Part shown: one piece after another, positions 1 through 64,000 of the stretch
Layout: every line of letters starts with the position of its first letter
Numbering within the stretch: position 1 is the first letter of the stretch
Source of the DNA: a virus
Reading direction: 5' to 3' (one strand)
IMG/VR virus record: IMGVR_UViG_2974543594_000001
Location: 6,679-70,678 of that record
Length of the DNA stretch: 64,000 nucleotides
Translations under genes and position numbers: made by a program
The notes under the pieces: generated by a model
Told to the model about the DNA's origin: nothing
The model's database searches: none
Seen by the model: the letters and a program-made list of their open reading frames with translations, nothing else

Positions 1-167
1 GAGAGACGTACCATCTTTAACAAATGTTCGCAGCATAAGTTTAAGTTGTAGATTGGATAATGAGTCCGTTACAACCTAGTACGCCTCTCATCTAAGTATC
101 TTCATTTCTCTGTGGGATTTACTATATATTACTTATATTCTAATTGTAAACCGTCTTGGAGATAGAT

Positions 168-866
168 ATGTCTACTCAACTTAGTATTGAACAGTTTAAA
201 GCTGTAATGCCTTCAAATCACAAGGGAAATATTAACCAAGAGTTAATGGATAAGATTAATCAGGTACTTTCAGACCCCATGATGGGTGAAGTACTGAGAG
301 ATAATCTTATGTCTTACACTCATGTGATGAAGGAAGGCAGGTTTAAGATTGAAGATTATTTATCCGCAGTGAAGTATGTGAGTTTCAAGTTAATGGGCTG
401 CACTAACTTCGAGTCTTACATCAAAACATTCCCTGACCGATACCAAAACTTCTTAAATAATAATGTCCCTACCAAAGATATTCACTGTTATGTATCTGCC
501 TACAACAAGAACAAGTTAGTTAATCTCATCTATGAACAGACTCTGGTTCCTACCCACGTTCTGAATGCTGATGTGTTCCAGAAAGCAATCAACGTACAGG
601 CTGATTTGATGTTGAATGCTAAGAGTGAAAAGGTTAGAACGGATGCAGCTAACTCTCTGCTTAATCATTTGAAACGCCCTGAAGCCAGCAAGATTGAATT
701 GAACGTAGGTCTTCAGGAAGGTGGAGTAATCAGTGAACTCAGAGAAATTACTTCTAAATTAGCTGCGAAGCAGCGCCAACTCATTGAGGGTGGTTCCTAC
801 AGTGCTCAAGAAATTGCTCATTCCAAGTTAACAATTGATGGAGAATCAGAACGTGTCGATGAATAA
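168..866 (+). CDS. hypothetical protein, possible small terminase subunit (upstream of and overlapping terL)
   Basis: Track ORF 156..866 begins with TTG. In-frame ATG at 168 has a GGAG 6 nt upstream. 3' end overlaps the terL start, as in TerS-TerL pairs. Assignment by position only. Confidence 0.35.
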   Translation: MSTQLSIEQFKAVMPSNHKGNINQELMDKINQVLSDPMMGEVLRDNLMSYTHVMKEGRFKIEDYLSAVKYVSFKLMGCTNFESYIKTFPDRYQNFLNNNVPTKDIHCYVSAYNKNKLVNLIYEQTLVPTHVLNADVFQKAINVQADLMLNAKSEKVRTDAANSLLNHLKRPEASKIELNVGLQEGGVISELREITSKLAAKQRQLIEGGSYSAQEIAHSKLTIDGESERVDE

Positions 867-2460
867 AGAAGACCCAATGGTTAAACAGTCTGTTGAGGAG
901 TGGCTCAACTCAGTTGATTATGCCGCCCTCAATGGTAATAACTACGTTCCTTCTGTATTCGCTATTAACTATGTCAACTTTATCAAGTTGGTTAATGGTG
1001 AAGGTGGGGAATCTAACCTTACTCCAGTAGTTCATCTTAAGATGCTTGATGAATTGGCAGGTAAACGTACTCGATTAGCTAATCTTTGCTCTCGTGGTAT
1101 GGCTAAAACTACCCTGTTTGGTGAGTATCTCGTCCTGTATATCGCCCTATATGGGGAGATTGATGGATTTGGTGATATCGAAGGTATGATTTATATCTCT
1201 GACTCTATGGAGAACGGGGTAAAATCACTAAGAAAGAACATCGAATACCGCTATAACAACTCTGAATTCCTTCAGAAGTATATTCCAGAGGCTAAATTCA
1301 CTGATGCTTACATGGAATTTACTAATGCCGATGGGCATAAGTTAGGTGTTCGTATGTTCGGTGCTAAGACTGGCTTACGTGGTACCAAAATTTTTGGTAA
1401 ACGTCCTGTTTTAGCTGTATTGGATGACCTTGTTAGTGATGATGATGCTAAATCTAAGTCAACTATGCAGGCCATCAAGGATACTGTATACAAAGGTGTC
1501 GATTATGCTTTGGACCCTACTCGTAGAAAGATTGTTTTCAGTGGCACACCCTTTAACAAAAACGATATTCTTTATGAAGCAGTGGAATCTGGTGGTTGGT
1601 ACGTCAACGTATTCCCCATTTGTGAGAAATTCCCTTGTTCGAGAGAAGAATTCGTAGGTGCTTGGGAAGACCGCTTTTCATATGACTTCGTTAAGAGCCA
1701 ATATGACCTTGCTGTAGCTACTGGGCAGGTGGCTGCATTCAATCAGGAACTGATGTTGAGGATTACCTCTGATGAAGAAAGGCTTGTACTGGAATCTGAT
1801 ATCCAGTGGTACAAGCGTAAGTCTCTTTTACTGAACAGAGGTATGTTCAATTTCTATATCACTACTGACTTTGCCACCAGCGAGAAACAATCAGCTGACT
1901 ATTCGGTTATCTCTGTATGGGCAATCAATAGCAATGGTGATTGGTTCTGGGTTGATGGTATCTGTCGTCGTCAGCTGATGAACAAGAACTTTGATGACCT
2001 GTTCAGATTGGTAGTTGAGTATCAGCCTCAGTCAGTTGGTATTGAAGTTACTGGCCAGCAGGGTGGATTCATCTCCTTGTTACGTGATGAGATGATGAAC
2101 AGGAACATCTGGTTTAACTTTGCTTCCGATGGGAATAACAACAAGCCAGGTATCAGACCTAACACCAATAAAATGGTGAGATTCAACTCAGTATTGCCTT
2201 GGTTCAAGGCTGGTAAGTTCTTTTTCCCTGAAGAATTAAAAGACGAGAAGATTATGTTGGAAGCTATGGATGAGCTTCGATTAGCTACTGTAGAGGGCTT
2301 TAAATCAAAGCATGACGACTTTATTGATACGATTAGTATGTTGTCATGCCTGAAGGTTTGGAAGCCTTCGCAGGCTTCTGGAGGCTCTATCCAAGAGGAT
2401 AGTGTGTGGGATATGCCTACTCCTTCTCCAGACAATGGAATTGATAGTTATCTCGTCTAA
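838..2460 (+). CDS. terminase large subunit (N4 gp68-like)
   Basis: 541 aa. T7/N4-type TerL architecture and length. Sits at the head of the structural module. ATG at 838; track start 835 is TTG. Confidence 0.8.
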   Translation: MENQNVSMNKEDPMVKQSVEEWLNSVDYAALNGNNYVPSVFAINYVNFIKLVNGEGGESNLTPVVHLKMLDELAGKRTRLANLCSRGMAKTTLFGEYLVLYIALYGEIDGFGDIEGMIYISDSMENGVKSLRKNIEYRYNNSEFLQKYIPEAKFTDAYMEFTNADGHKLGVRMFGAKTGLRGTKIFGKRPVLAVLDDLVSDDDAKSKSTMQAIKDTVYKGVDYALDPTRRKIVFSGTPFNKNDILYEAVESGGWYVNVFPICEKFPCSREEFVGAWEDRFSYDFVKSQYDLAVATGQVAAFNQELMLRITSDEERLVLESDIQWYKRKSLLLNRGMFNFYITTDFATSEKQSADYSVISVWAINSNGDWFWVDGICRRQLMNKNFDDLFRLVVEYQPQSVGIEVTGQQGGFISLLRDEMMNRNIWFNFASDGNNNKPGIRPNTNKMVRFNSVLPWFKAGKFFFPEELKDEKIMLEAMDELRLATVEGFKSKHDDFIDTISMLSCLKVWKPSQASGGSIQEDSVWDMPTPSPDNGIDSYLV

Positions 2461-2509
2461 TTGTTGTTTATAATGTGGTGGATGTTTACCCTTTGACTGA
2501 GACCACATT

Positions 2510-3217
2510 ATGAAATTGAGTGACCTTTTTCAGATGTTATCAACAGGGGAGTTAAACCAACTTAATGTGGGGAATACGGGTAATGGTATCAGAGCAAAAG
2601 ATTACCCTAAAGTTATCACCCAGATTAATCTTGGTTTAACTGACCTGCATTCCCGCTTTCCTTTAAGAGAAGGACAAGTAACCATTCAAATGTATGAGCA
2701 CATTTCTCATTACTATCTGAGGAGACAATTTGCTCAGACAAATCAAGACTCTCAAGAGAAATACAAGTATATTGAGGACAGTCGATTCTATCCATTCCAA
2801 GAGAATGTGATTAGAGTTGAACGAGTAACTAATGAAGTAGGGTATGAATTACAATTAAACAATGATGCAATGTGTTGCGAACTCTTCACACCATCTTTTG
2901 ATTGTATTCAAGTAATTAGACCTATTGATACCAATGCTTTGTTTGTAACGTATCGGGCTAATCACGATTGGATTCCTACTGACACTACAGACCCTAACAC
3001 TGTTGAAGTTGTTCTTCCAGCAAGCCATGTAAAAGCATTATGCTATTTTGTAGCAGCCGCTTTTTACTCAATGATGCCTAGTGATGGAGCAACCCAGAAG
3101 GGTGTAGAGTGGAATGTTAAGTATGAGGCTGAGTGTTCTAAGATTGAAGAACTTGACTTAGACAACGCTAGTCTGAATTCTACAAATGTGAAACCTTGTT
3201 TAAGAGGATGGGTATAA
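2510..3217 (+). CDS. hypothetical virion/tail protein
   Basis: 235 aa ORF between terL and tail spike. Its stop TAA overlaps the ATG of the next gene (TAATG). Confidence 0.4.
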   Translation: MKLSDLFQMLSTGELNQLNVGNTGNGIRAKDYPKVITQINLGLTDLHSRFPLREGQVTIQMYEHISHYYLRRQFAQTNQDSQEKYKYIEDSRFYPFQENVIRVERVTNEVGYELQLNNDAMCCELFTPSFDCIQVIRPIDTNALFVTYRANHDWIPTDTTDPNTVEVVLPASHVKALCYFVAAAFYSMMPSDGATQKGVEWNVKYEAECSKIEELDLDNASLNSTNVKPCLRGWV

Positions 3218-6200
3218 TGTCTACACCTCCAGTTAACTCTTGCAATTCAAGTGCAGGATTGATTGAGAAGTATATCAACTCTGCCTATGACAATGTTAAG
3301 GCTGTTGCAGATAACTTGGATTATCTGGACCAGATTTATCAATTCTTACTTCAGTATGGATTGATTACAAACATTGCTATTAAAGCTCCTGTCCAGGCAG
3401 TGGCTACATCTCCTATTACTTTGTCTGGTAATCAGGTACTGACCTGGTCTGCCCATTCAGGTGATTACTCAGTGTTTGCAACTACAGGCATGAGAGTTTT
3501 AGTTTTAGCTCAGACTAATCCTGTAGAGAATGGCATCTATGATGTTAAAAATAATGCCTGGACTCGTTCAGTAGACTTTGATGGTCCAAAAGATGTAGTT
3601 GATGGGACTCTTGTTTTTTCTTCTCAAGGCGATGTATGGCAAGTAGATGGTCCTCAGTATTCTTTAGTTCCTGGTACTGACCCAATTATTTTTAAAGATA
3701 TTGATTTATTTGCTTATGAAGCTTTGAGAGAAGCTACAGAAAAAGCTCAAGAAGCTGCTGCCAGCGCTGCTGCTGCATTGGCTTCAGAGCAAGCAGCTAA
3801 AGTATCAGAGAATAGTGCAGCCAGTTCTGAAACCAATGCAAGTAATAGTGCTGCTGCTGCCGCTATCTCTGAGACCAATGCTAAGGTGTCTGAGAATGCA
3901 GCTAAGGTATCCGAGAATAATGCAAAAGCTTCTCAGGTAGCAGCTCAGAACTCAGCTTCATTAGCTGAGAGTGTTACCAACAATACTCTGACTTTTGCTA
4001 CAACTGCTGCTGGTATTGCAGGCACAACTAATGGACAGTACTTCCGTGTTCCTCAAGGAAGTGGTGCTACTTTATCTTTTATCTACTATCTGAATAGTTC
4101 TGGTACTGCTCAGGTAGTAGCTGAGATGCCAGGTAAAGGAGCCATTACTAACAATATTAGAAGTTATAGTTCTTTAGCTGTAGCTCAAGCTGACGTAACA
4201 GCAGGGAACATCTTAAATAGTGGATATTGTTATGTCAGAAGTACAGAGGATTCGACTCTAGTAAATGAGTACCAAAACCAATCTGGTACATTGGTTGCTA
4301 CTGGGAAATCAATACCATCTAATGAGGCGTATGACCAGCTCACGGATGACGTGGCGGGAGCTCTGGAGGATATTGAGCAAATCAACAAAACAATGGTGTT
4401 GAAAGATATCGTTCAGACTATTTTCAACTATAGAGATAAGCTGGGCTATCGCCTCTTTTACGCCTTGACGGATGGCGAGTTTGGCACGAAGTTCACCACT
4501 ATCAAACGTAACGGCGTCTACCTAAAAGACCTGACAGTAGCCGTTGATAGTGATGGCTCCGATGTTTATATACAGAACAAACTGGGTCAACGTGTATATA
4601 TCATAAAAGATGGGGTAGTAGCACCCGGGTCTCTTAAGGTTGATGAGGATGGGGCATTCGGTACTGATGCGGCCCACCTTAGCTCAAAAGGTATTAGCTT
4701 TCTCTCAGGTTCCGCCAAAGTCGAAGTCACTGATGGTCCCGAGTTCTTAAAGGTATCCGATAAGCTCGGTAGAGTTAAAACCATCATCGACCACAATGGC
4801 AAGTTGGCTAGCGATGTCATCCCCGAGGACACCGCCTCAACCCACCTAGACAATTTAAACTCGTACAACTTAAACTATTACAGTAAGGTGAGAAGCGAGT
4901 ACAACGCGGATATAGAAAGAGCCGTATTCGCCCTGTCATGGATTTTGGTCTATGGGCAATCCCTGTCCACATCTCAAGAGGGCTTCCCTGCTCTTTCAAA
5001 AGAGGTCTACAGCAACCTCTCTAACCTGATGTTAGGGGACAGTTCTCGACCAAATTCTCGCACAGCCGCGAATTTCGTGCCTGTGGGTAGCCCTGTCCTC
5101 AACCCATTGAAAGCGGTCGTGCAGACGTCGTCTGGCAATGCAATCATGAGTGATTCCGCTGTGGCCGCTCTGGCTGCTGGGTCGCCCAATGAGGGTGAGG
5201 GGGCCGAAGGTTGCGTGAACATGTTCCGCTCCATGTTCCTTCGTCAATTGGGTCTGCTAAAGGACGACACTCGTCGGCTGGTCTTGTCGAACTGTGGTGT
5301 TAACGGCAGAACAATTGAGGCACTATCCAAGGGGGCCAGCCCGGAGCTATACAACAGGGTCAGGGAAGCATATACCCAAATCAAGGCCATCGCCGACTCA
5401 GGCAATATGAGCTTTGGGCTGGCCGCCATCTGCTTCTTGCAGGGCGAATGGAACTACACAACGGCTTATGGCGGGAACAATACCCGTGAAGGTTATAAGG
5501 TTCTTCAAAGACAGCTAAAAGAAGACTTGATTTCTGATTTTGCCCAGAACCAGTATCCACCAGCTATGTATACTTATCAGACCTCTGGTGCTTATACAAG
5601 TGACGCTAACGAGTTAGCAATTGGTATGGCTCAATTAGATTTAGCTCTTGAAAAAACAGGCACGTATGGTGTTACACCATCATATCCTTTTCCTGATAAA
5701 GGTGGTCATTTAACATCCAACGGATATCGCTGGATGTGGATGCACTTTGCTAAAGTAATGTTTCGGACGTTAGTTTTAGGTCAAGGTTGGGAGCCACTTC
5801 ATTGTATTAGCGCTGAAACAAGTAAAAACATTTCTTATCTTAACTACGCTGTTCCTTACCCGCCGTTGAAGTGGGGCAAACCTTATGTCGGCAGAACTGC
5901 CACGGACTATACCAACAAGGGGTATCGTGCGACCGACGATGCCGGAACCCTGCCCATATCCTCGGTTGAAATCGTCCGGGACACTGTGGTTAAAATAACC
6001 TACAGTAGAAACGCTGTTGGTACTGTGAAAATTTGGTATGCGGATAAAACAACGCATAATGGCAATGGCTGCTTAATGGATTCCGACCCTTTCATAGCTA
6101 CTGAGAACTATGTCTATGTAGAAGGCTCGGGCCAATATGCGGATGAAAACATCGCCGAATTGGTTGATAAACCTTATCCTTTAAACAATTGGGCCTGGGC

Positions 6201-6234
6201 TCAAGTAATCTATTCTACTGTTAACGGAGAGTAA
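3217..6234 (+). CDS. tail spike/fiber with Ala/Ser-rich coiled N-terminus and SGNH (sialate O-acetylesterase-like) esterase domain
   Basis: ATG at 3217 with AAGAGG 9 nt upstream. SEN(A)AK repeats from aa 190-260. GQS(L) block, GGNN block and DKGGH (DxxH) blocks resemble SGNH/SASA esterases. GC rises sharply from about nt 4325. Confidence 0.6.
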   Translation: MSTPPVNSCNSSAGLIEKYINSAYDNVKAVADNLDYLDQIYQFLLQYGLITNIAIKAPVQAVATSPITLSGNQVLTWSAHSGDYSVFATTGMRVLVLAQTNPVENGIYDVKNNAWTRSVDFDGPKDVVDGTLVFSSQGDVWQVDGPQYSLVPGTDPIIFKDIDLFAYEALREATEKAQEAAASAAAALASEQAAKVSENSAASSETNASNSAAAAAISETNAKVSENAAKVSENNAKASQVAAQNSASLAESVTNNTLTFATTAAGIAGTTNGQYFRVPQGSGATLSFIYYLNSSGTAQVVAEMPGKGAITNNIRSYSSLAVAQADVTAGNILNSGYCYVRSTEDSTLVNEYQNQSGTLVATGKSIPSNEAYDQLTDDVAGALEDIEQINKTMVLKDIVQTIFNYRDKLGYRLFYALTDGEFGTKFTTIKRNGVYLKDLTVAVDSDGSDVYIQNKLGQRVYIIKDGVVAPGSLKVDEDGAFGTDAAHLSSKGISFLSGSAKVEVTDGPEFLKVSDKLGRVKTIIDHNGKLASDVIPEDTASTHLDNLNSYNLNYYSKVRSEYNADIERAVFALSWILVYGQSLSTSQEGFPALSKEVYSNLSNLMLGDSSRPNSRTAANFVPVGSPVLNPLKAVVQTSSGNAIMSDSAVAALAAGSPNEGEGAEGCVNMFRSMFLRQLGLLKDDTRRLVLSNCGVNGRTIEALSKGASPELYNRVREAYTQIKAIADSGNMSFGLAAICFLQGEWNYTTAYGGNNTREGYKVLQRQLKEDLISDFAQNQYPPAMYTYQTSGAYTSDANELAIGMAQLDLALEKTGTYGVTPSYPFPDKGGHLTSNGYRWMWMHFAKVMFRTLVLGQGWEPLHCISAETSKNISYLNYAVPYPPLKWGKPYVGRTATDYTNKGYRATDDAGTLPISSVEIVRDTVVKITYSRNAVGTVKIWYADKTTHNGNGCLMDSDPFIATENYVYVEGSGQYADENIAELVDKPYPLNNWAWAQVIYSTVNGE

Positions 6235-6236
6235 TT

Positions 6237-6977
6237 ATGTCACTTGTATTTTATTCAGATAACGCTTTTTCTCAAATATCTGACCCGGACGAATATGTGC
6301 CTCCGTTTGATACTACGGGTTTAATGCGTGCGGAAATTTTCGCCCTTACGGGTATTGGGAGCAATCTGATGCCTGGCCAGCCAGACTCTGTTGTTATCGG
6401 TTCACCATCAATGGTTCCGGGCACCCCCTATGCGTCTTTCGCAAATAACGCAAGTATTGCTAATCTTGATTTAAGGATGCCTGACTCGGACCAACAAACA
6501 TGGCTTTTGGTGTGGAACCCGGCCGGCAGTTCACTCCAGCGTTTGATTATGTCGTCCTATGGTTCATCTGGAGGGAGCTCCCTTTTATTTGATGAATTCG
6601 GTAAATTAGCGGCCGCTATTGGTTATAAAACAATCAGCACCGGTGCAACTGCTGTCAAGTATGGAGTTCTATCACAAGCTCTGCCAGCAGGTGTTTCGTT
6701 TCTTTCACTGGTTATGAATGGAAAGACTTTTACAACCAAGAATCATACTTACAACAATGCCGCCACGGTTACATTGACTTCTGACCAGCAGCTTAACCCG
6801 GGTGTTTCCATTCACGTTGGTAAAGGTGCTACATCTTTATGGGGTCAGGCTGCGGCGACTAATCAAATTGCAGCCTATATGGTCTTTAACCGCGTATTGT
6901 CGGATTCTGAAATTGAAACAATTCGTCAGTATCTTTTAAGTAATATCCAGGGTGTCTATCCTGATATTACATTTTAA
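6237..6977 (+). CDS. tail fiber-associated protein (second receptor-binding or assembly component)
   Basis: 246 aa. Starts 3 nt after the tail spike stop. Same elevated GC as the spike C-terminus. Confidence 0.35.
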   Translation: MSLVFYSDNAFSQISDPDEYVPPFDTTGLMRAEIFALTGIGSNLMPGQPDSVVIGSPSMVPGTPYASFANNASIANLDLRMPDSDQQTWLLVWNPAGSSLQRLIMSSYGSSGGSSLLFDEFGKLAAAIGYKTISTGATAVKYGVLSQALPAGVSFLSLVMNGKTFTTKNHTYNNAATVTLTSDQQLNPGVSIHVGKGATSLWGQAAATNQIAAYMVFNRVLSDSEIETIRQYLLSNIQGVYPDITF

Positions 6978-7062
6978 GAATAAACGTGGCGACACGTCGG
7001 GCGGGTACTTCTCCGGCCTTCCAAGAGGAGGGCCAAATTAAAGGTTTTGGATTTGAAAATAA

Positions 7063-7083
7063 CCCCTCCTAAGAGGGGTTTTT
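7063..7083. terminator. bidirectional intrinsic terminator between convergent tail and lysis units
   Basis: CCCCTC-ctaa-GAGGGG hairpin flanked by an A-run upstream and TTTTTATTT downstream. Overlaps the 3' end of ORF 7069..7386. Confidence 0.6.
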
Positions 7084-7386
7084 ATTTGATAACTCTTTAA
7101 TCTCACCAAGGTCTTGTTCTAATGCTGAGTAAAAGAAGTTCAACTTACCGATAGGTATTGGTGCTCTTTTAATAATAGTTAGTATGTGACGGACTCTTGG
7201 TGACTCAATTCTCTTAAGCATCTCATCGATACCTCGACGTAATGCTATATTTGAATTGTTAAATAGAACATTAAGATACAAGGTTAGTAGTGCATCTGGA
7301 TACTCATATATACCTACATCATCTCTGAATTCCTGTTTAGGTAATTCACCATTACGTTCTCTGCGAAGATATGTTTTAACTCTCAT
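7069..7386 (-). CDS. hypothetical protein
   Basis: 105 aa ORF at the end of the inverted lysis unit. Confidence 0.4.
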   Translation of the reverse strand: MRVKTYLRRERNGELPKQEFRDDVGIYEYPDALLTLYLNVLFNNSNIALRRGIDEMLKRIESPRVRHILTIIKRAPIPIGKLNFFYSALEQDLGEIKELSNKNPS

Positions 7387-7570
7387 GACTAATCTCCACA
7401 GCTCGTTGAGCTAGTGCTTCCATCTGAGAAGCCACATAGAAGAATGCCTCTTCATCATAGGCTTCTGAATAGTTATCTGAGAGTCGTCTTAGGTTAGCTA
7501 TCTTCATGGCTTCTAATTCAGCCTGTAAGGCACCTAGACGGCATTGAATCTCTACTAGTTGAGCGTTCAT
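7376..7570 (-). CDS. hypothetical protein
   Basis: 64 aa ORF with GGAG 7 nt before the ATG. Confidence 0.4.
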   Translation of the reverse strand: MNAQLVEIQCRLGALQAELEAMKIANLRRLSDNYSEAYDEEAFFYVASQMEALAQRAVEISHES

Positions 7571-7578
7571 ATTAACTC

Positions 7579-7603
7579 CAATTAAAAAGGCCCCGTAGGG
7601 CCT
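7579..7603 (-). terminator. intrinsic terminator (minus strand)
   Basis: AAGGCCC-uacg-GGGCCUU followed by UUUUUAAUU on the minus strand, 25 nt upstream of the next start. Confidence 0.5.
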
Positions 7604-7652
7604 TAGAGAACGTTATACGGATATAGCATTAATTAGGGGAATACCACTGCTC

Positions 7653-7667
7653 ACTCCCGAAGGGAGT
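7653..7667 (-). promoter_or_regulatory. C-GAA-G triloop hairpin (ACTCCC-GAA-GGGAGT) abutting the spanin stop codon
   Basis: Same core (CCGAAGG) and same strand sense as the early-region GAA-triloop hairpins. About 83 nt upstream of the 7570 start. Confidence 0.3.
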
Positions 7668-8215
7668 TATTTCTTTGTTTGGTCATTGATTCTAGTATTC
7701 TTAGATTCCTCCACCTTACGTATGTAGTCCTGTAGATAATCTAATTTAGCTTGGTCTTCGATTATTCCTCTTCGGATACCGAGAATGTTTCGTCCAGCAG
7801 TTGCAGAGAGTTCGAGTGAGGTTCCATCGCCCATGCTGCTGGTCTTTGCTCCTGTACTTCTGGAGAGCTTACAGGTTGCAAGGTTGGCTTCTGCAAAGAG
7901 CACCCTGCGTTTACCAGAAGCAACATCAGCAGTGAGCTTATCGTTAGCATCTTTTTCATGTTGAAGTTCCTGATATTTTTTAGCATCTAAATCAGCTAAG
8001 TCTTTTTGAAGTTTGTTATTACGGTCTACTTCATTACCTAGTTTAAATGCTGCTTCATCTGATATAGATTTCAGTTTCCCATCATATGAAGACTTCTGTG
8101 TAGCAAGCGCAGTCTCATAATGGTTACTGGTGATATACCAAGATAAAAAAGCTCCCACCAAGATGAGAGCTAGAGCAATTAAACCAAGCTTAATTAACTT
8201 GACTTTATCAATCAT
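7667..8215 (-). CDS. i-spanin (Rz-like)
   Basis: 182 aa with an N-terminal TM helix then a periplasmic charged/coiled region. Contains an embedded out-of-frame lipoprotein ORF. Confidence 0.6.
   Translation of the reverse strand: MIDKVKLIKLGLIALALILVGAFLSWYITSNHYETALATQKSSYDGKLKSISDEAAFKLGNEVDRNNKLQKDLADLDAKKYQELQHEKDANDKLTADVASGKRRVLFAEANLATCKLSRSTGAKTSSMGDGTSLELSATAGRNILGIRRGIIEDQAKLDYLQDYIRKVEESKNTRINDQTKK
7762..7986 (-). CDS. o-spanin (Rz1-like) embedded in Rz
   Basis: 74 aa. Signal peptide with lipobox LLVNAGC. Pro-rich mature part. Lies entirely within the Rz frame. Confidence 0.55.
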   Translation of the reverse strand: MLKNIRNFNMKKMLTISSLLMLLLVNAGCSLQKPTLQPVSSPEVQEQRPAAWAMEPHSNSLQLLDETFSVSEEE

Positions 8216-8223
8216 GTGTTACC

Positions 8224-8715
8224 TCACAATGATTTAACTGCTCGACCAATGGACTCAGCTTCAGACCAAGTCTTGCCATCAAACAGAGCAAGACGTCCTA
8301 CAGCTCTACGGTATACACCGAGAGTAGGTACTCCATCTTGATTTCTGAATTGAGGAAGTTTGGTTCTGAGGGTTGCTACGTCACCTTCTCTAACTGCTTT
8401 ACCTGTTCCTGTACCTGCTGCCACAGCTTTAGGTCCAACATTAAAGATAAGGTCACAGATAGCATCAAACTGAGACTGGTTAAATTTCTTACTGGCAATG
8501 GAATCAGCCAACTGAACAGCTTCATCCATATCTTTATTAAGTAAGGCTAAGGCACCATCAGCAGTGATGGTATCTCCTGGTTTAACATCTGAACCATAGT
8601 GGCCATAACCAATGGTTAGGTACTTTTCCTTAGAGGTAGCTCTATAGGCTCTGGTTCTGAGTTGTTCCCAAGCTGCTGTGAACCTCAGCCCATTCTGTGA
8701 CATGGTTCTACTCAT
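8224..8715 (-). CDS. endolysin, GH24 (T4 lysozyme-like) muramidase
   Basis: 163 aa. E...YLTIGYGH segment matches the phage lysozyme catalytic region. Confidence 0.6.
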   Translation of the reverse strand: MSRTMSQNGLRFTAAWEQLRTRAYRATSKEKYLTIGYGHYGSDVKPGDTITADGALALLNKDMDEAVQLADSIASKKFNQSQFDAICDLIFNVGPKAVAAGTGTGKAVREGDVATLRTKLPQFRNQDGVPTLGVYRRAVGRLALFDGKTWSEAESIGRAVKSL

Positions 8716-9014
8716 TTAAATTCCACCTTTACGAATCTAGCAATATTGCCTCTAGAGCCTACAACACCGATTAGTACAGTTCCATTGACAATCACTTCCC
8801 ATATATCAACATGGGTGTAGTGTTTCATCAGGATTCTGATACCAATAGCTGCTGTAGCTACTATGAGGATGTAAGCCAAGAATGAGTAGATAACTTTGTG
8901 TTGTGCAGAACCTTGTCTGAAGCACATCAGACGGAATGAAATACCAAAGCAGATAACTGCATTGAGAATCTCAAGTGGCCCTAACGACCTTAAGTAATCA
9001 ACGATGACCATCAC
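8712..9014 (-). CDS. membrane protein, putative holin/antiholin
   Basis: 100 aa with 2-3 TM segments. Overlaps the endolysin start. Confidence 0.4.
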   Translation of the reverse strand: MMVIVDYLRSLGPLEILNAVICFGISFRLMCFRQGSAQHKVIYSFLAYILIVATAAIGIRILMKHYTHVDIWEVIVNGTVLIGVVGSRGNIARFVKVEFK

Positions 9015-9385
9015 TGAGTTCCTCCCGTTGGTGAATCGGGAATCTTTGCTTTTGCAATCAGACTTAGGATTAGTTTAATAGCTACCGCAGAAGCTACAAA
9101 TGCTCCAACTGAAAGGTCCACAGTAATATCTGTTCTAGTGAGAGCTGAAGTAACAGCACTCATTATCTTAGATGCATACTCTGAACCAATTATTCCCACT
9201 ACAAAAGAGATTAAGAAAAAACTTAATCTTTTAAATAGGGGAATGTCTGAATTGGTCAATACATAGACCACTGCACCAGCAAATGAACCAATGATGACCC
9301 CAGGTGGGATACCTGCCCAATAAGACAGTAGAGTAGTAGCACCCAAACCTGTCGTGATAGCAGTTCCTGAAACTGGCTCATGCAT
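9011..9385 (-). CDS. putative holin (multi-TM small membrane protein)
   Basis: Internal ATG at 9385 preceded by GGAGG with a 7-nt spacer. 125 aa with about 3 TM segments. The longer 191-aa track ORF is an upstream extension with no RBS. Confidence 0.45.
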   Translation of the reverse strand: MHEPVSGTAITTGLGATTLLSYWAGIPPGVIIGSFAGAVVYVLTNSDIPLFKRLSFFLISFVVGIIGSEYASKIMSAVTSALTRTDITVDLSVGAFVASAVAIKLILSLIAKAKIPDSPTGGTQ

Positions 9386-9539
9386 TTGAAAGCCTCCAAT
9401 ACTCTTCTTAAGAAGTGAGTAAAGAATACAATAGATACACTTAAAAAGATTAGATAAATATGGAGACACGCAGCAAACTAAGTTCAGAAATGCATCAAAA
9501 CATATATACTGCTTGCAAAGTAACTGAGGGATAACCGAA

Positions 9540-11660
9540 ATGGCTAAAGATGAATTACCAACAGTTGACCCAGCACAGTCTGCCAACTTAACTGATTGGA
9601 AAAATGAACCTAATGTAACTGACCTGAAGTCAGATTACGATTCTGCATCTAGCGCTCATAGTGCTCAGATGAGCAAGATTACTGCTTGGCTAGATAACCT
9701 GAATGTTACTGGCCCTGCTAAACCTAAAAAGTTACCAGGCAGGTCTTCAGTACAGCCGATGCTTATTCGTAAGCAAGCTGAATGGAGATACTCAGCTCTT
9801 ACTGAACCATTCCTGAGTACAGATGAATTATTCTCTGTATCTCCAGTTACATGGGAAGACAGACAAGCTGCTATTCAGAACCAGTTAGTACTTAATTATC
9901 AGTTCAATATTAAAATTGATAAGGTACGTTTCATTGATGATTATGTTCGTACTGCTGTTAATGAAGGTACTGTGATTGTTCGTGTTGGCTGGCGTGAACA
10001 AACTCAAAAGATTAAAGAGACTGTTCCTGTATACGCATACTACCCAGCACAGACTCCTGACCAAGTAGCTGCTATTCAGGAAGCTCTTCAGTTAAAGCTG
10101 GAGAACCCTAATGCATACCACAACCTACCAGATGACATTATTGCCTCTGTAGATTATTCCTATGAAAACCGTGGTGCATATGTAGCTAAACAGGAAGGTA
10201 CTCAAGAGGTTGAGTATGACAAGATTATTGTTAACCAGCCTACTGCTGAAGTAGTTAACTCACAGAACGTAGTAATTGACCCAACTTGTAATGGTGATAT
10301 CAAACAAGCTCAGTTTGTTATTTATAGTTTTGAGACTTCTAAGTCGGATTTAGAGAAAGATGGTAGATATAAGAATCTGGATAAGATTTCTGCAAGTATG
10401 TCTAATCCTCTTAATACTCCTGACCATATGACTGAAGACCAGTCTGGTTTCAACTTCAAAGATGAACCACGTAAGAAGTTTATTGCATATGAGTATTGGG
10501 GATATTGGGATATCAATGGTGATGGTAAAACTGTGCCAATCGTAGCTACCTTTGTTGGTAATACGATGATTCGTCTTGAAGAGAATCCATTCCCGGATAA
10601 ACAGATTCCATTTGTTATCGTTCCTTATCTGCCTGTTACTCGCTCTATCTACGGTGAGCCTGACGGTGCTTTACTGGAAGATAACCAGAAGATTATTGGA
10701 GCTACTACTCGTGCCATGATTGATATTCTGGCTCGTAGTGCTAATGGTCAAACTGGTATTCGTAAAGACATGCTGGATGTGACTAACAGACGTAAGTTTG
10801 ATAAGGGCGAAGACTATGAATTCAATGCAAACGTGGACCCAAGACAAGGTGTCTATATGCATACGTCTCCTGAGATTCCTCAGTCAGCGCCTCTGATGAT
10901 TCAGTACCAGAACAATGAAGCTGAGTCTCTTACTGGTGTTAAATCATTCTCACAAGGTATTGCATCACAGGCTTTAGGTGATGTAGCTGCTGGCATTCGT
11001 GGAGCATTGGATGCTGCTTCTAAACGTGAATTAGGCATTCTTCGTAGATTGGCTCAGGGCATTGTAGATATTGGTTATAAGTTTGTATCTATGAATGCTG
11101 AGTTCTTATCTGAAGAAGAAGTTGTACGAATCACCAATGATGATTTCGTATCAGTTCGTAGAGATGAGTTGGCTGGAAACTTTGACCTTAAGTTAAGTAT
11201 TTCTACTGCTGAGGCAGATAATCAGAAGGCTCAAGAATTGGCATTCATGCTTCAGACTATGGGTAATAGCCTTCCATTTGAAATGTCTCAGATGGTACTG
11301 AGTGATATTGCTCGACTAAGAAATATGCCTGACTTAGCTAAACGAATTGAGAAGTATCAGCCTCAACCAGACCCACTTGCACAACGCAAAGCTGAGCTGG
11401 AAATTGCATTATTAGAGGCTCAAATCGCAGAAACCCAATCTAAAGCGATTGAAAACAGAGCTTCAGCAGGGTATAAAGCTACACAAGCTGGAAACGTTCA
11501 GAGTGATACAGACCTTAAAAATCTGGATTATGTTGAACAAGAGTCTGGTGTTAAACAGGCTCGTGATGTTGAACGTATTCAAGCTCAAGCTCAAAGCCAA
11601 ACTCAAACCAAGATTGTGGACTATATCCTCAAGACTGGTAAGCCACTTAGTGAAATCTAA
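9540..11660 (+). CDS. portal protein (N4 gp59-like)
   Basis: 706 aa. Size and position (before scaffold and MCP) fit T7/N4-type portals. Divergent from the lysis unit. Confidence 0.7.
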   Translation: MAKDELPTVDPAQSANLTDWKNEPNVTDLKSDYDSASSAHSAQMSKITAWLDNLNVTGPAKPKKLPGRSSVQPMLIRKQAEWRYSALTEPFLSTDELFSVSPVTWEDRQAAIQNQLVLNYQFNIKIDKVRFIDDYVRTAVNEGTVIVRVGWREQTQKIKETVPVYAYYPAQTPDQVAAIQEALQLKLENPNAYHNLPDDIIASVDYSYENRGAYVAKQEGTQEVEYDKIIVNQPTAEVVNSQNVVIDPTCNGDIKQAQFVIYSFETSKSDLEKDGRYKNLDKISASMSNPLNTPDHMTEDQSGFNFKDEPRKKFIAYEYWGYWDINGDGKTVPIVATFVGNTMIRLEENPFPDKQIPFVIVPYLPVTRSIYGEPDGALLEDNQKIIGATTRAMIDILARSANGQTGIRKDMLDVTNRRKFDKGEDYEFNANVDPRQGVYMHTSPEIPQSAPLMIQYQNNEAESLTGVKSFSQGIASQALGDVAAGIRGALDAASKRELGILRRLAQGIVDIGYKFVSMNAEFLSEEEVVRITNDDFVSVRRDELAGNFDLKLSISTAEADNQKAQELAFMLQTMGNSLPFEMSQMVLSDIARLRNMPDLAKRIEKYQPQPDPLAQRKAELEIALLEAQIAETQSKAIENRASAGYKATQAGNVQSDTDLKNLDYVEQESGVKQARDVERIQAQAQSQTQTKIVDYILKTGKPLSEI

Positions 11661-11669
11661 TATCTCATA

Positions 11670-12023
11670 ATGAGGACACACGACATGAGTCAAGTAGAAC
11701 AAATTCGAATCACTATTGAACAGAAGAAAGAAATGATTGCTTTAGGTGATGCTCTTTCTCGCATCGTTAAGAATCGTGATTGGAAGAAACTGGTTGATAC
11801 CGAGTTCTTCGAAAACGAACCTAAGCGACTTGTATCTCTTCTGGCTCACCCTGCAATGCAGGACGAGGCTTCCCAGACTGAAATTCGTAATCAGATGTTA
11901 GCCATTGCGTATTTCCGTCAGTTCTTGGCTCGCACGGAAATGTTTGCTGAACAGGCTCGTGGTTCTCTGCCTGCTGACCAAGCAACCGAAGTCGAGCTGT
12001 TAGAAGAAGACGTACAGGAGTAA
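11670..12023 (+). CDS. hypothetical head protein
   Basis: 117 aa ORF between portal and scaffold. Confidence 0.4.
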   Translation: MRTHDMSQVEQIRITIEQKKEMIALGDALSRIVKNRDWKKLVDTEFFENEPKRLVSLLAHPAMQDEASQTEIRNQMLAIAYFRQFLARTEMFAEQARGSLPADQATEVELLEEDVQE

Positions 12024-12029
12024 TAGCAT

Positions 12030-13142
12030 ATGGCTGGAAACAGTGTTGAACAATCTATTCTTAGTATGTCTGATGCTGATTTCCTAAATGCTCCGATGCC
12101 GACCTTTGAGTCGGCATCTTCACATGAGCAAACGGAAACTCAGACTGAAAAGAAAGAAGAAGTAGAAGTTGAAACAACTACTACTCAAACTGAAAATACA
12201 GAAGATACTGAGACTGAAACTACTGAAGAAGTTGATACTCCTACAGAGCAAGAAACTCAATCTACTGATACTCAGAAAGAAACAGAATCAACTGAACAAG
12301 AGAATAAATCTACTGAGGCTGAACCTGAAGTAGCTGATGCTCAAGCTCAGTTGAATAAGTTGTTTGCTCCATTCAAAGCGAATGGTCGAGATATTAAAAT
12401 CGACTCAGTTGATGAAGCTATTAAGCTAATGCAACAGGGAGCAAACTATAATAAAAAGATGGCAGCCTTGAAACCATCTTTAAAAGTTCTTAAGATGTTG
12501 GAAAATAATGGTCTGCTTGATGAGCAAAAGATTACTTATCTAATCGATTTAGATAAAAAGAATCCTGATGCTATCAGCAAACTCATTAAAGAGAGTGGTA
12601 TTGACCCTCTCGATGTAAATACACAGGAAGAACCGAAGTACACACCTGGTAATTACTCAGTCTCGGATGCACAGGTTAATCTAGATACGGTGTTGGATAG
12701 CATTGAGCATACTCCAACATACAATCGGACAATGACCGTCATTCTCGATGAATGGGATGATAACAGTAAACGTGCACTTGCAAATGAACCAAATCTTATT
12801 CCACTCATCAATGAGCATGTGGCAAATGGAATCTTTGACACAATCGCCTCTGAGATGATGAAGCAAAGAGCATTGGGGAATTTGAGTGGTCTTTCAGATT
12901 TACAGGCGTATGAAGCTATTGGTAAACAGCTCGCTGCTCAGGGCGCATTCAATAAGAAGCCAACCCAAGAGCCAGTAGAAGTTAAACCAAAAGTACCTAC
13001 GCAAGATGATACTGAAAGGGCTGCAAAGCGTAAGGCTGCAAGTCCATCCAAACAGACTCAGGCAACTAAAGAGCCAGACTTAAATCCTCTGTCTATGTCT
13101 GATGAAGAGTTTGAGAAAGCGTTTAACTCTAAGTTTCGATAA
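12030..13142 (+). CDS. scaffolding protein
   Basis: 370 aa. Extremely acidic T/E/Q-rich N-terminus. Directly upstream of MCP. Confidence 0.5.
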   Translation: MAGNSVEQSILSMSDADFLNAPMPTFESASSHEQTETQTEKKEEVEVETTTTQTENTEDTETETTEEVDTPTEQETQSTDTQKETESTEQENKSTEAEPEVADAQAQLNKLFAPFKANGRDIKIDSVDEAIKLMQQGANYNKKMAALKPSLKVLKMLENNGLLDEQKITYLIDLDKKNPDAISKLIKESGIDPLDVNTQEEPKYTPGNYSVSDAQVNLDTVLDSIEHTPTYNRTMTVILDEWDDNSKRALANEPNLIPLINEHVANGIFDTIASEMMKQRALGNLSGLSDLQAYEAIGKQLAAQGAFNKKPTQEPVEVKPKVPTQDDTERAAKRKAASPSKQTQATKEPDLNPLSMSDEEFEKAFNSKFR

Positions 13143-13158
13143 TCGAGGGTGATTAACT

Positions 13159-14328
13159 ATGAAGTATGGTGCTCCTAATACTACGCCTTCTAGTGTTGGT
13201 CCACAGATTCGTCTGGACTACTACTATAAGAAAGCGCTCGTTGATGCAGCTAAAGAAATGTACTTTGGTCAGTTGGCTGATGTAACCAACATGCCTAAGA
13301 ATATGGGTAAAACCATTAAGCTGTATCACTACATCCCACTGCTGGATGACCGTAACGTCAACGACCAAGGTATTGATGCTGCTGGTGCCACTATTGCTAA
13401 CGGTAACCTGTATGGTTCTAGCAAAGATATCGGTACCATCCCGGCTAAAATGCCAGCTCTGACTGAGAACGGTGGTCGTGTTAACCGTGTTGGTTTTACC
13501 CGTATTCAGCTGCAAGGCACTATCAAGAAATTCGGTTTCTTCTATGAGTGGACTCAGGAAGCAATGGATTTCGATACTGATGAAGAGCTGGATATGCACC
13601 TGATTCAGGAAGCTGTTAAAAGTGCTAACGAAATCACTGAAGACCAGTTGCAGATTGACCTGCTAAATGGTGCTGGTGTTGTTCGTTATCCGGGTGCTGC
13701 TACCTCTAACGCAGATATGACTGGTGAAGGTACTGCTACTGTAGTTACCTATGACGGTCTGGTTAAGATGGGTATTACTCTGAATGACAACCTGTGTCCT
13801 ATGCAGACCAAGCTGATTGCTGGTTCTCGCATGGTTGATACTCGTGTTATTCCTGGTGCTCGTGCTCTGTACATTGGTTCTGAACTGGAACTGATGCTGC
13901 GTAAGATGAAAGACCCGTTTGACAATGCAGCTTTCATCCCGGTTCAGCAGTACGCTGATGCTGGTACTATCCTGCAAGGTGAGATTGGTTCTATCGCCTC
14001 TTTCCGCATCATCGTTGTTCCTAAGATGCTGAAATGGGCAGGTGCTGGTAAAGCAGTTACTACCAACCCAGGTTACTACGCTACTTCTGGCAAGTATGAC
14101 GTATTCCCAATGCTGTGTGTTGGTTCTGGCTCCTTTACCACTATTGGTTTCCAGACAGATGGTAAAACTGTTAAGTTCGTTACCTACACCAAGAAACCAG
14201 GCATCGAGACTGCATCTTATGCAGACCCGTATGGCGAAATGGGCTTCACCTCAATCAAATGGTACTACGGTTCACTGATTCTGCGTCCTGAATGGATTGC
14301 ATTGTTCAAGACTGTAGCTCAGATGTAA
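13159..14328 (+). CDS. major capsid protein (N4 gp56-like)
   Basis: 389 aa. GAGGG RBS. Very biased codon usage typical of highly expressed genes. Strong terminator follows. Confidence 0.7.
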
Positions 14329-14345
14329 TTGAGGTTTTGACTAAG

Positions 14346-14371
14346 AGAGTGGGGAAACCCACTCTTTTTTT
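14346..14371 (+). terminator. intrinsic terminator after MCP
   Basis: 8-bp stem AGAGTGGG/CCCACTCT with a GAAA tetraloop, then T7. Confidence 0.7.
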
Positions 14372-14441
14372 ATCTAAAAAATACGATACACTTAGCTAGA
14401 CCAAAACTGGTTCCACCCAGAGTCCTAAAAGGAAAACTTCT

Positions 14442-14996
14442 ATGTCTGAACTGAATGAATTAGATGTACTGAAACAGCGTGCTGACCAATTAGGTATTTC
14501 TTACCATCCTAATATCGGTGTGGATAAACTGCGTGAGAAAGTGAATGCAGTCTTAGAAGGTAAGAATGAAAATGTATCTGAGGAAGAAACTGTGACTGAA
14601 ACCAAATCAACTACCAAGTCTGTTGCTCAACTCAGAGCTGAAGCTGCTGATGATGCTATGAAACTGGTTCGTATTCGTCTGACTTGTATGGACCCATCTA
14701 AGGCTGACTACCACGGTGAAATTATTACTGTCGGTAATGATGTAGTTGGTAACGTTAAAGTGTTTGTTCCTTACCGTGAAGAATTCTATGAAAATGGTTA
14801 TCACGTTCCGAACATCATTTATAAGTTCTTACGTGACCGTGAATATGCTTCTGTCAAAACTATTAAAGGTCCTAAGGGAGATACCCAACAGACATTTCTG
14901 GCTAAAGCATACAGTATTGAAGTACTGCCTCAACTGACTGAAGCAGAGCTGGAAGCTCTTAAAGCTCAGCAGGCTGCCTCTAAATCTATTGATTAA
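14442..14996 (+). CDS. hypothetical virion protein
   Basis: 184 aa ORF after MCP. Confidence 0.4.
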   Translation: MSELNELDVLKQRADQLGISYHPNIGVDKLREKVNAVLEGKNENVSEEETVTETKSTTKSVAQLRAEAADDAMKLVRIRLTCMDPSKADYHGEIITVGNDVVGNVKVFVPYREEFYENGYHVPNIIYKFLRDREYASVKTIKGPKGDTQQTFLAKAYSIEVLPQLTEAELEALKAQQAASKSID

Positions 14997-15007
14997 GGAG
15001 TAGAGCA

Positions 15008-15757
15008 ATGGCTGATTATGTTATTCAACCCATTACCAACGAAGACCTAACTACTAAGGTCGTTGATGGTACAGGTATCTTTGATGAGTTAATGACAGCA
15101 GCCAATGCTCATCTTACCTATCAATGGGAACAAGACCGTATTACTGGCTCATCATATGCTGAAGTATATCTGGGCCAGTTAACGGCAGTATTAGGACAGG
15201 CTGTACTCTTCCTTACTGAAAGAGATAAGACGTACCTGAATAACCTTCTGGTACAGTCGCAAATTAAATTAGCAGATGCACAGGTAGCTTTGGCTGCTCA
15301 GGATTTACTGAACAAGCAGCAAGAATTACTGAATGCTCAGAAGCAGATGGAACTGATGGAACAGCAGATTCAATTAGCTGAGAAGCAAGTTGAACTGGCT
15401 GATAAAGAGCTTCTGGTTAAAGACAAGGAAATGCAATTACTGGATAAACAGATTGCTGTTCAAGAAGCTACTGCTGATTTAACCAGACAGAAGATTAAAA
15501 CTGAGATGGCTCAGATTGCTGACTCTGTTGATGGTGTTGCTGTTACTGGTATTCTGGGTGCCCAGATTGCTCTGTATAAACAACAGAGAGATGGGTTCCT
15601 TCGAGATGCTGAGCAGAAAGCACTTAAGATTGTGGCTGATACTTGGATTACTCGTAAGACAGTGGATGACGGAACTCCACTTCCAACAGGCTTTGATACA
15701 GCTGCTGTGGATGCCTTTACGAGAAAAGTCGCAGATGGGGTTCAGGTTAATTACTAA
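15008..15757 (+). CDS. coiled-coil virion structural protein
   Basis: 249 aa. AAGGAG RBS. Long Q/L/E heptad-like region. Confidence 0.45.
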   Translation: MADYVIQPITNEDLTTKVVDGTGIFDELMTAANAHLTYQWEQDRITGSSYAEVYLGQLTAVLGQAVLFLTERDKTYLNNLLVQSQIKLADAQVALAAQDLLNKQQELLNAQKQMELMEQQIQLAEKQVELADKELLVKDKEMQLLDKQIAVQEATADLTRQKIKTEMAQIADSVDGVAVTGILGAQIALYKQQRDGFLRDAEQKALKIVADTWITRKTVDDGTPLPTGFDTAAVDAFTRKVADGVQVNY

Positions 15758-15761
15758 GGAG

Positions 15762-15781
15762 AGGGGCTTCGGCCCCTTTTT
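15762..15781 (+). terminator. intrinsic terminator
   Basis: AGGGGC-ttcg-GCCCCT then TTTT, ending about 6 nt before ATG 15787. Confidence 0.55.
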
Positions 15782-15786
15782 ACTCT

Positions 15787-18117
15787 ATGGGATTATTTAG
15801 TCGTAAAAAGGTTATCTCGGTAGCTTCACAGACATTCAACTTATCTGGGGATAAAGAGCAAACCAACTTTCTTAGAAAGACTATTAACTCCGCTATCATG
15901 GCTGGGACAGATATTTCTGCCACTATGCAAAATTCATATTTGAATGGCATGGGTATCAAGATTGACCAGACATATCGATACGCTAGAGATTACTCTCCTA
16001 CAGGCTTACCTGAAGGACGTATTGGCTATGGCACATTGAACCAAGAGGATTTGATGGATGTACTCTCATCCCTCAACTCCGGTAAACAAGTTGCCTTAGT
16101 CATGTCAGATTTCGGTACAGTAGACCTTGGTTATTGGACTGAGGATTACTTAACCAAAACCTATGATTGGGATGAAGACCACGGTGGATTTGGTAATCCT
16201 CCTCCAGGTGTTCCTACCAATGCTAATTATCAATACTCAATTGATAATAATGGTGTAGTCACTATTGAATATCTGGATGGAGAAACTGTAGTACATACAG
16301 AAACAGTTTCATTCCCGGATGTGAATCTAACTAGTGATTACTATCAGGTTATTTATCGTGTACGAGAAGCCGGTACCCCTACAACTACTGTAGATGAACG
16401 AGACTACCAGATTGGTGATGTGGATGATGAAGTAACTACCCATGATGTTAATAACAACTTTGGTGAGTATACCTACACGACTACTACAGTAAAAACTGAA
16501 GTAGATATACTGGCTCTCAAAACCACTATCACAACTACTGTTACAGTGGATACCCTATCCCGTAAACAATACTTTATGTACGAAGCTGGCACAGGTACCT
16601 ATCCTATTCTGGATGATATCCTCGATGATGATGTAGCTAGTAGCGACTACTATCCTATCGTTCCTCTGAGGGTATATAACAAGGATTGGTCCAATCCTGC
16701 CAATGTTCCGGCAGATGAATACAAGGCCAATAAGAACATCCTGAGACGTATCGGGGTTAGTCTTACTGAACTTGGAGATAAGCTTAATGAAAACCCTGAT
16801 GTAGGTGATATTGACCATGCATTCTTTGTATTGGGTATCTCACTTAATTCGAAGTACCCATCGTCAATCTCATACCTGCATGAGTATTTTAAGTTTCTGG
16901 CTCAACATTCCCCTTCACAGAAGGAAGCCTATCTAACTTGGTACAACGATAACGTTGTTACTATTAATGGTGTTACAGGAAAGAATAGTCCTAAGCCTCC
17001 AGTAAATAAGCTAAAAATTACACAAAAACCTTATGATGTAACCATCAGCTATCAGTATGCTTCATACATTGTGAAGACTGGTGTCATTGGTACAAAAGGA
17101 ACTATTACCAGAGAGCTTGGTACAGCAGCTGCTATCACTATCATTAATGAGTTTGACCAGTCTACTGAGTTAACTGCTGACGTATCTGTTATCTATTTCA
17201 GAAAACAGATTTCAGCTACTCAATATGAAGAGATAGAGCTATGTGGTTTAGAACATATAAACAATGTTTATAAAGGTCACAATGTTTCTACCAGTGCTAA
17301 GAAGAGTTTAGAAAGTAGAGATGGTAATGAAGCATTCCTCATTCCATTATGTCGTTCTGTTGTATTGGATATGAGTCTGGTAGACCGTACTCAAATGACA
17401 TTCGACTGTTTGCACTTAGTAGCTAACTCCTATCAGGAGAAGAAACTTAAGTGGTATCAATCTGGATGGTTCAAAGTAATAGTTATTGTTATTGCCATCG
17501 TCGTATCTGTTATCTCATTAGGCTCATTAACGGCAGGTGCATCAGCAGCTGCTTCTGCTGCAACAGCAGCAGGTACATCCGCAGCAGCAGCAGTAGCTGT
17601 TTATTTAGGCACGCAAATTGCTATTGGTGTAGTTGTGGCTGTAGCTGTGCAACAAGTCATTAAAAGAGTAGCACCAGAAATCGGTGTTATTATTGCTGTA
17701 GTTGCTTTGGCTTATGGTGTTTCATCTCAAGCAGGTGCTGGTGGTACTAAAGGATTACCTTACGCTTCAGAAGTATTACAATTAGTACCTGCGGTAACTA
17801 AAGGTGTTAACCAGAGGCTTCAAAGTGATTTGCAGGCGGTGATGAAAGAGATGAGAGTTCAACAGGAACTTTATGAAGATAGAATGGAACAGATTAAAGA
17901 TGCAATGAATGCTCTTAATGGAAACCAAGATATCTCTATCGAGGATTTAACTCGTGGTGGATATCTGAATCTGTTTGAGACAGCTCAATCATTCTTTAAT
18001 AGAACATTACTTCAGAATCCTGGTGCTCTTACTTTGAATACCATTCAGGATTTCGTTACCACACTGTTAGCATTACCTGATGACCTTACTAATGTTCCAG
18101 CTATGCCATTTAAATAA
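15787..18117 (+). CDS. virion internal/tail-tube protein with long hydrophobic Ala/Val/Ile segment
   Basis: 776 aa. A run of about 120 aa of hydrophobic residues (aa 560-690) suggests a membrane-inserting ejection protein. Confidence 0.45.
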   Translation: MGLFSRKKVISVASQTFNLSGDKEQTNFLRKTINSAIMAGTDISATMQNSYLNGMGIKIDQTYRYARDYSPTGLPEGRIGYGTLNQEDLMDVLSSLNSGKQVALVMSDFGTVDLGYWTEDYLTKTYDWDEDHGGFGNPPPGVPTNANYQYSIDNNGVVTIEYLDGETVVHTETVSFPDVNLTSDYYQVIYRVREAGTPTTTVDERDYQIGDVDDEVTTHDVNNNFGEYTYTTTTVKTEVDILALKTTITTTVTVDTLSRKQYFMYEAGTGTYPILDDILDDDVASSDYYPIVPLRVYNKDWSNPANVPADEYKANKNILRRIGVSLTELGDKLNENPDVGDIDHAFFVLGISLNSKYPSSISYLHEYFKFLAQHSPSQKEAYLTWYNDNVVTINGVTGKNSPKPPVNKLKITQKPYDVTISYQYASYIVKTGVIGTKGTITRELGTAAAITIINEFDQSTELTADVSVIYFRKQISATQYEEIELCGLEHINNVYKGHNVSTSAKKSLESRDGNEAFLIPLCRSVVLDMSLVDRTQMTFDCLHLVANSYQEKKLKWYQSGWFKVIVIVIAIVVSVISLGSLTAGASAAASAATAAGTSAAAAVAVYLGTQIAIGVVVAVAVQQVIKRVAPEIGVIIAVVALAYGVSSQAGAGGTKGLPYASEVLQLVPAVTKGVNQRLQSDLQAVMKEMRVQQELYEDRMEQIKDAMNALNGNQDISIEDLTRGGYLNLFETAQSFFNRTLLQNPGALTLNTIQDFVTTLLALPDDLTNVPAMPFK

Positions 18118-18128
18118 TGAGGTGACAT

Positions 18129-18608
18129 ATGGCTTTTGATTTGAATTTTGGTGGTTATCAAACCAGCCAACTTCCATTATTTGACTCTGGGTATAATCCT
18201 ACTCAGAGTTCAGTATTAGGTACTAATCTATCCACCCCCATTACAGGTGGAACACCAGCAGCTAGTGGTTTAGGAAGTACATTTGCTTCTTGGCTTCCGT
18301 CTGAAGATACGATGCGTACTTTGTTTGGTGGTACTAATCCTGAGACAGGATTTCAATCAAGTGGAATTGTATCTCCATTGGCTCAAGGTTTAGGTGCATT
18401 GTTCCAAGGCTGGACAGGTATGCAGCAGTTAGATTTAGCTCGTGACCAGTTAAATTTCCAGAAGAATGCTTTTAACACTAACTTGCGAAATCAGACTCAA
18501 GCCTACAATACAGCACTTGAAGACCGTATTAGAGGACGTACTTCTAACTATGATGGTAAAGAACAGGATGTTCAAAACTACCTGAACCAGAATCGTTTGA
18601 ACTTCTAA
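18129..18608 (+). CDS. hypothetical virion protein
   Basis: 159 aa, G/S/T-rich. GAGGTG RBS. Confidence 0.4.
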   Translation: MAFDLNFGGYQTSQLPLFDSGYNPTQSSVLGTNLSTPITGGTPAASGLGSTFASWLPSEDTMRTLFGGTNPETGFQSSGIVSPLAQGLGALFQGWTGMQQLDLARDQLNFQKNAFNTNLRNQTQAYNTALEDRIRGRTSNYDGKEQDVQNYLNQNRLNF

Positions 18609-18617
18609 GAGGTAGAT

Positions 18618-20042
18618 ATGGCTCAGATTACTTGGAGAAATATTGATGCTCCTGACTTAACTGGAGTTGCAAGACTTCAGCAAGTTGGTGCTCAAGGTAT
18701 CCGTGATGCCATCTCTGGCTTACTTGGAACCTTTGACCAGCAGCGTCAATTAAGTAATTTAAATTTTGATACAGCACGTACTCAGAATACTGCTGCATTA
18801 CAGAATGAGTTACTTAACTATCGTGACCCTAACCAGTTACAAGAGGCAATGCCTCAGTATGCTGCTGATGCCTTACGTCAAAGATTTGGTGCAGCATTAG
18901 ACCAGAATGCTATTAACCAAACTTTGGCTACTCGTCCGGGTCAGTTAAGACAGGATATGACTGGTCAAATCCAGTTAGACCAATTACAGAAAGAACAGGC
19001 TTCTCAACCTTATGAGAACCAATTCTATTCTTTATTGGCTGCTAACCCTGCTCAGGCTGAAGCATTCCTTAAACAGAATGAAGCTAACTTTACAGACTCT
19101 CGTCAACTCTATGGTGACCTTACTGCTCGTAGACAGCAGATTGAACAGCTTAGTTTACAGAGAGCGCAGCTTGCTGACGCTCGTGCTGCAAGGGCTGCTG
19201 CTAACTCTGAGAGAGCTGCTGCTGCAAAAGAGCGTGGTAACTTCCGTAGCTATGCTCAGGAATTAAACCAATGGGTTCTGGATAATCCAGATAAACCAAT
19301 GGGCGCTAAAGCTGCTGAACTTCAGAAGAAATATGATATCAACCCGGTTACAGGTAATCAGGTTGCTACTGCTGTTGGTCAGAACATTCAGGCGTTAGGT
19401 GCTCCTACTCCTGAACAAGCTGCTGCATTAACTTCATTGACTAACCAGAATGCTCAGGCAGGTCAGCAGTTTAAACAGGATGCTACACAGGATGTACAAG
19501 CAGCATTCATTAGACAAGGTGTAGACCCTACTGTATTCGGTTTACAGGATGATACTAAGACTTCTGCCGATGATGTTATTAAGAGTCTCCAGTCACGTCT
19601 GAGTGACCCTAATGAAGTTATTGAAGCATATAGCCGAGTTAAAAAGGCATACCCTGGAGCTACTCCTAGTACCGTTGGTTACATTATTGAGAAGTCATTG
19701 TCTCCGGGTAGATGGGGTGGCTTTGCTGATGGGGTAACAGTATCGTTTGGAGATGTTGAAGACATTGCTAAACAAACAAGACAAACAGCTAACAATGCTG
19801 CTGCACGTCAAGCCTATATCGATGCTCTACGTTTAGTTGAATCATCAGGAGATTCCTTAGTTAAGGAAGCAAACGCCCCTTTGATTCAGTATCAACGCTC
19901 ACTGCCTAAAGCTAATATTACTGGTGAGGCTCTCCCTAAATTAACTCCAGTAGTGCCGGACTATACCGGTAAACGAAAAGAGTTAACTAAGTTCTTGGAT
20001 GAACGATTAGGTGACCCGAAATTCAATAGTAATACTCGTTAA
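18618..20042 (+). CDS. hypothetical virion protein (Q/A-rich)
   Basis: 474 aa. AAGAGG RBS. Confidence 0.4.
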   Translation: MAQITWRNIDAPDLTGVARLQQVGAQGIRDAISGLLGTFDQQRQLSNLNFDTARTQNTAALQNELLNYRDPNQLQEAMPQYAADALRQRFGAALDQNAINQTLATRPGQLRQDMTGQIQLDQLQKEQASQPYENQFYSLLAANPAQAEAFLKQNEANFTDSRQLYGDLTARRQQIEQLSLQRAQLADARAARAAANSERAAAAKERGNFRSYAQELNQWVLDNPDKPMGAKAAELQKKYDINPVTGNQVATAVGQNIQALGAPTPEQAAALTSLTNQNAQAGQQFKQDATQDVQAAFIRQGVDPTVFGLQDDTKTSADDVIKSLQSRLSDPNEVIEAYSRVKKAYPGATPSTVGYIIEKSLSPGRWGGFADGVTVSFGDVEDIAKQTRQTANNAAARQAYIDALRLVESSGDSLVKEANAPLIQYQRSLPKANITGEALPKLTPVVPDYTGKRKELTKFLDERLGDPKFNSNTR

Positions 20043-20050
20043 GTACAAAA

Positions 20051-20076
20051 ATCCCTCCTAGTGAGGGATTTCTTTT
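20051..20076 (+). terminator. intrinsic terminator upstream of vRNAP gene
   Basis: ATCCCTC-ctagt-GAGGGAT then TTCTTTT. Confidence 0.5.
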
Positions 20077-20116
20077 AGTACACTTCTATCAGTTAATTCC
20101 CTTCTGAGGATTCCTA

Positions 20117-23100
20117 ATGGCTACCGGATTTGAAAAAGAACAACAGTTATCTGGTGTTGGGGCGCAAAAAGCACAAGAACTAAATCAAGCTACTCAGCAG
20201 AAACGTGTAGAGATGGGTGCTCCTGTTCCGGGAGTAGAGATTGATTTTCCTGTTGGTTCTCCGGGTTACCAGAGAGCACAGGAAGCTATTCGTTTAGCAG
20301 AAGCAGGCCCTAAATATACTCGTGAGCAGATGACTCAGATGCTTACTGCTGCTCCTACTGCTCCTGCTAATACTGGCAATATTAATGATTTTAGTATTCC
20401 AGAGGCACAGCCAATCACTCCTGAGATGCAGGCTAACTACGATGCTATTGCACGTACTAAACCTTTCTATCGCAAGATGATTAATCCTCAAGTGTCTCCA
20501 GAATTTGGTGGTACTGGTCCATTTGACCCGAACCATCCAAATTATCAGGCACCTACACAACAGGCTCAAATCCCCGCTAATCAGCAGTATCTGGAAGATT
20601 TGCAGTATATGCCTATGGCTGCTTTACAGCAGAAGTATGGGCCTCAAGCTGCAAGAGATAAGTTATCTCTGAATATTGCTAAAGCAAATACTGATGAATT
20701 CTCTGGTCAGGGTATTGAAGCCAGTGACATTGGTAATGCAGCTCAAGTCTGGTTAGGTAACACAGCTCGCTTTGCTACTGGTTTAGGTAATCTGGCTTTA
20801 CAGAATACTCAGGATTTAATTGCTGATGTAACTGGACGTGATGACCTAGCAGGTCAACCTACTCTGTTAGACCAAGCTGGTATTGATAAACCTCTGAAAG
20901 AATTTACAGAGGAACAAAGAGGTCAATACTCTCCGGGTATCCTGTATGAACAGTCTGTGATTGAAGCACAGAAAGAACAGTTCAAAAATCAGGGTGCTCA
21001 GCGTGAAGCTGCTGACATTGCTAAAGGTGATAATCCATTAGTCGCTGGTGCTAAGGAACAGTTACGTCAGTTTGTTAACACTGCTGAACAATATGGAGAT
21101 AAGCCGGGTGCATTAACTACTCTGATTGCAGAATCTGCTCCTGATTTATTAACTGGTGGTTTAGTAGGTAAGTTAGCTACTCGTGGTGCATTCAAAGAAC
21201 TGGTTAAAGAGTATGGTGAAGATTTTGCTACCAAGTTAGCTGCTACCAAATATGGTAGAGAAAAACTTCAGGATGCTGCTGAGAATGCATTTGTTGGTTA
21301 TGTTGGCTTCCAAGAAGCTGGCTCTAACATGCAGCAAACTCTCGACCAGATTGATGGTATGACTAATGCTCAGCTTGCTGAGAAGTCTCCTATGTACAGA
21401 GACCTCATCGCTGAAGGCATGTCTGAAGAACAAGCCAGAAGACAAGTACGTACTCAGGCCGGTAACGTCACAGCTGCTGTAGCAGGTACGCTGGGTGCGT
21501 TAACAGGTAAACTTGCTGCTCCATTTGAATCTCGAATTTTCTCTCCTTCATTATTAGAAGGTACAGGATTCTCAAGTGCTGCATCACGCATCCTTGGTAA
21601 TACGCTTAGAGAGACTGTTGAGGAAGCATCGCAAGGGGCTACTGGTCAATTTGGCTCTAATCTCGGGGTACGGACTTCTGCTGATGAATCTCAGTCCCTC
21701 TCTGAAGATATTGGTTCAAACGTTGCTGAGTCTGCTCTTGCTGGTGCGGGTATGGGTGCTTTCGGTTCGGCTGTTAGTGAAACACCTAGAGCAATTCAGG
21801 AAGGAATCCAGCAGGGTCGTAGTGCATTTAATGAGAGACAAGCTCAAAGAGAGCAGACCAGAGCACAGGACTTCAGAAACACTGTAAATACTGCTAACGA
21901 ATCTGTTCAGCAGACTTCTCCACAGCCTGACACTACTGCTACTACAGAAGCAGCCCCTGCTACTAAAGCTGTAGATGCTGTTACTGAACCAGCTGCAAAA
22001 GAAGTCTTTAAAGCTATCCCAGAAGAAGAAATCAGTTCTCCTGGCTCTATTCTGCGTATTGCTCGTGCAATTCGTAATCGTCAACTGGATGAAGCTTCAA
22101 GACGTGACCTTGCTACTGTTGGTAACAACGTTATCTCTGCTTATGAAGAAGCTCTGCCTAACATTCAGGCACAGATGCAATCTGCTCCAGAAGAACAGAA
22201 AGCTCAGTACCAGACTGCTATTGATAATATCAATGCAGTACTGAGTAATCCTGATGTACAAGCCATCAAGACTACTGCTGAGAGCTTTAAACTGACTCCT
22301 GATGAAATGACTAAAGTCATGGAATCACTTCCTTCTGAAATTACTCCAGAGACTTACCAGTCTCCAGAAGTACAGCAGGGAGTTAAATCTGTTCTGGCTC
22401 AAATGAATTTAGACGCTGCATCTATCACTCCTGAGACAGCAGATAAACTGATTAACTCAGCTGATGCTATTGGTTTAAGCCAACAAGACTTAAACAAGCT
22501 GAGAGTCATCTCTGCTACCGGTAAAGCCATGAGCCAGGTAGGTCAGGATGTACGTCAGGGTTCTGATGGATTTATTGGTATCCAGCAGTATCAGCAAGGT
22601 ATCTTCCGTGCATTAGCTCTGAATGATACTAAACGTGCTCAGGGTCTGTTAGACCATCTGAACCGTTTTGCTACGCACATGGAAACCAAAGCAGATGCCT
22701 TTGAACAAGCTGCTCAGAATTTCACTGGTAATCGGCCTGTAGAGGTAATCAACCCTACTACTGGTCAGCCATATATGTCACTGGATGGAAATCCTATGAC
22801 CTATCATCCTGTACGTTCTAAGAACTTAGTACAGGAAATCCGTAATGATGCTGCTGCTGTAAGACAAGCGCACACCATTACTGGTCAACTGGTAGATGGT
22901 AAGCCTGTTGATGTGCCTGCTCAGTCTGAGCCTATGGCTTCTGAAGATGTGAATTCTCAGGAACAGACTCCTGCTCCAGAGGCCACTTCTGAAGAAGCAC
23001 CTGTAGAAACTACTTCTGAGCAGACTTCTACAGAAGCTCCTACAGAGGCTTCTGAGAGCACGAATCAGGAAGAGGTACAAACACCTGCCGAGACTACAGA

Positions 23101-26100
23101 AACACAGCCAGAGGCTGTTACAGAAGCTCCAGCACAGGTTAATGAAGAACCTGTTCAGGGTGAGCTGTTTGATAAACCAGAGACTGTAGAATCTGATATT
23201 CAGATTCAGGAAGAGCCTACATCTGTTGAAACAGATTTAATGGATGAGTCGCAGTTAGACCTTGGTTTAGAAAAAGGTGTTAACTATGACATTCTGAATG
23301 GATTGCAGACAGAGACTGTACGTTCTGATGCTAAATCTACTTCAGATGTTGATAAAGAATACCAGGCTACTAACCAAGTTAAAAAATGGTTTAAGCCTAC
23401 TGGTAAACGCTCTGCATTCCTGAGAACTAGTAACTTCTCTGGAAGACTTAATAGCATCTTTACTAATGGTTCTAATCCTATTACTCAGATTCAGAATCTG
23501 TTTAAAGGGTTCATTAATCCTGAGCAAGTAACTGCTAAAGAAGTCAGTGTATTGCGTCAATTTGCTGGATTAGTTCCTGCTGTTGAACAATCACTGATTC
23601 AGTCTTGGGGTAAATTAACTCCTGAAGGTCAACGTATCTTCTGGGAAACCTATCCTGTCGAATACTTTGATGAAGTACGTAACATCAATGGTGAGAATGT
23701 TTATTTCTTACCTCAGCCAGTTATTGAAGCAATGACTGCTGGAATGATGCAGTGGTTTGTTCGTAATGCATCTGAAACTCTGTTCAATGATGACAGAGCA
23801 GTTATGGATATTCTTGGTTTAGATAACAAGACCAGACCTACTGTAGAACAGGTAGACCTTTTACGTGATGTAGGTACTGACCGTCAGAATATCATCGATG
23901 ACTTAAGCAGAGAGATTTTTGGAATCTTAGGTATCACTGCTGACCCTAATACTCCTATCTCTGTTCGTGATACTGTGTCTAAAGCACTGGCAGCCGAAGT
24001 ACTGAACGTCATGATTAATGCTGGTTTAGTTCAGGAAACTGTTGTTAAGAATAGTGAATTAGCTGCTGTTGGCTCAATTAAAGTTAATAGTTCAAACATC
24101 AAGAATTCTCGTGTGTTCATTAAAATGAATCCAGAGTCAGAAGCTTCCCTACAGTTAGTAAAACTGATGGAGGATTCTAATGACTTGTTGGGCCAGCTGA
24201 CTAACCCATCTCGTGAAAGAGCTAATGCATTCTTTGATGTTCCGCCTAAAGGGCAGTCAACCAAAGTTAAGAATGGTGGTGGTCAGGATATTCCCGAGAA
24301 GATGCTTGCTGCTCGTAACAAAGCTAGTAAACAACCTCACTTCATTAACGTGGGTCTGCATGACCTTCTGTTAGATAAGTTAGGTATTGAATGGACTGGC
24401 AGAATGTTAGGCATTCAATCTGAAGAGAATGCTAACGGTGCTCACCTGAAATCTATTCAGGGTTCTAATCGTACCATCGAACGAGACATTAACACTTTAG
24501 TTAATGGTTTAACTCGTATGGTAGAAGCAGGTAAAGACCTTGCTACTACCCCAATCTACTTTGCTTATAACGTCATCAGTAACTACCGTATGATGCTGAA
24601 CTCGGGTGACCTGAATCCACAGTCTGCTAAGTTACATCGTGAATTGGTTACTGTTGCACCTTCTACTATTGAGTTAAATAACCCTCTGCATGGTGCATTC
24701 CTTGATTACGCTATTGCTCAGGGCTTGGATATTTCTATTGATAAGCTGTCTTCTAATACAGCCAGAGAACGCTTAAATAAAGCTATTGATACTGGTCTAT
24801 TTAGGGATGCCATCAACATCTTGAAAGCTGCTGAGATTCAGGACTCTATTAGTGATGCTGATGCAGAGACTCTGTTACAGGCTGTTAATGCAGGCAAGGA
24901 GAAGACTAAAACTCTTCATGCACTGTATGCACAGGCTCAATACGAACTGGCTGTAGAGCAAGGTAAAGAGTCATTCCAGACTCACATCATGTTAGAACTT
25001 GATGGTGTTACTAACGGCCCATTTAACTCTATTATCCATCTTGGATTAAAAGATATTAACCAAGACCTTCTGGATAAACTGGAGAAGGGTGGTTTGTTCT
25101 ATGGTCAGTCTGACCGTCTGTATAACGATGCTGCTGAAGAACCAGGATTCTTAGACCTGTATAAGACTGCTGCTGCTGGTACGCAGGAGTATGTTAACAA
25201 TATGATGGACTCTGTACGGAATATTCCAAACCGTATTGCAGCTCTCAGCAGCAAATCTAAGCGTCAGCAGCAGAAAGAGTTGCGTGAGATTGAACGTCTG
25301 AAGAATCAGATGAGAGTTACTCTTGCTGCATCTAAATTAATTGGTGATGTGAACATCGTTGAAGGTGAAGATGTTGAACACCCAATTCAGATTGGTCGTG
25401 GATTACTTAAGAATCCTGTAACCGTAACAGTCTATTCTGGCGGTGCTAATGCCATTAATAGAAAGATTGCTATGGGTATTGTTAATGGTTACTACGAGGC
25501 AATTACTGAAGCATTAAGAGCAGTAGATTCAGCAACCACTGTTGAAGAAAGGGATGCTGCAATTGCTCATATCCAAGACCTGACTCAGACTACAAATGAG
25601 TTAACTTCTGCTCGTGTATTCCGCAATGGTGATTGGGTTAATATCGGAGAACCTATTAATTTAGGGTCTGATGTAACCCAATTTAAATTCTCTGGAGAAC
25701 AAATTGATGCTATCACTCAAAATATTAAAATCGGGATTGGCGCTGCTGTTAATCAGTCTATTGCTACTGAATTTGGTACTGTAGTTAAACGTGGCAAGAT
25801 GATGGTTTATGCTGCTGCCGTTATGCATGAAGTATTCATGTCACGTTGGAACAAAGAGGTATCTCGTTTAGAGGAAGAGCTTCGTAAAGCAGGTAAACTC
25901 TCTAAATTTGAGTCTCTGTCCCAGCAGCAATACAACGACATTAAGCAGTATCTGATTGGCTCTATGCCTATCTTCAATTCATGGTTCACTGCTAATAACT
26001 TAGATGTAGACCAGTTAAATACCGGTATTCTTCTGAGTGAAGAAGCACGTCAACCTGTTGATAATTACAGAATGGAATCAAGAGGTCGCAGAGAACTGGA

Positions 26101-29100
26101 TGGTAAAATGCGTAGGTCTACCTTTGGTGTAGACATGCCTACCTATACCGAACCGGGTACTCGTGTAATGCCTTTACTGGTTCAGTCTGTAGAAGCAGCC
26201 ATGCAAGCCATTGCTCGTGATATTAACCCGAATAACGCACTTAACGTATTTGATGGTTATATTAATGCTGTCGAGCATCTTGAGTCTGGCTCACAAGCCA
26301 TTAACCAAGGTGTATTCCAGAGCTGGAATGAATTCGATTTACTGCAAGACTTTACTAATCGCTTTGAACAAGCGATGGAAGGAGTTGATGTTGATGCTGA
26401 GCTAGATGTGGTTGCTGCCAATAGTCTGCAACAGTCATTTGACTCTATTGCTGAAGACCTTGGCTTAGAGCCGGGTATTTACCCAATTTCCCCGGAAATA
26501 CTGAATGACTTCTTAAAAGAGTTAAAGAAAGAAGCTGCTACTCAGACTGCTATCAAACAAGGTTTGTTAGGTGGTGAGGCTATCACTTCTATTAACCAGA
26601 TGACTGGCGCTAACATTCCATTCAATGTACAGAATGGTAAGCAGGTTACTGAGCAGACTGATGAGCTGATTGATACCAGAACTCCTTTGGAACAGTTAGT
26701 AGCTAATACTGAACTGCCTACTGTCGAATCTATTTCTCTGCCTTTAGGTAGAGTTACCATTCCTCCTAGCCGTCAAATGGCTGAGGCTTTAGATAGAAAT
26801 GGTAGAACTCTGCGTGGACATGAAGGTGTTAAAGTTCTGGCTAAAGGTGATGTGGTTGCTGCGGTAAGAGAAGCAGCTAAATCCCTGCCATCTCGTCAGA
26901 ATAAAATCACTGGATTTATTCTTGATAAGATTGAGAAAGCCATCCCTAATGACATTAATGTGTATGTAGGCTCCCCAGAGGCTCTGTCAGATGTTCAATG
27001 GAAACTGAATCCTGGTAGAAGAGTTAAGTTTACTTCTAACTTCTTAGGGCTTACAGAAGGCCAGAATATCTATATTGGTTCTCAGTCTATTGAGACAGTG
27101 ATGCATGAATTAATCCATGCTGCTACTGCCAATACTGTTCAGGCTTATTACACTGACCCAGCTAGTCTGACTCCAAATCAGAGAACTGAGGTTGCTTCTA
27201 TTGAAGCTCTCATGACTAAGTTTGTTAACGAGTACACATACGTTAACCCAGAAACAAATTCTGTAGTTAGTCTGATTAATGACCATATTGAGAGTGGTGA
27301 TATGGCTCAGGCTACTGCTGAATTCATTGCATGGGGTTTAGTTAACCCAAGAATGATTGATGCAATGACTCAGAAAACTGTTGCTGGTAAGGTCACTAAT
27401 GTACTGAAACAGATGGCTGATGCTATCAAGCGCCTGTTTGCAATTGGTTCTAATCCAGAAATTAACTCTTACTGGTCAAGACTGCTTGGGCATACTGTTG
27501 CATTGACTGACACTACAACCTCTGTGAGCACAGCTGATGAAACCAGTTTTGCACAGCGTAATGCTAACAACATTAACAGACTGGATGCTGAAACCTTATT
27601 CAATAAACTGAACCCAGGTAAAGCAACTCAAGACCACATCAATCATCTGACTGACACTCTGGATTATCTCCAGTCAAATATCGTTAGAGTGATTAAACAA
27701 TCTGGTCAACAGATTTCTGGTCTGGACCATTTCCAAGAGAAACTCTTGGTAGATAGCATTGACCCTGAGATTGATAAGTCTCCTGATGCTCTGATTGCTC
27801 ATGGTTTTGACATGAGTGAGAAAGAGGCGTTTGTCTTCAAGATGCTTCAGGTATCTATGAAGTATGGTCTGGAGAATTTCTCTCCAAGTGTTCTGGTAGC
27901 TCGTAGCCTGTATGCTCAGGCAAGAGACCAGTTGAAGGTTAGTGATTTCCTCACTGACCCTAACAACACGTCTGCTACTGAGATGGCTCTGGCTAAACAG
28001 AGATATGATGCTGTATTTGGTAATACTGCTATCACCACTGATGCTACCGGTCGTACTAATAGACTGGCTAACTTCATTGCACTGGCAGAAACTCATGAGC
28101 CTCTGAGAAATAAACTGGCTCAGATGAGTGTTAAACGTACTCGTTCAGCACCGGCCTCTACTATCAGAGAACACATTGGTGATTTAGTTAATTCCATTCT
28201 GACTTGGCTGTCAGGATTGGCTACTAAATCTCTGTCCAATGCTACTGTTGCTACTCGCTTAACTAAACTGGCTAAAAACATTAGTCATGTTGATAGTGAA
28301 GCCAGAGATAATCTGTTAGGTAGAGTTGAACGTGGTAGTGAAGAAATCTCACAGACTGTTCAGGATAAACTGAATGCCTTTGGTCACATGGTTAGAAACC
28401 AGTTACTCAAGGTACAGAAGATTGTTCCTAAGTCTGTAGCCTTTGGTATCAATGCTGGTTCTGCTGTATTCAATGACCAAGATGCTCAGGATGTGCGTAC
28501 AGCAATTACCACTATCATGATGAACATTCATCAGAATGGTAAGTTGGGTACTCTGGCTGAACTGGTTAATGAATTCATTGGTTCCAATGAAACTAACCAG
28601 ACTATTCATACTCTGTTAACTCAGAAGAATATGGCTGCTGATAGAGCACGTCAGATTATTCGTGAAATGGTTCCGGGTATGATTGAGCAGACTTTCGTTT
28701 CATTAAACCAGACTGAGAAAGAAGCTATTCAGAAGGTGGTTGCTAACACTGATATGGCTTACTTGTTTGCTAATGGATACAGCTTAGCTCGCCTGAATGA
28801 GTTACTGACTAATCCAAATGAACTGGCTAAAGAGATTGCTTCTATGGAATCTCAGCTCAATTCAATTGGTGCTCAGAATGCACCATTCTACATCAAGTCT
28901 GCTAAAGGCTTGGCTAAACAAATGGTGCATGGAGTTAGTCCACTGGTTTATCAGTTACCGAATGCTGCATCTATTGCTCGCTTAATCGGTACTGGCAAAG
29001 TCAGACCTAACGATACTGTCGTTAATTCAGCTACTCAGCTGATTGATACTCTAGCTTCACTGTCAGCTCTGACTGAATTGTCACAAGCTGATAAAGAAAC

Positions 29101-31006
29101 TGTGAGTAACGTCATTAGCAGAGAGATGACTAAAGGCGAACCAAATAACAATGGGATGACTTTTACGCTGAAATACTACAGCAGTTTACAGGGTGCTGAG
29201 TTAGCCAAGTCTGGTAAAAATCAATCTCTGGCAGCTGTAAAAGGTTATACGCCTACTCTGACAGACCCAAATAAAAAGGTCATTGTGGCATCCGTTTTAG
29301 ATGAGCCAAGTCTGGTTCGCAGAGGCTATGTCAGAGGTGCTCAGTTTGCTCGTGACCCGAATGACCTGAGTAAAGAACCAATGTACTACTACCACTCAAA
29401 TAATGGTGGTGAGCCTCGTTGGATTGCTGGGGTAATGAGCACCCTTCAAACCACCGTAGGTGGTGTAAACCCAATCTCAGGTAGAAGTGTTAATGGTTCA
29501 ATGACTCCGGGTATCTGGGGCAGCAAAGAGAAGACTACATTAGCTACCCTGAAACGTGGTCAAATTGATGACCTGTTTGATGCTAATAAGCCTATGCCTA
29601 CTGGATTCAGTAGCTACATGCAGCCTACTCTGAACAGGGCTGGTTCAATCATGGGATACTCTTATCAGATTCCTCGTGCTAACAAAGAAGCACATCTGGA
29701 TATTGATAATGATTTCACTAAAGTAATGGCGGCTTGGGAAGGTCGTATTGCTGAGGAGATTCAGGCTGAGAAATACAATGAGATGCTTCTTCAGAGATTG
29801 CGTGAGATGTATGTGAAGGATGCTCGCCAAGGCAATGCATACCAGTACATCACTATTAATAAGAACTCAACTGACCCACAGCTCAAAGAGATTTATGAAC
29901 TGATGCCAATTGAGATGAAAGAAGCTGCCAAAGAGATTTGGCCTAATGGTGATATCAAGGTACGTAAAGACTTACTGAATAATGCATTTGGTTATCGTGA
30001 GCCTTCAGTACTGAATATGTGGACTGGTCAGACTGGTTACTCTAAAGAGTTCCAGAAAGCCTTTGTGAGTATCGCAGAGACATTCTTAGGTAAGAATGCT
30101 GCTAAGTATCTCCGCTTAGGTGAGCGTGGGATTATGGAATTTGTGAAGGAAATGAAAGATTGGATTGTTGTACGTTCAGTAGTCGTATCAGCAGCCAACA
30201 TTGTTTCCAACATGGTTCACTTAGCGACTGTAGGTGTCAGTCCAGTTACTATGGCTAAAGACATGTCTGTAGCTGTACTGGCTGCTGAAGAATACAGAAG
30301 AAACGAGAAACTCATTAACGAGTATTCTCACTATCTGGCTGTAGGACATAATCCTAAGATGGCTGATGAGTATCAGAGAAAAATTTCTGAACTCAAAGAT
30401 TCACAGGCTCGTAACCCTGTTGCTGATTTAATCAAAGCTGGTTTACTGCCTACCATCGCAGAGGATTTAGGTCAGCAGGATGATTACTCTCTGAAAGATA
30501 AACTGTTAACTAAGATGGATGAATACACTTCTGCTGTTCCAGACAGTGTTAAAAGGGTTGCCAAGGAAGTTGCACTTTCAAGAGATAGTCACATCTACTT
30601 CTTACTGAACCGTTCAATTCAGTATGGTGACTTCGTTGCTAAGTATTCTCTGTATAAACAGCTGACTACTCGCAAGAATAATCCAATGGATAAAGATAGT
30701 GCTATTGCACGAGTAATGGATGAATTCGTTAACTATGACATTCTTCCTAGCCGTACCAGATTCTATCTGGATGCAATGGGATTAACTTGGTTCCTGAACT
30801 ATAAGATTAGAATTCAGAAAGTTATTCTCAGAACGATTCGTGAGAATCCACTGAGAGCACTGTTCCTGATGTTCAGTAATAGTTGGGAATCAAACCTGCC
30901 GAACATCACTGATGCTAACTTAGTGACTGGCAGCCTGAATTATAACATTGGGTTTGGTACTGCATTGAATGGATTCACAGTACACCCGCTGGTTGAACTG
31001 TACTAA
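20117..31006 (+). CDS. virion-encapsidated RNA polymerase (vRNAP, N4 gp50-like)
   Basis: 3629 aa. Central region has T7-like motifs. Motif A region is DGVTNGPFNSIIHLG at about aa 1629. Motif B-like tyrosine is in GGLFYGQSD. Motif C-like is VFDGY at about aa 2044. A D-to-D spacing of about 415 aa fits the N4 mini-vRNAP. Confidence 0.8.
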   Translation: MATGFEKEQQLSGVGAQKAQELNQATQQKRVEMGAPVPGVEIDFPVGSPGYQRAQEAIRLAEAGPKYTREQMTQMLTAAPTAPANTGNINDFSIPEAQPITPEMQANYDAIARTKPFYRKMINPQVSPEFGGTGPFDPNHPNYQAPTQQAQIPANQQYLEDLQYMPMAALQQKYGPQAARDKLSLNIAKANTDEFSGQGIEASDIGNAAQVWLGNTARFATGLGNLALQNTQDLIADVTGRDDLAGQPTLLDQAGIDKPLKEFTEEQRGQYSPGILYEQSVIEAQKEQFKNQGAQREAADIAKGDNPLVAGAKEQLRQFVNTAEQYGDKPGALTTLIAESAPDLLTGGLVGKLATRGAFKELVKEYGEDFATKLAATKYGREKLQDAAENAFVGYVGFQEAGSNMQQTLDQIDGMTNAQLAEKSPMYRDLIAEGMSEEQARRQVRTQAGNVTAAVAGTLGALTGKLAAPFESRIFSPSLLEGTGFSSAASRILGNTLRETVEEASQGATGQFGSNLGVRTSADESQSLSEDIGSNVAESALAGAGMGAFGSAVSETPRAIQEGIQQGRSAFNERQAQREQTRAQDFRNTVNTANESVQQTSPQPDTTATTEAAPATKAVDAVTEPAAKEVFKAIPEEEISSPGSILRIARAIRNRQLDEASRRDLATVGNNVISAYEEALPNIQAQMQSAPEEQKAQYQTAIDNINAVLSNPDVQAIKTTAESFKLTPDEMTKVMESLPSEITPETYQSPEVQQGVKSVLAQMNLDAASITPETADKLINSADAIGLSQQDLNKLRVISATGKAMSQVGQDVRQGSDGFIGIQQYQQGIFRALALNDTKRAQGLLDHLNRFATHMETKADAFEQAAQNFTGNRPVEVINPTTGQPYMSLDGNPMTYHPVRSKNLVQEIRNDAAAVRQAHTITGQLVDGKPVDVPAQSEPMASEDVNSQEQTPAPEATSEEAPVETTSEQTSTEAPTEASESTNQEEVQTPAETTETQPEAVTEAPAQVNEEPVQGELFDKPETVESDIQIQEEPTSVETDLMDESQLDLGLEKGVNYDILNGLQTETVRSDAKSTSDVDKEYQATNQVKKWFKPTGKRSAFLRTSNFSGRLNSIFTNGSNPITQIQNLFKGFINPEQVTAKEVSVLRQFAGLVPAVEQSLIQSWGKLTPEGQRIFWETYPVEYFDEVRNINGENVYFLPQPVIEAMTAGMMQWFVRNASETLFNDDRAVMDILGLDNKTRPTVEQVDLLRDVGTDRQNIIDDLSREIFGILGITADPNTPISVRDTVSKALAAEVLNVMINAGLVQETVVKNSELAAVGSIKVNSSNIKNSRVFIKMNPESEASLQLVKLMEDSNDLLGQLTNPSRERANAFFDVPPKGQSTKVKNGGGQDIPEKMLAARNKASKQPHFINVGLHDLLLDKLGIEWTGRMLGIQSEENANGAHLKSIQGSNRTIERDINTLVNGLTRMVEAGKDLATTPIYFAYNVISNYRMMLNSGDLNPQSAKLHRELVTVAPSTIELNNPLHGAFLDYAIAQGLDISIDKLSSNTARERLNKAIDTGLFRDAINILKAAEIQDSISDADAETLLQAVNAGKEKTKTLHALYAQAQYELAVEQGKESFQTHIMLELDGVTNGPFNSIIHLGLKDINQDLLDKLEKGGLFYGQSDRLYNDAAEEPGFLDLYKTAAAGTQEYVNNMMDSVRNIPNRIAALSSKSKRQQQKELREIERLKNQMRVTLAASKLIGDVNIVEGEDVEHPIQIGRGLLKNPVTVTVYSGGANAINRKIAMGIVNGYYEAITEALRAVDSATTVEERDAAIAHIQDLTQTTNELTSARVFRNGDWVNIGEPINLGSDVTQFKFSGEQIDAITQNIKIGIGAAVNQSIATEFGTVVKRGKMMVYAAAVMHEVFMSRWNKEVSRLEEELRKAGKLSKFESLSQQQYNDIKQYLIGSMPIFNSWFTANNLDVDQLNTGILLSEEARQPVDNYRMESRGRRELDGKMRRSTFGVDMPTYTEPGTRVMPLLVQSVEAAMQAIARDINPNNALNVFDGYINAVEHLESGSQAINQGVFQSWNEFDLLQDFTNRFEQAMEGVDVDAELDVVAANSLQQSFDSIAEDLGLEPGIYPISPEILNDFLKELKKEAATQTAIKQGLLGGEAITSINQMTGANIPFNVQNGKQVTEQTDELIDTRTPLEQLVANTELPTVESISLPLGRVTIPPSRQMAEALDRNGRTLRGHEGVKVLAKGDVVAAVREAAKSLPSRQNKITGFILDKIEKAIPNDINVYVGSPEALSDVQWKLNPGRRVKFTSNFLGLTEGQNIYIGSQSIETVMHELIHAATANTVQAYYTDPASLTPNQRTEVASIEALMTKFVNEYTYVNPETNSVVSLINDHIESGDMAQATAEFIAWGLVNPRMIDAMTQKTVAGKVTNVLKQMADAIKRLFAIGSNPEINSYWSRLLGHTVALTDTTTSVSTADETSFAQRNANNINRLDAETLFNKLNPGKATQDHINHLTDTLDYLQSNIVRVIKQSGQQISGLDHFQEKLLVDSIDPEIDKSPDALIAHGFDMSEKEAFVFKMLQVSMKYGLENFSPSVLVARSLYAQARDQLKVSDFLTDPNNTSATEMALAKQRYDAVFGNTAITTDATGRTNRLANFIALAETHEPLRNKLAQMSVKRTRSAPASTIREHIGDLVNSILTWLSGLATKSLSNATVATRLTKLAKNISHVDSEARDNLLGRVERGSEEISQTVQDKLNAFGHMVRNQLLKVQKIVPKSVAFGINAGSAVFNDQDAQDVRTAITTIMMNIHQNGKLGTLAELVNEFIGSNETNQTIHTLLTQKNMAADRARQIIREMVPGMIEQTFVSLNQTEKEAIQKVVANTDMAYLFANGYSLARLNELLTNPNELAKEIASMESQLNSIGAQNAPFYIKSAKGLAKQMVHGVSPLVYQLPNAASIARLIGTGKVRPNDTVVNSATQLIDTLASLSALTELSQADKETVSNVISREMTKGEPNNNGMTFTLKYYSSLQGAELAKSGKNQSLAAVKGYTPTLTDPNKKVIVASVLDEPSLVRRGYVRGAQFARDPNDLSKEPMYYYHSNNGGEPRWIAGVMSTLQTTVGGVNPISGRSVNGSMTPGIWGSKEKTTLATLKRGQIDDLFDANKPMPTGFSSYMQPTLNRAGSIMGYSYQIPRANKEAHLDIDNDFTKVMAAWEGRIAEEIQAEKYNEMLLQRLREMYVKDARQGNAYQYITINKNSTDPQLKEIYELMPIEMKEAAKEIWPNGDIKVRKDLLNNAFGYREPSVLNMWTGQTGYSKEFQKAFVSIAETFLGKNAAKYLRLGERGIMEFVKEMKDWIVVRSVVVSAANIVSNMVHLATVGVSPVTMAKDMSVAVLAAEEYRRNEKLINEYSHYLAVGHNPKMADEYQRKISELKDSQARNPVADLIKAGLLPTIAEDLGQQDDYSLKDKLLTKMDEYTSAVPDSVKRVAKEVALSRDSHIYFLLNRSIQYGDFVAKYSLYKQLTTRKNNPMDKDSAIARVMDEFVNYDILPSRTRFYLDAMGLTWFLNYKIRIQKVILRTIRENPLRALFLMFSNSWESNLPNITDANLVTGSLNYNIGFGTALNGFTVHPLVELY

Positions 31007-31031
31007 AAGAAAAGCCTCAAGGAAGAGGCTT
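31003..31031 (-). terminator. intrinsic terminator overlapping 3' end of ORF 31017..31220
   Basis: AAGCCTC-aaggaa-GAGGCTT. On the minus strand it is followed by UUCUUUUAG. Confidence 0.45.
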
Positions 31032-31220
31032 CTCTGCATAGAAAACGTCAAATCCTGCAAAGTCTTCAGGGCAATGGATTTTCTCTTGATAAGAATCTCC
31101 GAATTTATATCTTGTATATTCGAAGTACTTACCGTCCCATACAGCTTCAGTAGCATTACGACAGTGTCCTTGGTACTTCTGACCAACAACTAATTCATCC
31201 TTTGGGATGTGTTTACGCAT
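31017..31220 (-). CDS. hypothetical protein
   Basis: 67 aa ORF, last gene of the minus-strand block. Confidence 0.4.
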   Translation of the reverse strand: MRKHIPKDELVVGQKYQGHCRNATEAVWDGKYFEYTRYKFGDSYQEKIHCPEDFAGFDVFYAEKPLP

Positions 31221-31235
31221 ACATATGTACCTATA

Positions 31236-31257
31236 AGAAAAGCCCCGATTAAGGGGC
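31236..31257 (-). terminator. intrinsic terminator
   Basis: GCCCC-gattaa-GGGGC with U-rich tracts on both sides. The stop codon of the upstream gene sits in the loop. Confidence 0.45.
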
Positions 31258-31488
31258 TTTATAACTATCTTCAGTAAATTCTATGAAATAACCAATCTTC
31301 TGCTTCTCTGAATCAGAAAAGTCCTGTGTTGCCATTAATTCTAAACCTTTCAATAGTTCAGCATATAGCTTCTGAACATTAATAGTTTGAATGTCTACTC
31401 CATCAGGAGGTGTGATTCCATAGAATAATTCGGATAATACACCGTTTTCTACATAAGCTTTTAAAGAAGCAAATCCAGATTTAGCCAT
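31249..31488 (-). CDS. hypothetical protein
   Basis: Track ORF 31249..31566 trimmed to the ATG at 31488 (M27). This removes the 70-nt overlap with the DUF1653 gene. Confidence 0.4.
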   Translation of the reverse strand: MAKSGFASLKAYVENGVLSELFYGITPPDGVDIQTINVQKLYAELLKGLELMATQDFSDSEKQKIGYFIEFTEDSYKAP

Positions 31489-31495
31489 AACTTGC

Positions 31496-31699
31496 CTACA
31501 CTTTTTTGTGAAATGACTCATGCCATGTATGCAGAGGTCTAGACCAAACAGCATTGGTAAACCCAATGGTTTGATAGACTACTGTCACAGGGTACTTATG
31601 AGCATTTTCTAATCTGGCTTGAGTATTGGTTAACATCAGAATGCGGTAATGACCTCCATTCTTATGAATCCATACTTCACCAGCTACAGGTGTATCCAT
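31496..31699 (-). CDS. DUF1653 family protein
   Basis: 67 aa. GxWxHxKGGxYRIL...VVYQ pattern is typical of DUF1653. Confidence 0.55.
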   Translation of the reverse strand: MDTPVAGEVWIHKNGGHYRILMLTNTQARLENAHKYPVTVVYQTIGFTNAVWSRPLHTWHESFHKKV

Positions 31700-31962
31700 T
31701 ATTTCTTACCTTCGTAGAAGTACACTGCGTATACAACTAAAGGCCAGAATACTGCAAAGATGCATAACCAAGTTAAGTATGCTGGGATTAGGATGGCGTA
31801 GTAAACTCCATCATCATCAAAGCATTCTCTTAACTTGCTTCTCTTTTCATTGACCTTATTTCCATTTCGGATATGAAGGGTGTAAAGAGTTACACATAGA
31901 CCGATTAAAAACCAGAGGGTAAACATATTATCTCCAACCTCATCCTTGAGGTTTGTCGTCAT
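31699..31962 (-). CDS. small membrane protein
   Basis: 87 aa with two predicted TM helices. Confidence 0.45.
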   Translation of the reverse strand: MTTNLKDEVGDNMFTLWFLIGLCVTLYTLHIRNGNKVNEKRSKLRECFDDDGVYYAILIPAYLTWLCIFAVFWPLVVYAVYFYEGKK

Positions 31963-32092
31963 CCTGTTGATTAAGTGCCATATAGATGAACCAGAATATG
32001 CCTGCTATCACAGCAACTGTCAGAACTAGAGGCCATGCAAAGAAGACCCCTACTATGAGAGCAGTAATGAAAGCAGCTTTAAGTGCTTTCAT
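31940..32092 (-). CDS. small hydrophobic membrane peptide (not in the ORF track)
   Basis: 50 aa: MKALKAAFITALIVGVFFAWPLVLTVAVIAGIFWFIYMALNQQDDDKPQG. GGAG 5 nt upstream of the ATG at 32092. Confidence 0.45.
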   Translation of the reverse strand: MKALKAAFITALIVGVFFAWPLVLTVAVIAGIFWFIYMALNQQDDDKPQG

Positions 32093-32105
32093 CTTGGCTC
32101 CTTAA

Positions 32106-32543
32106 TTAGTTGCGAGCAAAGAGAGAACGAGTTTTCTGGCCTTCTAAGTATGCATCTACATCTGGGTCAGCATCGTCTGGGGTCTGAGGTTCTTCTTCTG
32201 GTTTGGTGTCAATTACATCTTCACCGACCACTGGAAGCTCCGCAGGAGCTTCTACAGCTTCTGCCCTCATGATTCCATGCCGAGGTTCAACGGTACGCTC
32301 TATGACCTCTGTACGAAGCCCTACACTGCCTTCAGATTTCTCTGTGCGGTTAATTGCTTGGGTTGGTACATGAGATTCAGTCAGCTTCTGTGGGACGATA
32401 TCCAGAGTGGCTGAGTAACCATTTTCACCACGACCTGCTTTCAGGTCGATAGTGATATCGTTACCTGGAGCTACATTGATGACACGGAAAGCATAGTCTT
32501 TCAGAGCTTCCAGGATTTCATCTTGGTTTAAAGTTATCTGCAT
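32106..32543 (-). CDS. hypothetical protein with acidic C-terminus
   Basis: 145 aa ORF. Confidence 0.4.
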   Translation of the reverse strand: MQITLNQDEILEALKDYAFRVINVAPGNDITIDLKAGRGENGYSATLDIVPQKLTESHVPTQAINRTEKSEGSVGLRTEVIERTVEPRHGIMRAEAVEAPAELPVVGEDVIDTKPEEEPQTPDDADPDVDAYLEGQKTRSLFARN

Positions 32544-32563
32544 GATAATTCCTTATTAATCAA

Positions 32564-33070
32564 TTAGTTACCATGATTTTCATGGAAATTAAATTTAGCT
32601 TTTGCATCGTCCCTAGCCTTAATGGCATCTTGAATAGATGCAAAAGTACCTAAATTATGATGCTTACCCTGGGAATAAATCCTTACAATCCAATTACCAA
32701 CCCTAGTTGGATAAACTCCAGTATGTCCTGAAGTATTGTTTTTGAATTTAGATTTATTCTTTTGGTTCACATCTTGAGGTACTTCCCTGTAATTACTAAA
32801 ACGGTTATCAGTTCTTATGTGATTGATATGGTCAATTTGCCCTTTGGGCCATTTACCTGTTTTAAGTAACCAAGCAACTCTATGCAGTTGATATACTTTT
32901 TTATCAATACCAATAACTAGATATCCGTGTTTAGATAAACTTCCGGCTACCATTCCAGCTCTAACTTGTGAATTACGGTTAACTTTCCATCGCATTTCAC
33001 CTGTGTCTGGATTATACGAAAGGAGTTCACTAGCTCTCTGGAATGAAAGCATATTAATCAATTTCCTCAA
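32564..33070 (-). CDS. HNH homing endonuclease with AP2 DNA-binding domain
   Basis: IDHINHIRTDNR is an HNH motif. GVYxxxxGNWIVRIxxxGKHHNLGTFASIQDA is an AP2 domain. Free-standing; overlaps the rusA-like start by 17 nt. Confidence 0.7.
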   Translation of the reverse strand: MRKLINMLSFQRASELLSYNPDTGEMRWKVNRNSQVRAGMVAGSLSKHGYLVIGIDKKVYQLHRVAWLLKTGKWPKGQIDHINHIRTDNRFSNYREVPQDVNQKNKSKFKNNTSGHTGVYPTRVGNWIVRIYSQGKHHNLGTFASIQDAIKARDDAKAKFNFHENHGN

Positions 33071-33437
33071 TAAAAATTTCTACTCTTGGCTTCTCTCGGT
33101 CTATAGACCCAAACCGAAAAGCCAATTCAGGAACATAAAGATAATTGTCATCTGGGAGTTTCCCTAGTTCTACTAGAGCATCTGCAAAAAACTTATCGAC
33201 AATGGAACATGCATTACCAACATCACTTAAGTGACGTGTACCTGGATAAAAGACATATGTAATACGAACCTTCTGAAAGGTCGGCAGCTGTAAAATCTGC
33301 TCTTCCATAATCTTTTTGAAGTTAACTTTGGCAGTATCCAATGCAAATCTATTCTCATTCCTGTATGTGTTCAGGTTGAGGGTGAATAGTTTGTTCTTGG
33401 ATTTGTGTACCCGGAGAGGTGCGATAAGTTTATGCAT
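33054..33437 (-). CDS. rusA: RusA-like Holliday junction resolvase
   Basis: 127 aa. The C-terminal half aligns in pattern with E. coli RusA (R..Y..P...D..N......DAL...G...DD). Confidence 0.5.
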   Translation of the reverse strand: MHKLIAPLRVHKSKNKLFTLNLNTYRNENRFALDTAKVNFKKIMEEQILQLPTFQKVRITYVFYPGTRHLSDVGNACSIVDKFFADALVELGKLPDDNYLYVPELAFRFGSIDREKPRVEIFIEEID

Positions 33438-33440
33438 GAA

Positions 33441-33686
33441 TTAAAGTCTCTTGTCATTAAAAATGACAGTGTAACCCTGAGACTTAAACCATTCGAGTTG
33501 CTTTAGTACGTGCGTTCTCATAAGTGACTTGGCGGAAGCATGTTCCCAACCAGTCAGGAGAACATCAATCTCTTTATCATCTGGGTTATCAATAATCCCT
33601 TGGATGATTTTATGAGATAACTTCTGGTATGCTGTACCAGAGACATTTTGGAACATCCTTACTTTAATAGTCATAAGAGCGCCCAT
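33441..33686 (-). CDS. hypothetical protein
   Basis: 81 aa ORF. Confidence 0.4.
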   Translation of the reverse strand: MGALMTIKVRMFQNVSGTAYQKLSHKIIQGIIDNPDDKEIDVLLTGWEHASAKSLMRTHVLKQLEWFKSQGYTVIFNDKRL

Positions 33687-33691
33687 TTAAA

Positions 33692-33720
33692 AGCCCACCG
33701 GAGTGGGCTTATTTTTTATT
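33692..33720. terminator. bidirectional intrinsic terminator after SSB-like gene
   Basis: AGCCCAC-cgga-GTGGGCT with an A-run before and T-run after. Confidence 0.5.
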
Positions 33721-34459
33721 ACTTAGAGAACAGAGATTTGGTTGGTTGTTTAGCAGCTGACGGAGCACCTGTTTTCACACCATCTAAACCTTTGGCTCTG
33801 TTGATGGTTTTACCAGCAAACTTGCTCTCCCAATCATTCTTGAATTTAGCTTCAGTTACCTGAGCTTCAATTTCAGGAACGGTGAGACCATCGTCTGCAC
33901 GGAAGAATTTGTTGATTTCATTAATGTCACGAGTCTCACCAGATGGCACATAAATTTTCTTACCATTGGAATCAACTTCACCTGAATCGACATTCTTGTC
34001 TACAGTGATACGTTGCAGACCAGTGAGAATCTGTTGACCAGTCAGCTCAACAAATACTTCAACTTCTGTCGGGACTTCACCTTTGGCATCGAAGTCATAC
34101 AGCTTGATGACTTTCTTCTCCAATTCACATTCACCAATTTCTTTACCTACTGTCAGCAGAGCTAAGCTATTGGCTGTGATAAAACCTGGCAAATAATGTT
34201 CTTTATTAGTACGAGTATCGATGTAAGTATTCTTGTTACCTTTGGCATCACCAGAAGTCATCCAGAGTTGCTGGCGTACTTCTTTGCCATTGATATCGAG
34301 AATGACGTTCAGTGCTAAGGCACCACCACCTGATTTAGACAGGTAGCCTACTTTGACTGTACTTGGATAAATGGCAGAGTCTAATGCACCGCCTCCACCA
34401 AGCACGTCCTTCTCACCTTCAACGCCAGCTTTGGTAGTCAGATTATTTAACAGAGACAT
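33719..34459 (-). CDS. putative ssDNA-binding protein (N4 gp45-like position)
   Basis: 246 aa, Gly-rich N-terminus. Adjacent to a Sak4-like ATPase. Assignment by context and size only. Confidence 0.35.
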   Translation of the reverse strand: MSLLNNLTTKAGVEGEKDVLGGGGALDSAIYPSTVKVGYLSKSGGGALALNVILDINGKEVRQQLWMTSGDAKGNKNTYIDTRTNKEHYLPGFITANSLALLTVGKEIGECELEKKVIKLYDFDAKGEVPTEVEVFVELTGQQILTGLQRITVDKNVDSGEVDSNGKKIYVPSGETRDINEINKFFRADDGLTVPEIEAQVTEAKFKNDWESKFAGKTINRAKGLDGVKTGAPSAAKQPTKSLFSK

Positions 34460-34468
34460 ATTTTATCC

Positions 34469-35200
34469 TTAATCTTCTTCGTAGAATTCTTTGATTCGAT
34501 TTAATACTTTCATTGCATCGTTATCGATGAATGTTTCAGACGTCTTCCACATAAAACGTGGAGAACGAATACGTTCATGGACCGTATCTTTAGTGATACA
34601 GGTCTGGAACACATGCTTGAAGCCAAGCATTTCTTCCTCTGGAGTCACCACCAATAAATCATTTTCATAATTCTTGAGGTGCTTCAGTTGCATCTTTTTG
34701 GCATAGACAATACAAGTAAAGTACGCCTCAATACCTTGGTTCTTGAGAGCACCCTTAACAGGGATTTTGGTCTCAATGACCATCTCATTCTCATTGAGCT
34801 GAGATAAGGTATGAGCAGTAAAGATTACTCGTTTAGTAGACTTAGCTACCTTGTCCTGCATCAGATTCTTGAAGAACTGGTTATAGTCCGCCCATCCTTT
34901 CATGGTATTGGTTGAGTTCACTACATAGAGTGACTCAAACATATCCATCAGGAATGTAATGGAATCCACAACAATGGTATGAATATGTGGCATATTCTCT
35001 GCTGCATCGAATGCCTCATACACTTGAAGTGGGTCTGTGATTACATACCTGTCAAACTTGTTTGGAAATGGCAGACGCTTACCTGATTCACAGTTCAGGT
35101 ACATTACACCCGGATGGTCTGGCAACGTCATTAACGATGCAGATTTACCAGACGAAGATGCACCCGCAATGAGTAGCAGGTCTTTGATTGGTTCTGACAT
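34469..35200 (-). CDS. Sak4-like RecA-fold ATPase (AAA_24 type)
   Basis: 243 aa. Walker A is AGASSSGKS. Walker B-like is VVDSITF. Size and SSB adjacency are typical of Sak4. Confidence 0.4.
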   Translation of the reverse strand: MSEPIKDLLLIAGASSSGKSASLMTLPDHPGVMYLNCESGKRLPFPNKFDRYVITDPLQVYEAFDAAENMPHIHTIVVDSITFLMDMFESLYVVNSTNTMKGWADYNQFFKNLMQDKVAKSTKRVIFTAHTLSQLNENEMVIETKIPVKGALKNQGIEAYFTCIVYAKKMQLKHLKNYENDLLVVTPEEEMLGFKHVFQTCITKDTVHERIRSPRFMWKTSETFIDNDAMKVLNRIKEFYEED

Positions 35201-35250
35201 TATTTCTCCTGATGGATTGGAGTAAAGACTATAAAGCCTCTTAACAGAGG

Positions 35251-37425
35251 CTATTTCTCAGAGATTTTCTTACTTACGCTGCGCATGATAGTACTATGAA
35301 TTTCAATCTCTGGGAGTCCGTTATCCAGCTTGGCATTGAAGCCAAGTACCTTATCCAGAATAGACTGATAGTTCATGCCTGTATCAGCTAACATCATAGC
35401 AAATTTCAGCAGTTGATTGTTGCGATTTCCTGCCCCCATACGTTGGGCAAACCAACGTTCAAGGTTGTCGAGATTGCTCAAATCAACCATAGTCTTCTTC
35501 AACTCATCGTTCTTACTTGTCTTTGGAATGAACGCCAGTGCATCAAGAATTTCACCCTCATTGAAGAAAGTCTTGCCCGGATGGGTAGACCACTTTCTGC
35601 AACGTTGACTGGTTTGTTCATCTACAGAGAACGGTAACCATTCGAAGATGTTGTTCATGAATTCTCTGAATTCATTTTCATCGAGTTTCAGATGATAGTT
35701 GATTGGCATAATGAGTCTGAACCGGTCACCATATCCTTCGGTCTGGTGCCGCTTGGTTGTATGGATGAAGTACATATAGTCTTTCATCAATACCTTAACC
35801 TCTTCCAATGAAGTTCCTTCATCAACATCGATAACTACAACGTTGAATCCCGGAATCATATTGGCTCCATCCCTGTGACCATTACCAACATTACCTTTGA
35901 GTATTGCATGGTTAACCCAATGCATATCTTCCATCTGACATAGCTGCATCAGATTCTCAAAGGAGATTTGTTCAGACAGGTAGTCATATGCTACATGACC
36001 GCTGTAACTTACTGTTAGCTTATCAAGTGATGTTGGCTTAAGAGCCTCACCCTTGAAGAACTCAATACCATCAATGAATGTCTTCTTGATGATAATGTGA
36101 TGCTTATAGCCGTAAGCAATGGCTAAGTTCATTAGCTCTTGCTTCTGAGAGTTACTGCCTTTGTAGAATGGTAAGTCCTCTACCAAATCTACATGAGTTA
36201 CTTCCTTGCCTACTTCTGCAATGTAGTTGGCTAACTTCACATAGTTCTTCTCACGACTAAGAATTCTGTTAAAAGCTTCACCAGACTCTTCGACTAACTT
36301 AATCGCAGACATAAGCTGTGATTCTGTTACTTCTGGGGTCTCGTCAACAAATGCATACACCCCAGATAACTTGAGTGCTTTAAAGTATCTGTGACGTAGT
36401 TCTGCTTTACGAATCTCTTCGTGGTCAGGGAGCTTATCAGCTAACTGTTCACAGTGAAGTTTGTAGGCAATGAGCTTAATGCTCACATCTCTGTTAACCA
36501 TGATATGTTGGTTAAACTTAACTGCATCTGCCAACATACCAAAGTGTTGAGATAGTCTCACTACAGTGGCATTAGAGGTAGAGTCAGTAAGCATGTCGAA
36601 GATTTGTTCTGGAGTCATCTCTGCTTCGAAATCCTCTTTACGAGAATATCCAAACAGACAACGTCTTGCATAACCTGCTTCCAGCAGAGCATAGAACTCA
36701 TCTTCTTCTTTACCACCATTCAGCAAACTACTTGGTGTACCAAACATGAGCATGTTAGATGGAGTTTTACCATCCAACTCTTCTGCTCGCTGTGAGTCTG
36801 CTGTGTTTTTGATTAACTTCTGTTTAATCTGCCCTTGGTCATATAACTCAAGGAATGCAGTTAACAGGTCGGTGTTAGCAATCAGGTTCTTACCTAATTC
36901 ATCACACTCGAAAGATGCTGCACCAGCATTAGCTAACAACAGTTTATGACGTAACTGCTTGAGAGCAGGTACAGTACCACTATCAAATGAATAGGCTAAT
37001 GCACCAGTTGAGGCGAATTCCTTCTCAACTTTAACCAATTCATCTGCTGGGTCTGTACCATTTTTAGAAGCTCTTTGAGCAGCTATATCAACAAGGTTCT
37101 GTTGAGCTACAAATGGGAATGTATCATTGAGAAATGCCCGTTTAAACTGGCTTAAGAACTGTCCTTCAATGATGTTGGTTGAGTGTCCTTTACCTGAGCC
37201 AGATGGGGCTAAGTTCAGGACATAGACGTTTACAGGAAGTTTACCTCTATCCAGTGTATCCAACGTGCAACGCATGTTAGATGCCATCTTAGCTAAGAAG
37301 TAACTTACCTGTACCCTAAAGAACAGACGGTTATTGTTAAGTGTCTTTTTACAGAGCACATCAACAATCTGTTCAGTAATGGGATGATAAGTCGCAGATG
37401 ATAAATCAAACATTGGATTCCTCAA
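35251..37425 (-). CDS. putative DNA primase (AEP-like C-terminal domain)
   Basis: 724 aa. VVVIDVDEG (hhhDhD) and a downstream H-containing strand in the C-terminal 200 aa. Sits within the replication gene cluster. Confidence 0.4.
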   Translation of the reverse strand: MRNPMFDLSSATYHPITEQIVDVLCKKTLNNNRLFFRVQVSYFLAKMASNMRCTLDTLDRGKLPVNVYVLNLAPSGSGKGHSTNIIEGQFLSQFKRAFLNDTFPFVAQQNLVDIAAQRASKNGTDPADELVKVEKEFASTGALAYSFDSGTVPALKQLRHKLLLANAGAASFECDELGKNLIANTDLLTAFLELYDQGQIKQKLIKNTADSQRAEELDGKTPSNMLMFGTPSSLLNGGKEEDEFYALLEAGYARRCLFGYSRKEDFEAEMTPEQIFDMLTDSTSNATVVRLSQHFGMLADAVKFNQHIMVNRDVSIKLIAYKLHCEQLADKLPDHEEIRKAELRHRYFKALKLSGVYAFVDETPEVTESQLMSAIKLVEESGEAFNRILSREKNYVKLANYIAEVGKEVTHVDLVEDLPFYKGSNSQKQELMNLAIAYGYKHHIIIKKTFIDGIEFFKGEALKPTSLDKLTVSYSGHVAYDYLSEQISFENLMQLCQMEDMHWVNHAILKGNVGNGHRDGANMIPGFNVVVIDVDEGTSLEEVKVLMKDYMYFIHTTKRHQTEGYGDRFRLIMPINYHLKLDENEFREFMNNIFEWLPFSVDEQTSQRCRKWSTHPGKTFFNEGEILDALAFIPKTSKNDELKKTMVDLSNLDNLERWFAQRMGAGNRNNQLLKFAMMLADTGMNYQSILDKVLGFNAKLDNGLPEIEIHSTIMRSVSKKISEK

Positions 37426-38408
37426 TCTGAAATATTAAGTTCACCTGATGCCAGATACTTATCTTTCTGAGTACAACTTGCGTAGACACTACAGAATCTA
37501 CACGCTTTCACTTCACCCGGTACTGTAACTACAATCCCTACTCCACCATCCTTCGCTAAAGCTAGGTTGGCATCATGGAGATTGTCATGGTTACTGGTAC
37601 TACGCCCCATCTTCTGGGGATTTTTGTAGTACTTATACTTAGGTTCTGTACGCCATAACTCTTCATCTGTACATTCAGGAAGCTCTGGTTCAGGAGTGTC
37701 TTTGTATCGTTCTAACGCAGACAACTTGGAGGCGATATACTGCTCCGTTTCCTGTACAGATTTCAACTGCAATGGATATTCTAAAATCTTCTGTTGAGGA
37801 TAATCCTTATTACTTCTGGCTTGGTTTGCAGACCAATCAACGAAGAGATAATCAATGTACATGTGGTCATGCTTGATTTTCTCTGGGTTGAGCCAGCGGT
37901 AAATACTACCCTGCATTCTAAACTTCTCGTCATTGGACTTATTCGTATAAGTGAATACGCTGGTGGACTTAACGTCCCTCAGTCGATATTCCATCACCAT
38001 GTCGAACTTCCCGCCAATGGTCCAACCTTTGAATTCCTTTTCAACACGAGTTTCTAACCAGATTGGAATGATATCGTCATTCAGTTCTTCTTCACTTGGA
38101 TTGATACGAATCGCATCAATGACTCTCTTGGGATAACCAAGAGCTTTCAGCGATTCTCGATAATTACCTTTCCAGGCTCTCTCAATCGCATCGTGGAAGG
38201 CTGAACCCATCCGGTTAGGGATTTGTGAGGATATGTCTACAGCAACGTCTGTAGTGCCTGTGAGACGCTTCATTAACGTTAGCTGACGAACACTCTTCAA
38301 TAAGCTAGTTGCAGAGATGTAGTTTGGCTTCTCAACATAATCGTAATCATCTTGAGCCAACCAAACTGCCATCGATAAAGCGATGTTAGTATTGTTGGTC
38401 AGTTTCAT
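37422..38408 (-). CDS. PD-(D/E)XK exonuclease, Cas4/RecB-like with C-terminal Fe-S cysteine cluster
   Basis: 328 aa. FD...EYRLRDVK core. CRFCSVYASC (C-x2-C-x5-C) plus an upstream Cys. Confidence 0.5.
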   Translation of the reverse strand: MKLTNNTNIALSMAVWLAQDDYDYVEKPNYISATSLLKSVRQLTLMKRLTGTTDVAVDISSQIPNRMGSAFHDAIERAWKGNYRESLKALGYPKRVIDAIRINPSEEELNDDIIPIWLETRVEKEFKGWTIGGKFDMVMEYRLRDVKSTSVFTYTNKSNDEKFRMQGSIYRWLNPEKIKHDHMYIDYLFVDWSANQARSNKDYPQQKILEYPLQLKSVQETEQYIASKLSALERYKDTPEPELPECTDEELWRTEPKYKYYKNPQKMGRSTSNHDNLHDANLALAKDGGVGIVVTVPGEVKACRFCSVYASCTQKDKYLASGELNISD

Positions 38409-38410
38409 GA

Positions 38411-39058
38411 TTACGCCTTCTTATCAGAAGGGATGCCAATAGAGGCATTCAGATTGGCGAAGTCGATTGCAGGTAATCCAGCGCGGACTACTTCGATATC
38501 AGTTGGAATCAGCTCTGCTGCTTCAGGCCATACTTCAACTAGACGTTTGGTAGTAGATACAGAGTAAACTACTGCTTTAACGTTTTCTTTGATGCTTCTA
38601 GCAGAAGAATCTAATTCTTCTACGACTTTCTCTGCATCAAGGAACTTCTGAACCAGTGGGTTATCAGCAGTTAAGGTTGGTTTATTGCCAGCGTCTAGAC
38701 GGATAAACTTAAGCCCTTTAAACTCTTCTAAGGATAAAACAGTTTGAGATGGATACTGTACGTTCATCCCTGCAATATTAATCTTGTCAGCATTCCATGT
38801 GCTGTAGTCTCTTGGGTCTCTAACCAAGATACCTTCATCCTTTAAGGATTGAACCTTTTCTTGAATAGTATTGAATCTGTCGCAGAGACGACGATAAGCC
38901 TTCAGACCACCAAATGCAGCGATTAAACATTCCATTTTAATCTTTTCTACATTTTGTCTGGCTTCTTTTAAACGCTTAGGAAATCCAGATTTTTCCATTG
39001 CAGCAGCAACGATTTTGTCACGAGCATCATTAGTTAAACGAGTAGACATATACATCAC
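38411..39058 (-). CDS. hypothetical protein
   Basis: 215 aa ORF. Confidence 0.4.
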   Translation of the reverse strand: MMYMSTRLTNDARDKIVAAAMEKSGFPKRLKEARQNVEKIKMECLIAAFGGLKAYRRLCDRFNTIQEKVQSLKDEGILVRDPRDYSTWNADKINIAGMNVQYPSQTVLSLEEFKGLKFIRLDAGNKPTLTADNPLVQKFLDAEKVVEELDSSARSIKENVKAVVYSVSTTKRLVEVWPEAAELIPTDIEVVRAGLPAIDFANLNASIGIPSDKKA

Positions 39059-39802
39059 CTATTTAGTGAGAGCAGCCCAAGAGATTGGGAATAGAGGTTT
39101 AATGACTTCACGAACCATCTCTGCTAATTGTTGGATTTCAACTTGCGCATGAGAGTCACTACGCTTGTTGTAGAAGTTTGCGAAGGCAAGTAAGTTACCA
39201 GTCCAAGTCCAGTTAACCTCTACACCCTGTGGAAGGATGAAGCGAGCTTGCTCAGGAGCAACATCATCTTCAATCATCTTCTCGTAGAGATGGATAGCTG
39301 CATTAACATGGGAAGCATACACTTCTTTCCATGTATCATTTTCTGGATGGATACCTGCGCTACCCTGCTTAATACTTCCTTCTGGCTTGTTTCGAAACTC
39401 AGGTATGAAGATTTCAGGGGTGGTACTGATATACCGACGAGACTCTTCATTTTCTACCAGTCCCTGTTTATGCTTAAAGCATTGGGTTCTGATAGGAATT
39501 GGTGCCTGCATTTGTAAAGTAATTGCTGTATGAGCAAATGGAGTCCAGTGGGTAGCTTGATGACGAATGGAGTGATATAACTCTTCTTCAGCATTTTCAG
39601 GATATGCTGCGGTCATTCCTTGGCGAATTAACTGAAGTATCCCTGCTTTATCCTTGCTACTAATCCCTTCTGCAAGGTAACGAATCAAAGAAGCATTCTG
39701 AGCTTCTGTTCGTACACTTGCATCAGTTTGAGCAAATGATTGACGAGCTACATCTACAATGCGCTTGTCTGACCCCATATGGTCAACATAGATAACTTTC
39801 AT
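39059..39802 (-). CDS. ThyX-like flavin-dependent thymidylate synthase homolog with non-canonical active-site motif
   Basis: 247 aa. Clear ThyX pattern: HxTPFxH, APIxxRxQ, RADSHAQxEIQQ. The RHRxxS signature reads KHKQGL here. Confidence 0.55.
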   Translation of the reverse strand: MKVIYVDHMGSDKRIVDVARQSFAQTDASVRTEAQNASLIRYLAEGISSKDKAGILQLIRQGMTAAYPENAEEELYHSIRHQATHWTPFAHTAITLQMQAPIPIRTQCFKHKQGLVENEESRRYISTTPEIFIPEFRNKPEGSIKQGSAGIHPENDTWKEVYASHVNAAIHLYEKMIEDDVAPEQARFILPQGVEVNWTWTGNLLAFANFYNKRSDSHAQVEIQQLAEMVREVIKPLFPISWAALTK

Positions 39803-39803
39803 G

Positions 39804-40166
39804 TTAGCGCCTTCTGAAATGTTCTTTAAACTTCTGAGTCATTTGTTCCTCATCTAACTCAAGAGATAGTTGTTCTGGGACAGGCATTGCAGCTTCACCA
39901 GCTAAAGCAAAGTAAGCAGCCCCATCGACATAATCGTCTAGCTTAAAGCTCCCACCAGATGCTCTAGCTGCTTTCAAGAAAACCATGAACATCCAACCCT
40001 GCTCCTCTGTAAGGTTCAGGTTATACATGGCATTGAATGAAGCTACAGTTCGAGCCATAGAACGCTCTGACTCTTGGTCACGCTCACTTGCTCTATCACC
40101 AATACAACGAGATGCTTCCTGCAAAATGGCAGGAGCACTATCAATAGGGAACTGTAAAATTGTCAT
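39804..40166 (-). CDS. hypothetical protein
   Basis: 120 aa ORF. Confidence 0.4.
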   Translation of the reverse strand: MTILQFPIDSAPAILQEASRCIGDRASERDQESERSMARTVASFNAMYNLNLTEEQGWMFMVFLKAARASGGSFKLDDYVDGAAYFALAGEAAMPVPEQLSLELDEEQMTQKFKEHFRRR

Positions 40167-42754
40167 TTTTTATATTTCTCCGGGTGCAGATACTTATCCA
40201 ATCCAACTTCACATGTATTCAGAATATCCTCTACAGAAGCTCCGTTCTTAAGAGAGATATCATTAGCCCATGATGGATAGAAAACACTGAGTTCTCCGCC
40301 AAGTTTCACTTCATCGTGATAAATGTCGGGATGGTCTTGCCACTGAACACACTCAACCAAGTTGTCATTTACCCATTTCACAATTTCGATATCATCTGGA
40401 ACCAGATAATACTGAGCATCATGAATCTGAGCGCATGGCTTGATTACATCTGCATATGGAGAATTCCAGACTCGTTCCATGAACTCGTTAGCTGCTCGGT
40501 TATTCAGTAAGCACCATGATTGACCTAAAGCATTACCGGCAGTTCTACCTTCAGCTTTAGCTTCATATGGAGTCTTACTGGTTCCCCAGACAACTTTCTT
40601 AATTAATGGAGTACGAATCCTTAATCCGAATGCACCAGTGATATAACCATCTCTGCTGGCTTGAGCTAACTTATCGTTAACCCATTCATCAGAGACCCAA
40701 TAAAGTTCATGGTATCTTTGTTCAACTGTCTTGGCCTTCTCTTCAGAGAAGCCACAGTTAGCCATTAGTGTGTGATAAGTACCTTGATAGGTAAGTGCAA
40801 AAGTAGGTGCTTTAGAATCTTGTCTAAAGTCTGGATACACGTCAGCAATGCTATTGATACTTAAAACTGTATCAACAATATCTGGCATGTGTTCGCCGAA
40901 ATAAGCGAATGCTCTGAGAGAATGACCATCATACCCATCAGTATAAACTTTAAGTTTATTAGGGTCTTTGGTTGTCAGAGCTGAAATGCGGTCTTCTAAA
41001 CTAGCGAAATCCAGTCCAATAAGTAACTTACCTTTTGCTGCCTTAAAGCATCGCTTGATTGGCTTAGCATAGGGACTCTTAGAGGATGGAATCTGCTGCA
41101 TGTTTGGTTTTGATGAACTCAAACGACCGGATACAGTACCGCCTAAGTTATAACTACCGAAGAGATAGTGCATCCCATCTTCGGCTAAAGGTGCTTCTTC
41201 AAATGCTGGAATAAATGCAGATAGGATTTTCTCTACCTTTGAATACTTAATAAGGCATTCGAGAATCTTTTTATGTCTTTCATTTGTTGTATGGTTAATT
41301 AATTTATCCAATGTATCAGCACCTGTAGCGGGCTGTTTGGAATCAGTTAAATCGATTACAGGTAAACCCATAATGCTATACAACAGTTCCTGCATCTGAA
41401 GGTTTGAATTTGGATTAAATTCTATCGCTAATGTTTCATCATCAGACAGAGTGATTCTCTTTGTCTTCAGACTGGCATTACGTGTTTCTACATGGTTAAC
41501 CCTTAACCTATGAACCAGAACATCAACGACACTGAAAGCATTGATTGCTCTCAGATAGCCATCTCGTTCTTTTTCCATGTCTGCTTTAACCTTTTTAACC
41601 TCTGCCATATCAATAGGCATACCGGTTAACTGCATCTGAATAATATTTTTCAGAGAAGGTAGCATCAGTTCATTGTAGATATTCCATTGGTCATCCAGGA
41701 CCATTGTGTCTGCATGTTTATCAGCCACATACCAAGTGCTTAAGCAGTCAACAAGGTTGTACTCCAGAAGCTCTTTGACAGGAATTTTAGTAATGTCATC
41801 AATATCTTCTTGTGCATAGTTTCCAGCAAACTCATGAGATTGGGCTTTTAGCCCTAACTCATTCCCTGCACAAGAATTGGTAGCCAGATACGTAACAATC
41901 TTAGTATCGTGAAAATCACGACACATAGTATGTAAGCCCTTAAGCAGTCCTTTCTGGTCTAGCAGTCCTTTCATCCAAAGCTGATGGATAAGTACTGTTA
42001 AGTCATAACCAGCGTTATGCCAAATCAGTTTGCCTTTATAAGTTTCAAAGAACTTCTTAAGAGCCAACCTTATCCTATTAGCTTTTTCTGGTTCATTCGT
42101 GTAATCAACAGCGAATGCTCCACCGTTATGTTGGTCCCATGCAAAACCAATGGTACCGACACCTGCTGTATAGAACTTGAGGCTAAATGCCTCTATATCT
42201 GAAGCCAGTATTGGATACTGATGGAGAGAATCTAACCAAGATTCAATATCTTCAACAGTCTCAGGATAGTAAGCAGAATGGATAATACCTTGTCCAAGTT
42301 CCTGATAAGACTTTTGTACCTTACCCACCAGTGCCTGTAAGCCTAAATCAATCTTGCCTTGGATATTGGGGTCATAAAACAGACCACCATAGTTAGGGCA
42401 AAGAATGATGTTCAGGTGCTCAAAACCTTTAAGCGCACATGGCAAAGAATAGCCATAATAAGGCTCTGCTTTTGTTTGCTTGGTTAGAGTCTTGAAATAG
42501 GCTGTATCACAGCACAGGACATACTCTGTGCGTAGATTACATAGCTCTGGGAGAAGTTGGGCTAGATAGTCTTTCTGCAACTTTACAGGTGCTTTCTTCC
42601 CATTATATTCAAGGTCGAATGCAATAAATTGACTTGGCTTTAAACCAGTAGGGTCAATGTAATGTTCCTGTAACTCTTTCTTCCTAAGTTGTTGAGGCTT
42701 AATGAGAATAGCAATTGGATATCTTGAAGCTTGTTCAAAGATTATGTGTCTCAT
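40163..42754 (-). CDS. DNA polymerase, family A with 3'-5' exonuclease (N4 gp39-like)
   Basis: 863 aa. Motif A is DFASLEDR. Motif B is RQDSKAPTFALTYQG. Motif C is QIHDAQYY. Exo motifs in the N-terminal third. Confidence 0.85.
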   Translation of the reverse strand: MRHIIFEQASRYPIAILIKPQQLRKKELQEHYIDPTGLKPSQFIAFDLEYNGKKAPVKLQKDYLAQLLPELCNLRTEYVLCCDTAYFKTLTKQTKAEPYYGYSLPCALKGFEHLNIILCPNYGGLFYDPNIQGKIDLGLQALVGKVQKSYQELGQGIIHSAYYPETVEDIESWLDSLHQYPILASDIEAFSLKFYTAGVGTIGFAWDQHNGGAFAVDYTNEPEKANRIRLALKKFFETYKGKLIWHNAGYDLTVLIHQLWMKGLLDQKGLLKGLHTMCRDFHDTKIVTYLATNSCAGNELGLKAQSHEFAGNYAQEDIDDITKIPVKELLEYNLVDCLSTWYVADKHADTMVLDDQWNIYNELMLPSLKNIIQMQLTGMPIDMAEVKKVKADMEKERDGYLRAINAFSVVDVLVHRLRVNHVETRNASLKTKRITLSDDETLAIEFNPNSNLQMQELLYSIMGLPVIDLTDSKQPATGADTLDKLINHTTNERHKKILECLIKYSKVEKILSAFIPAFEEAPLAEDGMHYLFGSYNLGGTVSGRLSSSKPNMQQIPSSKSPYAKPIKRCFKAAKGKLLIGLDFASLEDRISALTTKDPNKLKVYTDGYDGHSLRAFAYFGEHMPDIVDTVLSINSIADVYPDFRQDSKAPTFALTYQGTYHTLMANCGFSEEKAKTVEQRYHELYWVSDEWVNDKLAQASRDGYITGAFGLRIRTPLIKKVVWGTSKTPYEAKAEGRTAGNALGQSWCLLNNRAANEFMERVWNSPYADVIKPCAQIHDAQYYLVPDDIEIVKWVNDNLVECVQWQDHPDIYHDEVKLGGELSVFYPSWANDISLKNGASVEDILNTCEVGLDKYLHPEKYKK

Positions 42755-43007
42755 TATCTAAGTTAACCTCTGGTAAATCTGGTGGAGAATCGAGTAGGTC
42801 CATAAGTCTATACTCTCTGCCTTCACTTTTCAGCTCAGCCATGAAGTCAAACAGCTCATCTGTGATAGCTGGTACTTCAAGAAAGTAGGTTCTGGACATA
42901 CCCACATCTGTATACCTTGACTCATGTAGCTGTGTAGGGAGTCCATTCCTCAAGAGGGTGTACTCAACAGCTATGAGTTTTGATATGACAAATGCGTATC
43001 TCATCAA
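42735..43007 (-). CDS. hypothetical protein
   Basis: 90 aa ORF. Confidence 0.35.
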   Translation of the reverse strand: MMRYAFVISKLIAVEYTLLRNGLPTQLHESRYTDVGMSRTYFLEVPAITDELFDFMAELKSEGREYRLMDLLDSPPDLPEVNLDNETHNL

Positions 43008-43483
43008 ATCACCAATCGAGACATTACATAGAATGAAATGAGTTTGTAGATTTCTGGGTCAGGGTGAATCCCCGGTATGGGAGATTTATTTCTTACATCA
43101 ATGAATGCTTCATCAAGAGCTTTATGCATGAATTGTGGGACATAACAATACAACTGTCCTACCTCATCCATACGAGCAATAATCCTTCTGAAGTATCCCT
43201 CAATCCTGTTCCAGTCTTCCTTCACCTTAATCTTGAGTAACCAAACTTCTTTGGCTCTCTCAAGTAACTCTGGTTTACAACCAAAAGCTAAGTTATCTGA
43301 ACCCTCTTTAAAAATCATGTTATCAACCATGAATCCTTGAGGGGTATCATTAGCCATACATAGCTTATGCTCCTCTTCTAGTACAAATGAACAGAAGGGG
43401 TCGGTGATTTTATTACAAATCCAATCCAGTAATTCTATTTTGAATTTGGTTTTAGTGTAGGCACTTTTATCTATCATAATCAC
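43004..43483 (-). CDS. hypothetical protein
   Basis: 159 aa ORF. Confidence 0.4.
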   Translation of the reverse strand: MIMIDKSAYTKTKFKIELLDWICNKITDPFCSFVLEEEHKLCMANDTPQGFMVDNMIFKEGSDNLAFGCKPELLERAKEVWLLKIKVKEDWNRIEGYFRRIIARMDEVGQLYCYVPQFMHKALDEAFIDVRNKSPIPGIHPDPEIYKLISFYVMSRLVI

Positions 43484-44724
43484 CTCATGAATCGAGGAGG
43501 ATTACCATAAAAGACTACTCTCGTAGTAGCCCTACTAACTGCAACATACAGTAAACGTGCTAATTGGCTTATGTCCTTACAGACACATAAATCACCAATG
43601 TCTATGTAGACAGTATGGTAGGTAGAACCCTGAGATTTATGGACAGTTGAAGCATATGAAAATCGCAAGTCTGCGAATCCATTCTTCAATCTGAAGTACT
43701 CAACCCAATCTTTTCTGTCAGCAGCTAACTTAATGAACTTCTGAAGTTCACTGTAATCTACTGGCTGACGTACATAAGTACCAAGACCAATATCAACGAA
43801 ATAGTAAGGTACTACATCGTCATAATTTATTTCACTTACGTAATAAACAGCATAGTTCTTTTCAATAACAGTGCGTTTAGAACCACACTCGATACTGTTG
43901 TTAGAGACAACATTGTCACCAACTTGAACTATAGGTGGTAAGTTCTTCTTGGTTCTTATGTATTGGTTGTAGCCTTGAACGGTATTATTGGTAAATACGA
44001 GGATTTTATGACCGGGAGATTCCTGTTGGATGAAATGAGTTTGCATTGCGCCTCTCATTGCATCGTCCCCTAAGAAGTCTATGACTCCGGGAACTGGAAT
44101 TATTGGTCTGAAGACACCCGTTTCTACTGTCTCACGTAACTGAGCATTGAGTAGAGTTAACTCTGGACTATTATTAGTCCTCATTTGGGTATTAAGATAT
44201 GAAGTGAGATAGCCTGAATTGAATACAGGGCTTATCTGCTCTGACACTGGCGCTAACTGACAATGGTCACCGATAAAAACTATCTTACAGTTTTTACGAG
44301 TGCCTTCTTCAATTAGGTTCAGTAATGGAGTATCTGCCATTGATGCTTCGTCCAGCAGGACTAGAGTATCTGACAGTGGTTGAAAATTCTTACCTTTAGT
44401 GGTGATGGTTTCACCAGTCCTATAGTCATCTCTGACCATTAAACCTAAAGCAGAATGTATGGTTTTTACTGTGGTTTTAAATCTTTCCTGAAGTACTTCA
44501 GCAGCTTTATTAGTTGTAGCTGATACAACAACATTGTTGAGAGGCTCAGCACCTAATATGGTTGCAATACGATGACTGCTTGGAAGCATCTCAATCATAT
44601 GATTGAGCATATATGTCTTGCCTACTCCGGGTGGACCAGAGATAACCATATGCTTTGCTGGAGTACACAGAAAAGACATAAACTGCTTTGCAGCAGAGTC
44701 CTGACAACTAGTCAGATTTGCCAT
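43480..44724 (-). CDS. SF1 Dda/RecD-like DNA helicase
   Basis: 414 aa. Walker A is GPPGVGKTY. LLDEASM. TVHKSQGSTY. Confidence 0.8.
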   Translation of the reverse strand: MANLTSCQDSAAKQFMSFLCTPAKHMVISGPPGVGKTYMLNHMIEMLPSSHRIATILGAEPLNNVVVSATTNKAAEVLQERFKTTVKTIHSALGLMVRDDYRTGETITTKGKNFQPLSDTLVLLDEASMADTPLLNLIEEGTRKNCKIVFIGDHCQLAPVSEQISPVFNSGYLTSYLNTQMRTNNSPELTLLNAQLRETVETGVFRPIIPVPGVIDFLGDDAMRGAMQTHFIQQESPGHKILVFTNNTVQGYNQYIRTKKNLPPIVQVGDNVVSNNSIECGSKRTVIEKNYAVYYVSEINYDDVVPYYFVDIGLGTYVRQPVDYSELQKFIKLAADRKDWVEYFRLKNGFADLRFSYASTVHKSQGSTYHTVYIDIGDLCVCKDISQLARLLYVAVSRATTRVVFYGNPPRFMR

Positions 44725-44974
44725 CTTCGTGCCTCATGAAAGCTAACTTAAGTAATTCATACTTGGTTCTAGCAATGAACTTAACCTGGATATCTTTATC
44801 CATTGGTTCAATTCGTTCAGGCCCCCTATATTCACTGACATACAGTTCAGCCCTACTCAATAACTCAAGCAGGGCTTTACCGTCTTCAATGGGGAGAATG
44901 ATTTTAAAATCATAACTGAACTGAACACACATCATGTTTCCACGATATGATTTGTTTGGAGATTCTTCTGACAT
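44708..44974 (-). CDS. hypothetical protein
   Basis: 88 aa ORF. Confidence 0.35.
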   Translation of the reverse strand: MSEESPNKSYRGNMMCVQFSYDFKIILPIEDGKALLELLSRAELYVSEYRGPERIEPMDKDIQVKFIARTKYELLKLAFMRHEDGKSD

Positions 44975-45042
44975 ATTCCCCCTAGTATTTTAAGTAGAGG
45001 TCCAGTATCCAAAGAATGCCCAAGATGAAAGTCATGATGATG

Positions 45043-45390
45043 TTATTCATGCTTCGTAGAGGCACGTAGAAGTGATTCTACGACGATTTGTTCAGGAGAC
45101 TTATCGTATCCCTTGCCCGGCTGAGTAAACGCTTTAGAATCGTTCTCAACGAGTCTATCAACGATACTCGCGCAGTTCATTGATTCAATGTTCATGTGCT
45201 TAGAAATAGCTGCCATTAACATTGAAATGAAGTATCTGCGGTCTGTTTCGTACAGTTTCTGTTCCTCAGCTGATTCAAAGTCTACCTGAAAGTGTTCAGG
45301 TATAGGTTTACCAGCAGGACTAAAATTAATAACACCAAATTTCACTATTTTCATTTGAGCACCTATGCAGATGTGAAGTAACCAAAGCAA
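45043..45390 (-). CDS. hypothetical protein
   Basis: 115 aa ORF. True start may be the internal MKIVKFG. Confidence 0.35.
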   Translation of the reverse strand: MLWLLHICIGAQMKIVKFGVINFSPAGKPIPEHFQVDFESAEEQKLYETDRRYFISMLMAAISKHMNIESMNCASIVDRLVENDSKAFTQPGKGYDKSPEQIVVESLLRASTKHE

Positions 45391-45403
45391 CTGCCGGAGG
45401 CAG

Positions 45404-46084
45404 TTACTTGATTTGCACCATTGTTAACCGTCCCTTCTCGAACACTGCACCAGTGTCGATATAGTTTTGGTTATGGTATTGCACAGGGTCTTTGGCAGGT
45501 GTGTGTCCGAAATAGAATTCGTCAGCACCTTTAATGACAGTACCTCTTGAGTTTTGGTTTTTAACCATACGTTCACGATTCCAAAGCAAAGCTTCTACGT
45601 CAACGTCTTTACCAAACTCGTACTGATTTGAAGGGTAGTCTGCATGGCAGATAACAATAGTTTTGTCATCTACTGAGACTTCAATGATACCCGGCAGGTC
45701 TGCTGCCTGAGTAAAGAGTTCGAGCACCTCTGGTTTCTGTTCTTCTGGAACTTCCAAAATCCATGTGCCTCCATTATGAAACCAGTTCATATAGGCTACA
45801 TCTCCATCATGGGTATTTGGTTCAGAAGCTAATGCATTGAGTGCCATAACTTCATGGTTACCCAATACAGTTTTAAACCAAGGTTCCTTGATTAGGCGTA
45901 AACAGCCTAAACTATCAAAACCTCGGTCAATTAAATCACCAACAGAAATGAGTAAATCAGTTTGAGTATCAAACTGGTTAGCCCATAACTGCTGTTGTAA
46001 TTCTGTGAGGCAGCCATGCAAATCTCCGACAACGAAGATTCGTTTATATTGGCTACCATCAATCTTCATATAGAGATTTTTCAT
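45404..46084 (-). CDS. calcineurin-like metallophosphatase (lambda PPase/ApaH-like Ser/Thr phosphatase)
   Basis: 226 aa. GDLHGC, GDLIDRG and GNHE motifs. Confidence 0.75.
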   Translation of the reverse strand: MKNLYMKIDGSQYKRIFVVGDLHGCLTELQQQLWANQFDTQTDLLISVGDLIDRGFDSLGCLRLIKEPWFKTVLGNHEVMALNALASEPNTHDGDVAYMNWFHNGGTWILEVPEEQKPEVLELFTQAADLPGIIEVSVDDKTIVICHADYPSNQYEFGKDVDVEALLWNRERMVKNQNSRGTVIKGADEFYFGHTPAKDPVQYHNQNYIDTGAVFEKGRLTMVQIK

Positions 46085-46152
46085 ACGACCTCCAGTAGTA
46101 GCTAGAATACGCCCCCATAGGAGGCGTATCCGAGCGCTACTGCATCGATAGA

Positions 46153-47595
46153 TTAATCTACGATGCGTTCGTGCATTTCTGCTACCTGACCGGTAACTTT
46201 GCTGACCGCCGCTTCAATTGCCGGAGCAACTGCGTTAGCGATAACTTCGTTAAAGGTCGGCTCTTTCACTTTCGGCTTGCTCTGCTCTTCGAGCAGCTTA
46301 CGCTGGGCCTGAATGGTCAGAGCGGAATCCAGCAGTGCTTTACCGCTGATTTGCTCGATAACAGTACCCGGCTCCTGATACTGGAGCTGGTGCAGCTTGG
46401 CACGTTTAACCACTTCAGCGATAACCGCCGGAATGGTACCTGCCAGCGCTTCGCCAACCAGAGTCAGGTCTTCAGATGCGTCGATGGTGTCACGACCGTA
46501 CAGGCGAACCAGTTTTTCAACTGCTTTCGCATCCGGCGGAGTCACATCGATGATGGCATCCAGACGGCCCGGACGCAGCATCGCTGGGTTGATGTTTTCG
46601 AGGTGGTTGGTAGTCAGAACGGTGATGATGCGAGAAGATTTAGTGTCGATACCATCCAGAATGTTCAGGATATCGTCCATCTTCACGCTACGTTCACCGG
46701 ATACAGCACGGTCGATATCTTCACAGAAGATAACGCACGCTTTGTCGCTGTACTGCTTAGCGAACTGAATCGCATCAGACAGCTCATCAGAGCGCGGCAC
46801 GTAAACGTAGGTAACGCCAGTTTTAACCGCGATAGACGCAGCAACTGTCGCAGCCATAGTTTTACCAGTACCGTATGGCCCACCCAGCAGTACGCCGCGT
46901 TTAACCGGCATGTGGTTGGCGATGCAGTCTTCAACGCGCTCAATCGGCGTGAACAGGTTGGTTTCAATCAGCTGGTTAACATCATCGGAATAAACCAGAG
47001 AATCGCGCGAGATACCTTGCAGATTCATGAATTCCGGTTCCGGCATTTCCAGCAGGTCGCCATCGTTATCGCGGAAGCGAATCTTAATCGCCTGACCCAT
47101 ATAGATGGATTCAGTGCGCAGTTTGTCTTCCACGGTATCGAACAGCAGCTCGATGGTACGCTCATCGGCGCGCAGTACTTTGGCTACCAGCTCAAAGCTG
47201 ATACGGCCATCTTTCTTGGCGACAGAGGTCTGAACAAAGCCTTCAACCTGCGGCAGAGAGAAGCGGCCCCACGGCACTTTTTTGGTACGGCCATAGCCGA
47301 CTTGTACGTCCAGCATCTGCGGAGGATTAGAGCCAAAGAAGCCCGGAGTCGCTTCAGCAGCAGCCCAGCCGTAACGTTCGGTCAGCGCGTTCATCAGCGC
47401 ATGGGCACCATCCCACGGGAATACGTTGTAGGTACGGCGCACAACAACTTCTTCTTCGTCGTACTTCTGACGACGCTTCAGCAGGTCGATAGCATCACCC
47501 AGCTTCATCTGCTCGGGCAGAATGATTTTTTCGCCGTGACGCACGACTTCTGCTACGTGAACTTCTTTTTCGTCTTGTTGAAGAGTTTTAGCCAT
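46153..47595 (-). CDS. classic-clade AAA+ ATPase with about 230-aa unique N-domain, encoded on a host-like GC-rich island
   Basis: 480 aa. Walker A is GPYGTGKT. Walker B is VIFCEDID. Sensor 1 is TTNH. SRH is PAMLRPGRLD. GC is clearly above the flanks and a long antisense ORF is a side effect. Confidence 0.7.
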   Translation of the reverse strand: MAKTLQQDEKEVHVAEVVRHGEKIILPEQMKLGDAIDLLKRRQKYDEEEVVVRRTYNVFPWDGAHALMNALTERYGWAAAEATPGFFGSNPPQMLDVQVGYGRTKKVPWGRFSLPQVEGFVQTSVAKKDGRISFELVAKVLRADERTIELLFDTVEDKLRTESIYMGQAIKIRFRDNDGDLLEMPEPEFMNLQGISRDSLVYSDDVNQLIETNLFTPIERVEDCIANHMPVKRGVLLGGPYGTGKTMAATVAASIAVKTGVTYVYVPRSDELSDAIQFAKQYSDKACVIFCEDIDRAVSGERSVKMDDILNILDGIDTKSSRIITVLTTNHLENINPAMLRPGRLDAIIDVTPPDAKAVEKLVRLYGRDTIDASEDLTLVGEALAGTIPAVIAEVVKRAKLHQLQYQEPGTVIEQISGKALLDSALTIQAQRKLLEEQSKPKVKEPTFNEVIANAVAPAIEAAVSKVTGQVAEMHERIVD

Positions 47596-47675
47596 TTCGA
47601 TTTACCTTTTCAGATTGGGATAAAATTACATTGTTTGAATGAAGAGAGTTAATTTCTCTTTCTTTTTCCGAGGCA

Positions 47676-47690
47676 AGCGCCGGAGGCGCT
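47676..47690 (-). promoter_or_regulatory. GGA-triloop hairpin AGCGCC-GGA-GGCGCT upstream of the AAA+ gene
   Basis: 6-bp GC stem with a 3-nt loop and no U-tract. 80 nt upstream of ATG 47595. Confidence 0.25.
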
Positions 47691-47826
47691 TTACCCTTTA
47701 CCGAACACAGGAATCACTCTGTAACCTTGATTGCGAGCAATCCGGGCTACATGTGTTTTCTTGGTTCGAATAATAAGAGTGCTGGGAATGCGAAATACAT
47801 CCCAAGCAATAGGAGATTTGGACACG

Positions 47827-48639
47827 TTACTCACCAAACTTAAGTTTGTTTTGGAAAGTACTGGATTTGACTTCATCTCGGGAAAGCTTGCCGTCCTGAA
47901 TGAAATACTGAGTAATTAACGTATTAACCATACGAATACCCAACGTATTCATCTCATAGTTATCTTTGATAAATGCTGAGATATCAGAGACAGCTTTATC
48001 TCTCTTAACTTCTGGAAATAAATCCAGATACATTGAGAGAGTAGATGAGCCTTTAAGTATATTAATTAAAGACTCCAGACTGACTTTGACAGTGTTGTAT
48101 ACCAAACCAACACGACCTAAGAACTCAGTCTTCACACCAAAGCTACGGAGCTTATCCAGAGTAATATCTGGTTCTCCGTTGAATGCTCCGGCGAAGACAA
48201 ACAGGACGTTACTTACAGGCACGTCCACATACTTGCCATAGTCGCCAAACACTGAGGTACACTCAGCTTCTAGAACCTTCAGGAATTCATTCTGAACTCC
48301 ATTAGTAGATTCATGGGCCAACTCACTATTGTTATTGCCTGCGATAAATAACTTGTCGAATTCATCTACAAAGCAAATAACAGGATTACCGTTGGCTTGG
48401 CGTAAAGGAGCTAAAGCTTTGCTTAAGCTATTACCCGATAAGCCTTCTTTGGTTAGCTGAGCAGCATTAATTTCGATGTAGTCCATCTTATGCTGGTCAG
48501 CCAGAGACTTAATTAAAAAGGTTTTTCCAGTACCACTTTCGCCAGTCAGAATGAAGTGAGGTCTCAACTGACATTCACTGGCTTTAAAGATAGAAAAGAT
48601 ACGGGAAATATCTTTCCTGAGTTGTTCTTGCTCTTTCAT
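47827..48639 (-). CDS. ClpX/HslU-like AAA+ unfoldase module (no N-terminal zinc finger, no cognate ClpP seen)
   Basis: 270 aa. ILTGESGTGKT, QLTKEGLSG, ICFVDEFDKL, NGVQNEFLKVLE, VLFVFAGAF and FLGRVGLVY parallel ClpX blocks. Confidence 0.6.
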   Translation of the reverse strand: MKEQEQLRKDISRIFSIFKASECQLRPHFILTGESGTGKTFLIKSLADQHKMDYIEINAAQLTKEGLSGNSLSKALAPLRQANGNPVICFVDEFDKLFIAGNNNSELAHESTNGVQNEFLKVLEAECTSVFGDYGKYVDVPVSNVLFVFAGAFNGEPDITLDKLRSFGVKTEFLGRVGLVYNTVKVSLESLINILKGSSTLSMYLDLFPEVKRDKAVSDISAFIKDNYEMNTLGIRMVNTLITQYFIQDGKLSRDEVKSSTFQNKLKFGE

Positions 48640-49049
48640 TAGCAGATTTTCCTAAGACTTTTGTCATTAACTTGGATATACCAAGGCAGGTTTCTGCACA
48701 GATGTTTTTTAAGATTCCAGAGAGTATCATTCATGTTGTTATATTCATCGGGATGAACATAACGAACCAGACGTACATCACAGTCCAGAATCTCAATACC
48801 CAAAGTGAAATCCACAATGGTTCCATCAGCCATGAGACTCACGTAGTGAGCTATACACATATCTGAGTAGATAATAACTACTTCAACAACGCCTACAGCT
48901 AATCCAGTCTTTACAGCCTGAGCAGCATTGATATGGCATTTGTAGTTATACTGAGGAACAGATTTATCAGGGATTCCTACTACAAGCTTATGCTTGTAAT
49001 CTTTGAGAGCTTGCTCTCTTGCCAGTAACATCGCCTTCTTTAGAAACAT
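48639..49049 (-). CDS. hypothetical protein
   Basis: 136 aa ORF. Confidence 0.4.
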   Translation of the reverse strand: MFLKKAMLLAREQALKDYKHKLVVGIPDKSVPQYNYKCHINAAQAVKTGLAVGVVEVVIIYSDMCIAHYVSLMADGTIVDFTLGIEILDCDVRLVRYVHPDEYNNMNDTLWNLKKHLCRNLPWYIQVNDKSLRKIC

Positions 49050-49052
49050 GGT

Positions 49053-49310
49053 TTACTCCAAGTATTTTCTGAATACGCCTGCGAAGCAGGAGTCTCCCTC
49101 TTGAAGTCCATGCTCCTGACATAAGCCATGATGGTCTAATCGACAGTCATGACCGACATAATCTAAAGCATCTTGGATAGCCTGCTTTAAATCCTCTGGC
49201 AATTCGAATTCTGGTTCAGGTGGTGGTTGTTTCCATCCACATAACTGACAGTCCATACCGTCAACATAAGAACCGCATTCGGTATTTTGGCAATACAGGT
49301 AAAGACCCAT
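49053..49310 (-). CDS. Cys/His-rich small protein (putative zinc-binding)
   Basis: 85 aa. CQNTEC...CQLC and HDCRLDHHGLCQEH. Confidence 0.4.
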   Translation of the reverse strand: MGLYLYCQNTECGSYVDGMDCQLCGWKQPPPEPEFELPEDLKQAIQDALDYVGHDCRLDHHGLCQEHGLQEGDSCFAGVFRKYLE

Positions 49311-49315
49311 ATGAC

Positions 49316-49345
49316 CTCCAAAAAAATGCCCTCACAAGGAGGGCA
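49316..49345 (-). terminator. intrinsic terminator
   Basis: TGCCCTC-acaag-GAGGGCA. On the minus strand it is followed by U7 and then GGAGG for the next gene. Confidence 0.55.
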
Positions 49346-49390
49346 AAAACATCTGAAAGGTAAACTTAAAAAGATTACCCGCCACGTATA

Positions 49391-50488
49391 TTAACTGTTT
49401 ACGTGAATCAGTTGTCCGAACTTAACTTCTGCTCTTGGGTTATCAAGGCAAACCCAAATAACATTAGGTACAGGTGCTTTCTCCATTTGACGACAGTCTA
49501 AATCAGAGAAGACAACTATCAGTTCGGGTTTCTCTTTAGCTGCGTGGTCATACACGCAACCTAATGAGGTACCTCCTCTACCAGTGAATTCACATTGACT
49601 GATATCATCTCCTTCCTCTAACTCATACACATTATGAATCTTCGTATCGAAGGTGCAGACAGTAATCCTTTTTGGATTAAGCTGTTTTTTAATGGCATGA
49701 ATTTCACTGATGTATACAGTGAACTGTGCATCAGTAACTGAACCAGAGATATCAGTATAAAAAATGATATGCTCTAGTCCTTCAGAGTTTAATGAAGGAA
49801 GATAGATATCTGGAAGAAAACGTCTATTGACCTTCTTCCACGAATAATCATTTCGAGTCATCTCATTAACAAAGTTTCTGAGAATGTCATTCCACGGCAG
49901 TTTTGGATTTAGTAAATCCTCTAGATAGGCTCGTATGTCTCCGGGAATATCGCCGTATTGACCACGTTGAGACGCAGCAATACTGCTTCGGATAAGCATA
50001 GAGTCAATCTGAGTATTGACCTGTTCATCCGATAGACCTTGGTTTTTTTTAATATCTAAACCAAATCCACCAGAAGGTATTGGAGGGGGATTACTGAACA
50101 GCAAATCGTAGATTTGTGGAGCACTCATACCATCGTACTTGTGGTCCATCAATCCAGACTCCATCGCATAGCCAGCGTCATCCAACATATTATTTATGTA
50201 GTAGTCGCAGGCATAGTTCCAGATGGTTGGATTTCTTCCCGATAGTCTCGACATGTGTTTTAACACAACATGCCAGGTTTCATGGGCGAGAAGTGTCACC
50301 CTCATCGGCCTGGATAAATCCATAAAGAACTTTGGATTTATTTCTATACTCAACCCATCAGTACAAGCTGTGGGTACATCATCATTCCAGTTCAACTGAA
50401 GTGAGCAGAACATAGAACAGATGAAAGTATTCTTTCTTATCGAGAACAAATCTACTTTTGCTAAATCTAACGCTTTATCTTTATCCAT
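49391..50488 (-). CDS. VWA-domain protein with N-terminal HExxH metallopeptidase-like domain (DUF2201-like)
   Basis: 365 aa. HETWHVVLKH in the N-terminal half. C-terminal half has a VWA-like DxSGS motif (DISGS). Immediately downstream of the MoxR ATPase. Confidence 0.55.
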   Translation of the reverse strand: MDKDKALDLAKVDLFSIRKNTFICSMFCSLQLNWNDDVPTACTDGLSIEINPKFFMDLSRPMRVTLLAHETWHVVLKHMSRLSGRNPTIWNYACDYYINNMLDDAGYAMESGLMDHKYDGMSAPQIYDLLFSNPPPIPSGGFGLDIKKNQGLSDEQVNTQIDSMLIRSSIAASQRGQYGDIPGDIRAYLEDLLNPKLPWNDILRNFVNEMTRNDYSWKKVNRRFLPDIYLPSLNSEGLEHIIFYTDISGSVTDAQFTVYISEIHAIKKQLNPKRITVCTFDTKIHNVYELEEGDDISQCEFTGRGGTSLGCVYDHAAKEKPELIVVFSDLDCRQMEKAPVPNVIWVCLDNPRAEVKFGQLIHVNS

Positions 50489-50499
50489 GCAGGGTCTCC

Positions 50500-51516
50500 T
50501 TAGAGCATACCTGCACCAGACTCGTTAGCGTATTTCATCACCCAATCCTGAACTTCAGGAACTTGAACAATGGCAGGCCGTGCTTTAACAGCACTACTTA
50601 AAGTTACGATTTGGAATTCAACCGGCAGTTTATTGATAAACTTCATCAACTGAGCACCGTTATTGGGGTCAATCTTAGAAGCAACATAACCAGCATATGC
50701 GTATTTAATGTCTGGTCTGTTCTCAATTTCAATGCCTTCTGGGTCTTTGAGAATTTCTTCGATAGTCTTAATCTTTCCATAGATTGAAGTATATTCGATG
50801 AACTCTCTCGCAGCCCCCGGACCAATTATCCCAGAGATAATGCCAAAGTCATTATCAATGGTGAGTTCTAAGCCATGAGAAACACGGCTGGTAAAATCCC
50901 AAGTACGAGGACATGGGAATGGGTTTTTAAGGTCCTGTGGGTTGAATTTATGGAACAGGTCTTCCTTAAACATTAAGAAAGATAGGATGCGATGGTCGAT
51001 GGCATTATCCAATGCCCAGATTTTCCAATCATCGAAGTTCGCTTCCAGTTCCAAATTGACGATACGTGACAGAGTTGCACTACTCATTGTAGTGGTGATA
51101 GCTCCATCAGTATCTTTGTTACCTGCCGCTGCAATATATACGTCAGGATGAAGTTTGGTTTGACCAACCATCCCATCCAATAACTTATACGCAGCAGCTT
51201 GAACAGCTTTTGGCGCTGTATTCATCTCATCGAGGAACAGCAGCCAGCCGTTATAACCTTCAGGTATTTTATCCCCTAAGATGGGGATATCTTTTGGTGG
51301 GTGATAAACCGAACGCCCGTTTTCAATATTAGGAAATCCGAGCAAGTCAGTTGGGTCACACTGACCTAAGCGTAGGTCAATAACCAGCAACTTAAACTCT
51401 TTGGCTATCTGACGAATAATCGCAGATTTACCAATGCCCGGACTACCTTTGATAAACGGGACCAATTTAGCGCCGAAAGCACGCTCTATGGCACGCTTAA
51501 TAGCTATTGGTCTCAT
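50500..51516 (-). CDS. MoxR/CbbQ-type AAA+ ATPase (AAA_5)
   Basis: 338 aa. Walker A is GSPGIGKS. Walker B is LLFLDEMN. Paired with the VWA protein. Confidence 0.65.
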   Translation of the reverse strand: MRPIAIKRAIERAFGAKLVPFIKGSPGIGKSAIIRQIAKEFKLLVIDLRLGQCDPTDLLGFPNIENGRSVYHPPKDIPILGDKIPEGYNGWLLFLDEMNTAPKAVQAAAYKLLDGMVGQTKLHPDVYIAAAGNKDTDGAITTTMSSATLSRIVNLELEANFDDWKIWALDNAIDHRILSFLMFKEDLFHKFNPQDLKNPFPCPRTWDFTSRVSHGLELTIDNDFGIISGIIGPGAAREFIEYTSIYGKIKTIEEILKDPEGIEIENRPDIKYAYAGYVASKIDPNNGAQLMKFINKLPVEFQIVTLSSAVKARPAIVQVPEVQDWVMKYANESGAGML

Positions 51517-51531
51517 ACATCACCTACCCGA

Positions 51532-51858
51532 TTAAACTTTGAGAAGGCGGCGAGAATCCATCAGGAATGGAATTACGTCACCATCTTCATCGACGATGTG
51601 GACAATGCAATCAAAAATCATTGCTGAGTTTGGGGTATTGCTGGCACCACCTTCGAGGTCCCAACCTCTTTTAGGGTTGGCAAGAATTTCGGTGACAATA
51701 CCCGGACGGTCAACTGTCGGAAAACGGAAGAACCCTTCATTAGCAGGGTTGATGATGACGATATCACCTACTGACACCGGCTGGTGAGATACCACCATTG
51801 CATTGAATGCATTACGCAGTGCATCAATCTTTTCTAAACTGATTTCTGGCTTAGACAT
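51532..51858 (-). CDS. hypothetical protein
   Basis: 108 aa ORF directly upstream of the MoxR gene. Confidence 0.4.
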   Translation of the reverse strand: MSKPEISLEKIDALRNAFNAMVVSHQPVSVGDIVIINPANEGFFRFPTVDRPGIVTEILANPKRGWDLEGGASNTPNSAMIFDCIVHIVDEDGDVIPFLMDSRRLLKV

Positions 51859-51878
51859 TTTTGTTTACCTCTTTCAGA

Positions 51879-51905
51879 TGAAAAATAAGGAGCCAAATGA
51901 CTCCT
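51879..51905 (-). terminator. intrinsic terminator
   Basis: AGGAG-(8 nt)-CUCCU then UAUUUUUCAUC on the minus strand. Confidence 0.4.
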
Positions 51906-51909
51906 ATAC

Positions 51910-51926
51910 AACGCACGGAGTGCGTT
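51910..51926 (-). promoter_or_regulatory. GGA-triloop hairpin AACGCAC-GGA-GTGCGTT overlapping stop of 51925..52335
   Basis: 7-bp stem with a 3-nt loop and no U-tract. Confidence 0.25.
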
Positions 51927-52335
51927 AGGCTTCCGGGTTTAAGAAATAGATGCCCGGTAAACCAACATCGATGGTGTATTGAGATTCTTGCCGGACAATC
52001 TGGGGAGTAGTGCCAAATTGCATGTAGAAATGCGCCAAAATCACTGAAGCTTTTGAGGTTTCCATCATGACAATATGTTCCGGCAGACCATCTTCCAGCA
52101 TGTACTTTTGAATTTGTTCGATTACAGCAGCACGTTCAGCAGCTTCAGGAGACATGGTTTTTTTAGCCATTTCAGCTATAAAGTTCATGCCACCTTCCAT
52201 ACCCAGCTTAGAACCGTATACAGCAGTCAGAGTACGAGCACAGTTAATAAATGGCTCTTCTTTTTCACTGTGCAGCCATGACAGTACAGTCATGATGGTT
52301 TCTTTGCTTGGCAGTACTACTTCAGTCTTTTCCAT
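51925..52335 (-). CDS. hypothetical protein
   Basis: 136 aa ORF. Confidence 0.4.
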   Translation of the reverse strand: MEKTEVVLPSKETIMTVLSWLHSEKEEPFINCARTLTAVYGSKLGMEGGMNFIAEMAKKTMSPEAAERAAVIEQIQKYMLEDGLPEHIVMMETSKASVILAHFYMQFGTTPQIVRQESQYTIDVGLPGIYFLNPEA

Positions 52336-52645
52336 CTGTTTTACCTTCAGATTGATTGAGAATTTGAGTTAACAGCTTACTGATACCTTCTCCGAGTTCA
52401 TCTACTCGCTCAGCTATCTGCTGTAATGAAGTGAGTTCGCTTTCACGAATCTCTTTGTTGATTAAGAATTTGGCTAAGCTATTAAAGTTCTGGAAGTAAC
52501 CACAGTTAGTTAACTGGTCCTGACCTGCTTTAACGCCACTCTTAATCTTTTTACGTTCAACCAAAACAAACGTGTAGTTGTTGGACGAAACAATATATTT
52601 ATCACCCAACTCTACGTTAAGTTTTGAACCTGATTCTTTAGCCAT
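52322..52645 (-). CDS. hypothetical protein
   Basis: 107 aa. AGGAG RBS. Confidence 0.4.
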   Translation of the reverse strand: MAKESGSKLNVELGDKYIVSSNNYTFVLVERKKIKSGVKAGQDQLTNCGYFQNFNSLAKFLINKEIRESELTSLQQIAERVDELGEGISKLLTQILNQSEGKTDGKD

Positions 52646-52654
52646 CTGGTTCTC

Positions 52655-52682
52655 CTAAAAACAAAGCCACCCGGAGGTGGCT
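52655..52682 (-). terminator. intrinsic terminator 20 nt upstream of next start
   Basis: AGCCACC-uccg-GGUGGCU then UUUGUUUUU. Preceded by a second hairpin AGCGCC-gta-GGCGCT at about 52695-52709. Confidence 0.55.
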
Positions 52683-52708
52683 CTAACCAAGGATAGCGCC
52701 GTAGGCGC

Positions 52709-52882
52709 TTAGACAGGATAAGTTTTATCGAGACACTTGTTTAAGTTATGGCGATTGATGTACTCACGACGCTCTTCTTGTAGACGAGCTATTTCAGCTT
52801 CGTGCCCAACAATCGCTTTATCTATCTCAGCGATATTATGCTTATGTCTGTCCCAATCGAATTTGTTCATTGGCTCAGTCAT
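52709..52882 (-). CDS. small protein translationally coupled to dut (not in the ORF track)
   Basis: 57 aa: [57 protein letters not shown]. Its ATG overlaps the dut stop (TAATG). Confidence 0.35.
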   Translation of the reverse strand: MTEPMNKFDWDRHKHNIAEIDKAIVGHEAEIARLQEERREYINRHNLNKCLDKTYPV

Positions 52883-53331
52883 TATTTAGTTCCTGTTGAA
52901 TTAAAGCCGCCTTCACCACGTTCAGTAGCTTCAAAAGAATCTACTACAACGAATTCAGGACGCTCTACAGGGACGATTACCATTTGGGCAATACGGTCAC
53001 CAGGGTTAACTGTGAAAGGCTCTGTAGAGCGATTCCACAAGCTCACCATAAGCTCTCCCTGATAGTCACTATCAATGAGGCCAGTGAGGTTACCTAACAC
53101 GATACCGTGTTTGTGACCTAAGCCAGAACGAGGAAGAATCATTGCTGCTTTTGATACATCTTCCAGATGAATAGCAATACCAGTTTCAACCAGCTTGGTT
53201 TCACCCGGAGCAAGAGTAAATGGCATAGCTACGTTAGCTCTTAAATCTACACCAGCAGAGCCATCAGTAGCTGGAGCTGGGATACACATTGAAGGGTTTT
53301 TAAAAACGAGAGTTCTTAGCTTAACTTTCAT
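52882..53331 (-). CDS. dut: dUTPase (trimeric)
   Basis: 149 aa with all five dUTPase motifs: [35 protein letters not shown]. Confidence 0.85.
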
Positions 53332-53380
53332 AAGAGTTCCTGTTTAACTTTGTAGAAATGCCATAGCATCCTATAGCATT

Positions 53381-53412
53381 TATAAAAAATTAAAATGCCC
53401 TCCGAAGAGGGC
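53381..53412 (-). terminator. intrinsic terminator after SPFH gene
   Basis: GCCCUC-uucg-GAGGGC then AUUUUAAUUUUUUAU on the minus strand. Confidence 0.6.
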
Positions 53413-53418
53413 ATAGAA

Positions 53419-54279
53419 TTACTTAAATGATACGAACGGGGTAACACTACCCTGCGTCATGTAAGTTGGCAGAGCACCGTTCCATTTCTCAATAGACCGA
53501 AGGTCTTTCATCTGAGGATAGCGGTTCAGGGCTTCACCTACTTTAGCGATAGCTTCTGCTTCAGCATTTGCCTTCATGATAACGGCATCAGCTTCTGCCT
53601 GTGCTTCTTTACGCTTAACGTCAGCCGCACCGTCAGCCTGAGCACGAGCCATGTTCGCTTCAGCTTCACGCTGCAATACTTCCTGAGTACGTTGCAGAGT
53701 GGTCTGGTTCGCAGTCACTTTCGCGTTGATAGAGGCGATAACGGTTTCCGGGTATTCCGGCTTCCCAACGTAGGACAGGCTGATGACGTCGATACCAATC
53801 GGAGCCATCTCTTCCTGCATTTCTTTCAGCGCAGCATCCAGAAGGTCAGCTTTACCGCCATCAATGAACTTGTCGGTAGTCATACGACTAGCCAGACGGT
53901 TCAGGCTATCAGCGATTTTCTGCTTCATGTCTGTATCGGTAATGTCATCGATACCCTTACGATATGTTTGGAAGACAGTAGTCACTTTGGTCGGATTGAC
54001 CTTGTAAGCCATACCGATGTGATAGCCGATGGTTGTACCATCCGACATTTGGAAGTTAAACGTATCGTCATACGTCTTCATCTGTTTGAAGGTCGGGAAC
54101 GTATAGACGGTTGTGTTCCAACCAGTCCAATAACGACCGACACCGACGACTTCGCCTACGCCTTTATCATCGCCCAGCTTGTTCACTTTAATACCGACGT
54201 GACCAGGTTCTACACGGTCACAGCCAGTTAAAGTTAATGCACCTAATACCAGTGCAACTGTCAAAAATACTTTTTTCAT
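53419..54279 (-). CDS. SPFH/band-7 (stomatin-prohibitin-flotillin-HflK/C) lipoprotein
   Basis: 286 aa. Signal peptide plus lipobox LTGC. SPFH core (VEPGHVGI...). C-terminal Ala/Glu-rich coiled coil. GC-rich island. Confidence 0.65.
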   Translation of the reverse strand: MKKVFLTVALVLGALTLTGCDRVEPGHVGIKVNKLGDDKGVGEVVGVGRYWTGWNTTVYTFPTFKQMKTYDDTFNFQMSDGTTIGYHIGMAYKVNPTKVTTVFQTYRKGIDDITDTDMKQKIADSLNRLASRMTTDKFIDGGKADLLDAALKEMQEEMAPIGIDVISLSYVGKPEYPETVIASINAKVTANQTTLQRTQEVLQREAEANMARAQADGAADVKRKEAQAEADAVIMKANAEAEAIAKVGEALNRYPQMKDLRSIEKWNGALPTYMTQGSVTPFVSFK

Positions 54280-54461
54280 GGGAAATATTTCCTAATCAGA
54301 GGTTTAAAAATACGGTACAGACATACCGGATAAAGGACTGTAATAGCGATACCGCTTAACACTGACATGGTATCTTTTGCAGAAATCATGGCTGGTAGTA
54401 CCCCAACATATAAAATAAGAGTAACGATTAGGGTGGCTACTAAATAGAAGGCAAGCTTCAT
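54276..54461 (-). CDS. small two-TM membrane protein
   Basis: 61 aa. Overlaps the SPFH start by 4 nt. Confidence 0.45.
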   Translation of the reverse strand: MKLAFYLVATLIVTLILYVGVLPAMISAKDTMSVLSGIAITVLYPVCLYRIFKPLIRKYFP

Positions 54462-54739
54462 TTATCGGTTCCTTTTGGATTGATAGCCGAATTTGGAAGA
54501 CAGCTGATACTGTAGCTATCACTGGTATAACTAATAATTTTTCGAGTTCCGGGTACATAAAGTACCCAGCAAGTTACTTCAGCATCATCATCATGAATCC
54601 GTTGAATATCGACTTTCTCGAACGTTGGATTGATACCAGAATCGCTGCCGTAGGCAGCCGATAAGAAACCAACCATAATTGCAGATAGAATTACGGTAAG
54701 CAGTGCTACATCGAGCACTACTCGTCTATAACTACGCAT
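54458..54739 (-). CDS. single-TM membrane protein with small beta-rich C-domain (possible NfeD-like partner of SPFH)
   Basis: ATG at 54739 (M15 of the track ORF). One TM helix, then about 60 aa soluble domain. The NfeD idea rests on layout only. Confidence 0.35.
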   Translation of the reverse strand: MRSYRRVVLDVALLTVILSAIMVGFLSAAYGSDSGINPTFEKVDIQRIHDDDAEVTCWVLYVPGTRKIISYTSDSYSISCLPNSAINPKGTDK

Positions 54740-54862
54740 ATGTAATCCTCTGGATGCAGAAGGACAGAGATATATCTCCATCCATCCCAGACATAAATCT
54801 TGATAGATTCATCAATGAAGACGTTATGAATGGGGTAGATATTTCCATCCCAGGCATACATC

Positions 54863-55210
54863 TTAGTGAAGGGTTTTAGGTTCTTCGCCCGAATAGGCTT
54901 CAACCTCACCTTGGTATTCGGCTGTGGTTGGGATTGTTGGGTCTGAGCATTCATACCAGTATCCATCTTCAGCTTTCCAGAAGAGCCATTTACCTCTAAG
55001 GTCTCTGGCAATAAGGTCGTGGTTAGGGGCATCACCCGGAATTGGGCTACGGAATGTAACATCAGCGATATCGACTAACTCATCGACACCTGATTGTTCA
55101 TGCTGTACCCAAACCTTGTCGTAATAGAATGCTTTGATAATTACGTTAGACCCATGACCTTCAGGGTCTTTGATAAATTGCATTCTCATCATTAAACCGA
55201 TAGTAATCAT
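54863..55210 (-). CDS. hypothetical protein
   Basis: 115 aa ORF. Confidence 0.4.
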   Translation of the reverse strand: MITIGLMMRMQFIKDPEGHGSNVIIKAFYYDKVWVQHEQSGVDELVDIADVTFRSPIPGDAPNHDLIARDLRGKWLFWKAEDGYWYECSDPTIPTTAEYQGEVEAYSGEEPKTLH

Positions 55211-55590
55211 TAATCCATTCTCCCAATTAATCTCGCTTCGCCATTGACCGTATACACGGTCATGGCTCGCTCGTATTGCCAGAACTTGATATCAAGCCCT
55301 TTAGTGTTATTCAGATAATAAACAGCAATTGGATATTGCGGTTCATCCCCCGGATAGGTTAGTAAACCATTATTGAATTTGGATTCAGTTTCTGAAGGGA
55401 GCATAGGCTCCCCGTATGAGTAGATTTCCCAAATCCTGTGACCTACATCATCTTCATTTTCAGAAGACAAGACAGCACGATTAACAATCTCTGGTATGTA
55501 CCCGAGAGAGTCACGTATACGGTCACGGTTAATACCTACGTAATGACCTGTTGGGTCAATATCGATAGTTACAGCCGTGAAAATAGACAT
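55210..55590 (-). CDS. hypothetical protein
   Basis: 126 aa ORF. Confidence 0.4.
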   Translation of the reverse strand: MSIFTAVTIDIDPTGHYVGINRDRIRDSLGYIPEIVNRAVLSSENEDDVGHRIWEIYSYGEPMLPSETESKFNNGLLTYPGDEPQYPIAVYYLNNTKGLDIKFWQYERAMTVYTVNGEARLIGRMD

Positions 55591-55598
55591 AGTTTCTC

Positions 55599-56837
55599 CT
55601 ACGAAAGCATATAATTACTTTGACGGATATATTTAGACAGGTTGTTAGACAGCTTAGCGACAGGGATACGCTTACCAGATATCTGAGATGCAATAGCAGA
55701 CAGCATGTTGCTATCAGCAATCTGTGCAAAGATATCGATGTAGTTCTGACGTACATGGTTCATGTACAGAGGATGACACTTAAAGCAATCATGGATTGCA
55801 ATCAGTGCAAATGGCTTATGAGCCAACATCTTCTCGATGATTTCAATGAGTTCTCTTCGAACCCAATGAGGAATCATGTGAACATTGAGGTGGTCAATAA
55901 ACTCAATCAGAACAGCAGATACAAATTTATGGGATTCAGTTAATTTAAGAGCCTGTGCAAGCCTTGTATCATCTACTGAATAGTTGACGATACCTTTCGT
56001 ATTAGAAGCCGTCAGAAGCTCATACACACGCTGTACTTTGAGCAAATCGTAGTTAGCACGACGATTCATCTCACGAACAATCATCCCATCTACAGAGTGA
56101 ATGACATTCGCTGCAAGTGACAGACCAGCTTTCTGACCTTGGTTAACCCAATAGCGGTGAGTGAACGAGCTATTCAGCTCATTAACTTCAAAGCTATCTT
56201 CCATTGGAACCATGACTTTAACTACAGCATTGAATCCATCTGGAAGAGTCCAGTGATGTTGTAGAGCATTTGCCTGCCATAAGGCAATCAAGTCATCACG
56301 GAGCATGTTTGCACCTGGAGCAATGATTTGAACCATCTCATAGAACTTCTGAAGCTCTATGGTGTTCTCACCAAACAGGTTTACAGGATTAGCTCTGGAC
56401 CCATAGAAATGGGTCATAGTCGCATCCTTGGTATGAGAACGTTCAATCTTGTCCAGTTTGCCATCCAGTAAGTCACCCATGACTTTATAGCCATCGGTGT
56501 ATGCATCATGACGTACATCAGGATTAACCATGTTCACAGTCTCTGCTGTGACTTTACAGCCTGTCAGTGCTGCCATGCACTGTAGACCAGATGCAGTAGC
56601 ATCCATACCTACCAGATATCCTGTAGGCAGTCCTGCCTTGGTATCTTCATAGCACAACTTACCTGCGTAGAATTGTGCAGGTTCATCTGCATCATCCACC
56701 AAACCAGATAAGTTATCTTTATTTGCTTCGAACCAGTTTAACCGGTCTTCAAACAACTCCTTGTCTAAACCAAAGGAGTTAGCAATATCTAATTTGATAT
56801 ACTGGAACGGAGTGAACGTCTGCATTTTGAGTCTCAC
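55599..56837 (-). CDS. phage RNAPII large subunit (N4 gp16-like; C-terminal half of a T7-like RNAP)
   Basis: 412 aa. GMDATASGLQCMAALTG resembles T7 DGSCSGIQHFSAM (motif A). THFYGS is motif B-like. IAIHDCF is motif C. Confidence 0.8.
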   Translation of the reverse strand: MRLKMQTFTPFQYIKLDIANSFGLDKELFEDRLNWFEANKDNLSGLVDDADEPAQFYAGKLCYEDTKAGLPTGYLVGMDATASGLQCMAALTGCKVTAETVNMVNPDVRHDAYTDGYKVMGDLLDGKLDKIERSHTKDATMTHFYGSRANPVNLFGENTIELQKFYEMVQIIAPGANMLRDDLIALWQANALQHHWTLPDGFNAVVKVMVPMEDSFEVNELNSSFTHRYWVNQGQKAGLSLAANVIHSVDGMIVREMNRRANYDLLKVQRVYELLTASNTKGIVNYSVDDTRLAQALKLTESHKFVSAVLIEFIDHLNVHMIPHWVRRELIEIIEKMLAHKPFALIAIHDCFKCHPLYMNHVRQNYIDIFAQIADSNMLSAIASQISGKRIPVAKLSNNLSKYIRQSNYMLS

Positions 56838-57043
56838 TTATTAAGTTGAGAGAAAGTTTGGATAATTTTATCTGCGTAATACTTTTTAGTTTGAGGCTGT
56901 AAAAGCCAGCAGCCCATACAATGGAACTCACACTTACCCCAATCAGCTATATTGAGATAATTACCTTTGCAAGCTGCTGCTGTATTATTTGATACAGCCC
57001 AATATCTTAATTCTGACAAAATAATTAAAAGTTCCTTATTCAT
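56834..57043 (-). CDS. small Cys4 protein, MNxELIxIL paralog family
   Basis: ATG at 57043 inside track ORF 56834..57220. MNKELLIILSEL...C-x11-C-x3-C-x2-C. Confidence 0.5.
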   Translation of the reverse strand: MNKELLIILSELRYWAVSNNTAAACKGNYLNIADWGKCEFHCMGCWLLQPQTKKYYADKIIQTFSQLNK

Positions 57044-57272
57044 CAGGAATGATTCCCAGCAGCCTCCCTGCTGAGTCCAGACCAAAGATGGTCTGTTTAA
57101 TTTCATCCTCTGACATATAGAACAATGCACATTTAGTTTTGTCGTGATTCTCACCACAGAACTTTTCACATGCAGGATGGGTACTACAGAAGTGAGTTTC
57201 CAACTCATCCGGGATATCACGTAACAACAGAGTGATTTTGATGAGTTGTTCTGGTTTAGATAATTCAGCCAT
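57036..57272 (-). CDS. small Cys-rich protein, distant member of the same family
   Basis: 78 aa. ELSKPEQLIKITLLL N-terminus and a C-x5-C-x3-C...C pattern. Confidence 0.4.
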   Translation of the reverse strand: MAELSKPEQLIKITLLLRDIPDELETHFCSTHPACEKFCGENHDKTKCALFYMSEDEIKQTIFGLDSAGRLLGIIPDE

Positions 57273-58195
57273 TATTCCTCCACTGGAACGAGTTCTTTAT
57301 CAGCCAACTGAAGTATGGCTTTACGATAAGTATTACCCTGATAGGACACATGGTACCCCTGGCAATAAGTACGACCACGTTTGTCATACTTGTGAGTCAG
57401 ATAAAACCTGTTTCCTTCGTTAATTAACATGGCAAATACCTTCATGGATTCACGTTCCATTTTCAGGAACGATTCCACTCGTGCTTGCCATTCATCATGA
57501 GTTTCCTCACTCTTTGGTGAGTCCAGATGCTTACGGTTATCACGAATATTTCGGATAACACGGTCATCAAGTGCAAACGCTACTGAATTAAATCTGTTGA
57601 TATTATCCAGACAGATATCCAGTTCATGATGATTGTTCTTCAGGATTAGAGAATCCCATTCAATAGATAGATACCCACTGCCTTTGTTATCTTTAACAGG
57701 TCTTGGTGGGACTACCATTGGAGGAAGATACTGATACTGATTGATGAGTTTGAGAGTTTTTGGTTCAAGCTGGATACGACTAACCAATTCCATTGAACCA
57801 GTGTTACTGAGCTTGGCTGGAATTACATCTACCAAATCTACGATTGCTGCTAAACCAATAAGTTCTCCAGCAGTTCGTATGGCTTCTTTCTGAGACATGT
57901 TTTTAATCATGCCTGAAACCATACCAACTATCTGGGTGTACTTGGCTACACCGAACTGAGCTAATGAACCAGCTACATCGATATAGAAATCTTCAAATAT
58001 ATCTGAATCCAGAATGGCTAATCGACGGTTCTTACTTTCAAAGTAATCACCCATCTGCCATTCTTTGGCTGCCTCTACTGCCTTATTAACTAGCGCCATA
58101 ATATCTGGTGACTCTTTTAATTCTTTTCTTATGAGGTCACGAGCTTGATGTTTTGAATACATAGTTTCAATGAGGAGTTGAGTGTCATAATTCAT
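57272..58195 (-). CDS. phage RNAPII small subunit (N4 gp15-like; N-terminal half of a T7-like RNAP)
   Basis: 307 aa. YDKRGRTYCQGYHVSYQGNTYRK matches the T7 RNAP DxRGR...PQGND region. Confidence 0.75.
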   Translation of the reverse strand: MNYDTQLLIETMYSKHQARDLIRKELKESPDIMALVNKAVEAAKEWQMGDYFESKNRRLAILDSDIFEDFYIDVAGSLAQFGVAKYTQIVGMVSGMIKNMSQKEAIRTAGELIGLAAIVDLVDVIPAKLSNTGSMELVSRIQLEPKTLKLINQYQYLPPMVVPPRPVKDNKGSGYLSIEWDSLILKNNHHELDICLDNINRFNSVAFALDDRVIRNIRDNRKHLDSPKSEETHDEWQARVESFLKMERESMKVFAMLINEGNRFYLTHKYDKRGRTYCQGYHVSYQGNTYRKAILQLADKELVPVEE

Positions 58196-58431
58196 GATAT
58201 GGCTTCCATTGATTTATGGATTTGAGCGACGAAGCTATCGTCGGGATTGTGCATCCTGTCATCACTTAAAGGACAACATTCGCAATATACGTTTGGGCAT
58301 CTAAACGTTTTACATATTTCATCCTTTGGTTTGTAATCCTCATTCTCGTATAGTCTTAATATCCCTATAAGAATGATTATGAGTTCTTGGTTCATGGACA
58401 CCTCAATAGGTGCAGACAACAAACCTGTCAT
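58192..58431 (-). CDS. small Cys-rich protein, MNxELIxIL paralog family
   Basis: MNQELIIILIGIL...CKTFRC...CECC. Confidence 0.5.
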   Translation of the reverse strand: MTGLLSAPIEVSMNQELIIILIGILRLYENEDYKPKDEICKTFRCPNVYCECCPLSDDRMHNPDDSFVAQIHKSMEAIS

Positions 58432-58906
58432 CTAACAATGGTTCGATACGTTTCTTAACGTCTCTCCACTGAAGTTCTCCAGCACCACATCCCGGTCGAG
58501 GCAATACAACTTTCTGCCAACCATATTGGTTAGCCAGTTGAACCAACTGTCTGCATGAACGTTCAATCAAATCGATTTTAGCTTTACATGCCCAGCCTGG
58601 GATTGTCTGACCTTCCGGGAAGAACTTATGCTTAACAAAGTTTGTACCATCACTGATTTCAGTGATTGGTTTAACTGGAAACGATACTACCCAGATACCA
58701 TTGTGAGTTAGTAATGCATGTACATTATTGCCTTCCTGCGCAATCTTAAGTCCCAGCACTTTATCTAAGCCCGGAACTACCATACGCATTTGCTTGGCAA
58801 TACCTGCACCCATTACAGCAGCACCATTACTTTTTACAAATCCATTGGTTGTAATGCATACGGCATCACAATCCATCTCAAGGATATTGCCTTTGGCTTC
58901 TAACAT
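58403..58906 (-). CDS. Macro domain protein (ADP-ribose binding/hydrolase)
   Basis: 167 aa. GNILEMDCDAVCITTN...AAVMGAGIA and the C-terminal LPRPGCGAG diphosphate-binding loop. Confidence 0.6.
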   Translation of the reverse strand: MLEAKGNILEMDCDAVCITTNGFVKSNGAAVMGAGIAKQMRMVVPGLDKVLGLKIAQEGNNVHALLTHNGIWVVSFPVKPITEISDGTNFVKHKFFPEGQTIPGWACKAKIDLIERSCRQLVQLANQYGWQKVVLPRPGCGAGELQWRDVKKRIEPLLDDRFVVCTY

Positions 58907-58938
58907 GATTACCTCTGATTGTTGAATTCCACCCCTAA

Positions 58939-58951
58939 CAGCCGAAGGCTG
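58939..58951 (-). promoter_or_regulatory. C-GAA-G triloop hairpin CAGCC-GAA-GGCTG, candidate vRNAP hairpin promoter
   Basis: 5-bp stem and GAA loop on the template (+) strand. About 33 nt upstream of the Macro gene start. No U-tract. Confidence 0.4.
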
Positions 58952-58972
58952 AGGAGCGAAGCGACAGAAAAA

Positions 58973-59203
58973 CTAGAACGTCTGAATAACTTTATGAAGA
59001 CAGAATATATAGATATTTTCAGTTAAATCTTTTCTGGTAAAGTAGCAATTATCACATTGAACACCTGAGCATTTAGGGATTCTATGTAATCTCATAAGCC
59101 TGCATAATTCAGGTTTACTCTCGATGAATATAATTCCTGAGCTTGAAGTATATTCAACCCTATGACATAGGGATTCTATTATTTTAATTAGTTCCCTATT
59201 CAT
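58973..59203 (-). CDS. small Cys-rich protein, MNxELIxIL paralog family
   Basis: MNRELIKIIESLC...CSGVQCDNC. Confidence 0.5.
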   Translation of the reverse strand: MNRELIKIIESLCHRVEYTSSSGIIFIESKPELCRLMRLHRIPKCSGVQCDNCYFTRKDLTENIYIFCLHKVIQTF

Positions 59204-59385
59204 AGTATTCTTTCACCTAATTCAAGAAATTTAGTTATATAAAATTTTTCTGAGGTAAATACTTTTTTCATTAAAGGGCAGGAATCACATTCAACACTAT
59301 CACAACTAAATAAATCTTTAGTCTCATGACATAGTTTTTCTGTACTACGAATAGCTCTAAGAATAACTATCAATTCATTATTCAC
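59200..59385 (-). CDS. small Cys4 protein, MNxELIxIL paralog family
   Basis: GTG start. MNNELIVILRAI...C-x8-C-x4-C-x2-C. Confidence 0.45.
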   Translation of the reverse strand: MNNELIVILRAIRSTEKLCHETKDLFSCDSVECDSCPLMKKVFTSEKFYITKFLELGERIL

Positions 59386-59557
59386 AAGAAATACCTATTA
59401 CATATCTTATGCCCATTATGTATTCAGTAGGTCCAGATAAGATGCAATATGGGCATCTAATTTTTCTGCACTTTGGATTATTAAAACTATTTAAGCAGAT
59501 GTTATAATTCTCCTTCTTAGATATCTCATTAAGAATAGTTAATAATTCTTTATTCAT
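59378..59557 (-). CDS. small Cys4 protein, MNxELIxIL paralog family (not in the ORF track)
   Basis: 59 aa: MNKELLTILNEISKKENYNICLNSFNNPKCRKIRCPYCILSGPTEYIMGIRYVIGISCE. GGAGAG RBS. Confidence 0.5.
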   Translation of the reverse strand: MNKELLTILNEISKKENYNICLNSFNNPKCRKIRCPYCILSGPTEYIMGIRYVIGISCE

Positions 59558-59724
59558 ATTATTCTCTCCCCAAATTGAATTAAGTGGTATGCATAATTAT
59601 CAATATGTTTTCTATCAATACAACAATTACGACATGATATTCCAGCACAATTTACATCTTTAATTTTATAACAAAGATGTTTATCCAAAATGGATGAGAG
59701 AATAATAATTAATTCTTGGTTCAT
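59554..59724 (-). CDS. small Cys4 protein, MNxELIxIL paralog family (not in the ORF track)
   Basis: 56 aa: MNQELIIILSSILDKHLCYKIKDVNCAGISCRNCCIDRKHIDNYAYHLIQFGERII. Stop overlaps the next ATG (ATGA). Confidence 0.5.
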   Translation of the reverse strand: MNQELIIILSSILDKHLCYKIKDVNCAGISCRNCCIDRKHIDNYAYHLIQFGERII

Positions 59725-59733
59725 ACATACCCC

Positions 59734-60000
59734 TTAAAAGGGCATGGTACTTCCAATGACTACACTGAAAATAGCATCCCTGAGAGTTTTGAAATAACGT
59801 GTACCAACATAGTACATGTTCTTTTTATTAACAGGGCGCTTGAGAATGTATGCTGATGTACCATTAATGTGGACACCCCATAATTTCTCTTCACGACTGT
59901 AAGTCACTGTATACTCAGGAACAAATCCCAGATTAACAGTTCTTACTTTACTGGTTTCTTTCACTTTCTTTGACATATTGATATCCTCTTGGATTGACAA
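59734..60000 (-). CDS. hypothetical protein
   Basis: 88 aa basic protein, unrelated to the paralog family. Confidence 0.4.
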   Translation of the reverse strand: MSIQEDINMSKKVKETSKVRTVNLGFVPEYTVTYSREEKLWGVHINGTSAYILKRPVNKKNMYYVGTRYFKTLRDAIFSVVIGSTMPF

Positions 60001-60044
60001 CTATCTAACAAGACATTGATATTGGACTACCAATATCGATAGCC

Positions 60045-60269
60045 CTATTTATAGAGTCTTTTATTAGTAACTATTATTTGATTGGAATATCCAAATACTT
60101 CTTTAATACCTAAAGGACAATGGTCACATCCTCTTTTTGTTCTACACCATTCTAATTTATCAAATAGTATGTACTCACAGAGTTCATCTATTGGACCTAT
60201 ATCATGTGCCATTCGAGATGTAGCTTTTAATCTCATGGCTCTGAGTATTTCTATTAATTCAGGATTCAT
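60045..60269 (-). CDS. small Cys4 protein, MNxELIxIL paralog family
   Basis: MNPELIEILRAM...C-x10-C-x5-C-x2-C. Confidence 0.5.
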   Translation of the reverse strand: MNPELIEILRAMRLKATSRMAHDIGPIDELCEYILFDKLEWCRTKRGCDHCPLGIKEVFGYSNQIIVTNKRLYK

Positions 60270-60483
60270 TTAATACTCTACTGGTTTTAGATACACCTGA
60301 TGGATAGTTACTTTCTTGTTCAACAGATGCAAATATTGGGCAGTTATGGCAACTGACATGAGCGCATCTTGGAATAGAATCCATATTATCCATATCGCAT
60401 ACAGTCCTACATAAATCATCTTTGGTTTCTCTGTAGCTGCTATTTACTATCGAATAGATTATTTGAGTTAATTCATTATTCAT
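60259..60483 (-). CDS. small Cys-rich protein, MNxELIxIL paralog family
   Basis: MNNELTQIIYSIV...CRTVC...CAHVSCHNC. Confidence 0.5.
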   Translation of the reverse strand: MNNELTQIIYSIVNSSYRETKDDLCRTVCDMDNMDSIPRCAHVSCHNCPIFASVEQESNYPSGVSKTSRVLNES

Positions 60484-60512
60484 GACTATCTCTCAGCGGC
60501 ATGTTAAAGCCC

Positions 60513-60680
60513 TCATTTCGAGGGCTTAGCGATTGTTCTGATGAGGACACCTAAGTAATAGGGTAGAGATATGATTCCAACCATTACACAGAACAGGAAC
60601 CATACTGCTGATGCTACAAACCAGAACAACCCAATGAGCGTGCGCAGCACGATGAACAGCAACAACAGGAATATATTCAT
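60513..60680 (-). CDS. small hydrophobic membrane peptide (not in the ORF track)
   Basis: 55 aa: MNIFLLLLFIVLRTLIGLFWFVASAVWFLFCVMVGIISLPYYLGVLIRTIAKPSK. ATG overlaps the upstream stop (ATGA). Confidence 0.4.
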   Translation of the reverse strand: MNIFLLLLFIVLRTLIGLFWFVASAVWFLFCVMVGIISLPYYLGVLIRTIAKPSK

Positions 60681-60859
60681 TTGATGACCTCACATGAATC
60701 AGTAGTTAACTTGATTGCACTACGAGGAATCCCGTTGGCAATCTTCTCTTTGACACACTTCATTTGATGCTGGTATTGCACTGTATCTTCATCAACAATG
60801 GTTATTGTTATCTTACCGAAACAAACCATAAACAGTAGAAACACTGCTAATAGACGCAT
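60677..60859 (-). CDS. small secreted or lipoprotein-like protein
   Basis: ATG at 60859 (GGAGG upstream). MRLLAVFLLFMVCFGK signal-like N-terminus. The track start is TTG inside the upstream terminator. Confidence 0.4.
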   Translation of the reverse strand: MRLLAVFLLFMVCFGKITITIVDEDTVQYQHQMKCVKEKIANGIPRSAIKLTTDSCEVIK

Positions 60860-60868
60860 GTCCCCTCC

Positions 60869-60896
60869 AAAAAATAAAGGGAACCCGAAGGTTCCC
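60869..60896 (-). terminator. strong intrinsic terminator after GC-rich 143-aa gene
   Basis: GGGAACC-uucg-GGUUCCC then UUUAUUUUUU on the minus strand. Confidence 0.65.
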
Positions 60897-60904
60897 AATA
60901 TCGA

Positions 60905-61336
60905 TTACGATGCCAGTGCATTCAGAATCGCACTGACTGCGCTGGTGGATGCGGTATGCTCGGTCTGCTCTTTACGGCGATAGAGCTGAACCTGCAACTT
61001 CGGCAGCTCCTGACCGCTACCAGCTTCCAGTTCACCACCCATTTTGACCAGAGCTTTCAGCAGCTCATTACGAGCAGCAGCCTGGTTGTTCCAGACTTCG
61101 TTGTTACCACGGATAACCAGCTCGCTCATGGTATCCAGCGGCAGGCCATACGGCAGAGACAGGAACGTATCCACCATATCCCCGTTTTCATCAGGCATCG
61201 GAACGGTTACGCCGATGTTGATGAAGAATTCAGCTTGCGGACGGTCGCCAGACTGCTGACGATTTCCGTTACCCTTACCACCCAGAGCTGCGCCGATGAT
61301 AGAACGAGCTTCGTTAGAGTTGTTGATAGTAGCCAT
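60905..61336 (-). CDS. hypothetical protein on GC-rich island
   Basis: 143 aa. Host-like GC and codon usage. Flanked by upstream GAA-triloop hairpins and a downstream terminator. Confidence 0.5.
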   Translation of the reverse strand: MATINNSNEARSIIGAALGGKGNGNRQQSGDRPQAEFFINIGVTVPMPDENGDMVDTFLSLPYGLPLDTMSELVIRGNNEVWNNQAAARNELLKALVKMGGELEAGSGQELPKLQVQLYRRKEQTEHTASTSAVSAILNALAS

Positions 61337-61379
61337 GATAAATACCTCTCAAGTTAAACGGTTTTTGGATTATTCCACC

Positions 61380-61394
61380 AGCGACGAAGTCGCT
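61380..61394 (-). promoter_or_regulatory. C-GAA-G triloop hairpin AGCGAC-GAA-GTCGCT, candidate vRNAP hairpin promoter
   Basis: 6-bp stem and GAA loop. About 44 nt upstream of ATG 61336. Confidence 0.4.
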
Positions 61395-61431
61395 CTTACA
61401 GGAGAAAGGAGAACTTAAGGAAGAACTCCAC

Positions 61432-61448
61432 CACCGTCGAAGACGGTG
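61432..61448 (-). promoter_or_regulatory. C-GAA-G triloop hairpin CACCGTC-GAA-GACGGTG, candidate vRNAP hairpin promoter
   Basis: 7-bp stem and GAA loop. Core GTCGAAGAC is identical to the hairpin at 63902-63918. Abuts the stop of 61456..61833. Confidence 0.4.
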
Positions 61449-61455
61449 ATGAAGA

Positions 61456-61833
61456 TTAGTACCGGAAGATAAAGACTGGTTTACCCAGCTTGGTCATGTA
61501 GTCAATCATGTGCTTAGTACCACGGGATTCACCATCCCAGAATGCTACCAGCACATCAGCTACATCACCCATGTCTTCATTACGAATGAAGCCTGCACGT
61601 CTAGGCTCTGACTTCCAGTCAGCAGGGAACTTATGGATAGGTAGCTTGTAGTGATAGTACCAAAGGTTAAACCCTGTGATATCAGTACCACGAGCCATAC
61701 CACACACCAGTTCTGAATCATCTGCGATGCTACCATCCATAACTAATTGCTTGATGCATGAGTCCATGTACACCATGTCGGTGAAGTCCCTTCCACCGGC
61801 TACGATTACTTTCAAAAGACCTCCTGAATACAC
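61456..61833 (-). CDS. DUF2493-like (SLOG superfamily, Rossmann-fold) protein
   Basis: 125 aa. VIVAGGRDFTD...GMARGTD...FPADW...AGFIRNEDM...VLVAFWDGESRGT matches the DUF2493 block order. Confidence 0.55.
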   Translation of the reverse strand: MYSGGLLKVIVAGGRDFTDMVYMDSCIKQLVMDGSIADDSELVCGMARGTDITGFNLWYYHYKLPIHKFPADWKSEPRRAGFIRNEDMGDVADVLVAFWDGESRGTKHMIDYMTKLGKPVFIFRY

Positions 61834-62054
61834 GGATGATTGAACGTAACAATGCGACGAGGAGCGCAGTTATCACTACGTGTTACCTGCTTAGTCAGCT
61901 CCCTCTTCTTCATGCGAGCTACGTCTGCTTTGGTACCCTGGATTAATGACTTACGCATCATGGTTATCTCCATGCTTAATAGCTAAGTAAACGACGATGC
62001 CACCTACAATGGCACCAACTAAAGACCAGAATAACTCTGTGTACCAGATATCCA

Positions 62055-62294
62055 TTAACGTACTCCGTTTAAAATTCTGTCGTGTTCTACAATCCCAGAA
62101 GCTTTAGCTTTCAGTTTGATTGCACGAATAGCACTAGCTTTATCTGTATGCAGCTTTCTCTGCATATCTTTAATTTCTGAATCAATTAATAAATCTACAT
62201 ACAGATAGTTGATTAACCACATGGCTGTAAGAGCTGATTCAATTACAAGTGGTTTAGGTATGCACTGTTCACTACTTACTGAACATGTATCCAT
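62055..62294 (-). CDS. hypothetical protein
   Basis: 79 aa ORF. Confidence 0.35.
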   Translation of the reverse strand: MDTCSVSSEQCIPKPLVIESALTAMWLINYLYVDLLIDSEIKDMQRKLHTDKASAIRAIKLKAKASGIVEHDRILNGVR

Positions 62295-62693
62295 TTAGTT
62301 CACCTTCGGTACTAAGTTAATTAACTGTTTAGCGATAGCTTCACACTCATCGACACAGTACTCCTCATCTCTCCAGACTCCGTCTGTGTACAGGAATGAG
62401 TGCTCCATAACTGTGCCCTTGTACTTCTCCGGGCATTTCATCCTGTCACCTGCATGAGCACAGTCAAATCCAATGACAGTCTTACCGTTAGACCAGTCTG
62501 GTATTCCTTGATAGGTGATACCTCCATGTGCTGCGATGTATATATCATCGTCCCCGCACCCATCGAACCTTCTGTTCTCAATGGCTGCTGGAACTTCTAC
62601 ATAACCACAATGATGTGAACCATCATTAACCAGTAGTACACATGCATTCAGGCCAGCTTCAGTAACCCATGACTTAACAACTTTGTATGACAT
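62295..62693 (-). CDS. hypothetical protein (Cys/His-rich, possible hydrolase)
   Basis: 132 aa. GSHHCGYV, AAHGGITY and GFDCAHAGD blocks. No confident family assignment. Confidence 0.4.
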   Translation of the reverse strand: MSYKVVKSWVTEAGLNACVLLVNDGSHHCGYVEVPAAIENRRFDGCGDDDIYIAAHGGITYQGIPDWSNGKTVIGFDCAHAGDRMKCPEKYKGTVMEHSFLYTDGVWRDEEYCVDECEAIAKQLINLVPKVN

Positions 62694-62695
62694 GA

Positions 62696-62815
62696 TTAGT
62701 TCTCCAGTATTCTTTTGATGAATGAGACTAGTTTGTAACGTTCAATGAATGGCAGATAACTATGTTTCTCCCATTCAATTTGAACACACTCTAATACTGT
62801 CATTTGACTGAGCAT
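62696..62815 (-). CDS. small protein (not in the ORF track)
   Basis: 39 aa: MLSQMTVLECVQIEWEKHSYLPFIERYKLVSFIKRILEN. GGGGAG RBS 4 nt upstream. Confidence 0.3.
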   Translation of the reverse strand: MLSQMTVLECVQIEWEKHSYLPFIERYKLVSFIKRILEN

Positions 62816-62890
62816 ATAGCTCCCCTGACCACCTAGATAGTCTCTAAGTGGTCTATGGTATGTTTGTGTGGGATTGGGATAGTTAAGGTA

Positions 62891-63202
62891 TTAGTTTGAA
62901 TACTCTTCTATGAGCTTGATAAGTATGTCTCCATGACATGCTTTAGGCTTACAGAAACAACCTAATGTCTTACCTTTAAGCTCAAGTAGTTGTAGATATA
63001 GGTCAGGCTCCTGATGTAGTCTCTGACGTATGTACTGCTCGTACATTGCAATGCATAATTCTCTGCCATATGCTTGAACTGTATAAGGATTTCCCCATAC
63101 ACTACCTCTGCCGATATAGACATCGTATGGTTCCTTGTACTTGTTGACTACACGAGTGGATGGTTCTGGAATTGAACCAATGATTGGTTTGATGATTCCC
63201 AT
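62891..63202 (-). CDS. DUF4326 family protein
   Basis: 103 aa. YIGRGSVWGNPY and C-terminal GCFCKPKACHGD match DUF4326 hallmarks. Confidence 0.5.
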   Translation of the reverse strand: MGIIKPIIGSIPEPSTRVVNKYKEPYDVYIGRGSVWGNPYTVQAYGRELCIAMYEQYIRQRLHQEPDLYLQLLELKGKTLGCFCKPKACHGDILIKLIEEYSN

Positions 63203-63231
63203 TTGAGTACCTCTGGCTTATTCATCCAAGA

Positions 63232-63244
63232 GTACCGAAGGTAC
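63232..63244 (-). promoter_or_regulatory. C-GAA-G triloop hairpin GTACC-GAA-GGTAC, candidate vRNAP hairpin promoter
   Basis: 5-bp stem and GAA loop. 30 nt upstream of ATG 63202, in a 256-bp AT-rich non-coding region. Confidence 0.4.
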
Positions 63245-63423
63245 AAGAGATAGTTTCTAAGTGATGTATAGGATTTGTATAGTACCTAGAAGAGATTTAA
63301 ATAGGTACAGGTAAGCTACCCTATTACCTCTTATTAAAACCTCTCACAATGCTTCCTAGAGCGTTATAGCGATATGTATCTATATACAGTACTTACTATC
63401 TATCAGATGTGTTGTGTGAATTG

Positions 63424-63441
63424 ATTTTAAATACCTGCTCC
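63424..63441 (-). terminator. hairpin CCTGCTC-cgaa-GAGCAGG downstream of first early gene
   Basis: 7-bp stem. On the minus strand it has a UUCG loop followed by GUAUUUAAAAU (weak U-tract). Confidence 0.35.
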
Positions 63442-63458
63442 GAAGAGCAGGCATACGG

Positions 63459-63794
63459 TTATTTATTGAGGTGCTTAGCTACCAGTGCATCGAATACCTT
63501 CTTAACGTCTTCATCTGCTCCAGCCATAGCTTTGGTTGCTTCTGCATGTACCTCTGCTACTTCTTTAGCTGCTTCCATAACATATTTGGTACGGAAGATT
63601 TCACCCTCTACCTCACGTTTGATGGCACGATGATGACGGAGATTCTCAATCTCATCATTACCCCATTCGGTTAAGGCTACAGCCATATTTGCGGTATTAG
63701 CTACAGCTACTGCACCACGCTCAATAGCATTGAGAGCAGATACAGTTGAAGAAGATACAGCACCGAAGATACCAATAGAGTTTACAGGTTTCAT
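63459..63794 (-). CDS. hypothetical early protein
   Basis: Second ATG (MKPVNS...) has GGAG 6 nt upstream. The track start 63800 abuts the GGAG. Confidence 0.45.
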   Translation of the reverse strand: MKPVNSIGIFGAVSSSTVSALNAIERGAVAVANTANMAVALTEWGNDEIENLRHHRAIKREVEGEIFRTKYVMEAAKEVAEVHAEATKAMAGADEDVKKVFDALVAKHLNK

Positions 63795-63819
63795 ACACAT
63801 CTCCAGACAATTTAAAGGA

Positions 63820-63837
63820 GCCTATGTATCCATAGGC
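63820..63837 (-). promoter_or_regulatory. hairpin GCCTATG-tatc-CATAGGC 20 nt upstream of first early gene
   Basis: 7-bp stem. Followed on the minus strand by CCTTTAAATTG. Confidence 0.3.
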
Positions 63838-63901
63838 AGACCATGTCAAATATATGGCATATAGCTCATACGAGTAAGCAGACATGGATGCATTACTCCA
63901 G

Positions 63902-63918
63902 TAGAGTCGAAGACTCTA
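63902..63918 (-). promoter_or_regulatory. C-GAA-G triloop hairpin TAGAGTC-GAA-GACTCTA, candidate vRNAP hairpin promoter
   Basis: 7-bp stem and GAA loop. Core GTCGAAGAC shared with 61432-61448. About 100 nt upstream of the first early gene. Confidence 0.4.
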
Positions 63919-63933
63919 GATTGTGTGAAGTAT

Positions 63934-63944
63934 GGGGGGGGGGG
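63934..63944. repeat. poly-G homopolymer tract (10-11 G)
   Basis: Directly visible run of G in an otherwise AT-rich early leader, 15 nt upstream of the 63902 hairpin. Confidence 0.6.
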
Positions 63945-64000
63945 TACTTTGGTTAAAATTTATTTGTGTGAAGTAATACTACTATCAGACAAAATTATAA

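Follow-up and report, generated by a model that had tools for sequence, protein, structure and literature searches.

Small four-cysteine genes between and around the N4-type RNA polymerase II genes of Klebsiella phage KpCHEMY26, including a candidate polymerase partner

Between the two subunit genes of the small RNA polymerase (RNAPII) of Klebsiella phage KpCHEMY26 (Schitoviridae, Pylasvirus) lie two small genes with four cysteines each, and these differ in how they evolve. One, p78, is by its alignments and gene order vertically conserved under strong purifying selection rather than sporadic, whereas the other, c69, belongs to an eight-copy, rapidly exchanged family (here “family M”). RNAPII itself was known; p78 and family M, between and around its genes, are the new part. 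From synteny, selection and a gene fusion, we consider it quite possible, though short of probable, that p78 is a lineage-specific, metal-binding partner of RNAPII, with some M proteins working alongside it.

The window—i.e., the whole 64,000-nucleotide stretch of DNA that was analyzed—is 100% identical to KpCHEMY26, and the features needed here are as follows.

20117..31006, plus strand: giant virion RNA polymerase, 3629 aa, a Schitoviridae hallmark (phrog_2206, E 0, 3034 bits)
55599..56825, minus strand: RNAP2, large catalytic subunit of RNAPII, 408 aa (phrog_2051, E 9e-160)
56834..57043, minus strand: c69, family M, 69 aa, directly upstream of RNAP2 (phrog_16571, E 5e-6; family HMM, E 8e-16)
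57036..57272, minus strand: p78, 78 aa, single-copy, acidic, pI 4.8 (phrog_22821, E 1.6e-51)
57272..58195, minus strand: RNAP1, small subunit of N4-type RNAPII, 307 aa (phrog_2166, E 5.7e-113)
58192..58395, minus strand: c67, family M, 67 aa, directly upstream of RNAP1 (phrog_16571, E 1.2e-14)
58403..58906, minus strand: Macro-domain (Poa1p-like) early gene, annotated “phosphatase” (phrog_335, E 3e-26)
58973..59724, minus strand: tandem array of four family-M genes, at 58973-59203, 59200-59385, 59378-59557 and 59554-59724 (HMM, E 1e-12 to 1e-17)
60045..60483, minus strand: two family-M genes, at 60045-60269 and 60259-60483 (family HMM, identity profile)
60905..61336, minus strand: homolog of the N4 gp2 protein, which binds ssDNA and recruits RNAPII (phrog_4099, E 5e-37)
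63459..63800, minus strand: homolog of N4 gp1 (phrog_5020, E 3.4e-31)

The RNAPII subunit genes and the small cysteine genes thus all lie on the minus strand. An initial annotation of this DNA had proposed a split, T7-like RNAPII of the N4 gp15/gp16 type, and homology bears this out as real and previously known: alongside the phrog_2166 and phrog_2051 matches, RNAP1 aligns to chain A of PDB 6DT7 (E 1.5e-41, aa 151-303) and RNAP2 to chain B over its full length (E 1.9e-77), such that one gene covers the N-terminal part of the enzyme and the other the C-terminal part, without overlap (N4 gp15 and gp16). RNAP2 also matches Pfam RNA_pol (PF00940, E 5e-16) and carries motif A (DATASGLQ, 56580-56603), motif B (KDATMTHFYGS, 56397-56429) and motif C (HDCF, 55782-55793). 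These three motifs had been assigned to the right gene, but in a reading frame begun at GTG 56837; we reject that start in favor of ATG 56825 (MQTFTPF...), which is the one annotated in GenBank and is kept in N4 and other relatives. RNAP1 does contain the T7 DxxGR motif (DKRGR, aa 271-275, window 57371-57385), though the earlier description of it as N-terminal holds only when the entire T7 enzyme is the reference, for within the small subunit it is close to the C-terminal end. The presence of a giant virion RNA polymerase at 20117..31006 identifies the two small polymerase genes as RNAPII, and the GenBank label “virion RNAP subunits” for RNAP1 and RNAP2 is wrong, the virion enzyme being that separate giant gene. 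Among T7-like RNA polymerases, none smaller than the N4-type RNAPII is known.

By homology and gene order, the locus is an early operon for this heterodimeric polymerase. A strong terminator-like hairpin (60896-60879) directly follows the gp2 homolog, and no strong terminator was found on the coding strand between 60879 and 53414. As in N4, the two subunits would form an active heterodimer that transcribes the middle genes. The likeness to N4 RNAPII (gp15/gp16; PDB 6DT7, 6DT8, 6DTA) extends over the split point, the gene order and the early-region location, the DxxGR motif in RNAP1 and motifs A/B/C in RNAP2, and the wider genome, which encodes the giant virion RNA polymerase together with homologs of gp2 (tblastn of 60905..61336 against N4 gp2: 34% identity, E 5e-16) and gp1 (N4 gp1 itself also falls in phrog_5020, E 1.3e-46). 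The two systems nonetheless differ: RNAP2 of KpCHEMY26 is only 37% identical to its N4 counterpart, the N-terminal 150 aa of RNAP1 yielded no alignment to the N-terminal domain of N4 gp15 (comparison with 6DT7_A), and the N4 subunit genes are separated by an empty 47 nt, compared with a gap of 446 nt holding two genes in KpCHEMY26. N4 carries neither p78 nor family M.

The initial annotation had also recognized two small open reading frames in this gap, and both stand, each with exactly four cysteines and each, in related phages, an uninterrupted frame held by purifying selection. In p78, the cysteines are at positions 29, 35, 39 and 48, within the motif FC-x3-P-x-C-x3-C-x(8-17)-C-x-L(F) (spacing C-x5-C-x3-C-x(8-17)-C), and across the alignments C29, C35 and C48 never vary, with C39 nearly invariant. 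Against phage MY01, p78 has a dN/dS of 0.06, within the 0.06-0.12 seen for RNAP1 and RNAP2, and its identity across relatives (97/83/90/64/43/43%) runs close to that of RNAP1 (98/82/80/79/45/43%). The p78 start codon, preceded by a GGAGGA Shine-Dalgarno sequence, overlaps the RNAP1 stop codon (TAATG), an arrangement that is usual among relatives and found in most lineages.

The position of p78 is equally constant. RNAP1 and RNAP2 flank it in phages Pylas, MY01, Pollock, FSL SP-058, TR2, EcP1, G19 and Erwinia S6, on four metagenomic contigs (L013, L014, L020 and L021) and at all nine IMG/VR loci—that is, in every relative with readable sequence on both sides, including those at only 42–50% RNAP2 identity. 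In Pantoea phage G19, where MazEF and a UmuD-like gene have been inserted after RNAP1, p78 still adjoins RNAP2. The Schitoviridae clade that carries p78 with at least one M gene in the gap comprises Humphriesvirinae, Triduovirus, Eceepunavirus, the Pantoea G19-like phages and several metagenomic lineages, and the Erwinia S6-like phages of the same clade have p78 only. Database matches to p78 amounted to 21 clusters in a protein cluster search, nine representatives among 1.84 billion sequences and the nine IMG/VR loci.

Family M presents a different picture. Its eight KpCHEMY26 copies (consensus MNxELIxIL...C..C..CxxC; 56–79 aa) span 3.6 kb of the early region, account for ~2% of the genome and are mostly unannotated in the GenBank record, which lacks c67 and all four genes of the tandem array. 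Within the family, c69 (cysteines at 25, 38, 42 and 45) is paralogous to c67 and to six further genes at 58973-60483. Start and stop codons overlap within the four-gene array, the ATG of c69 overlaps the end of p78 (ATGAATAA), and the c67 stop overlaps the RNAP1 start (ATGA, 58192-58195). This last overlap had been described correctly, and c67, too, is intact under purifying selection in related phages. Its start had been put at 58431 but is most likely ATG 58395, where the family N-terminus (MNQELI) begins and a GAGGT Shine-Dalgarno sequence is found 6 nt upstream. Across 132 unique family-M sequences, median identity is 27% while the four cysteine columns are 97–100% conserved (spacing C-x(2-18)-C-x(3-10)-C-x2-C). 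Whether the shared MNxELIxIL N-terminus reflects a signal in the DNA itself, for example a promoter, was considered and rejected; because synonymous positions vary, the conservation acts at the protein level. On this comparative evidence, family M consists of genuine protein-coding genes with a near-invariant four-cysteine cluster and fast turnover.

That turnover is apparent even among close relatives, where phages that are nearly identical differ through the replacement, gain or loss of M copies. Relative to MY01, c69 retains only 66% amino acid identity, with a dS of 1.32 as opposed to 0.14–0.28 for the neighboring RNAP1 and RNAP2; c67 is 48.5% identical to its Pylas counterpart, while the flanking genes are 98% identical; the third gene of the array (59378-59557) is not in Pylas; and 60045..60483 is the most divergent block against both phages (44–80% DNA identity). 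Copy number ranges from 8 to at least 12 per genome, and a search of 5.8 billion proteins gave 34 family-M clusters. All M-containing genomes examined have one copy directly against the start of RNAP1 and one or more copies in the RNAP1-RNAP2 gap.

The two genes of the gap had been taken for paralogs, a view that we reject: hhalign gives the pair a probability of 0.2%, the family-M HMM scores p78 at E 0.39, and c69 and p78 fall in different PHROGs, so p78 and family M are not detectably related. What does link the two families is an in-frame M::p78 fusion, read from assembled sequence. Protein P0059 (136 aa), from two metagenomic samples, consists of an M domain joined to p78, and on a diverged 44-kb contig the M and p78 modules share one frame with no stop codon between them. 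The fusion contigs L013 and L014 represent one lineage, as their DNA is identical; for the in-frame M–p78 case on L020, the gene finder called p78 alone.

Known protein families offered little guidance. Pfam scans of p78, c67, c69 and 37 family-M members returned nothing above cutoff, the family-M profile had a best E of 0.94 (not significant) against PDB sequences, and neither p78 nor family M significantly matched zinc-finger, zinc-ribbon or WhiB-like families in Pfam or PDB. AlphaFold2 gave unreliable helix/Cys-loop/helix models for both c69 (37-sequence alignment, pLDDT 61.6) and p78 (6 sequences, pLDDT 56.8), and Foldseek searches with these poor models found no PDB match for either. Database-wide searches turned up no homolog with a functional annotation, and no description of p78 or family-M proteins was found in the literature; where size or genomic context was available, the homologs were consistent with N4-like phages, including a 73.7-kb contig labeled Pantoea eucrina. 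Phage P2 Ogr, P4 Delta and the WhiB-like Fe-S proteins are of comparable build (~60–90 aa, four conserved cysteines) and act through contacts with RNA polymerase, their target being the host enzyme. From these factors p78 and family M differ in cysteine spacing, and the Pfam scans did not link them.

How p78 might act is best considered against what N4-type RNAPII requires. The N4 enzyme alone cannot use promoters but needs gp2, gp1 (on which its use of middle promoters depends) and a melting factor known only as “X,” and which factor opens the AT-rich middle promoters of N4-type RNAPII is an open question (PMC4496689). N4 gp1 and gp2 and LUZ7 Drc are small early proteins that this minimal polymerase needs and that differ by lineage (PMC4496689, PMC7145618); moreover, the N-terminal domain of RNAP1 has been proposed as the cofactor docking site, with divergent N-terminal domains implying different cofactors (PMC7145618). 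We propose that the four conserved cysteines of p78 coordinate a metal, Zn being the likeliest, that p78 would be produced together with RNAP1 by translational coupling at the overlapping stop and start codons, and that it may act on RNAPII during its assembly, when cofactors dock or when promoters are used. Whereas gp2 and Drc bind ssDNA and Drc has a high pI (LUZ7 paper), p78 is acidic with a four-cysteine cluster, and its acidity makes direct DNA binding unlikely. Neither p78 nor family M shows sequence homology to gp1, gp2 or Drc; their matches are to PHROGs only, where function is unassigned.

For family M, the proteins would share an N-terminal helix and a four-cysteine knuckle, with the loops and a C-terminal helix varying. 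The two positionally fixed copies (before RNAP1 and before RNAP2), together with the M::p78 fusion, suggest joint action of p78 with at least some M proteins; the other copies are more likely diversifying early effectors. Eight copies, fast turnover and a 3.6-kb spread argue against a role tied to RNAPII only, and the scattered placement, variable copy number and allele replacement are more typical of host-interaction genes. The initial proposal that all of these small cysteine proteins are RNAPII accessory factors is therefore best narrowed: synteny, polymerase-like selection and the overlap with the RNAP1 stop point to p78 as a candidate, but as members of an eight-copy, fast-turnover family c67 and c69 do not share this support.

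Several observations also weigh against a partner role for p78. N4 RNAPII works without p78 or family M, RNAP1 length is uncorrelated with p78 presence, and no cofactor slot is obviously vacant because homologs of both gp1 and gp2 are present; both coexist with p78, for which a cofactor role is putative. For the same reason we rejected the idea that p78 substitutes for an absent gp1 or gp2. A tie between p78 and a longer N-terminal domain of RNAP1 was likewise rejected, RNAP1 measuring 266–307 aa in p78-positive phages; homologs of the domain are present in p78-negative Vibrio and Klebsiella phages as well.

The main rival explanation, which we regard as possible if somewhat doubtful, is that these are passenger genes: the gap would be a tolerated insertion site, and p78 and the M proteins would be early host-takeover or anti-defense proteins acting on host targets, their position reflecting shared early timing and vertical inheritance. 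Other lineages do hold unrelated genes in the gap (LIT1 gp20-22, Gutmeister gp23, FBKp27_050, the Possum HNH gene), and that of Vibrio phi 1 is also occupied, which makes it a permissive insertion site, as do the MazEF and UmuD-like insertions of G19. The absence of both families from N4, the gp1 and gp2 homologs already in the genome and the arms-race-like behavior of family M (copy-number change, allele replacement, dS far above that of neighbors, many copies in each genome) fit such a reading. Yet p78, unlike family M, is single-copy and constrained like the polymerase, never leaves the gap even at 42–50% RNAP2 identity or beside other insertions, and has, in most lineages, a start codon coupled to the stop of RNAP1.

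A more specific form of insertion, as a homing endonuclease or mobile element, was rejected for both families. Free-standing HNH endonucleases (Possum gp024, Pylas_020, Vibrio phi 1 SBVP1_0019) do occupy the same RNAPII-gene junctions, but the p78 and family-M proteins are only 56–83 aa, no HNH or GIY-YIG nuclease domain was found in them by Pfam scans, and p78 is not sporadic, its position being fixed throughout the clade examined. Family M does turn over, yet without a nuclease domain.

Less likely, in our estimation, is a transcription switch, in which p78, with or without M proteins, would bind the virion RNA polymerase or the host sigma70 enzyme and shut off early or host transcription as RNAPII appears, much like other small phage RNAP-binding proteins, with co-encoding beside RNAPII serving timing. 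A small, acidic protein with a four-cysteine cluster that is probably co-transcribed with RNAPII would suit this, and the N4 program does proceed by hand-overs between three polymerases (PMC4496689); however, N4 makes its switches without p78 or M, no similarity to a known RNAP-binding protein or Pfam family was seen, and nothing in the data favors the virion or host polymerase over RNAPII. Finally, that the small reading frames are chance ORFs in intergenic spacers, as their shortness (56–79 aa) and missing GenBank annotation for most of family M might suggest, is effectively refuted by their being intact in all relatives (dN/dS 0.06–0.52), HMM E-values down to 1e-17 and existing PHROG families, four cysteines kept in 132 sequences at 27% median identity, an N-terminus conserved in protein while synonymous sites vary, and Shine-Dalgarno motifs with overlapping start and stop codons.

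Returning to p78 as an RNAPII partner, a bolder version can be framed, though we hold it to be improbable and offer it as speculation. In this version, the RNAPII of the clade would be an enzyme of three or more parts, with p78 as a metal-binding third subunit that supplies promoter opening or specificity (“protein X”), and with interchangeable M proteins that dock through their N-terminal helix and four-cysteine knuckle, as in the M::p78 fusion, to serve as sigma-like adaptors retargeting RNAPII to other promoter sets or host backgrounds.

Kept between the subunit genes across deep divergence, p78 is a concrete, testable candidate for a missing RNAPII partner, and family M is a clean case of a lineage-specific, expanded early-gene family, with eight rapidly exchanged copies. 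The missing M annotation is relevant where phages of the subfamily that infect Klebsiella, Salmonella and E. coli are used in therapy. Should neither family touch RNAPII, the annotation is still corrected and two uncharacterized families are defined.

Two minor features of the early region deserve mention. A hairpin at 61426-61454, considered as a repeated promoter element, has no second copy within the window. The Macro-domain gene (58403..58906) is placed between the family-M array and c67, and its match to Pfam Macro (E 2.6e-4, 21.3 bits) falls slightly below the 22-bit cutoff.

A 2.8-kb region of the window is 100% identical to Klebsiella phage KpCHEMY26 (MN163281.1; Schitoviridae, Humphriesvirinae, Pylasvirus), and record positions are converted to window positions by subtracting 6678. 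Genes across 52–64 kb are encoded on the minus strand and follow the gene order of the N4 early region, with gp4-, gp6- and gp12-like sequences also recognized by eye.

63459-63800, minus strand: N4 gp1 homolog
60905-61336, minus strand: N4 gp2 homolog
60045-60483, minus strand: two family-M genes (60045-60269, 60259-60483), family M being a multi-copy Cys4 family
58973-59724, minus strand: four tandem family-M genes
58403-58906, minus strand: macro-domain gene
58192-58395, minus strand: c67, family M
57272-58195, minus strand: RNAP1, gp15-like small RNAPII subunit, 307 aa (phrog_2166, E 5.7e-113)
57036-57272, minus strand: p78, 78-aa Cys4 protein (phrog_22821, E 1.6e-51)
56834-57043, minus strand: c69, family M
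55599-56825, minus strand: RNAP2, gp16-like large RNAPII subunit, 408 aa (phrog_2051, E 9e-160; Pfam RNA_pol)
20117-31006: virion RNAP, 3629 aa (phrog_2206)

The initial annotation had recognized a split, T7-like RNAPII of the N4 gp15/gp16 type, and the PHROG assignments, structural matches and motifs all bear this out. Specifically, RNAP1 residues 151–303 match chain A of PDB 6DT7 (N4 “RNAP1”; E 1.5e-41), with DKRGR at residues 271–275, and RNAP2 matches chain B end to end (E 1.9e-77) and carries motifs A (DATASGLQ), B (KDATMTHFYGS) and C (HDCF). The GTG start proposed for RNAP2 at 56837 gives way to a conserved ATG at 56825. This identification is correct but not new, the N4 enzyme having been characterized biochemically (PMC4496689) and its structure solved (6DT7). 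In GenBank both genes wrongly carry the label “virion RNA polymerase subunit”; the virion RNAP proper is the 3629-aa ORF. The RNAP1 of Pantoea phage G19 is likewise mis-annotated, as a “signal transduction protein.”

On the coding strand, the TGA stop of the macro-domain gene is followed by GAGGT and the c67 ATG at 58395; the stop of one gene overlaps the start of the next at the c67–RNAP1 (ATGA) and RNAP1–p78 (TAATG, with GGAGGA preceding the p78 start) junctions, the c69 start overlaps the p78 end (ATGAATAA), and 8 nt separate the c69 end from the RNAP2 ATG. Since a coding-strand scan found no strong terminator-like site from 60879 to 53414, the family-M array, the RNAPII genes and the small genes are likely co-transcribed; if N4 is a guide, the virion RNAP would transcribe them.

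The two kinds of small gene in the RNAP1–RNAP2 gap had been taken for paralogs, a view that p78 and family M do not support (hhalign probability 0.2%, HMM E 0.39; different PHROGs). The p78 family is acidic (pI 4.8, family median 5.3), with the motif FC-x3-P-x-C-x3-C-x(8-17)-C-x-L(F) and a conserved ILG-x-I-x-D/E tail. Family M (pI 4.7–9.5) has the consensus MNxELIxIL, a variable linker, C-x(2-18)-C-x(3-10)-C-x2-C and a C-terminal helix; its four Cys columns are 97–100% conserved across 132 unique sequences of 27% median identity, and its conserved N-terminus varies at synonymous sites, which points to constraint on the protein. Conservation of the cysteines suggests that both families may bind metal (zinc or an iron-sulfur cluster). 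Pfam, PDB-sequence and fold searches (the last using low-confidence models) returned no match for either, and the low-confidence AlphaFold models (pLDDT 62 and 57) both give helix/Cys-loop/helix.

The family HMM finds eight M copies in the window, 7–8 each in Pylas, MY01 and Pollock, at least eight in TR2, at least 12 in FSL SP-058, at least seven in EcP1 and at least five in G19, and none in N4, Vibrio phi 1, Erwinia S6 or FBKp27. Six of the eight (58192-58395, the four at 58973-59724, and 60045-60269) lack a CDS in the KpCHEMY26 record (annotation gap at record 65585-66411), and the eighth gene (60259-60483) has only a truncated 41-codon CDS; other unannotated family-M ORFs lie in Pollock (L003 6215-6427), TR2 (L005 3230-3415), EcP1 (L006 702-905) and SP-058 (L008 4409-4609). 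A small Cys-rich early protein also exists in N4: gp13 (L004 3966-4151; 61 aa, CxC...CxxC), encoded two genes before gp15. It has no sequence relation to either family and could be a functional analogue.

In all cases with both flanks readable, the RNAP1–RNAP2 gap contains p78: in Pylas, MY01, Pollock, SP-058 and relatives, TR2 (Triduovirus), EcP1 (Eceepunavirus gp08), G19, Erwinia S6 (gp029), four metagenomic contigs (L013, L014, L020, L021) and nine of nine IMG/VR loci, with RNAP2 identity to the query falling to 42–50%. A fifth contig (L015), not long enough to reach the polymerase genes, has an M gene and then p78. Every M-containing genome examined has one family-M gene abutting the RNAP1 start and one to three in the gap. 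In G19 (L007 684-3250), a MazE/MazF pair and an oppositely oriented UmuD-like gene separate RNAP1 from an M-M-p78 block that still adjoins RNAP2, directly upstream of it.

p78 behaves like a core gene: its identity to the KpCHEMY26 protein (Pylas 97%, SP-058 90%, Pollock 83%, TR2 64%, EcP1 and G19 43%) parallels that of RNAP1 and RNAP2, and its dN/dS against MY01 (0.06) compares with 0.06–0.12 for the polymerase genes. Family-M genes behave like cassettes. Between KpCHEMY26 and Pylas, c67 is 48.5% identical (dS 0.92) against 98% for its flanking genes (dS 0.14–0.16); c69 has a dS of 1.32 against MY01; Pylas lacks one array member, and the last two share 44–80% DNA identity with Pylas and MY01. 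As family-M dN/dS is below 1 (0.17–0.52), the genes are functional and exchanged, not decaying.

A p78 profile searched against 1.84 billion representative proteins gave only nine hits, among them a 136-aa protein (P0059) with an M domain (ELIDVL...C..C..CxxC) as its N-terminal half and p78 as its C-terminal half. Its gene lies between RNAP1 and RNAP2 with identical DNA in two samples (L013 1349-1759, L014 279-689). In L020, a diverged 44-kb relative, an M-like Cys4 module is in frame with p78 without an intervening stop (3806-4237), the gene caller reporting the p78 part only. The fusion, which carries the weight of roughly two related lineages, provides Rosetta-stone-type evidence that the M and p78 modules function jointly.

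What links the small proteins to RNAPII as accessory factors is, on present evidence, association. We tentatively prefer p78 as a metal-binding protein partner of RNAPII specific to this lineage, which fits the published view that the minimal enzyme needs cofactors that differ between lineages and dock on the RNAP1 N-terminal domain (PMC7145618) and the still-missing promoter-opening factor of N4 (PMC4496689). Against a specific role, the N4 polymerase genes lie 47 nt apart and N4 lacks both families; other Schitoviridae gaps hold unrelated genes (LIT1 gp20-22, Gutmeister gp23, FBKp27_050, phi1_0017, a Possum HNH endonuclease); 469 phage records contain an RNAP2 homolog, and in 22 tblastn detected p78 (with a separately identified homolog in Erwinia S6); p78-positive and p78-negative phages are not distinguished by RNAP1 length; and KpCHEMY26 has gp1 and gp2 homologs. 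These points make the gap a permissive site. That the small proteins are passenger early effectors is possible, if somewhat doubtful, with more in its favor for family M than for p78. Regulation of another polymerase is improbable, and chance ORFs were excluded.

Both families are on record only as PHROGs of unknown function and “hypothetical protein,” and a literature search found no paper discussing either. The polymerase is known from earlier work; the conserved RNAP1-p78-M-RNAP2 module, the expansion and turnover of M and the M::p78 fusion appear previously undescribed.

The macro-domain gene (Poa1p-like, annotated “phosphatase”), the early gene immediately upstream of the RNAP1 module, keeps its relative position in Pylas, MY01, Pollock, SP-058 and TR2 (77–98% identity; MY01 100%), and LIT1 gp17, also a “phosphatase,” is comparably placed; it could be involved in ADP-ribose signaling or defense. 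G+C falls to 0.357 at 58001-60000, coinciding with the family-M array (about 0.41 in the remaining window), and reaches 0.496 at 46001-48000. Between a GTP-binding-like gene and the gp2 homolog, a minus-strand hairpin (61426-61454; core CACCGTC-TTC-GACGGTG, 13 pairs including G-T, 3-nt loop, poor T-tract), of which no second copy was found within the window, may act as a terminator or as a virion RNAP promoter hairpin of the N4 type.

Mobile elements recurrently target the polymerase genes: HNH homing endonucleases lie between the c67 counterpart and RNAP1 in Pylas (L002 7584-8096), between RNAP1 and RNAP2 in Possum (L017 1795-2457), and within RNAP2 in Vibrio phi 1, splitting it into two ORFs (L009 4655-6756). 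An HNH-containing intron also interrupts the Pylas NTPase gene (L002 1-910); the KpCHEMY26 counterpart (window ~50500-51516) is annotated as a single continuous CDS, yet its record carries a copied “split by intron” note.

Follow-up and report, generated by a model that had tools for sequence, protein, structure and literature searches.

Gene content of the early region

The 64,000-nt window (the whole stretch of DNA analysed here) belongs to Klebsiella phage KpCHEMY26 (Schitoviridae, Humphriesvirinae; N4-like). A first-pass annotation had described a tandem set of at least nine paralogous small ORFs, nine of them listed, with the N-terminus M-N-x-E-L-I-x-I-L followed by four cysteines. All nine were present at the given coordinates, on the minus strand throughout, and eight of them share both features. 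The array lies between a gp2-like gene, which forms the upstream boundary of the region, and the genes for RNAPII, and it surrounds a homolog of N4 gp8. The features are given below, with E values for family members from the leave-one-out HMM search.

55599..56837, minus strand: RNAPII large subunit, N4 gp16-like (PF00940, E = 5.2e-16); annotated start at 56825
56834..57043, minus strand: family member, 69 aa (...QIIQTFSQLNK), core lineage (E = 4e-4)
57036..57272, minus strand: separate 78-aa Cys4 protein, not a member (PHROG 22821, E = 1.6e-51)
57272..58195, minus strand: RNAPII small subunit, N4 gp15-like (Pollock ortholog annotated "N4 gp15-like")
58192..58395, minus strand: family member, 67 aa from a probable internal start at 58395, core lineage (E = 3e-9)
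58403..58906, minus strand: macro-domain (ADP-ribose-binding) protein, a non-member inside the array (annotation and PF01661, E = 2.6e-4; 21.3 bits, slightly under the curated cut-off of 22)
58939..58951, minus strand: candidate vRNAP early-promoter hairpin before the macro-domain gene (CAGCC-TTC-GGCTG, then ..GGTGGAA)
58973..59203, minus strand: family member, 76 aa (MNRELIKIIESLC...), core lineage (E = 3.6e-7)
59200..59385, minus strand: family member, 61 aa, GTG start, core "...GERI[IL]" lineage (E = 1.9e-10)
59378..59557, minus strand: family member, 59 aa, variable lineage (E = 3.5e-7)
59554..59724, minus strand: family member, 56 aa, core "...GERI[IL]" lineage (E = 3.3e-8)
59734..60000, minus strand: N4 gp8 homolog, a non-member within the array (PF25713 N4_GP8, E = 1.4e-27)
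60045..60269, minus strand: family member, 74 aa, MNPELIEIL... (E = 1.1e-5)
60259..60483, minus strand: family member, 74 aa, MNNELTQII... (E = 3.4e-10)
60879..60896, minus strand: terminator-like hairpin with T-run, separating the gp2-like gene from the array
60905..61336, minus strand: N4 gp2-like ssDNA-binding RNAPII cofactor (Pollock ortholog annotated "N4 gp2-like")
61380..61448, minus strand: candidate vRNAP early-promoter hairpin pair preceding the gp2-like gene (61448-61432 and 61394-61380)

N4 gp8 is an inhibitor of host DNA replication; the homolog in the window scored 96 bits against the PF25713 cut-off of 25 and is annotated in RefSeq as a hypothetical protein at 59734-59976. The gp2-like protein of the window had no Pfam match at E ≤ 0.01, and the genes syntenic to it in relatives matched PF26984. 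All six vRNAP-type hairpins that were found lie on the minus strand, against an expectation of 0.115; they are conserved in MY01 and across genera, and the position of the pair at 61380..61448 is kept in three genera. In N4, the homologs of the gp2-like and RNAPII genes are early genes transcribed by vRNAP (PMC4496689). The first-pass annotation had placed the array in the early/middle, first-expressed region, and the early assignment held: N4 gp2 and gp15/gp16 homologs bracket the array, the gp8 homolog is interleaved with it, and vRNAP-type hairpins lie upstream. On the basis of this synteny and the promoter-like motifs, the array is probably expressed early.

Neighbouring genes overlap, as the first-pass annotation had described, and its ATGA and TAATG junctions were roughly right. 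Overlaps of 4 nt (ATGA) occur at 59554-59557, 59200-59203, and 58192-58195, overlaps of 8 nt (ATGAATAA / GTGAATAA) at 57036-57043 and 59378-59385, and one of 11 nt at 60259-60269. Ribosome-binding sites are present at the members, and in 40 of 65 members the upstream stop codon lies within the gene's own first 11 nt.

Family membership and distribution

Each of the eight members was recovered from the window by an HMM built from the other seven (E = 4e-4 to 2e-10), using all 1,209 six-frame segments as the search space; the left-out member always ranked eighth, straight behind its seven training members, and the best non-member had E = 0.16. Thus, the eight ORFs are mutually detectable beyond chance and the MNxELIxIL-Cys4 genes are a genuine paralog family, the conservation of the N-terminus and cysteines also being evident in an alignment of 251 sequences. 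Profile searches of the rest of the window and of the 6.7 kb of the record that lie outside it yielded no further member. The ninth ORF, 57036-57272, was rejected as a member (profile E = 1, hhalign probability 1.2%, its own PHROG 22821), which reduces the original count to eight. Its product begins MAELSKPEQLIK and has the cysteine spacing C-x5-C-x3-C-x8-C, which differs from that of the family. It is highly conserved (dN/dS 0.06), with a homolog in every examined family-bearing genome whose region between the RNAPII subunit genes is readable.

Translation of the 58192 ORF most likely begins at an internal Met (position 58395) and yields 67 aa, on the basis of the GAGGTG ribosome-binding site, the family N-terminus that follows, and the short form annotated in Pylas. 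With this start, member lengths are 56-76 aa; the lower bound of the earlier range of 56-79 aa stands, and the upper bound falls to 76 aa. As first noted, two members are shorter than 60 aa, at 59 and 56 aa.

The first reading had not recognised the family, in agreement with our searches: no match was obtained in Pfam, NCBIfam, PADLOC, or the PDB. At E ≤ 1 the members matched nothing in Pfam except one spurious GH113, PADLOC models matched 0 of 39 members, and the N4 gp8 model PF25713 matched none of the family members. No published description was found in the literature, and the family could be tied to no target or activity by homology or experiment. PHROGs contains the identical proteins, but there the one family is split among four groups of "unknown function" (16571, 14146, 28062, and 32354), with neither the Cys4 motif nor the expansion recorded; phrog_16571 was matched by seven of the eight window members (E = 4.7e-4 to 1.2e-14), phrog_32354 by the remaining one. 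The family is previously undescribed, and its function is inferred rather than demonstrated.

Among 1.84 billion proteins, the family comprised 132 representatives at 50% identity, nearly all of them full-length matches of 52-93 aa. Outside N4-like phages it was found in just two multi-module proteins, from other phage-like contigs; the Cys4 module is embedded in proteins of 291 and 670 aa. Twelve genomes carried 126 members in 51 lineages (only four of them core), with 7-22 copies per genome and eight in KpCHEMY26. Shigella phage B2 has 10 members, and the N4 and KP8 genomes have none.

The four-cysteine motif and predicted fold

The four Cys columns were 99-100% conserved across the 251 unique sequences (143 clusters at 65% identity; mean column identity 17-25%). 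The spacing first given, C-x8-11-C-x4-5-C-x2-C, is broader in the wider family: C-x(4-18)-C-x(3-5, rarely up to 10)-C-x2-C. All four cysteines sit between two helical segments, MNxELIxIL at the N-terminus and Y..QI at the C-terminus, and in an AlphaFold model of the 59200..59385 product (pLDDT 78) these two helices flank the Cys loops, the N-terminal helix being the most confident part (pLDDT 87 over the first ten residues). The invariance of the cysteines supports a metal site in the family; the four would form one site, most probably for Zn(II). Isoelectric points across the family ranged from 4.7 to 10.2.

The cysteines had been described as spaced like a zinc ribbon or treble clef, with which the family shares four cysteines in a small protein. 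The zinc ribbon was rejected because there is a single C-x2-C knuckle (the last Cys pair), the model has no strands or beta-hairpins, and there was no structural match. The treble clef comparison gave the same lone knuckle, no predicted beta-hairpins, and no treble-clef match, and neither fold search retrieved a known zinc-finger fold. Small C4 zinc-finger factors of phages and plasmids resemble the family in size (60-80 aa), four metal ligands, and helical content, and they act through protein-protein contacts with the transcription machinery. Their motifs are C-x2-C-x22-C-x4-C for Ogr/Delta, C-x2-C-x17-C-x2-C for DksA/TraR, and H-x3-C-x2-C for zinc-binding anti-sigma factors. Membership of the Ogr/Delta and DksA/TraR families was rejected, with no Pfam model matched.

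Lineage turnover and possible roles

Pairwise dN/dS values for family members were 0.15-0.98, most of them 0.15-0.5 (noisy estimates from 56-76 codons each), compared with 0-0.14 for the genes of the RNAPII subunits, macro-domain protein, PHROG 22821 protein, gp2-like protein, SLOG protein, and gp8 homolog. Because the ratio was below 1 in every member, positive selection is not demonstrated, and because small accessory ORFs nearby were likewise raised (TM_60513, 0.34-0.42; orf54863, 0.48), fast evolution is not unique to the family. Within orthologs, diversity was 0.11 in the N-helix versus 0.29-0.35 around the Cys site, and the member at 58192..58395 has a hypervariable middle section.

Units come and go through recombination in the opening codons that the genes have in common (MNxEL), crossover junctions falling within the MN(K/N)EL codons. 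The lineage of 59378..59557 is present in KpCHEMY26 and MY01 and absent from Pylas through such a crossover. Contig L019 keeps two neighbouring paralogs, only one of which remains in KpCHEMY26 and only one in Pylas/MY01. DNA identity between paralogs of the same genome was low, the sole repeat found being 33 nt at 79% identity, which indicates that the copies are old and maintained rather than recently amplified. Turnover is concentrated outside the four core lineages, which are old, positionally conserved across genera, and hold five of the eight window genes. The lineage of 60259..60483 is variable, found in KpCHEMY26 and contig L019 only, and that of 60045..60269 is restricted to Pylasvirus (dN/dS 0.92-0.98). 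The RNAPII small subunit gene always lies immediately downstream of the 58192..58395 lineage, with an ATGA overlap, and the large subunit gene immediately downstream of the 56834..57043 lineage. The earlier label of "rapidly diversifying" therefore suits the variable copy number and the faster evolution relative to conserved functional neighbours but not the four core lineages.

Our preferred reading, at about even confidence, is that the members are metal-stapled binders made early and used in host takeover or counter-defence. They would be cytoplasmic mini-proteins of 56-76 aa, made early after infection from translationally coupled strings of genes in the N4-type early region, in which an amphipathic N-terminal helix (MNxELIxILxxI) packs on the C-terminal helix (Y..QI[IH]..) and a single four-cysteine metal site holds the loops between the helices. 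The helices and cysteines would serve as a fixed scaffold, and the variable surface would be made up of the linker together with the Cys1-Cys2 loop, the spacers from Cys2 to Cys4, and the residues that follow closely. Through this surface each paralog may bind a different macromolecular target, the likeliest being host proteins for shut-off or host defence components, and unequal crossover at the shared 5' codons would remodel the repertoire. The first-pass annotation had likewise proposed host-takeover or anti-defence factors, which the gene context makes plausible; no specific support was obtained for binding to RNAP or the clamp loader. A bolder version, offered tentatively, is that the array is a self-diversifying phage library of metal-stapled mini-binders, built on one fixed scaffold whose surface is hypervariable around the metal site, each unit neutralising a different host defence or housekeeping protein. 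A joint for recombination and translational restart (ATGAAT[A/G]A / MNxEL) would then let whole units enter, leave, or replace one another whatever the upstream reading frame; if true, this would define a new class of modular counter-defence arrays and also offer a natural scaffold for small binders.

The proteins might instead serve phage gene expression, as cofactors or regulators of the heterodimeric RNAPII/gp2 middle-transcription machinery or as small zinc-finger nucleic-acid binders controlling the temporal switch, rather than target the host. We consider this unlikely, although the four stable lineages, two of them always translationally coupled to RNAPII subunit genes, accord with an internal function in the phage no less than with an arms race. 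It is improbable that the cysteines ligate an Fe-S cluster in redox- or NO/O2-responsive factors of the WhiB type: the invariance of the four cysteines and their C-x4-C-x2-C core, after which Pro is frequent, would allow ligation of a cluster, but no Fe-S family of Pfam or NCBIfam was matched, and the family spacing C-xn-C-x(3-5)-C-x2-C is, to our knowledge, unlike that of any familiar Fe-S family. The WhiB motif is C-xn-C-x2-C-x5-C; a WhiB-like protein was rejected because this order is reversed relative to the Cys4 family, the G[VI]WGG turn of WhiB is absent, and there was no Pfam match.

Three further explanations carry less weight still. A mostly selfish or neutral array, whose cassettes multiply through a recombinogenic shared 5' end with most copies having little function, would account for the junctions at conserved codons, the strong differences in copy number among genomes, and the one member near neutrality (dN/dS 0.92-0.98). 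We regard it as very improbable, given that all 126 copies retain intact reading frames and all four cysteines and that most members are at dN/dS 0.15-0.5. Equally doubtful is a capsid-targeting signal like that of T4 internal proteins, by which pre-made anti-defence factors would be packaged and injected. The near-invariant nine-residue N-terminus on divergent small proteins does recall the hyperplastic T4 internal-protein loci, but the genes are in the early rather than the late region, and the N-terminal helix looks structural (pLDDT 87, conserved hydrophobic positions), unlike a cleaved tag. Virion mass spectrometry of Shigella phage B2 yielded structural proteins and vRNAP only, its table containing no family member, although small proteins can be missed (PMC11654681). 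The conserved N-terminus, variable remainder, and many tandem copies would also suit RiPP precursors of the prochlorosin kind, in which a conserved leader precedes a variable Cys-rich core. This possibility is slighter than any other, for no radical SAM, LanM, or YcaO modifying enzyme is annotated in record positions 1-49,000 or in the early region, there is no GG/GA-type cleavage motif, the invariant Cys positions and C-terminal helix indicate a folded domain, and the same module recurs within the 291-aa and 670-aa proteins.

Among known systems, N4 gp8 and other N4 early ORFans share the genomic compartment and size class of the family; gp8, however, is single-copy, lacks the Cys4 motif, and has no sequence relationship to it. 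The hyperplastic early regions of T4-type phages include internal-protein loci, whose products have an N-terminal targeting sequence in common, and shuffle cassettes by means of PeSLs. They resemble the array in carrying a conserved N-terminus on divergent bodies and in swapping small early or accessory gene cassettes through short conserved gene-boundary sequences. The KpCHEMY26 array differs in that all of its cassettes come from one protein family and the recombination joint lies within the coding sequence, at the MNxEL codons, rather than in a promoter stem-loop.

Composition of the array

The window region matches Klebsiella phage KpCHEMY26 (NC_049467 / MN163281; Schitoviridae, Humphriesvirinae, Pylasvirus) at 100% identity, and subtraction of 6,678 from a record position gives the window position used here. 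All genes between ~53 and 64 kb lie on the minus strand, and this stretch is an N4-type early region. Its relevant features are listed in array order.

Features of the early region around the Cys4 gene array
63918-63902, minus, TTC-loop hairpin
63244-63232, minus, TTC-loop hairpin
61448-61432, minus, TTC-loop hairpin
61394-61380, minus, TTC-loop hairpin
60905-61336, minus, gp2-like gene at the upstream end
60896-60879, minus, terminator-like hairpin after the gp2-like gene
between this hairpin and 60259-60483, minus, two small membrane ORFs
60259-60483, minus, family member
60045-60269, minus, family member, followed by the N4 gp8 homolog
59734-60000, minus, N4 gp8 homolog (PF25713, E 1.4e-27; "hypothetical protein" in the record)
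59554-59724, minus, family member
59378-59557, minus, family member
59200-59385, minus, family member
58973-59203, minus, family member
58951-58939, minus, TTC-loop hairpin ahead of the macro-domain gene
58403-58906, minus, macro-domain gene (slightly under the Pfam cut-off)
58192-58395, minus, family member
57272-58195, minus, small subunit gene of the heterodimeric RNA polymerase II (RNAPII), gp15-like
57036-57272, minus, PHROG 22821 protein (78 aa), between the two RNAPII subunit genes
56834-57043, minus, family member, between the PHROG 22821 and RNAPII large subunit genes
55599-56837, minus, RNAPII large subunit gene, gp16-like (PF00940)
53506-53494, minus, TTC-loop hairpin

The first-pass annotation had described nine paralogous ORFs sharing an MNxELIxIL N-terminus and four cysteines; all nine ORFs are present at the coordinates it listed, and eight of them form a family. 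Nine positions are invariant in the alignment of the eight (M1, N2, E4, L5, I8, and the four cysteines). When each member was left out in turn and the profile of the others was searched against the six-frame translation of the window (1,209 segments in all), the omitted member ranked directly behind the seven training members with E values of 4e-4 to 2e-10, the top unrelated segment having E = 0.16, so the shared N-terminus and cysteines exceed chance. The ninth ORF, 57036-57272, does not belong: its E value against the family profile is 1, it matches PHROG 22821 over its full length (E 1.6e-51), and profile-profile comparison with the family (hhalign) gave a probability of 1.2%. Neither the remaining window sequence nor the 6.7 kb of the record beyond it contains a further member. 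For the 58192 ORF, the most likely start is the internal Met at 58395, which is preceded by a GAGGTG ribosome-binding site, begins the family N-terminus, and yields the shorter form annotated in phage Pylas; the 59200 gene starts with GTG.

The excluded protein carries its own set of four cysteines (C-x5-C-x3-C-x8-C). Six orthologs, all from genomes that also carry the family and among them the distant contigs L013 and L015, are 68-97% identical, and the dN/dS is 0.06; N4 and KP8 lack the protein. Possibly it associates with RNAPII as a factor specific to this lineage.

The family takes up 2.3% of the KpCHEMY26 genome, and current annotation overlooks it. Six of the eight genes have no call in the RefSeq/GenBank record (the stretches 58192-58395, 58973-59724, and 60045-60269), and the RefSeq annotation is correct for two; at 60259-60483 a short 126-nt ORF is called and nothing more. 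The phages concerned are candidates for therapy against Klebsiella, Salmonella, and Shigella.

Distribution and predicted fold

A profile of the eight window members was searched against the early regions of sequenced N4-like phages. It recovered 65 members in seven sequenced Humphriesvirinae (KpCHEMY26, 8; Pylas, 7; MY01, 8; Pollock, 8; FSL SP-058, 12; Shigella B2, 10; As2, 12) and none in the Enquatrovirinae N4 and KP8, even after three profile iterations. A tblastn search of 50,697 phage genomes on deposit placed the family in Humphriesvirinae only (17 records). When 1.84 billion representatives were searched exhaustively with HMMER (E ≤ 1e-3), 132 clusters at 50% identity were returned, nearly all of them 52-93 aa long with full-length matches, and the distant metagenomic members likewise reside in N4-like early regions with Pfam Phage_N4_Gp2, N4_GP8, and RNA_pol. 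Copy numbers in twelve genomes were 7, 8, 8, 8, 8, 10, 10, 10, 11, 12, 12, and 22. The largest expansion observed is that of the metagenomic N4-like contig L013 (logan SRR26282644_30351, 67.5 kb), in which 22 members are packed into 6.6 kb (9618-16261), or 6.4% of the contig. N4 gp13 (L007 3966-4151) and a KP8 segment (L009 9681-9902) encode a small Cys-rich protein, C-x-C-x11-C-x2-C, directly upstream of a macro-like gene. We rejected gp13 as a member, its C-x-C...C-x2-C pattern marking a different protein, and both are unrelated to the family by profile search (N4 gp13, E 0.014 with 11 proteins searched; KP8 segment, E 0.11).

Conservation of the four cysteine columns is 99-100% in 251 unique sequences, which make up 143 clusters at 65% identity; the spacing is C-x(4-18)-C-x(3-5, rarely longer)-C-x2-C, with the common form ...LC...C-x-G-[VI]-x-C-x-N-C-[PIL]-[LIF]. 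Two or three copies of the module, in the form LC..C-G-G-[IV]-x-C-x-x-C-[IL]-L..R..F, also occur within two larger proteins encoded on phage-like, unrelated contigs, P0155 (291 aa, L010 8001-8876) and P0186 (670 aa, L012 8001-10013). There they alternate with short regions for which KOW/SH3-like Pfam matches are sub-threshold only. Because it recurs inside these proteins, the Cys4 module is an autonomous domain and also a repeat domain.

AlphaFold2 with a 144-sequence alignment gave a model with a mean pLDDT of 78 and a pTM of 0.53, in which helices are predicted at residues 3-14, 18-22 (Cys1 at its start), and 49-60, and the other cysteines fall in the intervening loops. With Cys2-Cys4 placed in loops among helices, the zinc ribbon or treble clef proposed initially is unsupported; the predicted structure is best described as a helical hairpin with a Cys4 site as its staple. 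From the invariance of the cysteines, we infer that the four thiols converge on one site. Zinc is the default metal of a cytoplasmic Cys4 site. Searches of Pfam, NCBIfam, and PADLOC yielded no library match, and a Foldseek search of the PDB, queried with the too weak model from a shallower 69-sequence alignment (pLDDT 61), found none. A RING finger from a PDB profile search (E = 6) was dismissed, as the aligned cysteines would fall in different RING zinc sites. The isoelectric points of the members range from 4.7 to 10.2.

Expression signals and turnover of the array

Using the annotated early promoters of KP8 as a template, we found a promoter-like motif (a 5-7-bp stem, a TTC loop, then (G)GTGGA) at six sites of the window, all on the minus strand within 53-64 kb, and at none on the plus strand (expected, 0.115). 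The hairpin positions are conserved in Pylas, MY01, Pollock, SP058, B2, and As2, thus in Pylasvirus, Pollockvirus, and Ithacavirus. In N4, gp1, gp2, gp15, and gp16 are early products whose genes the injected virion RNA polymerase (vRNAP) transcribes from hairpin promoters (PMC4496689). By analogy, the TTC-loop hairpins are likely the vRNAP early promoters of Humphriesvirinae; that at 53506, located within an SPFH gene, is doubtful as a promoter. A sigma-70 promoter scan was uninformative (10 found versus 29 expected). Given the N4 synteny and the conserved vRNAP-type hairpins, the array is very probably early or early-to-middle, in keeping with its first-pass placement in the first-expressed region.

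Translation of the members is supported by ribosome-binding sites and tight coupling. In 40 of the 65 members, the first 11 nt already include the stop of the upstream ORF (in forms such as ATGA and ATGAATAA), as at window positions 59554-59557, 59378-59385, and 57036-57043. Within the conserved start ATGAAT(A/G)A, one alternative frame reads TGA and the second reads TAA/TAG/TGA, so a family unit ends an upstream ORF whichever of these two frames that ORF is in. In one lineage, the codons for the C-terminal "GERI[IL]" double as the Shine-Dalgarno sequence of the next gene.

Paralogs retain almost no DNA identity past the first codons, which rules out recent duplication and indicates that the expansion is old. 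A presence/absence matrix of twelve genomes resolved 51 lineages, four of which form the core, each occurring in 10 or 11 of the 11 Humphriesvirinae-type genomes: the members directly upstream of the RNAPII large and small subunit genes, the ...GERI[IL] group, and the MNRELIKIIESLC group. The other 47 are genus- or genome-specific. The description of a rapidly diversifying array needs qualifying on this point, turnover being concentrated outside the four core lineages. In comparisons of KpCHEMY26 with MY01 or Pylas, the members' dN/dS values, noisy estimates from short sequences, were 0.15-0.98, none exceeding 1. Values for neighbors were 0.06-0.07 (RNAPII subunits), about 0 (macro-domain gene), and 0.04-0.14 (gp2-like gene, SLOG gene, and gp8 homolog); a few other small accessory ORFs were also elevated (0.34-0.48). 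Within ortholog groups, the N-terminal helix was the least diverse part (0.11) and the surroundings of the putative metal site were the most diverse (0.29-0.35), and member 58192 differs from its Pylas ortholog mostly in the middle (47-70% identity, versus 87-100% at the ends).

Turnover can be followed at single-base resolution. A 61-aa gene of Pylas joins the upstream region and ATGAATAAAGAATT of the KpCHEMY26 59378 gene to the remainder of the 59200 gene; crossover inside the MN(K/N)EL codons has either deleted one unit in Pylas or inserted one in KpCHEMY26. At the 60259 locus, identity to Pylas and MY01 ends after ATGAATAATGAA and restarts where the next paralog begins with MNPELIEI. Since contig L019 has both versions side by side in tandem, we conclude that the relatives lost different neighboring paralogs, and allele replacement was set aside. 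Pylas also has an HNH homing endonuclease (L002 6584-7096) between the 58192 ortholog and the RNAPII small subunit gene, one that is missing from KpCHEMY26 and MY01. In contig L017, an HNH gene follows a truncated gene for the RNAPII large subunit. The G+C content falls to 0.357 in the array core (58001-60000), compared with about 0.40-0.44 elsewhere in the window.

Possible roles of the family

The chief source of host-takeover and anti-defense proteins is the early region of phage genomes; most of these proteins are single-copy ORFans that are difficult to study. N4 gp8, whose homolog lies within the array, is an inhibitor of host DNA replication. We give roughly even chances to the reading that the family comprises early metal-stapled mini-proteins directed against host functions or defenses, the repertoire of which is remodeled by unequal crossover. 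The invariant helices and cysteines would provide the scaffold and the variable loops the binding surface; crossover at the shared 5' joint would remodel the set, and the same joint would double as a frame-independent stop/restart signal. The main rival, a part in the RNAPII-dependent transcription of the phage itself, appears considerably less probable. The coupling of two core members to the RNAPII genes and the co-occurrence with the PHROG 22821 protein suggest it, but it fits poorly with N4 and KP8 having no family member and with the ranges of copy number and charge. Were the function such housekeeping, interest in the family would be more modest.

Other alternatives to host-directed mini-proteins rank low. 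An Fe-S cluster in place of zinc would have to be bound by a cysteine spacing that matches no known family, and packaging into virions sits badly with a B2 virion proteome in which no family member is listed. The members might be RiPP precursors, but no modifying enzyme is annotated in record positions 1-49,000 plus the early region; against neutral selfish cassettes, every copy is intact and under constraint.

Neither hyperplastic early regions nor small zinc-binding factors of phages are new as such. Full-text literature searches found no description of this family, which PHROGs splits over four unnamed groups. What is new is the expansion of a single family to 7-22 copies, a recombination joint inside coding sequence, and a fold and motif apparently without a known match. 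With one scaffold, 51 variants in 12 genomes, a division into core and variable lineages, and turnover readable from sequence, the family offers a tractable system. It raises the questions of how a lytic phage adapts its set of early proteins to different Enterobacteriaceae hosts and whether 7-22 paralogs correspond to distinct targets. The same early region encodes a SLOG/YAcAr-like protein (61456-61833, also under the cut-off) and a DUF4326 protein (62891-63202). The macro-domain and SLOG/YAcAr-like proteins suggest nucleotide or ADP-ribose signaling, which could bear on counter-defense.

Follow-up and report, generated by a model that had tools for sequence, protein, structure and literature searches.

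The five small DNA hairpins that precede the early genes of an N4-like Klebsiella phage are very probably the promoters at which its virion RNA polymerase (vRNAP) begins early transcription, a type of promoter that is already well known from phage N4. The window, which is the whole 64,000-nucleotide stretch of viral DNA analysed here, is matched at 100% identity by the Klebsiella phage KpCHEMY26, a member of the N4-like family Schitoviridae. A function as vRNAP promoters had been proposed for the hairpins in an earlier sequence-only reading, and our analysis supports it: its testable sequence-level predictions hold, with -8G as the one N4 determinant that is not matched. We infer this function from the sequence features of the hairpins, their non-randomness, their register, their covarying conservation, and the homology of the polymerase and of the downstream genes.

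All five hairpins, numbered H1 to H5 by position, were found exactly where the sequence-only reading had placed them. They share one orientation, with GAA loops closed by C-G pairs and stems of 5-7 bp on the + strand, from which, as template, the minus-strand early genes are transcribed; the predicted starts are accordingly on the minus strand. H5 (63902..63918, TAGAGTC-GAA-GACTCTA, 7 bp stem) is the candidate promoter of the first early gene (63459-63800, minus strand) and begins 102 nt upstream of the start codon at 63800; RNA would start at 63899 with GGA, giving a 5' UTR of about 99 nt. H4 (63232..63244, GTACC-GAA-GGTAC, 5 bp) begins 30 nt upstream of the start codon at 63202 and would serve a DUF4326 gene (62891-63202, minus strand) together with those further downstream from a start at 63227 (5' UTR of 25 nt). 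H3 and H2 would form a tandem pair before the homologue of N4 gp2, the ssDNA-binding cofactor of RNAPII (60905..61336, minus strand, 143 aa; 34% identity to N4 gp2, E = 2e-18). The candidate upstream member, H3 (61432..61448, CACCGTC-GAA-GACGGTG, 7 bp), begins 96 nt before the start codon at 61336, with a predicted start at 61429 and a 5' UTR of 93 nt, and the candidate proximal promoter, H2 (61380..61394, AGCGAC-GAA-GTCGCT, 6 bp), begins 44 nt before the same codon, with a predicted start at 61376 and a 5' UTR of 40 nt. H1 (58939..58951, CAGCC-GAA-GGCTG, 5 bp), which begins 33 nt upstream of the start codon at 58906, is the candidate promoter of a macro-domain gene (58403-58906, minus strand) and, further down, of the RNAPII subunit genes; its RNA is predicted to start at 58934 with GGG, after which the 5' UTR would be 28 nt. 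These subunit genes, both on the minus strand, are the homologues of N4 gp15 (subunit 1, 57272..58195; 45% identity over 153 residues, E = 3e-48) and gp16 (subunit 2, 55599..56837), the latter identified by its T7-like RNA polymerase domain (Pfam RNA_pol, E = 5.2e-16) and by the Pollock annotation of the homologous gene. The distance to the start codons had been put at 30-100 nt and is 30-102 nt. The gene behind the two neighbouring hairpins is GC-rich as described (53.5% against 41.6% for the window), and the identical core attributed to two of the hairpins is GTCGAAGAC, common to those at 61432 (H3) and 63902 (H5). H3 and H1 lie just after stop codons.

Perfect + strand C-GAA-G hairpins whose stems reach 5 bp or more are far more numerous than expected from 2000 dinucleotide shuffles, both in the region 58001-64000 (five against 0.01) and in the whole window (nine against 0.135), and the remaining four of the window lack the CC described below. 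A covariance model gave scores of 28.4 (H1), 34.5 (H2), 33.2 (H3), 30 (H4), and 34.5 bits (H5); applied to both strands of the 64 kb, it returned no further site, the next best match reaching 12.9 bits. H5 is 91 nt from the end of the record, and all five hairpins fall within 5.1 kb of that end. Sigma-70-like sites are depleted between 57 and 64 kb (7 against 23.3 expected), with only one on the coding strand.

The published determinants of the N4 promoters are a template-strand hairpin, a 3-nt loop with a 5' G and a 3' A, a closing C:G pair, A or G at -11, and G at -10 (the loop and its closing pair as given in PMC4496689), together with C at +1. The five hairpins agree with N4 in stem and loop length, closing C-G, -10G, -11 purine, -12A, and +1C. 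Absent from the sequence-only reading was the observation that a template CC lies exactly 11-12 nt from the loop centre in every hairpin: four sites read TCCA-N8-GAA and the fifth has CCCC in the same place, with CC at +1/+2 in all of them. The loop-to-CC distance is identical to that of N4 P1 (TCCA-TAAGTTGC-GAA) and P2 (TCCA-AAAGAAGC-GGA), which share the form TCCA-N8-GRA and from which transcription begins with GG. The determinant that fails is -8G, the stem base contacted by R904 of N4 vRNAP; this position is C in H1 and H4, A in H2, and T in H3 and H5, and it varies across the clade. Because -8G is a determinant of the N4 enzyme, its failure here argues for an altered specificity and not against the mechanism.

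The arrangement of the sites is likewise that of N4. P1, P2, and P3 of N4 are template-strand hairpins with 5-7 bp stems and C:G-closed G-R-A loops, they share with the present sites -10G, the -11 purine, and the +1 C 11 nt from the loop centre, with CC at +1/+2, and they cluster at the genome end that enters the cell first, upstream of early genes (gp1, gp2, and RNAPII). The sites described here likewise cluster at one end, which by analogy would be the first to enter, and have the gp2 and gp15 homologues downstream. Some 90 nt separate H5 from the genome end, against 96 nt for N4 P1; the pair H2 and H3 precedes the gp2 homologue as N4 P2 precedes gp2, H2 being the positional counterpart of P2; and H1, before the operon with the gp15 homologue, corresponds in position to the third hairpin of N4, which precedes gp15. 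The two phages differ in that there are five sites here and three in N4, those here including the tandem pair before gp2 and the site before the DUF4326 gene. In addition, only GAA loops occur here, N4 having GGA in two of its three, and the heptamer GC-GRA-GC with its -8G (the R904 contact) is not kept.

The candidate reader of the hairpins is encoded at 20117..31006 on the + strand, as a vRNAP of 3629 aa homologous to N4 gp50. The two proteins are 32% identical over 3112 aligned positions, and the polymerase domain of the KpCHEMY26 enzyme aligns with that of N4 at E = 8e-50. The residues aligned with D559 and D951 of the N4 mini-vRNAP, which are the catalytic Asp positions, are conserved; the element that recognizes -11 in N4 (K114, R119, and W129) aligns only weakly, a point against the promoter reading. 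The vRNAPs of KpCHEMY26 and N4 are just 25-32% identical. The phage encodes the giant T7-like polymerase expected of phages with N4-type hairpin promoters and would carry it in the virion.

The hairpins are kept at the same positions in eight relatives, namely Pylas, MY01, Pollock, SP154, SP-058, B2, TR2, and SP-076. C-GAA-G is invariant at all 44 orthologous sites, and CC stands in the same register at 43 of them, the exception being H1 of TR2, in which it is displaced by 1 nt. Four of the five stem pairs have changed on both sides, with zero unpaired cells, a count of compensatory changes that is partly circular as the sites were found by a search for perfect hairpins. The stems of the H4 orthologues have been replaced outright (GTACC, CTCAC, and CCCTC) at the same start-codon distance of 36-37 nt; the place of H3 is taken in TR2 by ACTGGC-GAA-GCCAGT, and H1 of Pollock is the compensatory variant CTGCC/GGCAG. 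At -1 of H1, the relatives have A or G where this phage has C, and H2 is invariant in all nine phages and in seven viral contigs. The Pylas homologue of H5 falls within a terminal repeat of 769 bp, at roughly 65 nt from the predicted end of the genome. Beyond these phages, a template-strand C-GNA-G hairpin is found upstream of the gp2 homologue in 31 of 41 viral contigs that encode one, and CC occurs in this register in 29 of the 31; the N4-type clades retain GC-GGA-GC.

On the model of N4, the genome end that bears the five sites would enter the cell first, and host gyrase would supercoil the entered DNA so that each inverted repeat could extrude as a cruciform. The C-GAA-G triloop of the template (+) strand would then fold into an unusually stable mini-hairpin with a sheared G.A pair, and host SSB would melt the weaker TTC hairpin of the opposite strand. 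The injected vRNAP would bind the template hairpin through its loop and stem and, opposite the CC that is 11-12 nt away from the middle of the loop, begin RNA with GG. RNA made in this way would span the first early gene, the DUF4326 block, the macro-domain/RNAPII operon, and, from two tandem promoters, the gene for the gp2-like RNAPII cofactor. We propose extrusion, the parts played by SSB and gyrase, and initiation itself by analogy. The hairpin on the template strand is expected to be favoured over its TTC complement because it has the C-GAA-G core with the sheared G.A pair of the d(GCGAAGC) mini-hairpin. The most stable form of that mini-hairpin needs GC-GAA-GC. Here, H1 and H4 have C-G as the second pair, which makes them the less stable CC-GG type, two hairpins have T-A, and one has A-T; stability should therefore be lower than that of N4 P1. 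Nearest-neighbour DNA folding gives the five hairpins modest energies of -2.8 to -6.9 kcal/mol, without a difference between the strands, and the argument for asymmetry therefore rests on the published mini-hairpin data.

Early hairpin promoters with starts mapped by ONT-cappable-seq are known from the Pseudomonas phage LUZ7, and the present sites resemble them in the hairpin itself, the conserved 3-nt loop, the start with G, and a number of early promoters above three. In LUZ7 a strong tandem pair drives the ssDNA-binding RNAPII cofactor Drc, as the pair H2 and H3 would drive the gp2 homologue here, although Drc and gp2 are described as structurally unrelated. Starts in LUZ7 are 13-14 nt away from the hairpin centre, and its stems go down to 4 bp, in contrast to the CC at 11-12 nt found here and in N4.

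Instead of being read as DNA, the hairpins might act at the RNA level and terminate, attenuate, or stabilise early transcripts or mark sites for their processing, which we consider very unlikely. None of the records examined has these candidate promoters annotated; the Pylas record calls the homologue of H3 a terminator, and both Pollock and Pylas carry this label on similar small hairpins. The position of H3 and H1 just past stop codons would also suit a role in RNA. With regard to the claim that no U-tract follows the hairpins, no T run was found on the sense strand after any of them, but a simple terminator scan flags H3 as terminator-like, with the tail TTCTTCCT. However, four of the hairpins (H1, H2, H4, and H5) have no T-rich tail and H3 has only UUCUUCCU, whereas the clear terminators of the region are UUCG tetraloops followed by U runs. 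These include the intrinsic terminator GGGAACC-UUCG-GGUUCCC with the tail UUUAUUUUUU after the gp2 homologue (60879..60896, minus strand) and, as read from the sequence, a terminator-like hairpin with a UUCG tetraloop and a U-rich tail after the first early gene and upstream of H4 (63434..63451, minus strand). A transcript, moreover, would contain UUC triloops, for which no special stability is known, and no Rfam family matches the hairpins, which also counts against such a role. What is invariant is not the stem sequence but the C-GAA-G loop and a one-sided CC at a fixed distance, which fits a protein that reads single-stranded template DNA, and the register of the N4 promoters is matched exactly. 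H3 may additionally slow or stop transcripts coming from upstream.

Less probable again is that the hairpins are promoters for another enzyme, for example phage RNAPII with a gp2-like ssDNA-binding protein. The middle promoters of LUZ7 are GC-rich hairpins, and a second class of hairpins in the middle-gene region, described below, suggests that at least two hairpin-reading activities may exist. The five sites, however, precede the genes for RNAPII and its cofactor, and therefore their reader must be present at injection. Their loop, register, and location at the genome end are those of the N4 vRNAP promoters and not of the AT-rich middle promoters of N4, and the loop centre is always a purine in the early class but is free to vary in the second. 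Replication signals on ssDNA, such as priming sites or an origin element, are a still more remote explanation. A review of mini-hairpins places GCGAAGC-type hairpins at phage replication origins and CCGAAGG in the priming signal ssiA, but here each of the five sites is oriented with transcription and is separated from a start codon by 25-99 nt, as a promoter would be, the conserved CC corresponds to the +1C and GG start of N4, and the gene context parallels that of N4. Chance inverted repeats, for which nothing but the small size of the hairpins would speak, are refuted by the five observed against 0.01 expected and by the compensatory conservation in eight other phages.

If the hairpins are vRNAP promoters, they provide a precise predicted early transcription map, with five starts, operons, and terminators, for a therapeutic-candidate Klebsiella phage and its relatives. 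They would also show that the loop C-GRA-G, the 11-nt ruler, and a start at CC are N4 determinants shared by schitoviruses in general, and that -8G is specific to the N4 lineage. The result could be of use in engineering these phages and in employing vRNAP domains as tools for reading single-stranded DNA templates. How these phages are understood to start infection is left unchanged.

The second class comprises intergenic C-GNA-G hairpins, again on the template strand, at 45389, 47675, 51910, 52695, and 54644 in the middle-gene region. Their stems measure 6-7 bp, the middle base of the loop varies freely, and the CC is 14-15 nt away from it. Relatives keep these hairpins, with compensatory changes, and N4 lacks them. 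We tentatively suggest, as a possibility that we hold to be rather doubtful, that the enterobacterial N4-like clade (Humphriesvirinae and Triduovirus) uses two distinct hairpin-promoter codes on the same template strand, one being that of the early class (a GAA loop only, a start 11 nt from the loop centre, and no reading of -8G) and the other that of the second class. If this is true, the early class implies a vRNAP specificity that has diverged from that of N4. The second class could represent hairpin-type middle promoters read by RNAPII and the gp2 homologue, as LUZ7 suggests and unlike the AT-rich middle promoters of N4. On a minor point of annotation, the homologue of gp15, the first subunit of RNAPII, is labelled 'virion RNA polymerase subunit' in the KpCHEMY26 record.

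An exhaustive search for perfectly paired stems closed by a 3-nt loop recovered, exactly at the coordinates claimed in the sequence-only reading, five C-GAA-G triloop hairpins on the + strand of the window, the template strand for the minus-strand early genes. They are H1 at 58939-58951 (CAGCC-GAA-GGCTG), H2 at 61380-61394 (AGCGAC-GAA-GTCGCT), H3 at 61432-61448 (CACCGTC-GAA-GACGGTG), H4 at 63232-63244 (GTACC-GAA-GGTAC), and H5 at 63902-63918 (TAGAGTC-GAA-GACTCTA). As had been proposed, the hairpins lie upstream of start codons, beginning 30-102 nt before them; H3 and H5 have the identical core GTCGAAGAC in common; and two of the five, H2 and H3, stand ahead of a GC-rich 143-aa gene (53.5% GC, compared with 41.6% for the window). 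In all five sites a CC stands 11-12 nt away from the loop centre, which places the predicted minus-strand starts at 58934 (H1), 61376 (H2), 61429 (H3), 63227 (H4), and 63899 (H5), with predicted 5' UTRs of 28, 40, 93, 25, and 99 nt, respectively. In nearest-neighbour DNA folding the expected hairpins form at -2.8 to -6.9 kcal/mol, with no strand asymmetry at these sites because a sheared G.A triloop is not represented in the energy model. A search of Rfam with the hairpins matched no family.

The window corresponds to record positions 6679-70678. Over its segment 58000-64000 it matches, at 100% identity, the right end of Klebsiella phage KpCHEMY26 (MN163281), which is assigned to Pylasvirus (Schitoviridae, Humphriesvirinae). 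The minus strand carries every gene of the last 6 kb, and this part of the KpCHEMY26 record contains zero annotated promoters. A 3629-aa protein encoded at 20117-31006 shares 32% identity with N4 gp50, the virion RNA polymerase (vRNAP) injected with the DNA of coliphage N4, and it conserves the residues that line up with D559 and D951 of N4 mini-vRNAP. Promoter-contacting residues were dropped as evidence, as the pairwise alignments concerned, with 25% identity and nearby gaps, are too insecure; in them R904 and R119 of N4 vRNAP fall opposite Arg, W129 opposite Tyr, and D901 opposite Gly, and K267, K268, and K849 are not conserved.

The N4 promoter rules were taken from a 2015 review and a 2026 cryo-EM paper. 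Within the first 50 kb of N4, exactly three template-strand C-GRA-G hairpins were found, all at the left end: one at 90-102 (GTTGC-GAA-GCAAC); P2 at 557-573 (AAGAAGC-GGA-GCTTCTT), which was used for the crystal and cryo-EM structures; and one at 4546-4562 (AAGCTGC-GGA-GCAGCTT), just upstream of gp15, which we infer to be P3. In the 5' to 3' direction of the template strand, the first two have the form TCCA-N8-GRA, in which CC is +1/+2 and the RNA starts with GG. Like them, H2-H5 read TCCA-N8-GAA, and H1 has CCCC at the same place. An interpretation of H1 as out of register, its nearest TCCA being 4 nt too far, was discarded, as comparison with the relatives identifies CC at +1/+2 as the motif that matters. 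Published determinants for N4 comprise -11A/G, -10G, -8G, +1C, the closing C:G pair, and a loop with 5' G and 3' A (PMC4496689), and every one of them is present in H1-H5 except -8G, the base contacted by R904 of N4 vRNAP. KpCHEMY26 differs from N4 not only in the absence of -8G but also in having five predicted promoters instead of three and GAA loops only. N4 P1 lies 96 nt from the genome end, and H5 lies 91 nt from the record end.

Early regions were compared in eight relatives (Pylas, MY01, Pollock, SP154, FSL SP-058, B2, TR2, and FSL SP-076, the last ending short of the H1 position). Each has C-GAA-G hairpins at the same positions and at near-constant distances from the orthologous start codons, e.g., 36-37 nt from the DUF4326 start for the H4 homologues. 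The stems covary, with differences on both arms: H4 stems include GTACC, CTCAC, and CCCTC, the H3 stem of TR2 is ACTGGC, and the H1 stem of Pollock is CTGCC. Although all 135 of 135 stem cells are paired (27 distinct sequences), this complete pairing is partly by construction, since a hairpin search supplied the sites; four of the five stem pairs show changes on both sides, and sliding the partner by 1-3 columns lowers pairing to 26-47%. The real evidence for conservation is the positional orthology of hairpins with unrelated stems. C-GAA-G is invariant in 44/44 sites, A occupies -4 in 47/47 sequences, and the CC register is the same everywhere but in H1 of TR2, where it is displaced by 1 nt. 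SP154 (L006, 6245-6259) and B2 (L008, 5151-5165) have an extra hairpin, ACTTAC-GAA-GTAAGT, adjoining the H4 homologue and without CC in the start register.

The gene behind H3 and H2 encodes a homologue of N4 gp2 (34% identity, E = 2e-18), the single-stranded DNA-binding cofactor of RNAPII. Downstream of H1 are a macro-domain gene, a gp15 homologue (E = 3e-48), and a gene for a gp16-like RNA polymerase subunit. In phage LUZ7, where nine early transcription start sites were mapped, most of the corresponding promoters are hairpins, and two strong tandem hairpin promoters drive the functional analogue of gp2. As a single gp2-like query found only Pylas, an alignment of gp2 homologues served as query for the wider search, which returned 41 viral contigs with such a gene. 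A template-strand C-GNA-G hairpin precedes it in 31 of the 41, with CC in the same register in 29 of these 31. N4-type lineages have GC-GGA-GC and hence keep -8G, whereas the KpCHEMY26 lineage (7 contigs) has a GAA loop, a variable -8, and a tandem pair. The 57-64 kb region is strongly depleted in sigma-70-like sites (7 observed vs 23.3 +/- 5.0 expected, only one of them on the coding strand), which is consistent with early transcription independent of the host RNA polymerase.

A covariance model was built from the aligned sites of the nine phages and N4. The five window sites score 28-34.5 bits, but they belong to the training set and are not independently discovered by it; what is independent in the specificity test is the rule taken solely from N4. 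Beyond these five, the highest score in the 64 kb, on either strand, is 12.9 bits (E ~0.6), and the model shows that no sixth early site exists in the window. Other C-GAA-G hairpins, at 762, 7653, 49078, and 53494 (+) and at 46282 (minus), were rejected as extra promoters; the CC is missing from all of them and their scores do not exceed 12.9 bits, and the 7653 hairpin is a terminator on the + strand, with a T run. A heptamer d(GCGAAGC), the same as the N4 P1 core, is present at 58956-58962, 4 nt 3' of H1 on the template strand, and the surrounding AGGAGCGAAGCG is invariant in 8/8 phages with the H1 region fetched, including those with an altered H1 stem. The heptamer was rejected as a start signal, as it has only a 2-bp stem and would put G, not C, at +1.

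Among other explanations, a role in replication is possible for mini-hairpins in general, but it leaves the promoter-like geometry of these sites unexplained. A function in RNA, as terminator or processing site, is disfavoured. The H3 homologue does carry a 'terminator' label in Pylas, and H3 itself looks terminator-like in a simple scan, yet the claimed absence of a U-tract held, with no contiguous T run on the sense strand at any of the five; moreover, the loop is invariant, the CC is one-sided, and the sites differ from the genuine terminators at 63434-63451 and 60879-60896, which are of the UUCG-plus-U type. That RNAPII, the gp15/gp16 enzyme, reads the hairpins is unlikely because they stand ahead of the RNAPII genes themselves. 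Chance inverted repeats are excluded by dinucleotide shuffles, in which C-GAA-G hairpins with stems of >=5 bp are expected 0.01 times in the last 6 kb (5 observed) and 0.135 times on the whole + strand (9 observed).

Hairpin promoters of vRNAP are textbook knowledge for N4, and examples from other N4-like phages have been either predicted or mapped. We found no mention of promoters or hairpins in the papers on KpCHEMY26, Pylas, and TR2 or in the family taxonomy paper, and no published description of hairpin promoters for the subfamily Humphriesvirinae; therefore, the five sites are newly recognised examples of a known promoter type. H1-H5 are most probably N4-type early promoters for the vRNAP, correctly recognised from the sequence and with modest lineage-specific variation. 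By extension from N4, gyrase would drive extrusion of the hairpins, a sheared G.A pair would stabilise the template hairpin, SSB would melt the non-template one and allosterically activated vRNAP would begin the RNA with GG.

C-GNA-G hairpins number 19 on the + strand of the window vs 2 on the minus strand, and 8 of the 14 + strand ones outside the early promoters have CC 14-15 nt from the loop centre, 3 nt further out than in the early promoters. Five of this second class lie between or within middle genes (45389-45405, 47675-47691, 51910-51926, 52695-52709, and 54644-54658, all +), and further ones are at 32234-32252, 60639-60651, and 29450-29464 (+). Their triloops are GGA, GTA, or GCA and their stems mostly 6-7 bp. 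The class is kept in Pylas, Pollock, SP-058, and TR2, where the stems have changed in a compensatory way and the loop is GGA, GAA, or GTA; N4 has none within positions 1-50000. The Pollock and Pylas records label some of them 'terminator', although they have no U runs. N4 middle promoters have been described as AT-rich, and those of LUZ7 are hairpins located about 15 nt ahead of the start. By analogy with LUZ7, the second class may represent hairpin-type middle promoters, a reading weakened by the 52695 hairpin, which immediately precedes a tetraloop terminator, and by the position of the 54644 hairpin inside a gene; they could also be single-stranded DNA signals of another kind.

Some existing labels are probably annotation errors, namely 'virion RNA polymerase subunit' for the gp15 and gp16 homologues (57272-58195 and 55599-56837) in KpCHEMY26 and Pylas, and 'terminator' for the H3 promoter hairpin of Pylas (L003, 4067-4099). 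About nine small AT-rich minus-strand ORFs (31-40% GC) occupy 58973-60898, in the stretch bounded by H1 and the terminator that follows the gp2 homologue. Neither class of hairpin promoter was recognised ahead of them, and read-through or an unrecognised promoter are candidate routes for their transcription.

In Pylas, a 769-bp terminal repeat contains the H5 homologue, which lies about 65 nt from the predicted end; the left 1.5 kb of the KpCHEMY26 record has no annotated copy of a terminal repeat. Starting 24-25 nt past the H5 loop centre, a tract of 9-11 G residues (read as C on the sense strand; 63935-63945) is present in 9/9 phages and is flanked by the repeated motif GTGTGAAGTA. N4 has a nine-C run at 32-40, upstream of P1, and the SP-058 record begins exactly at the G run, which may mark or adjoin the physical genome end.
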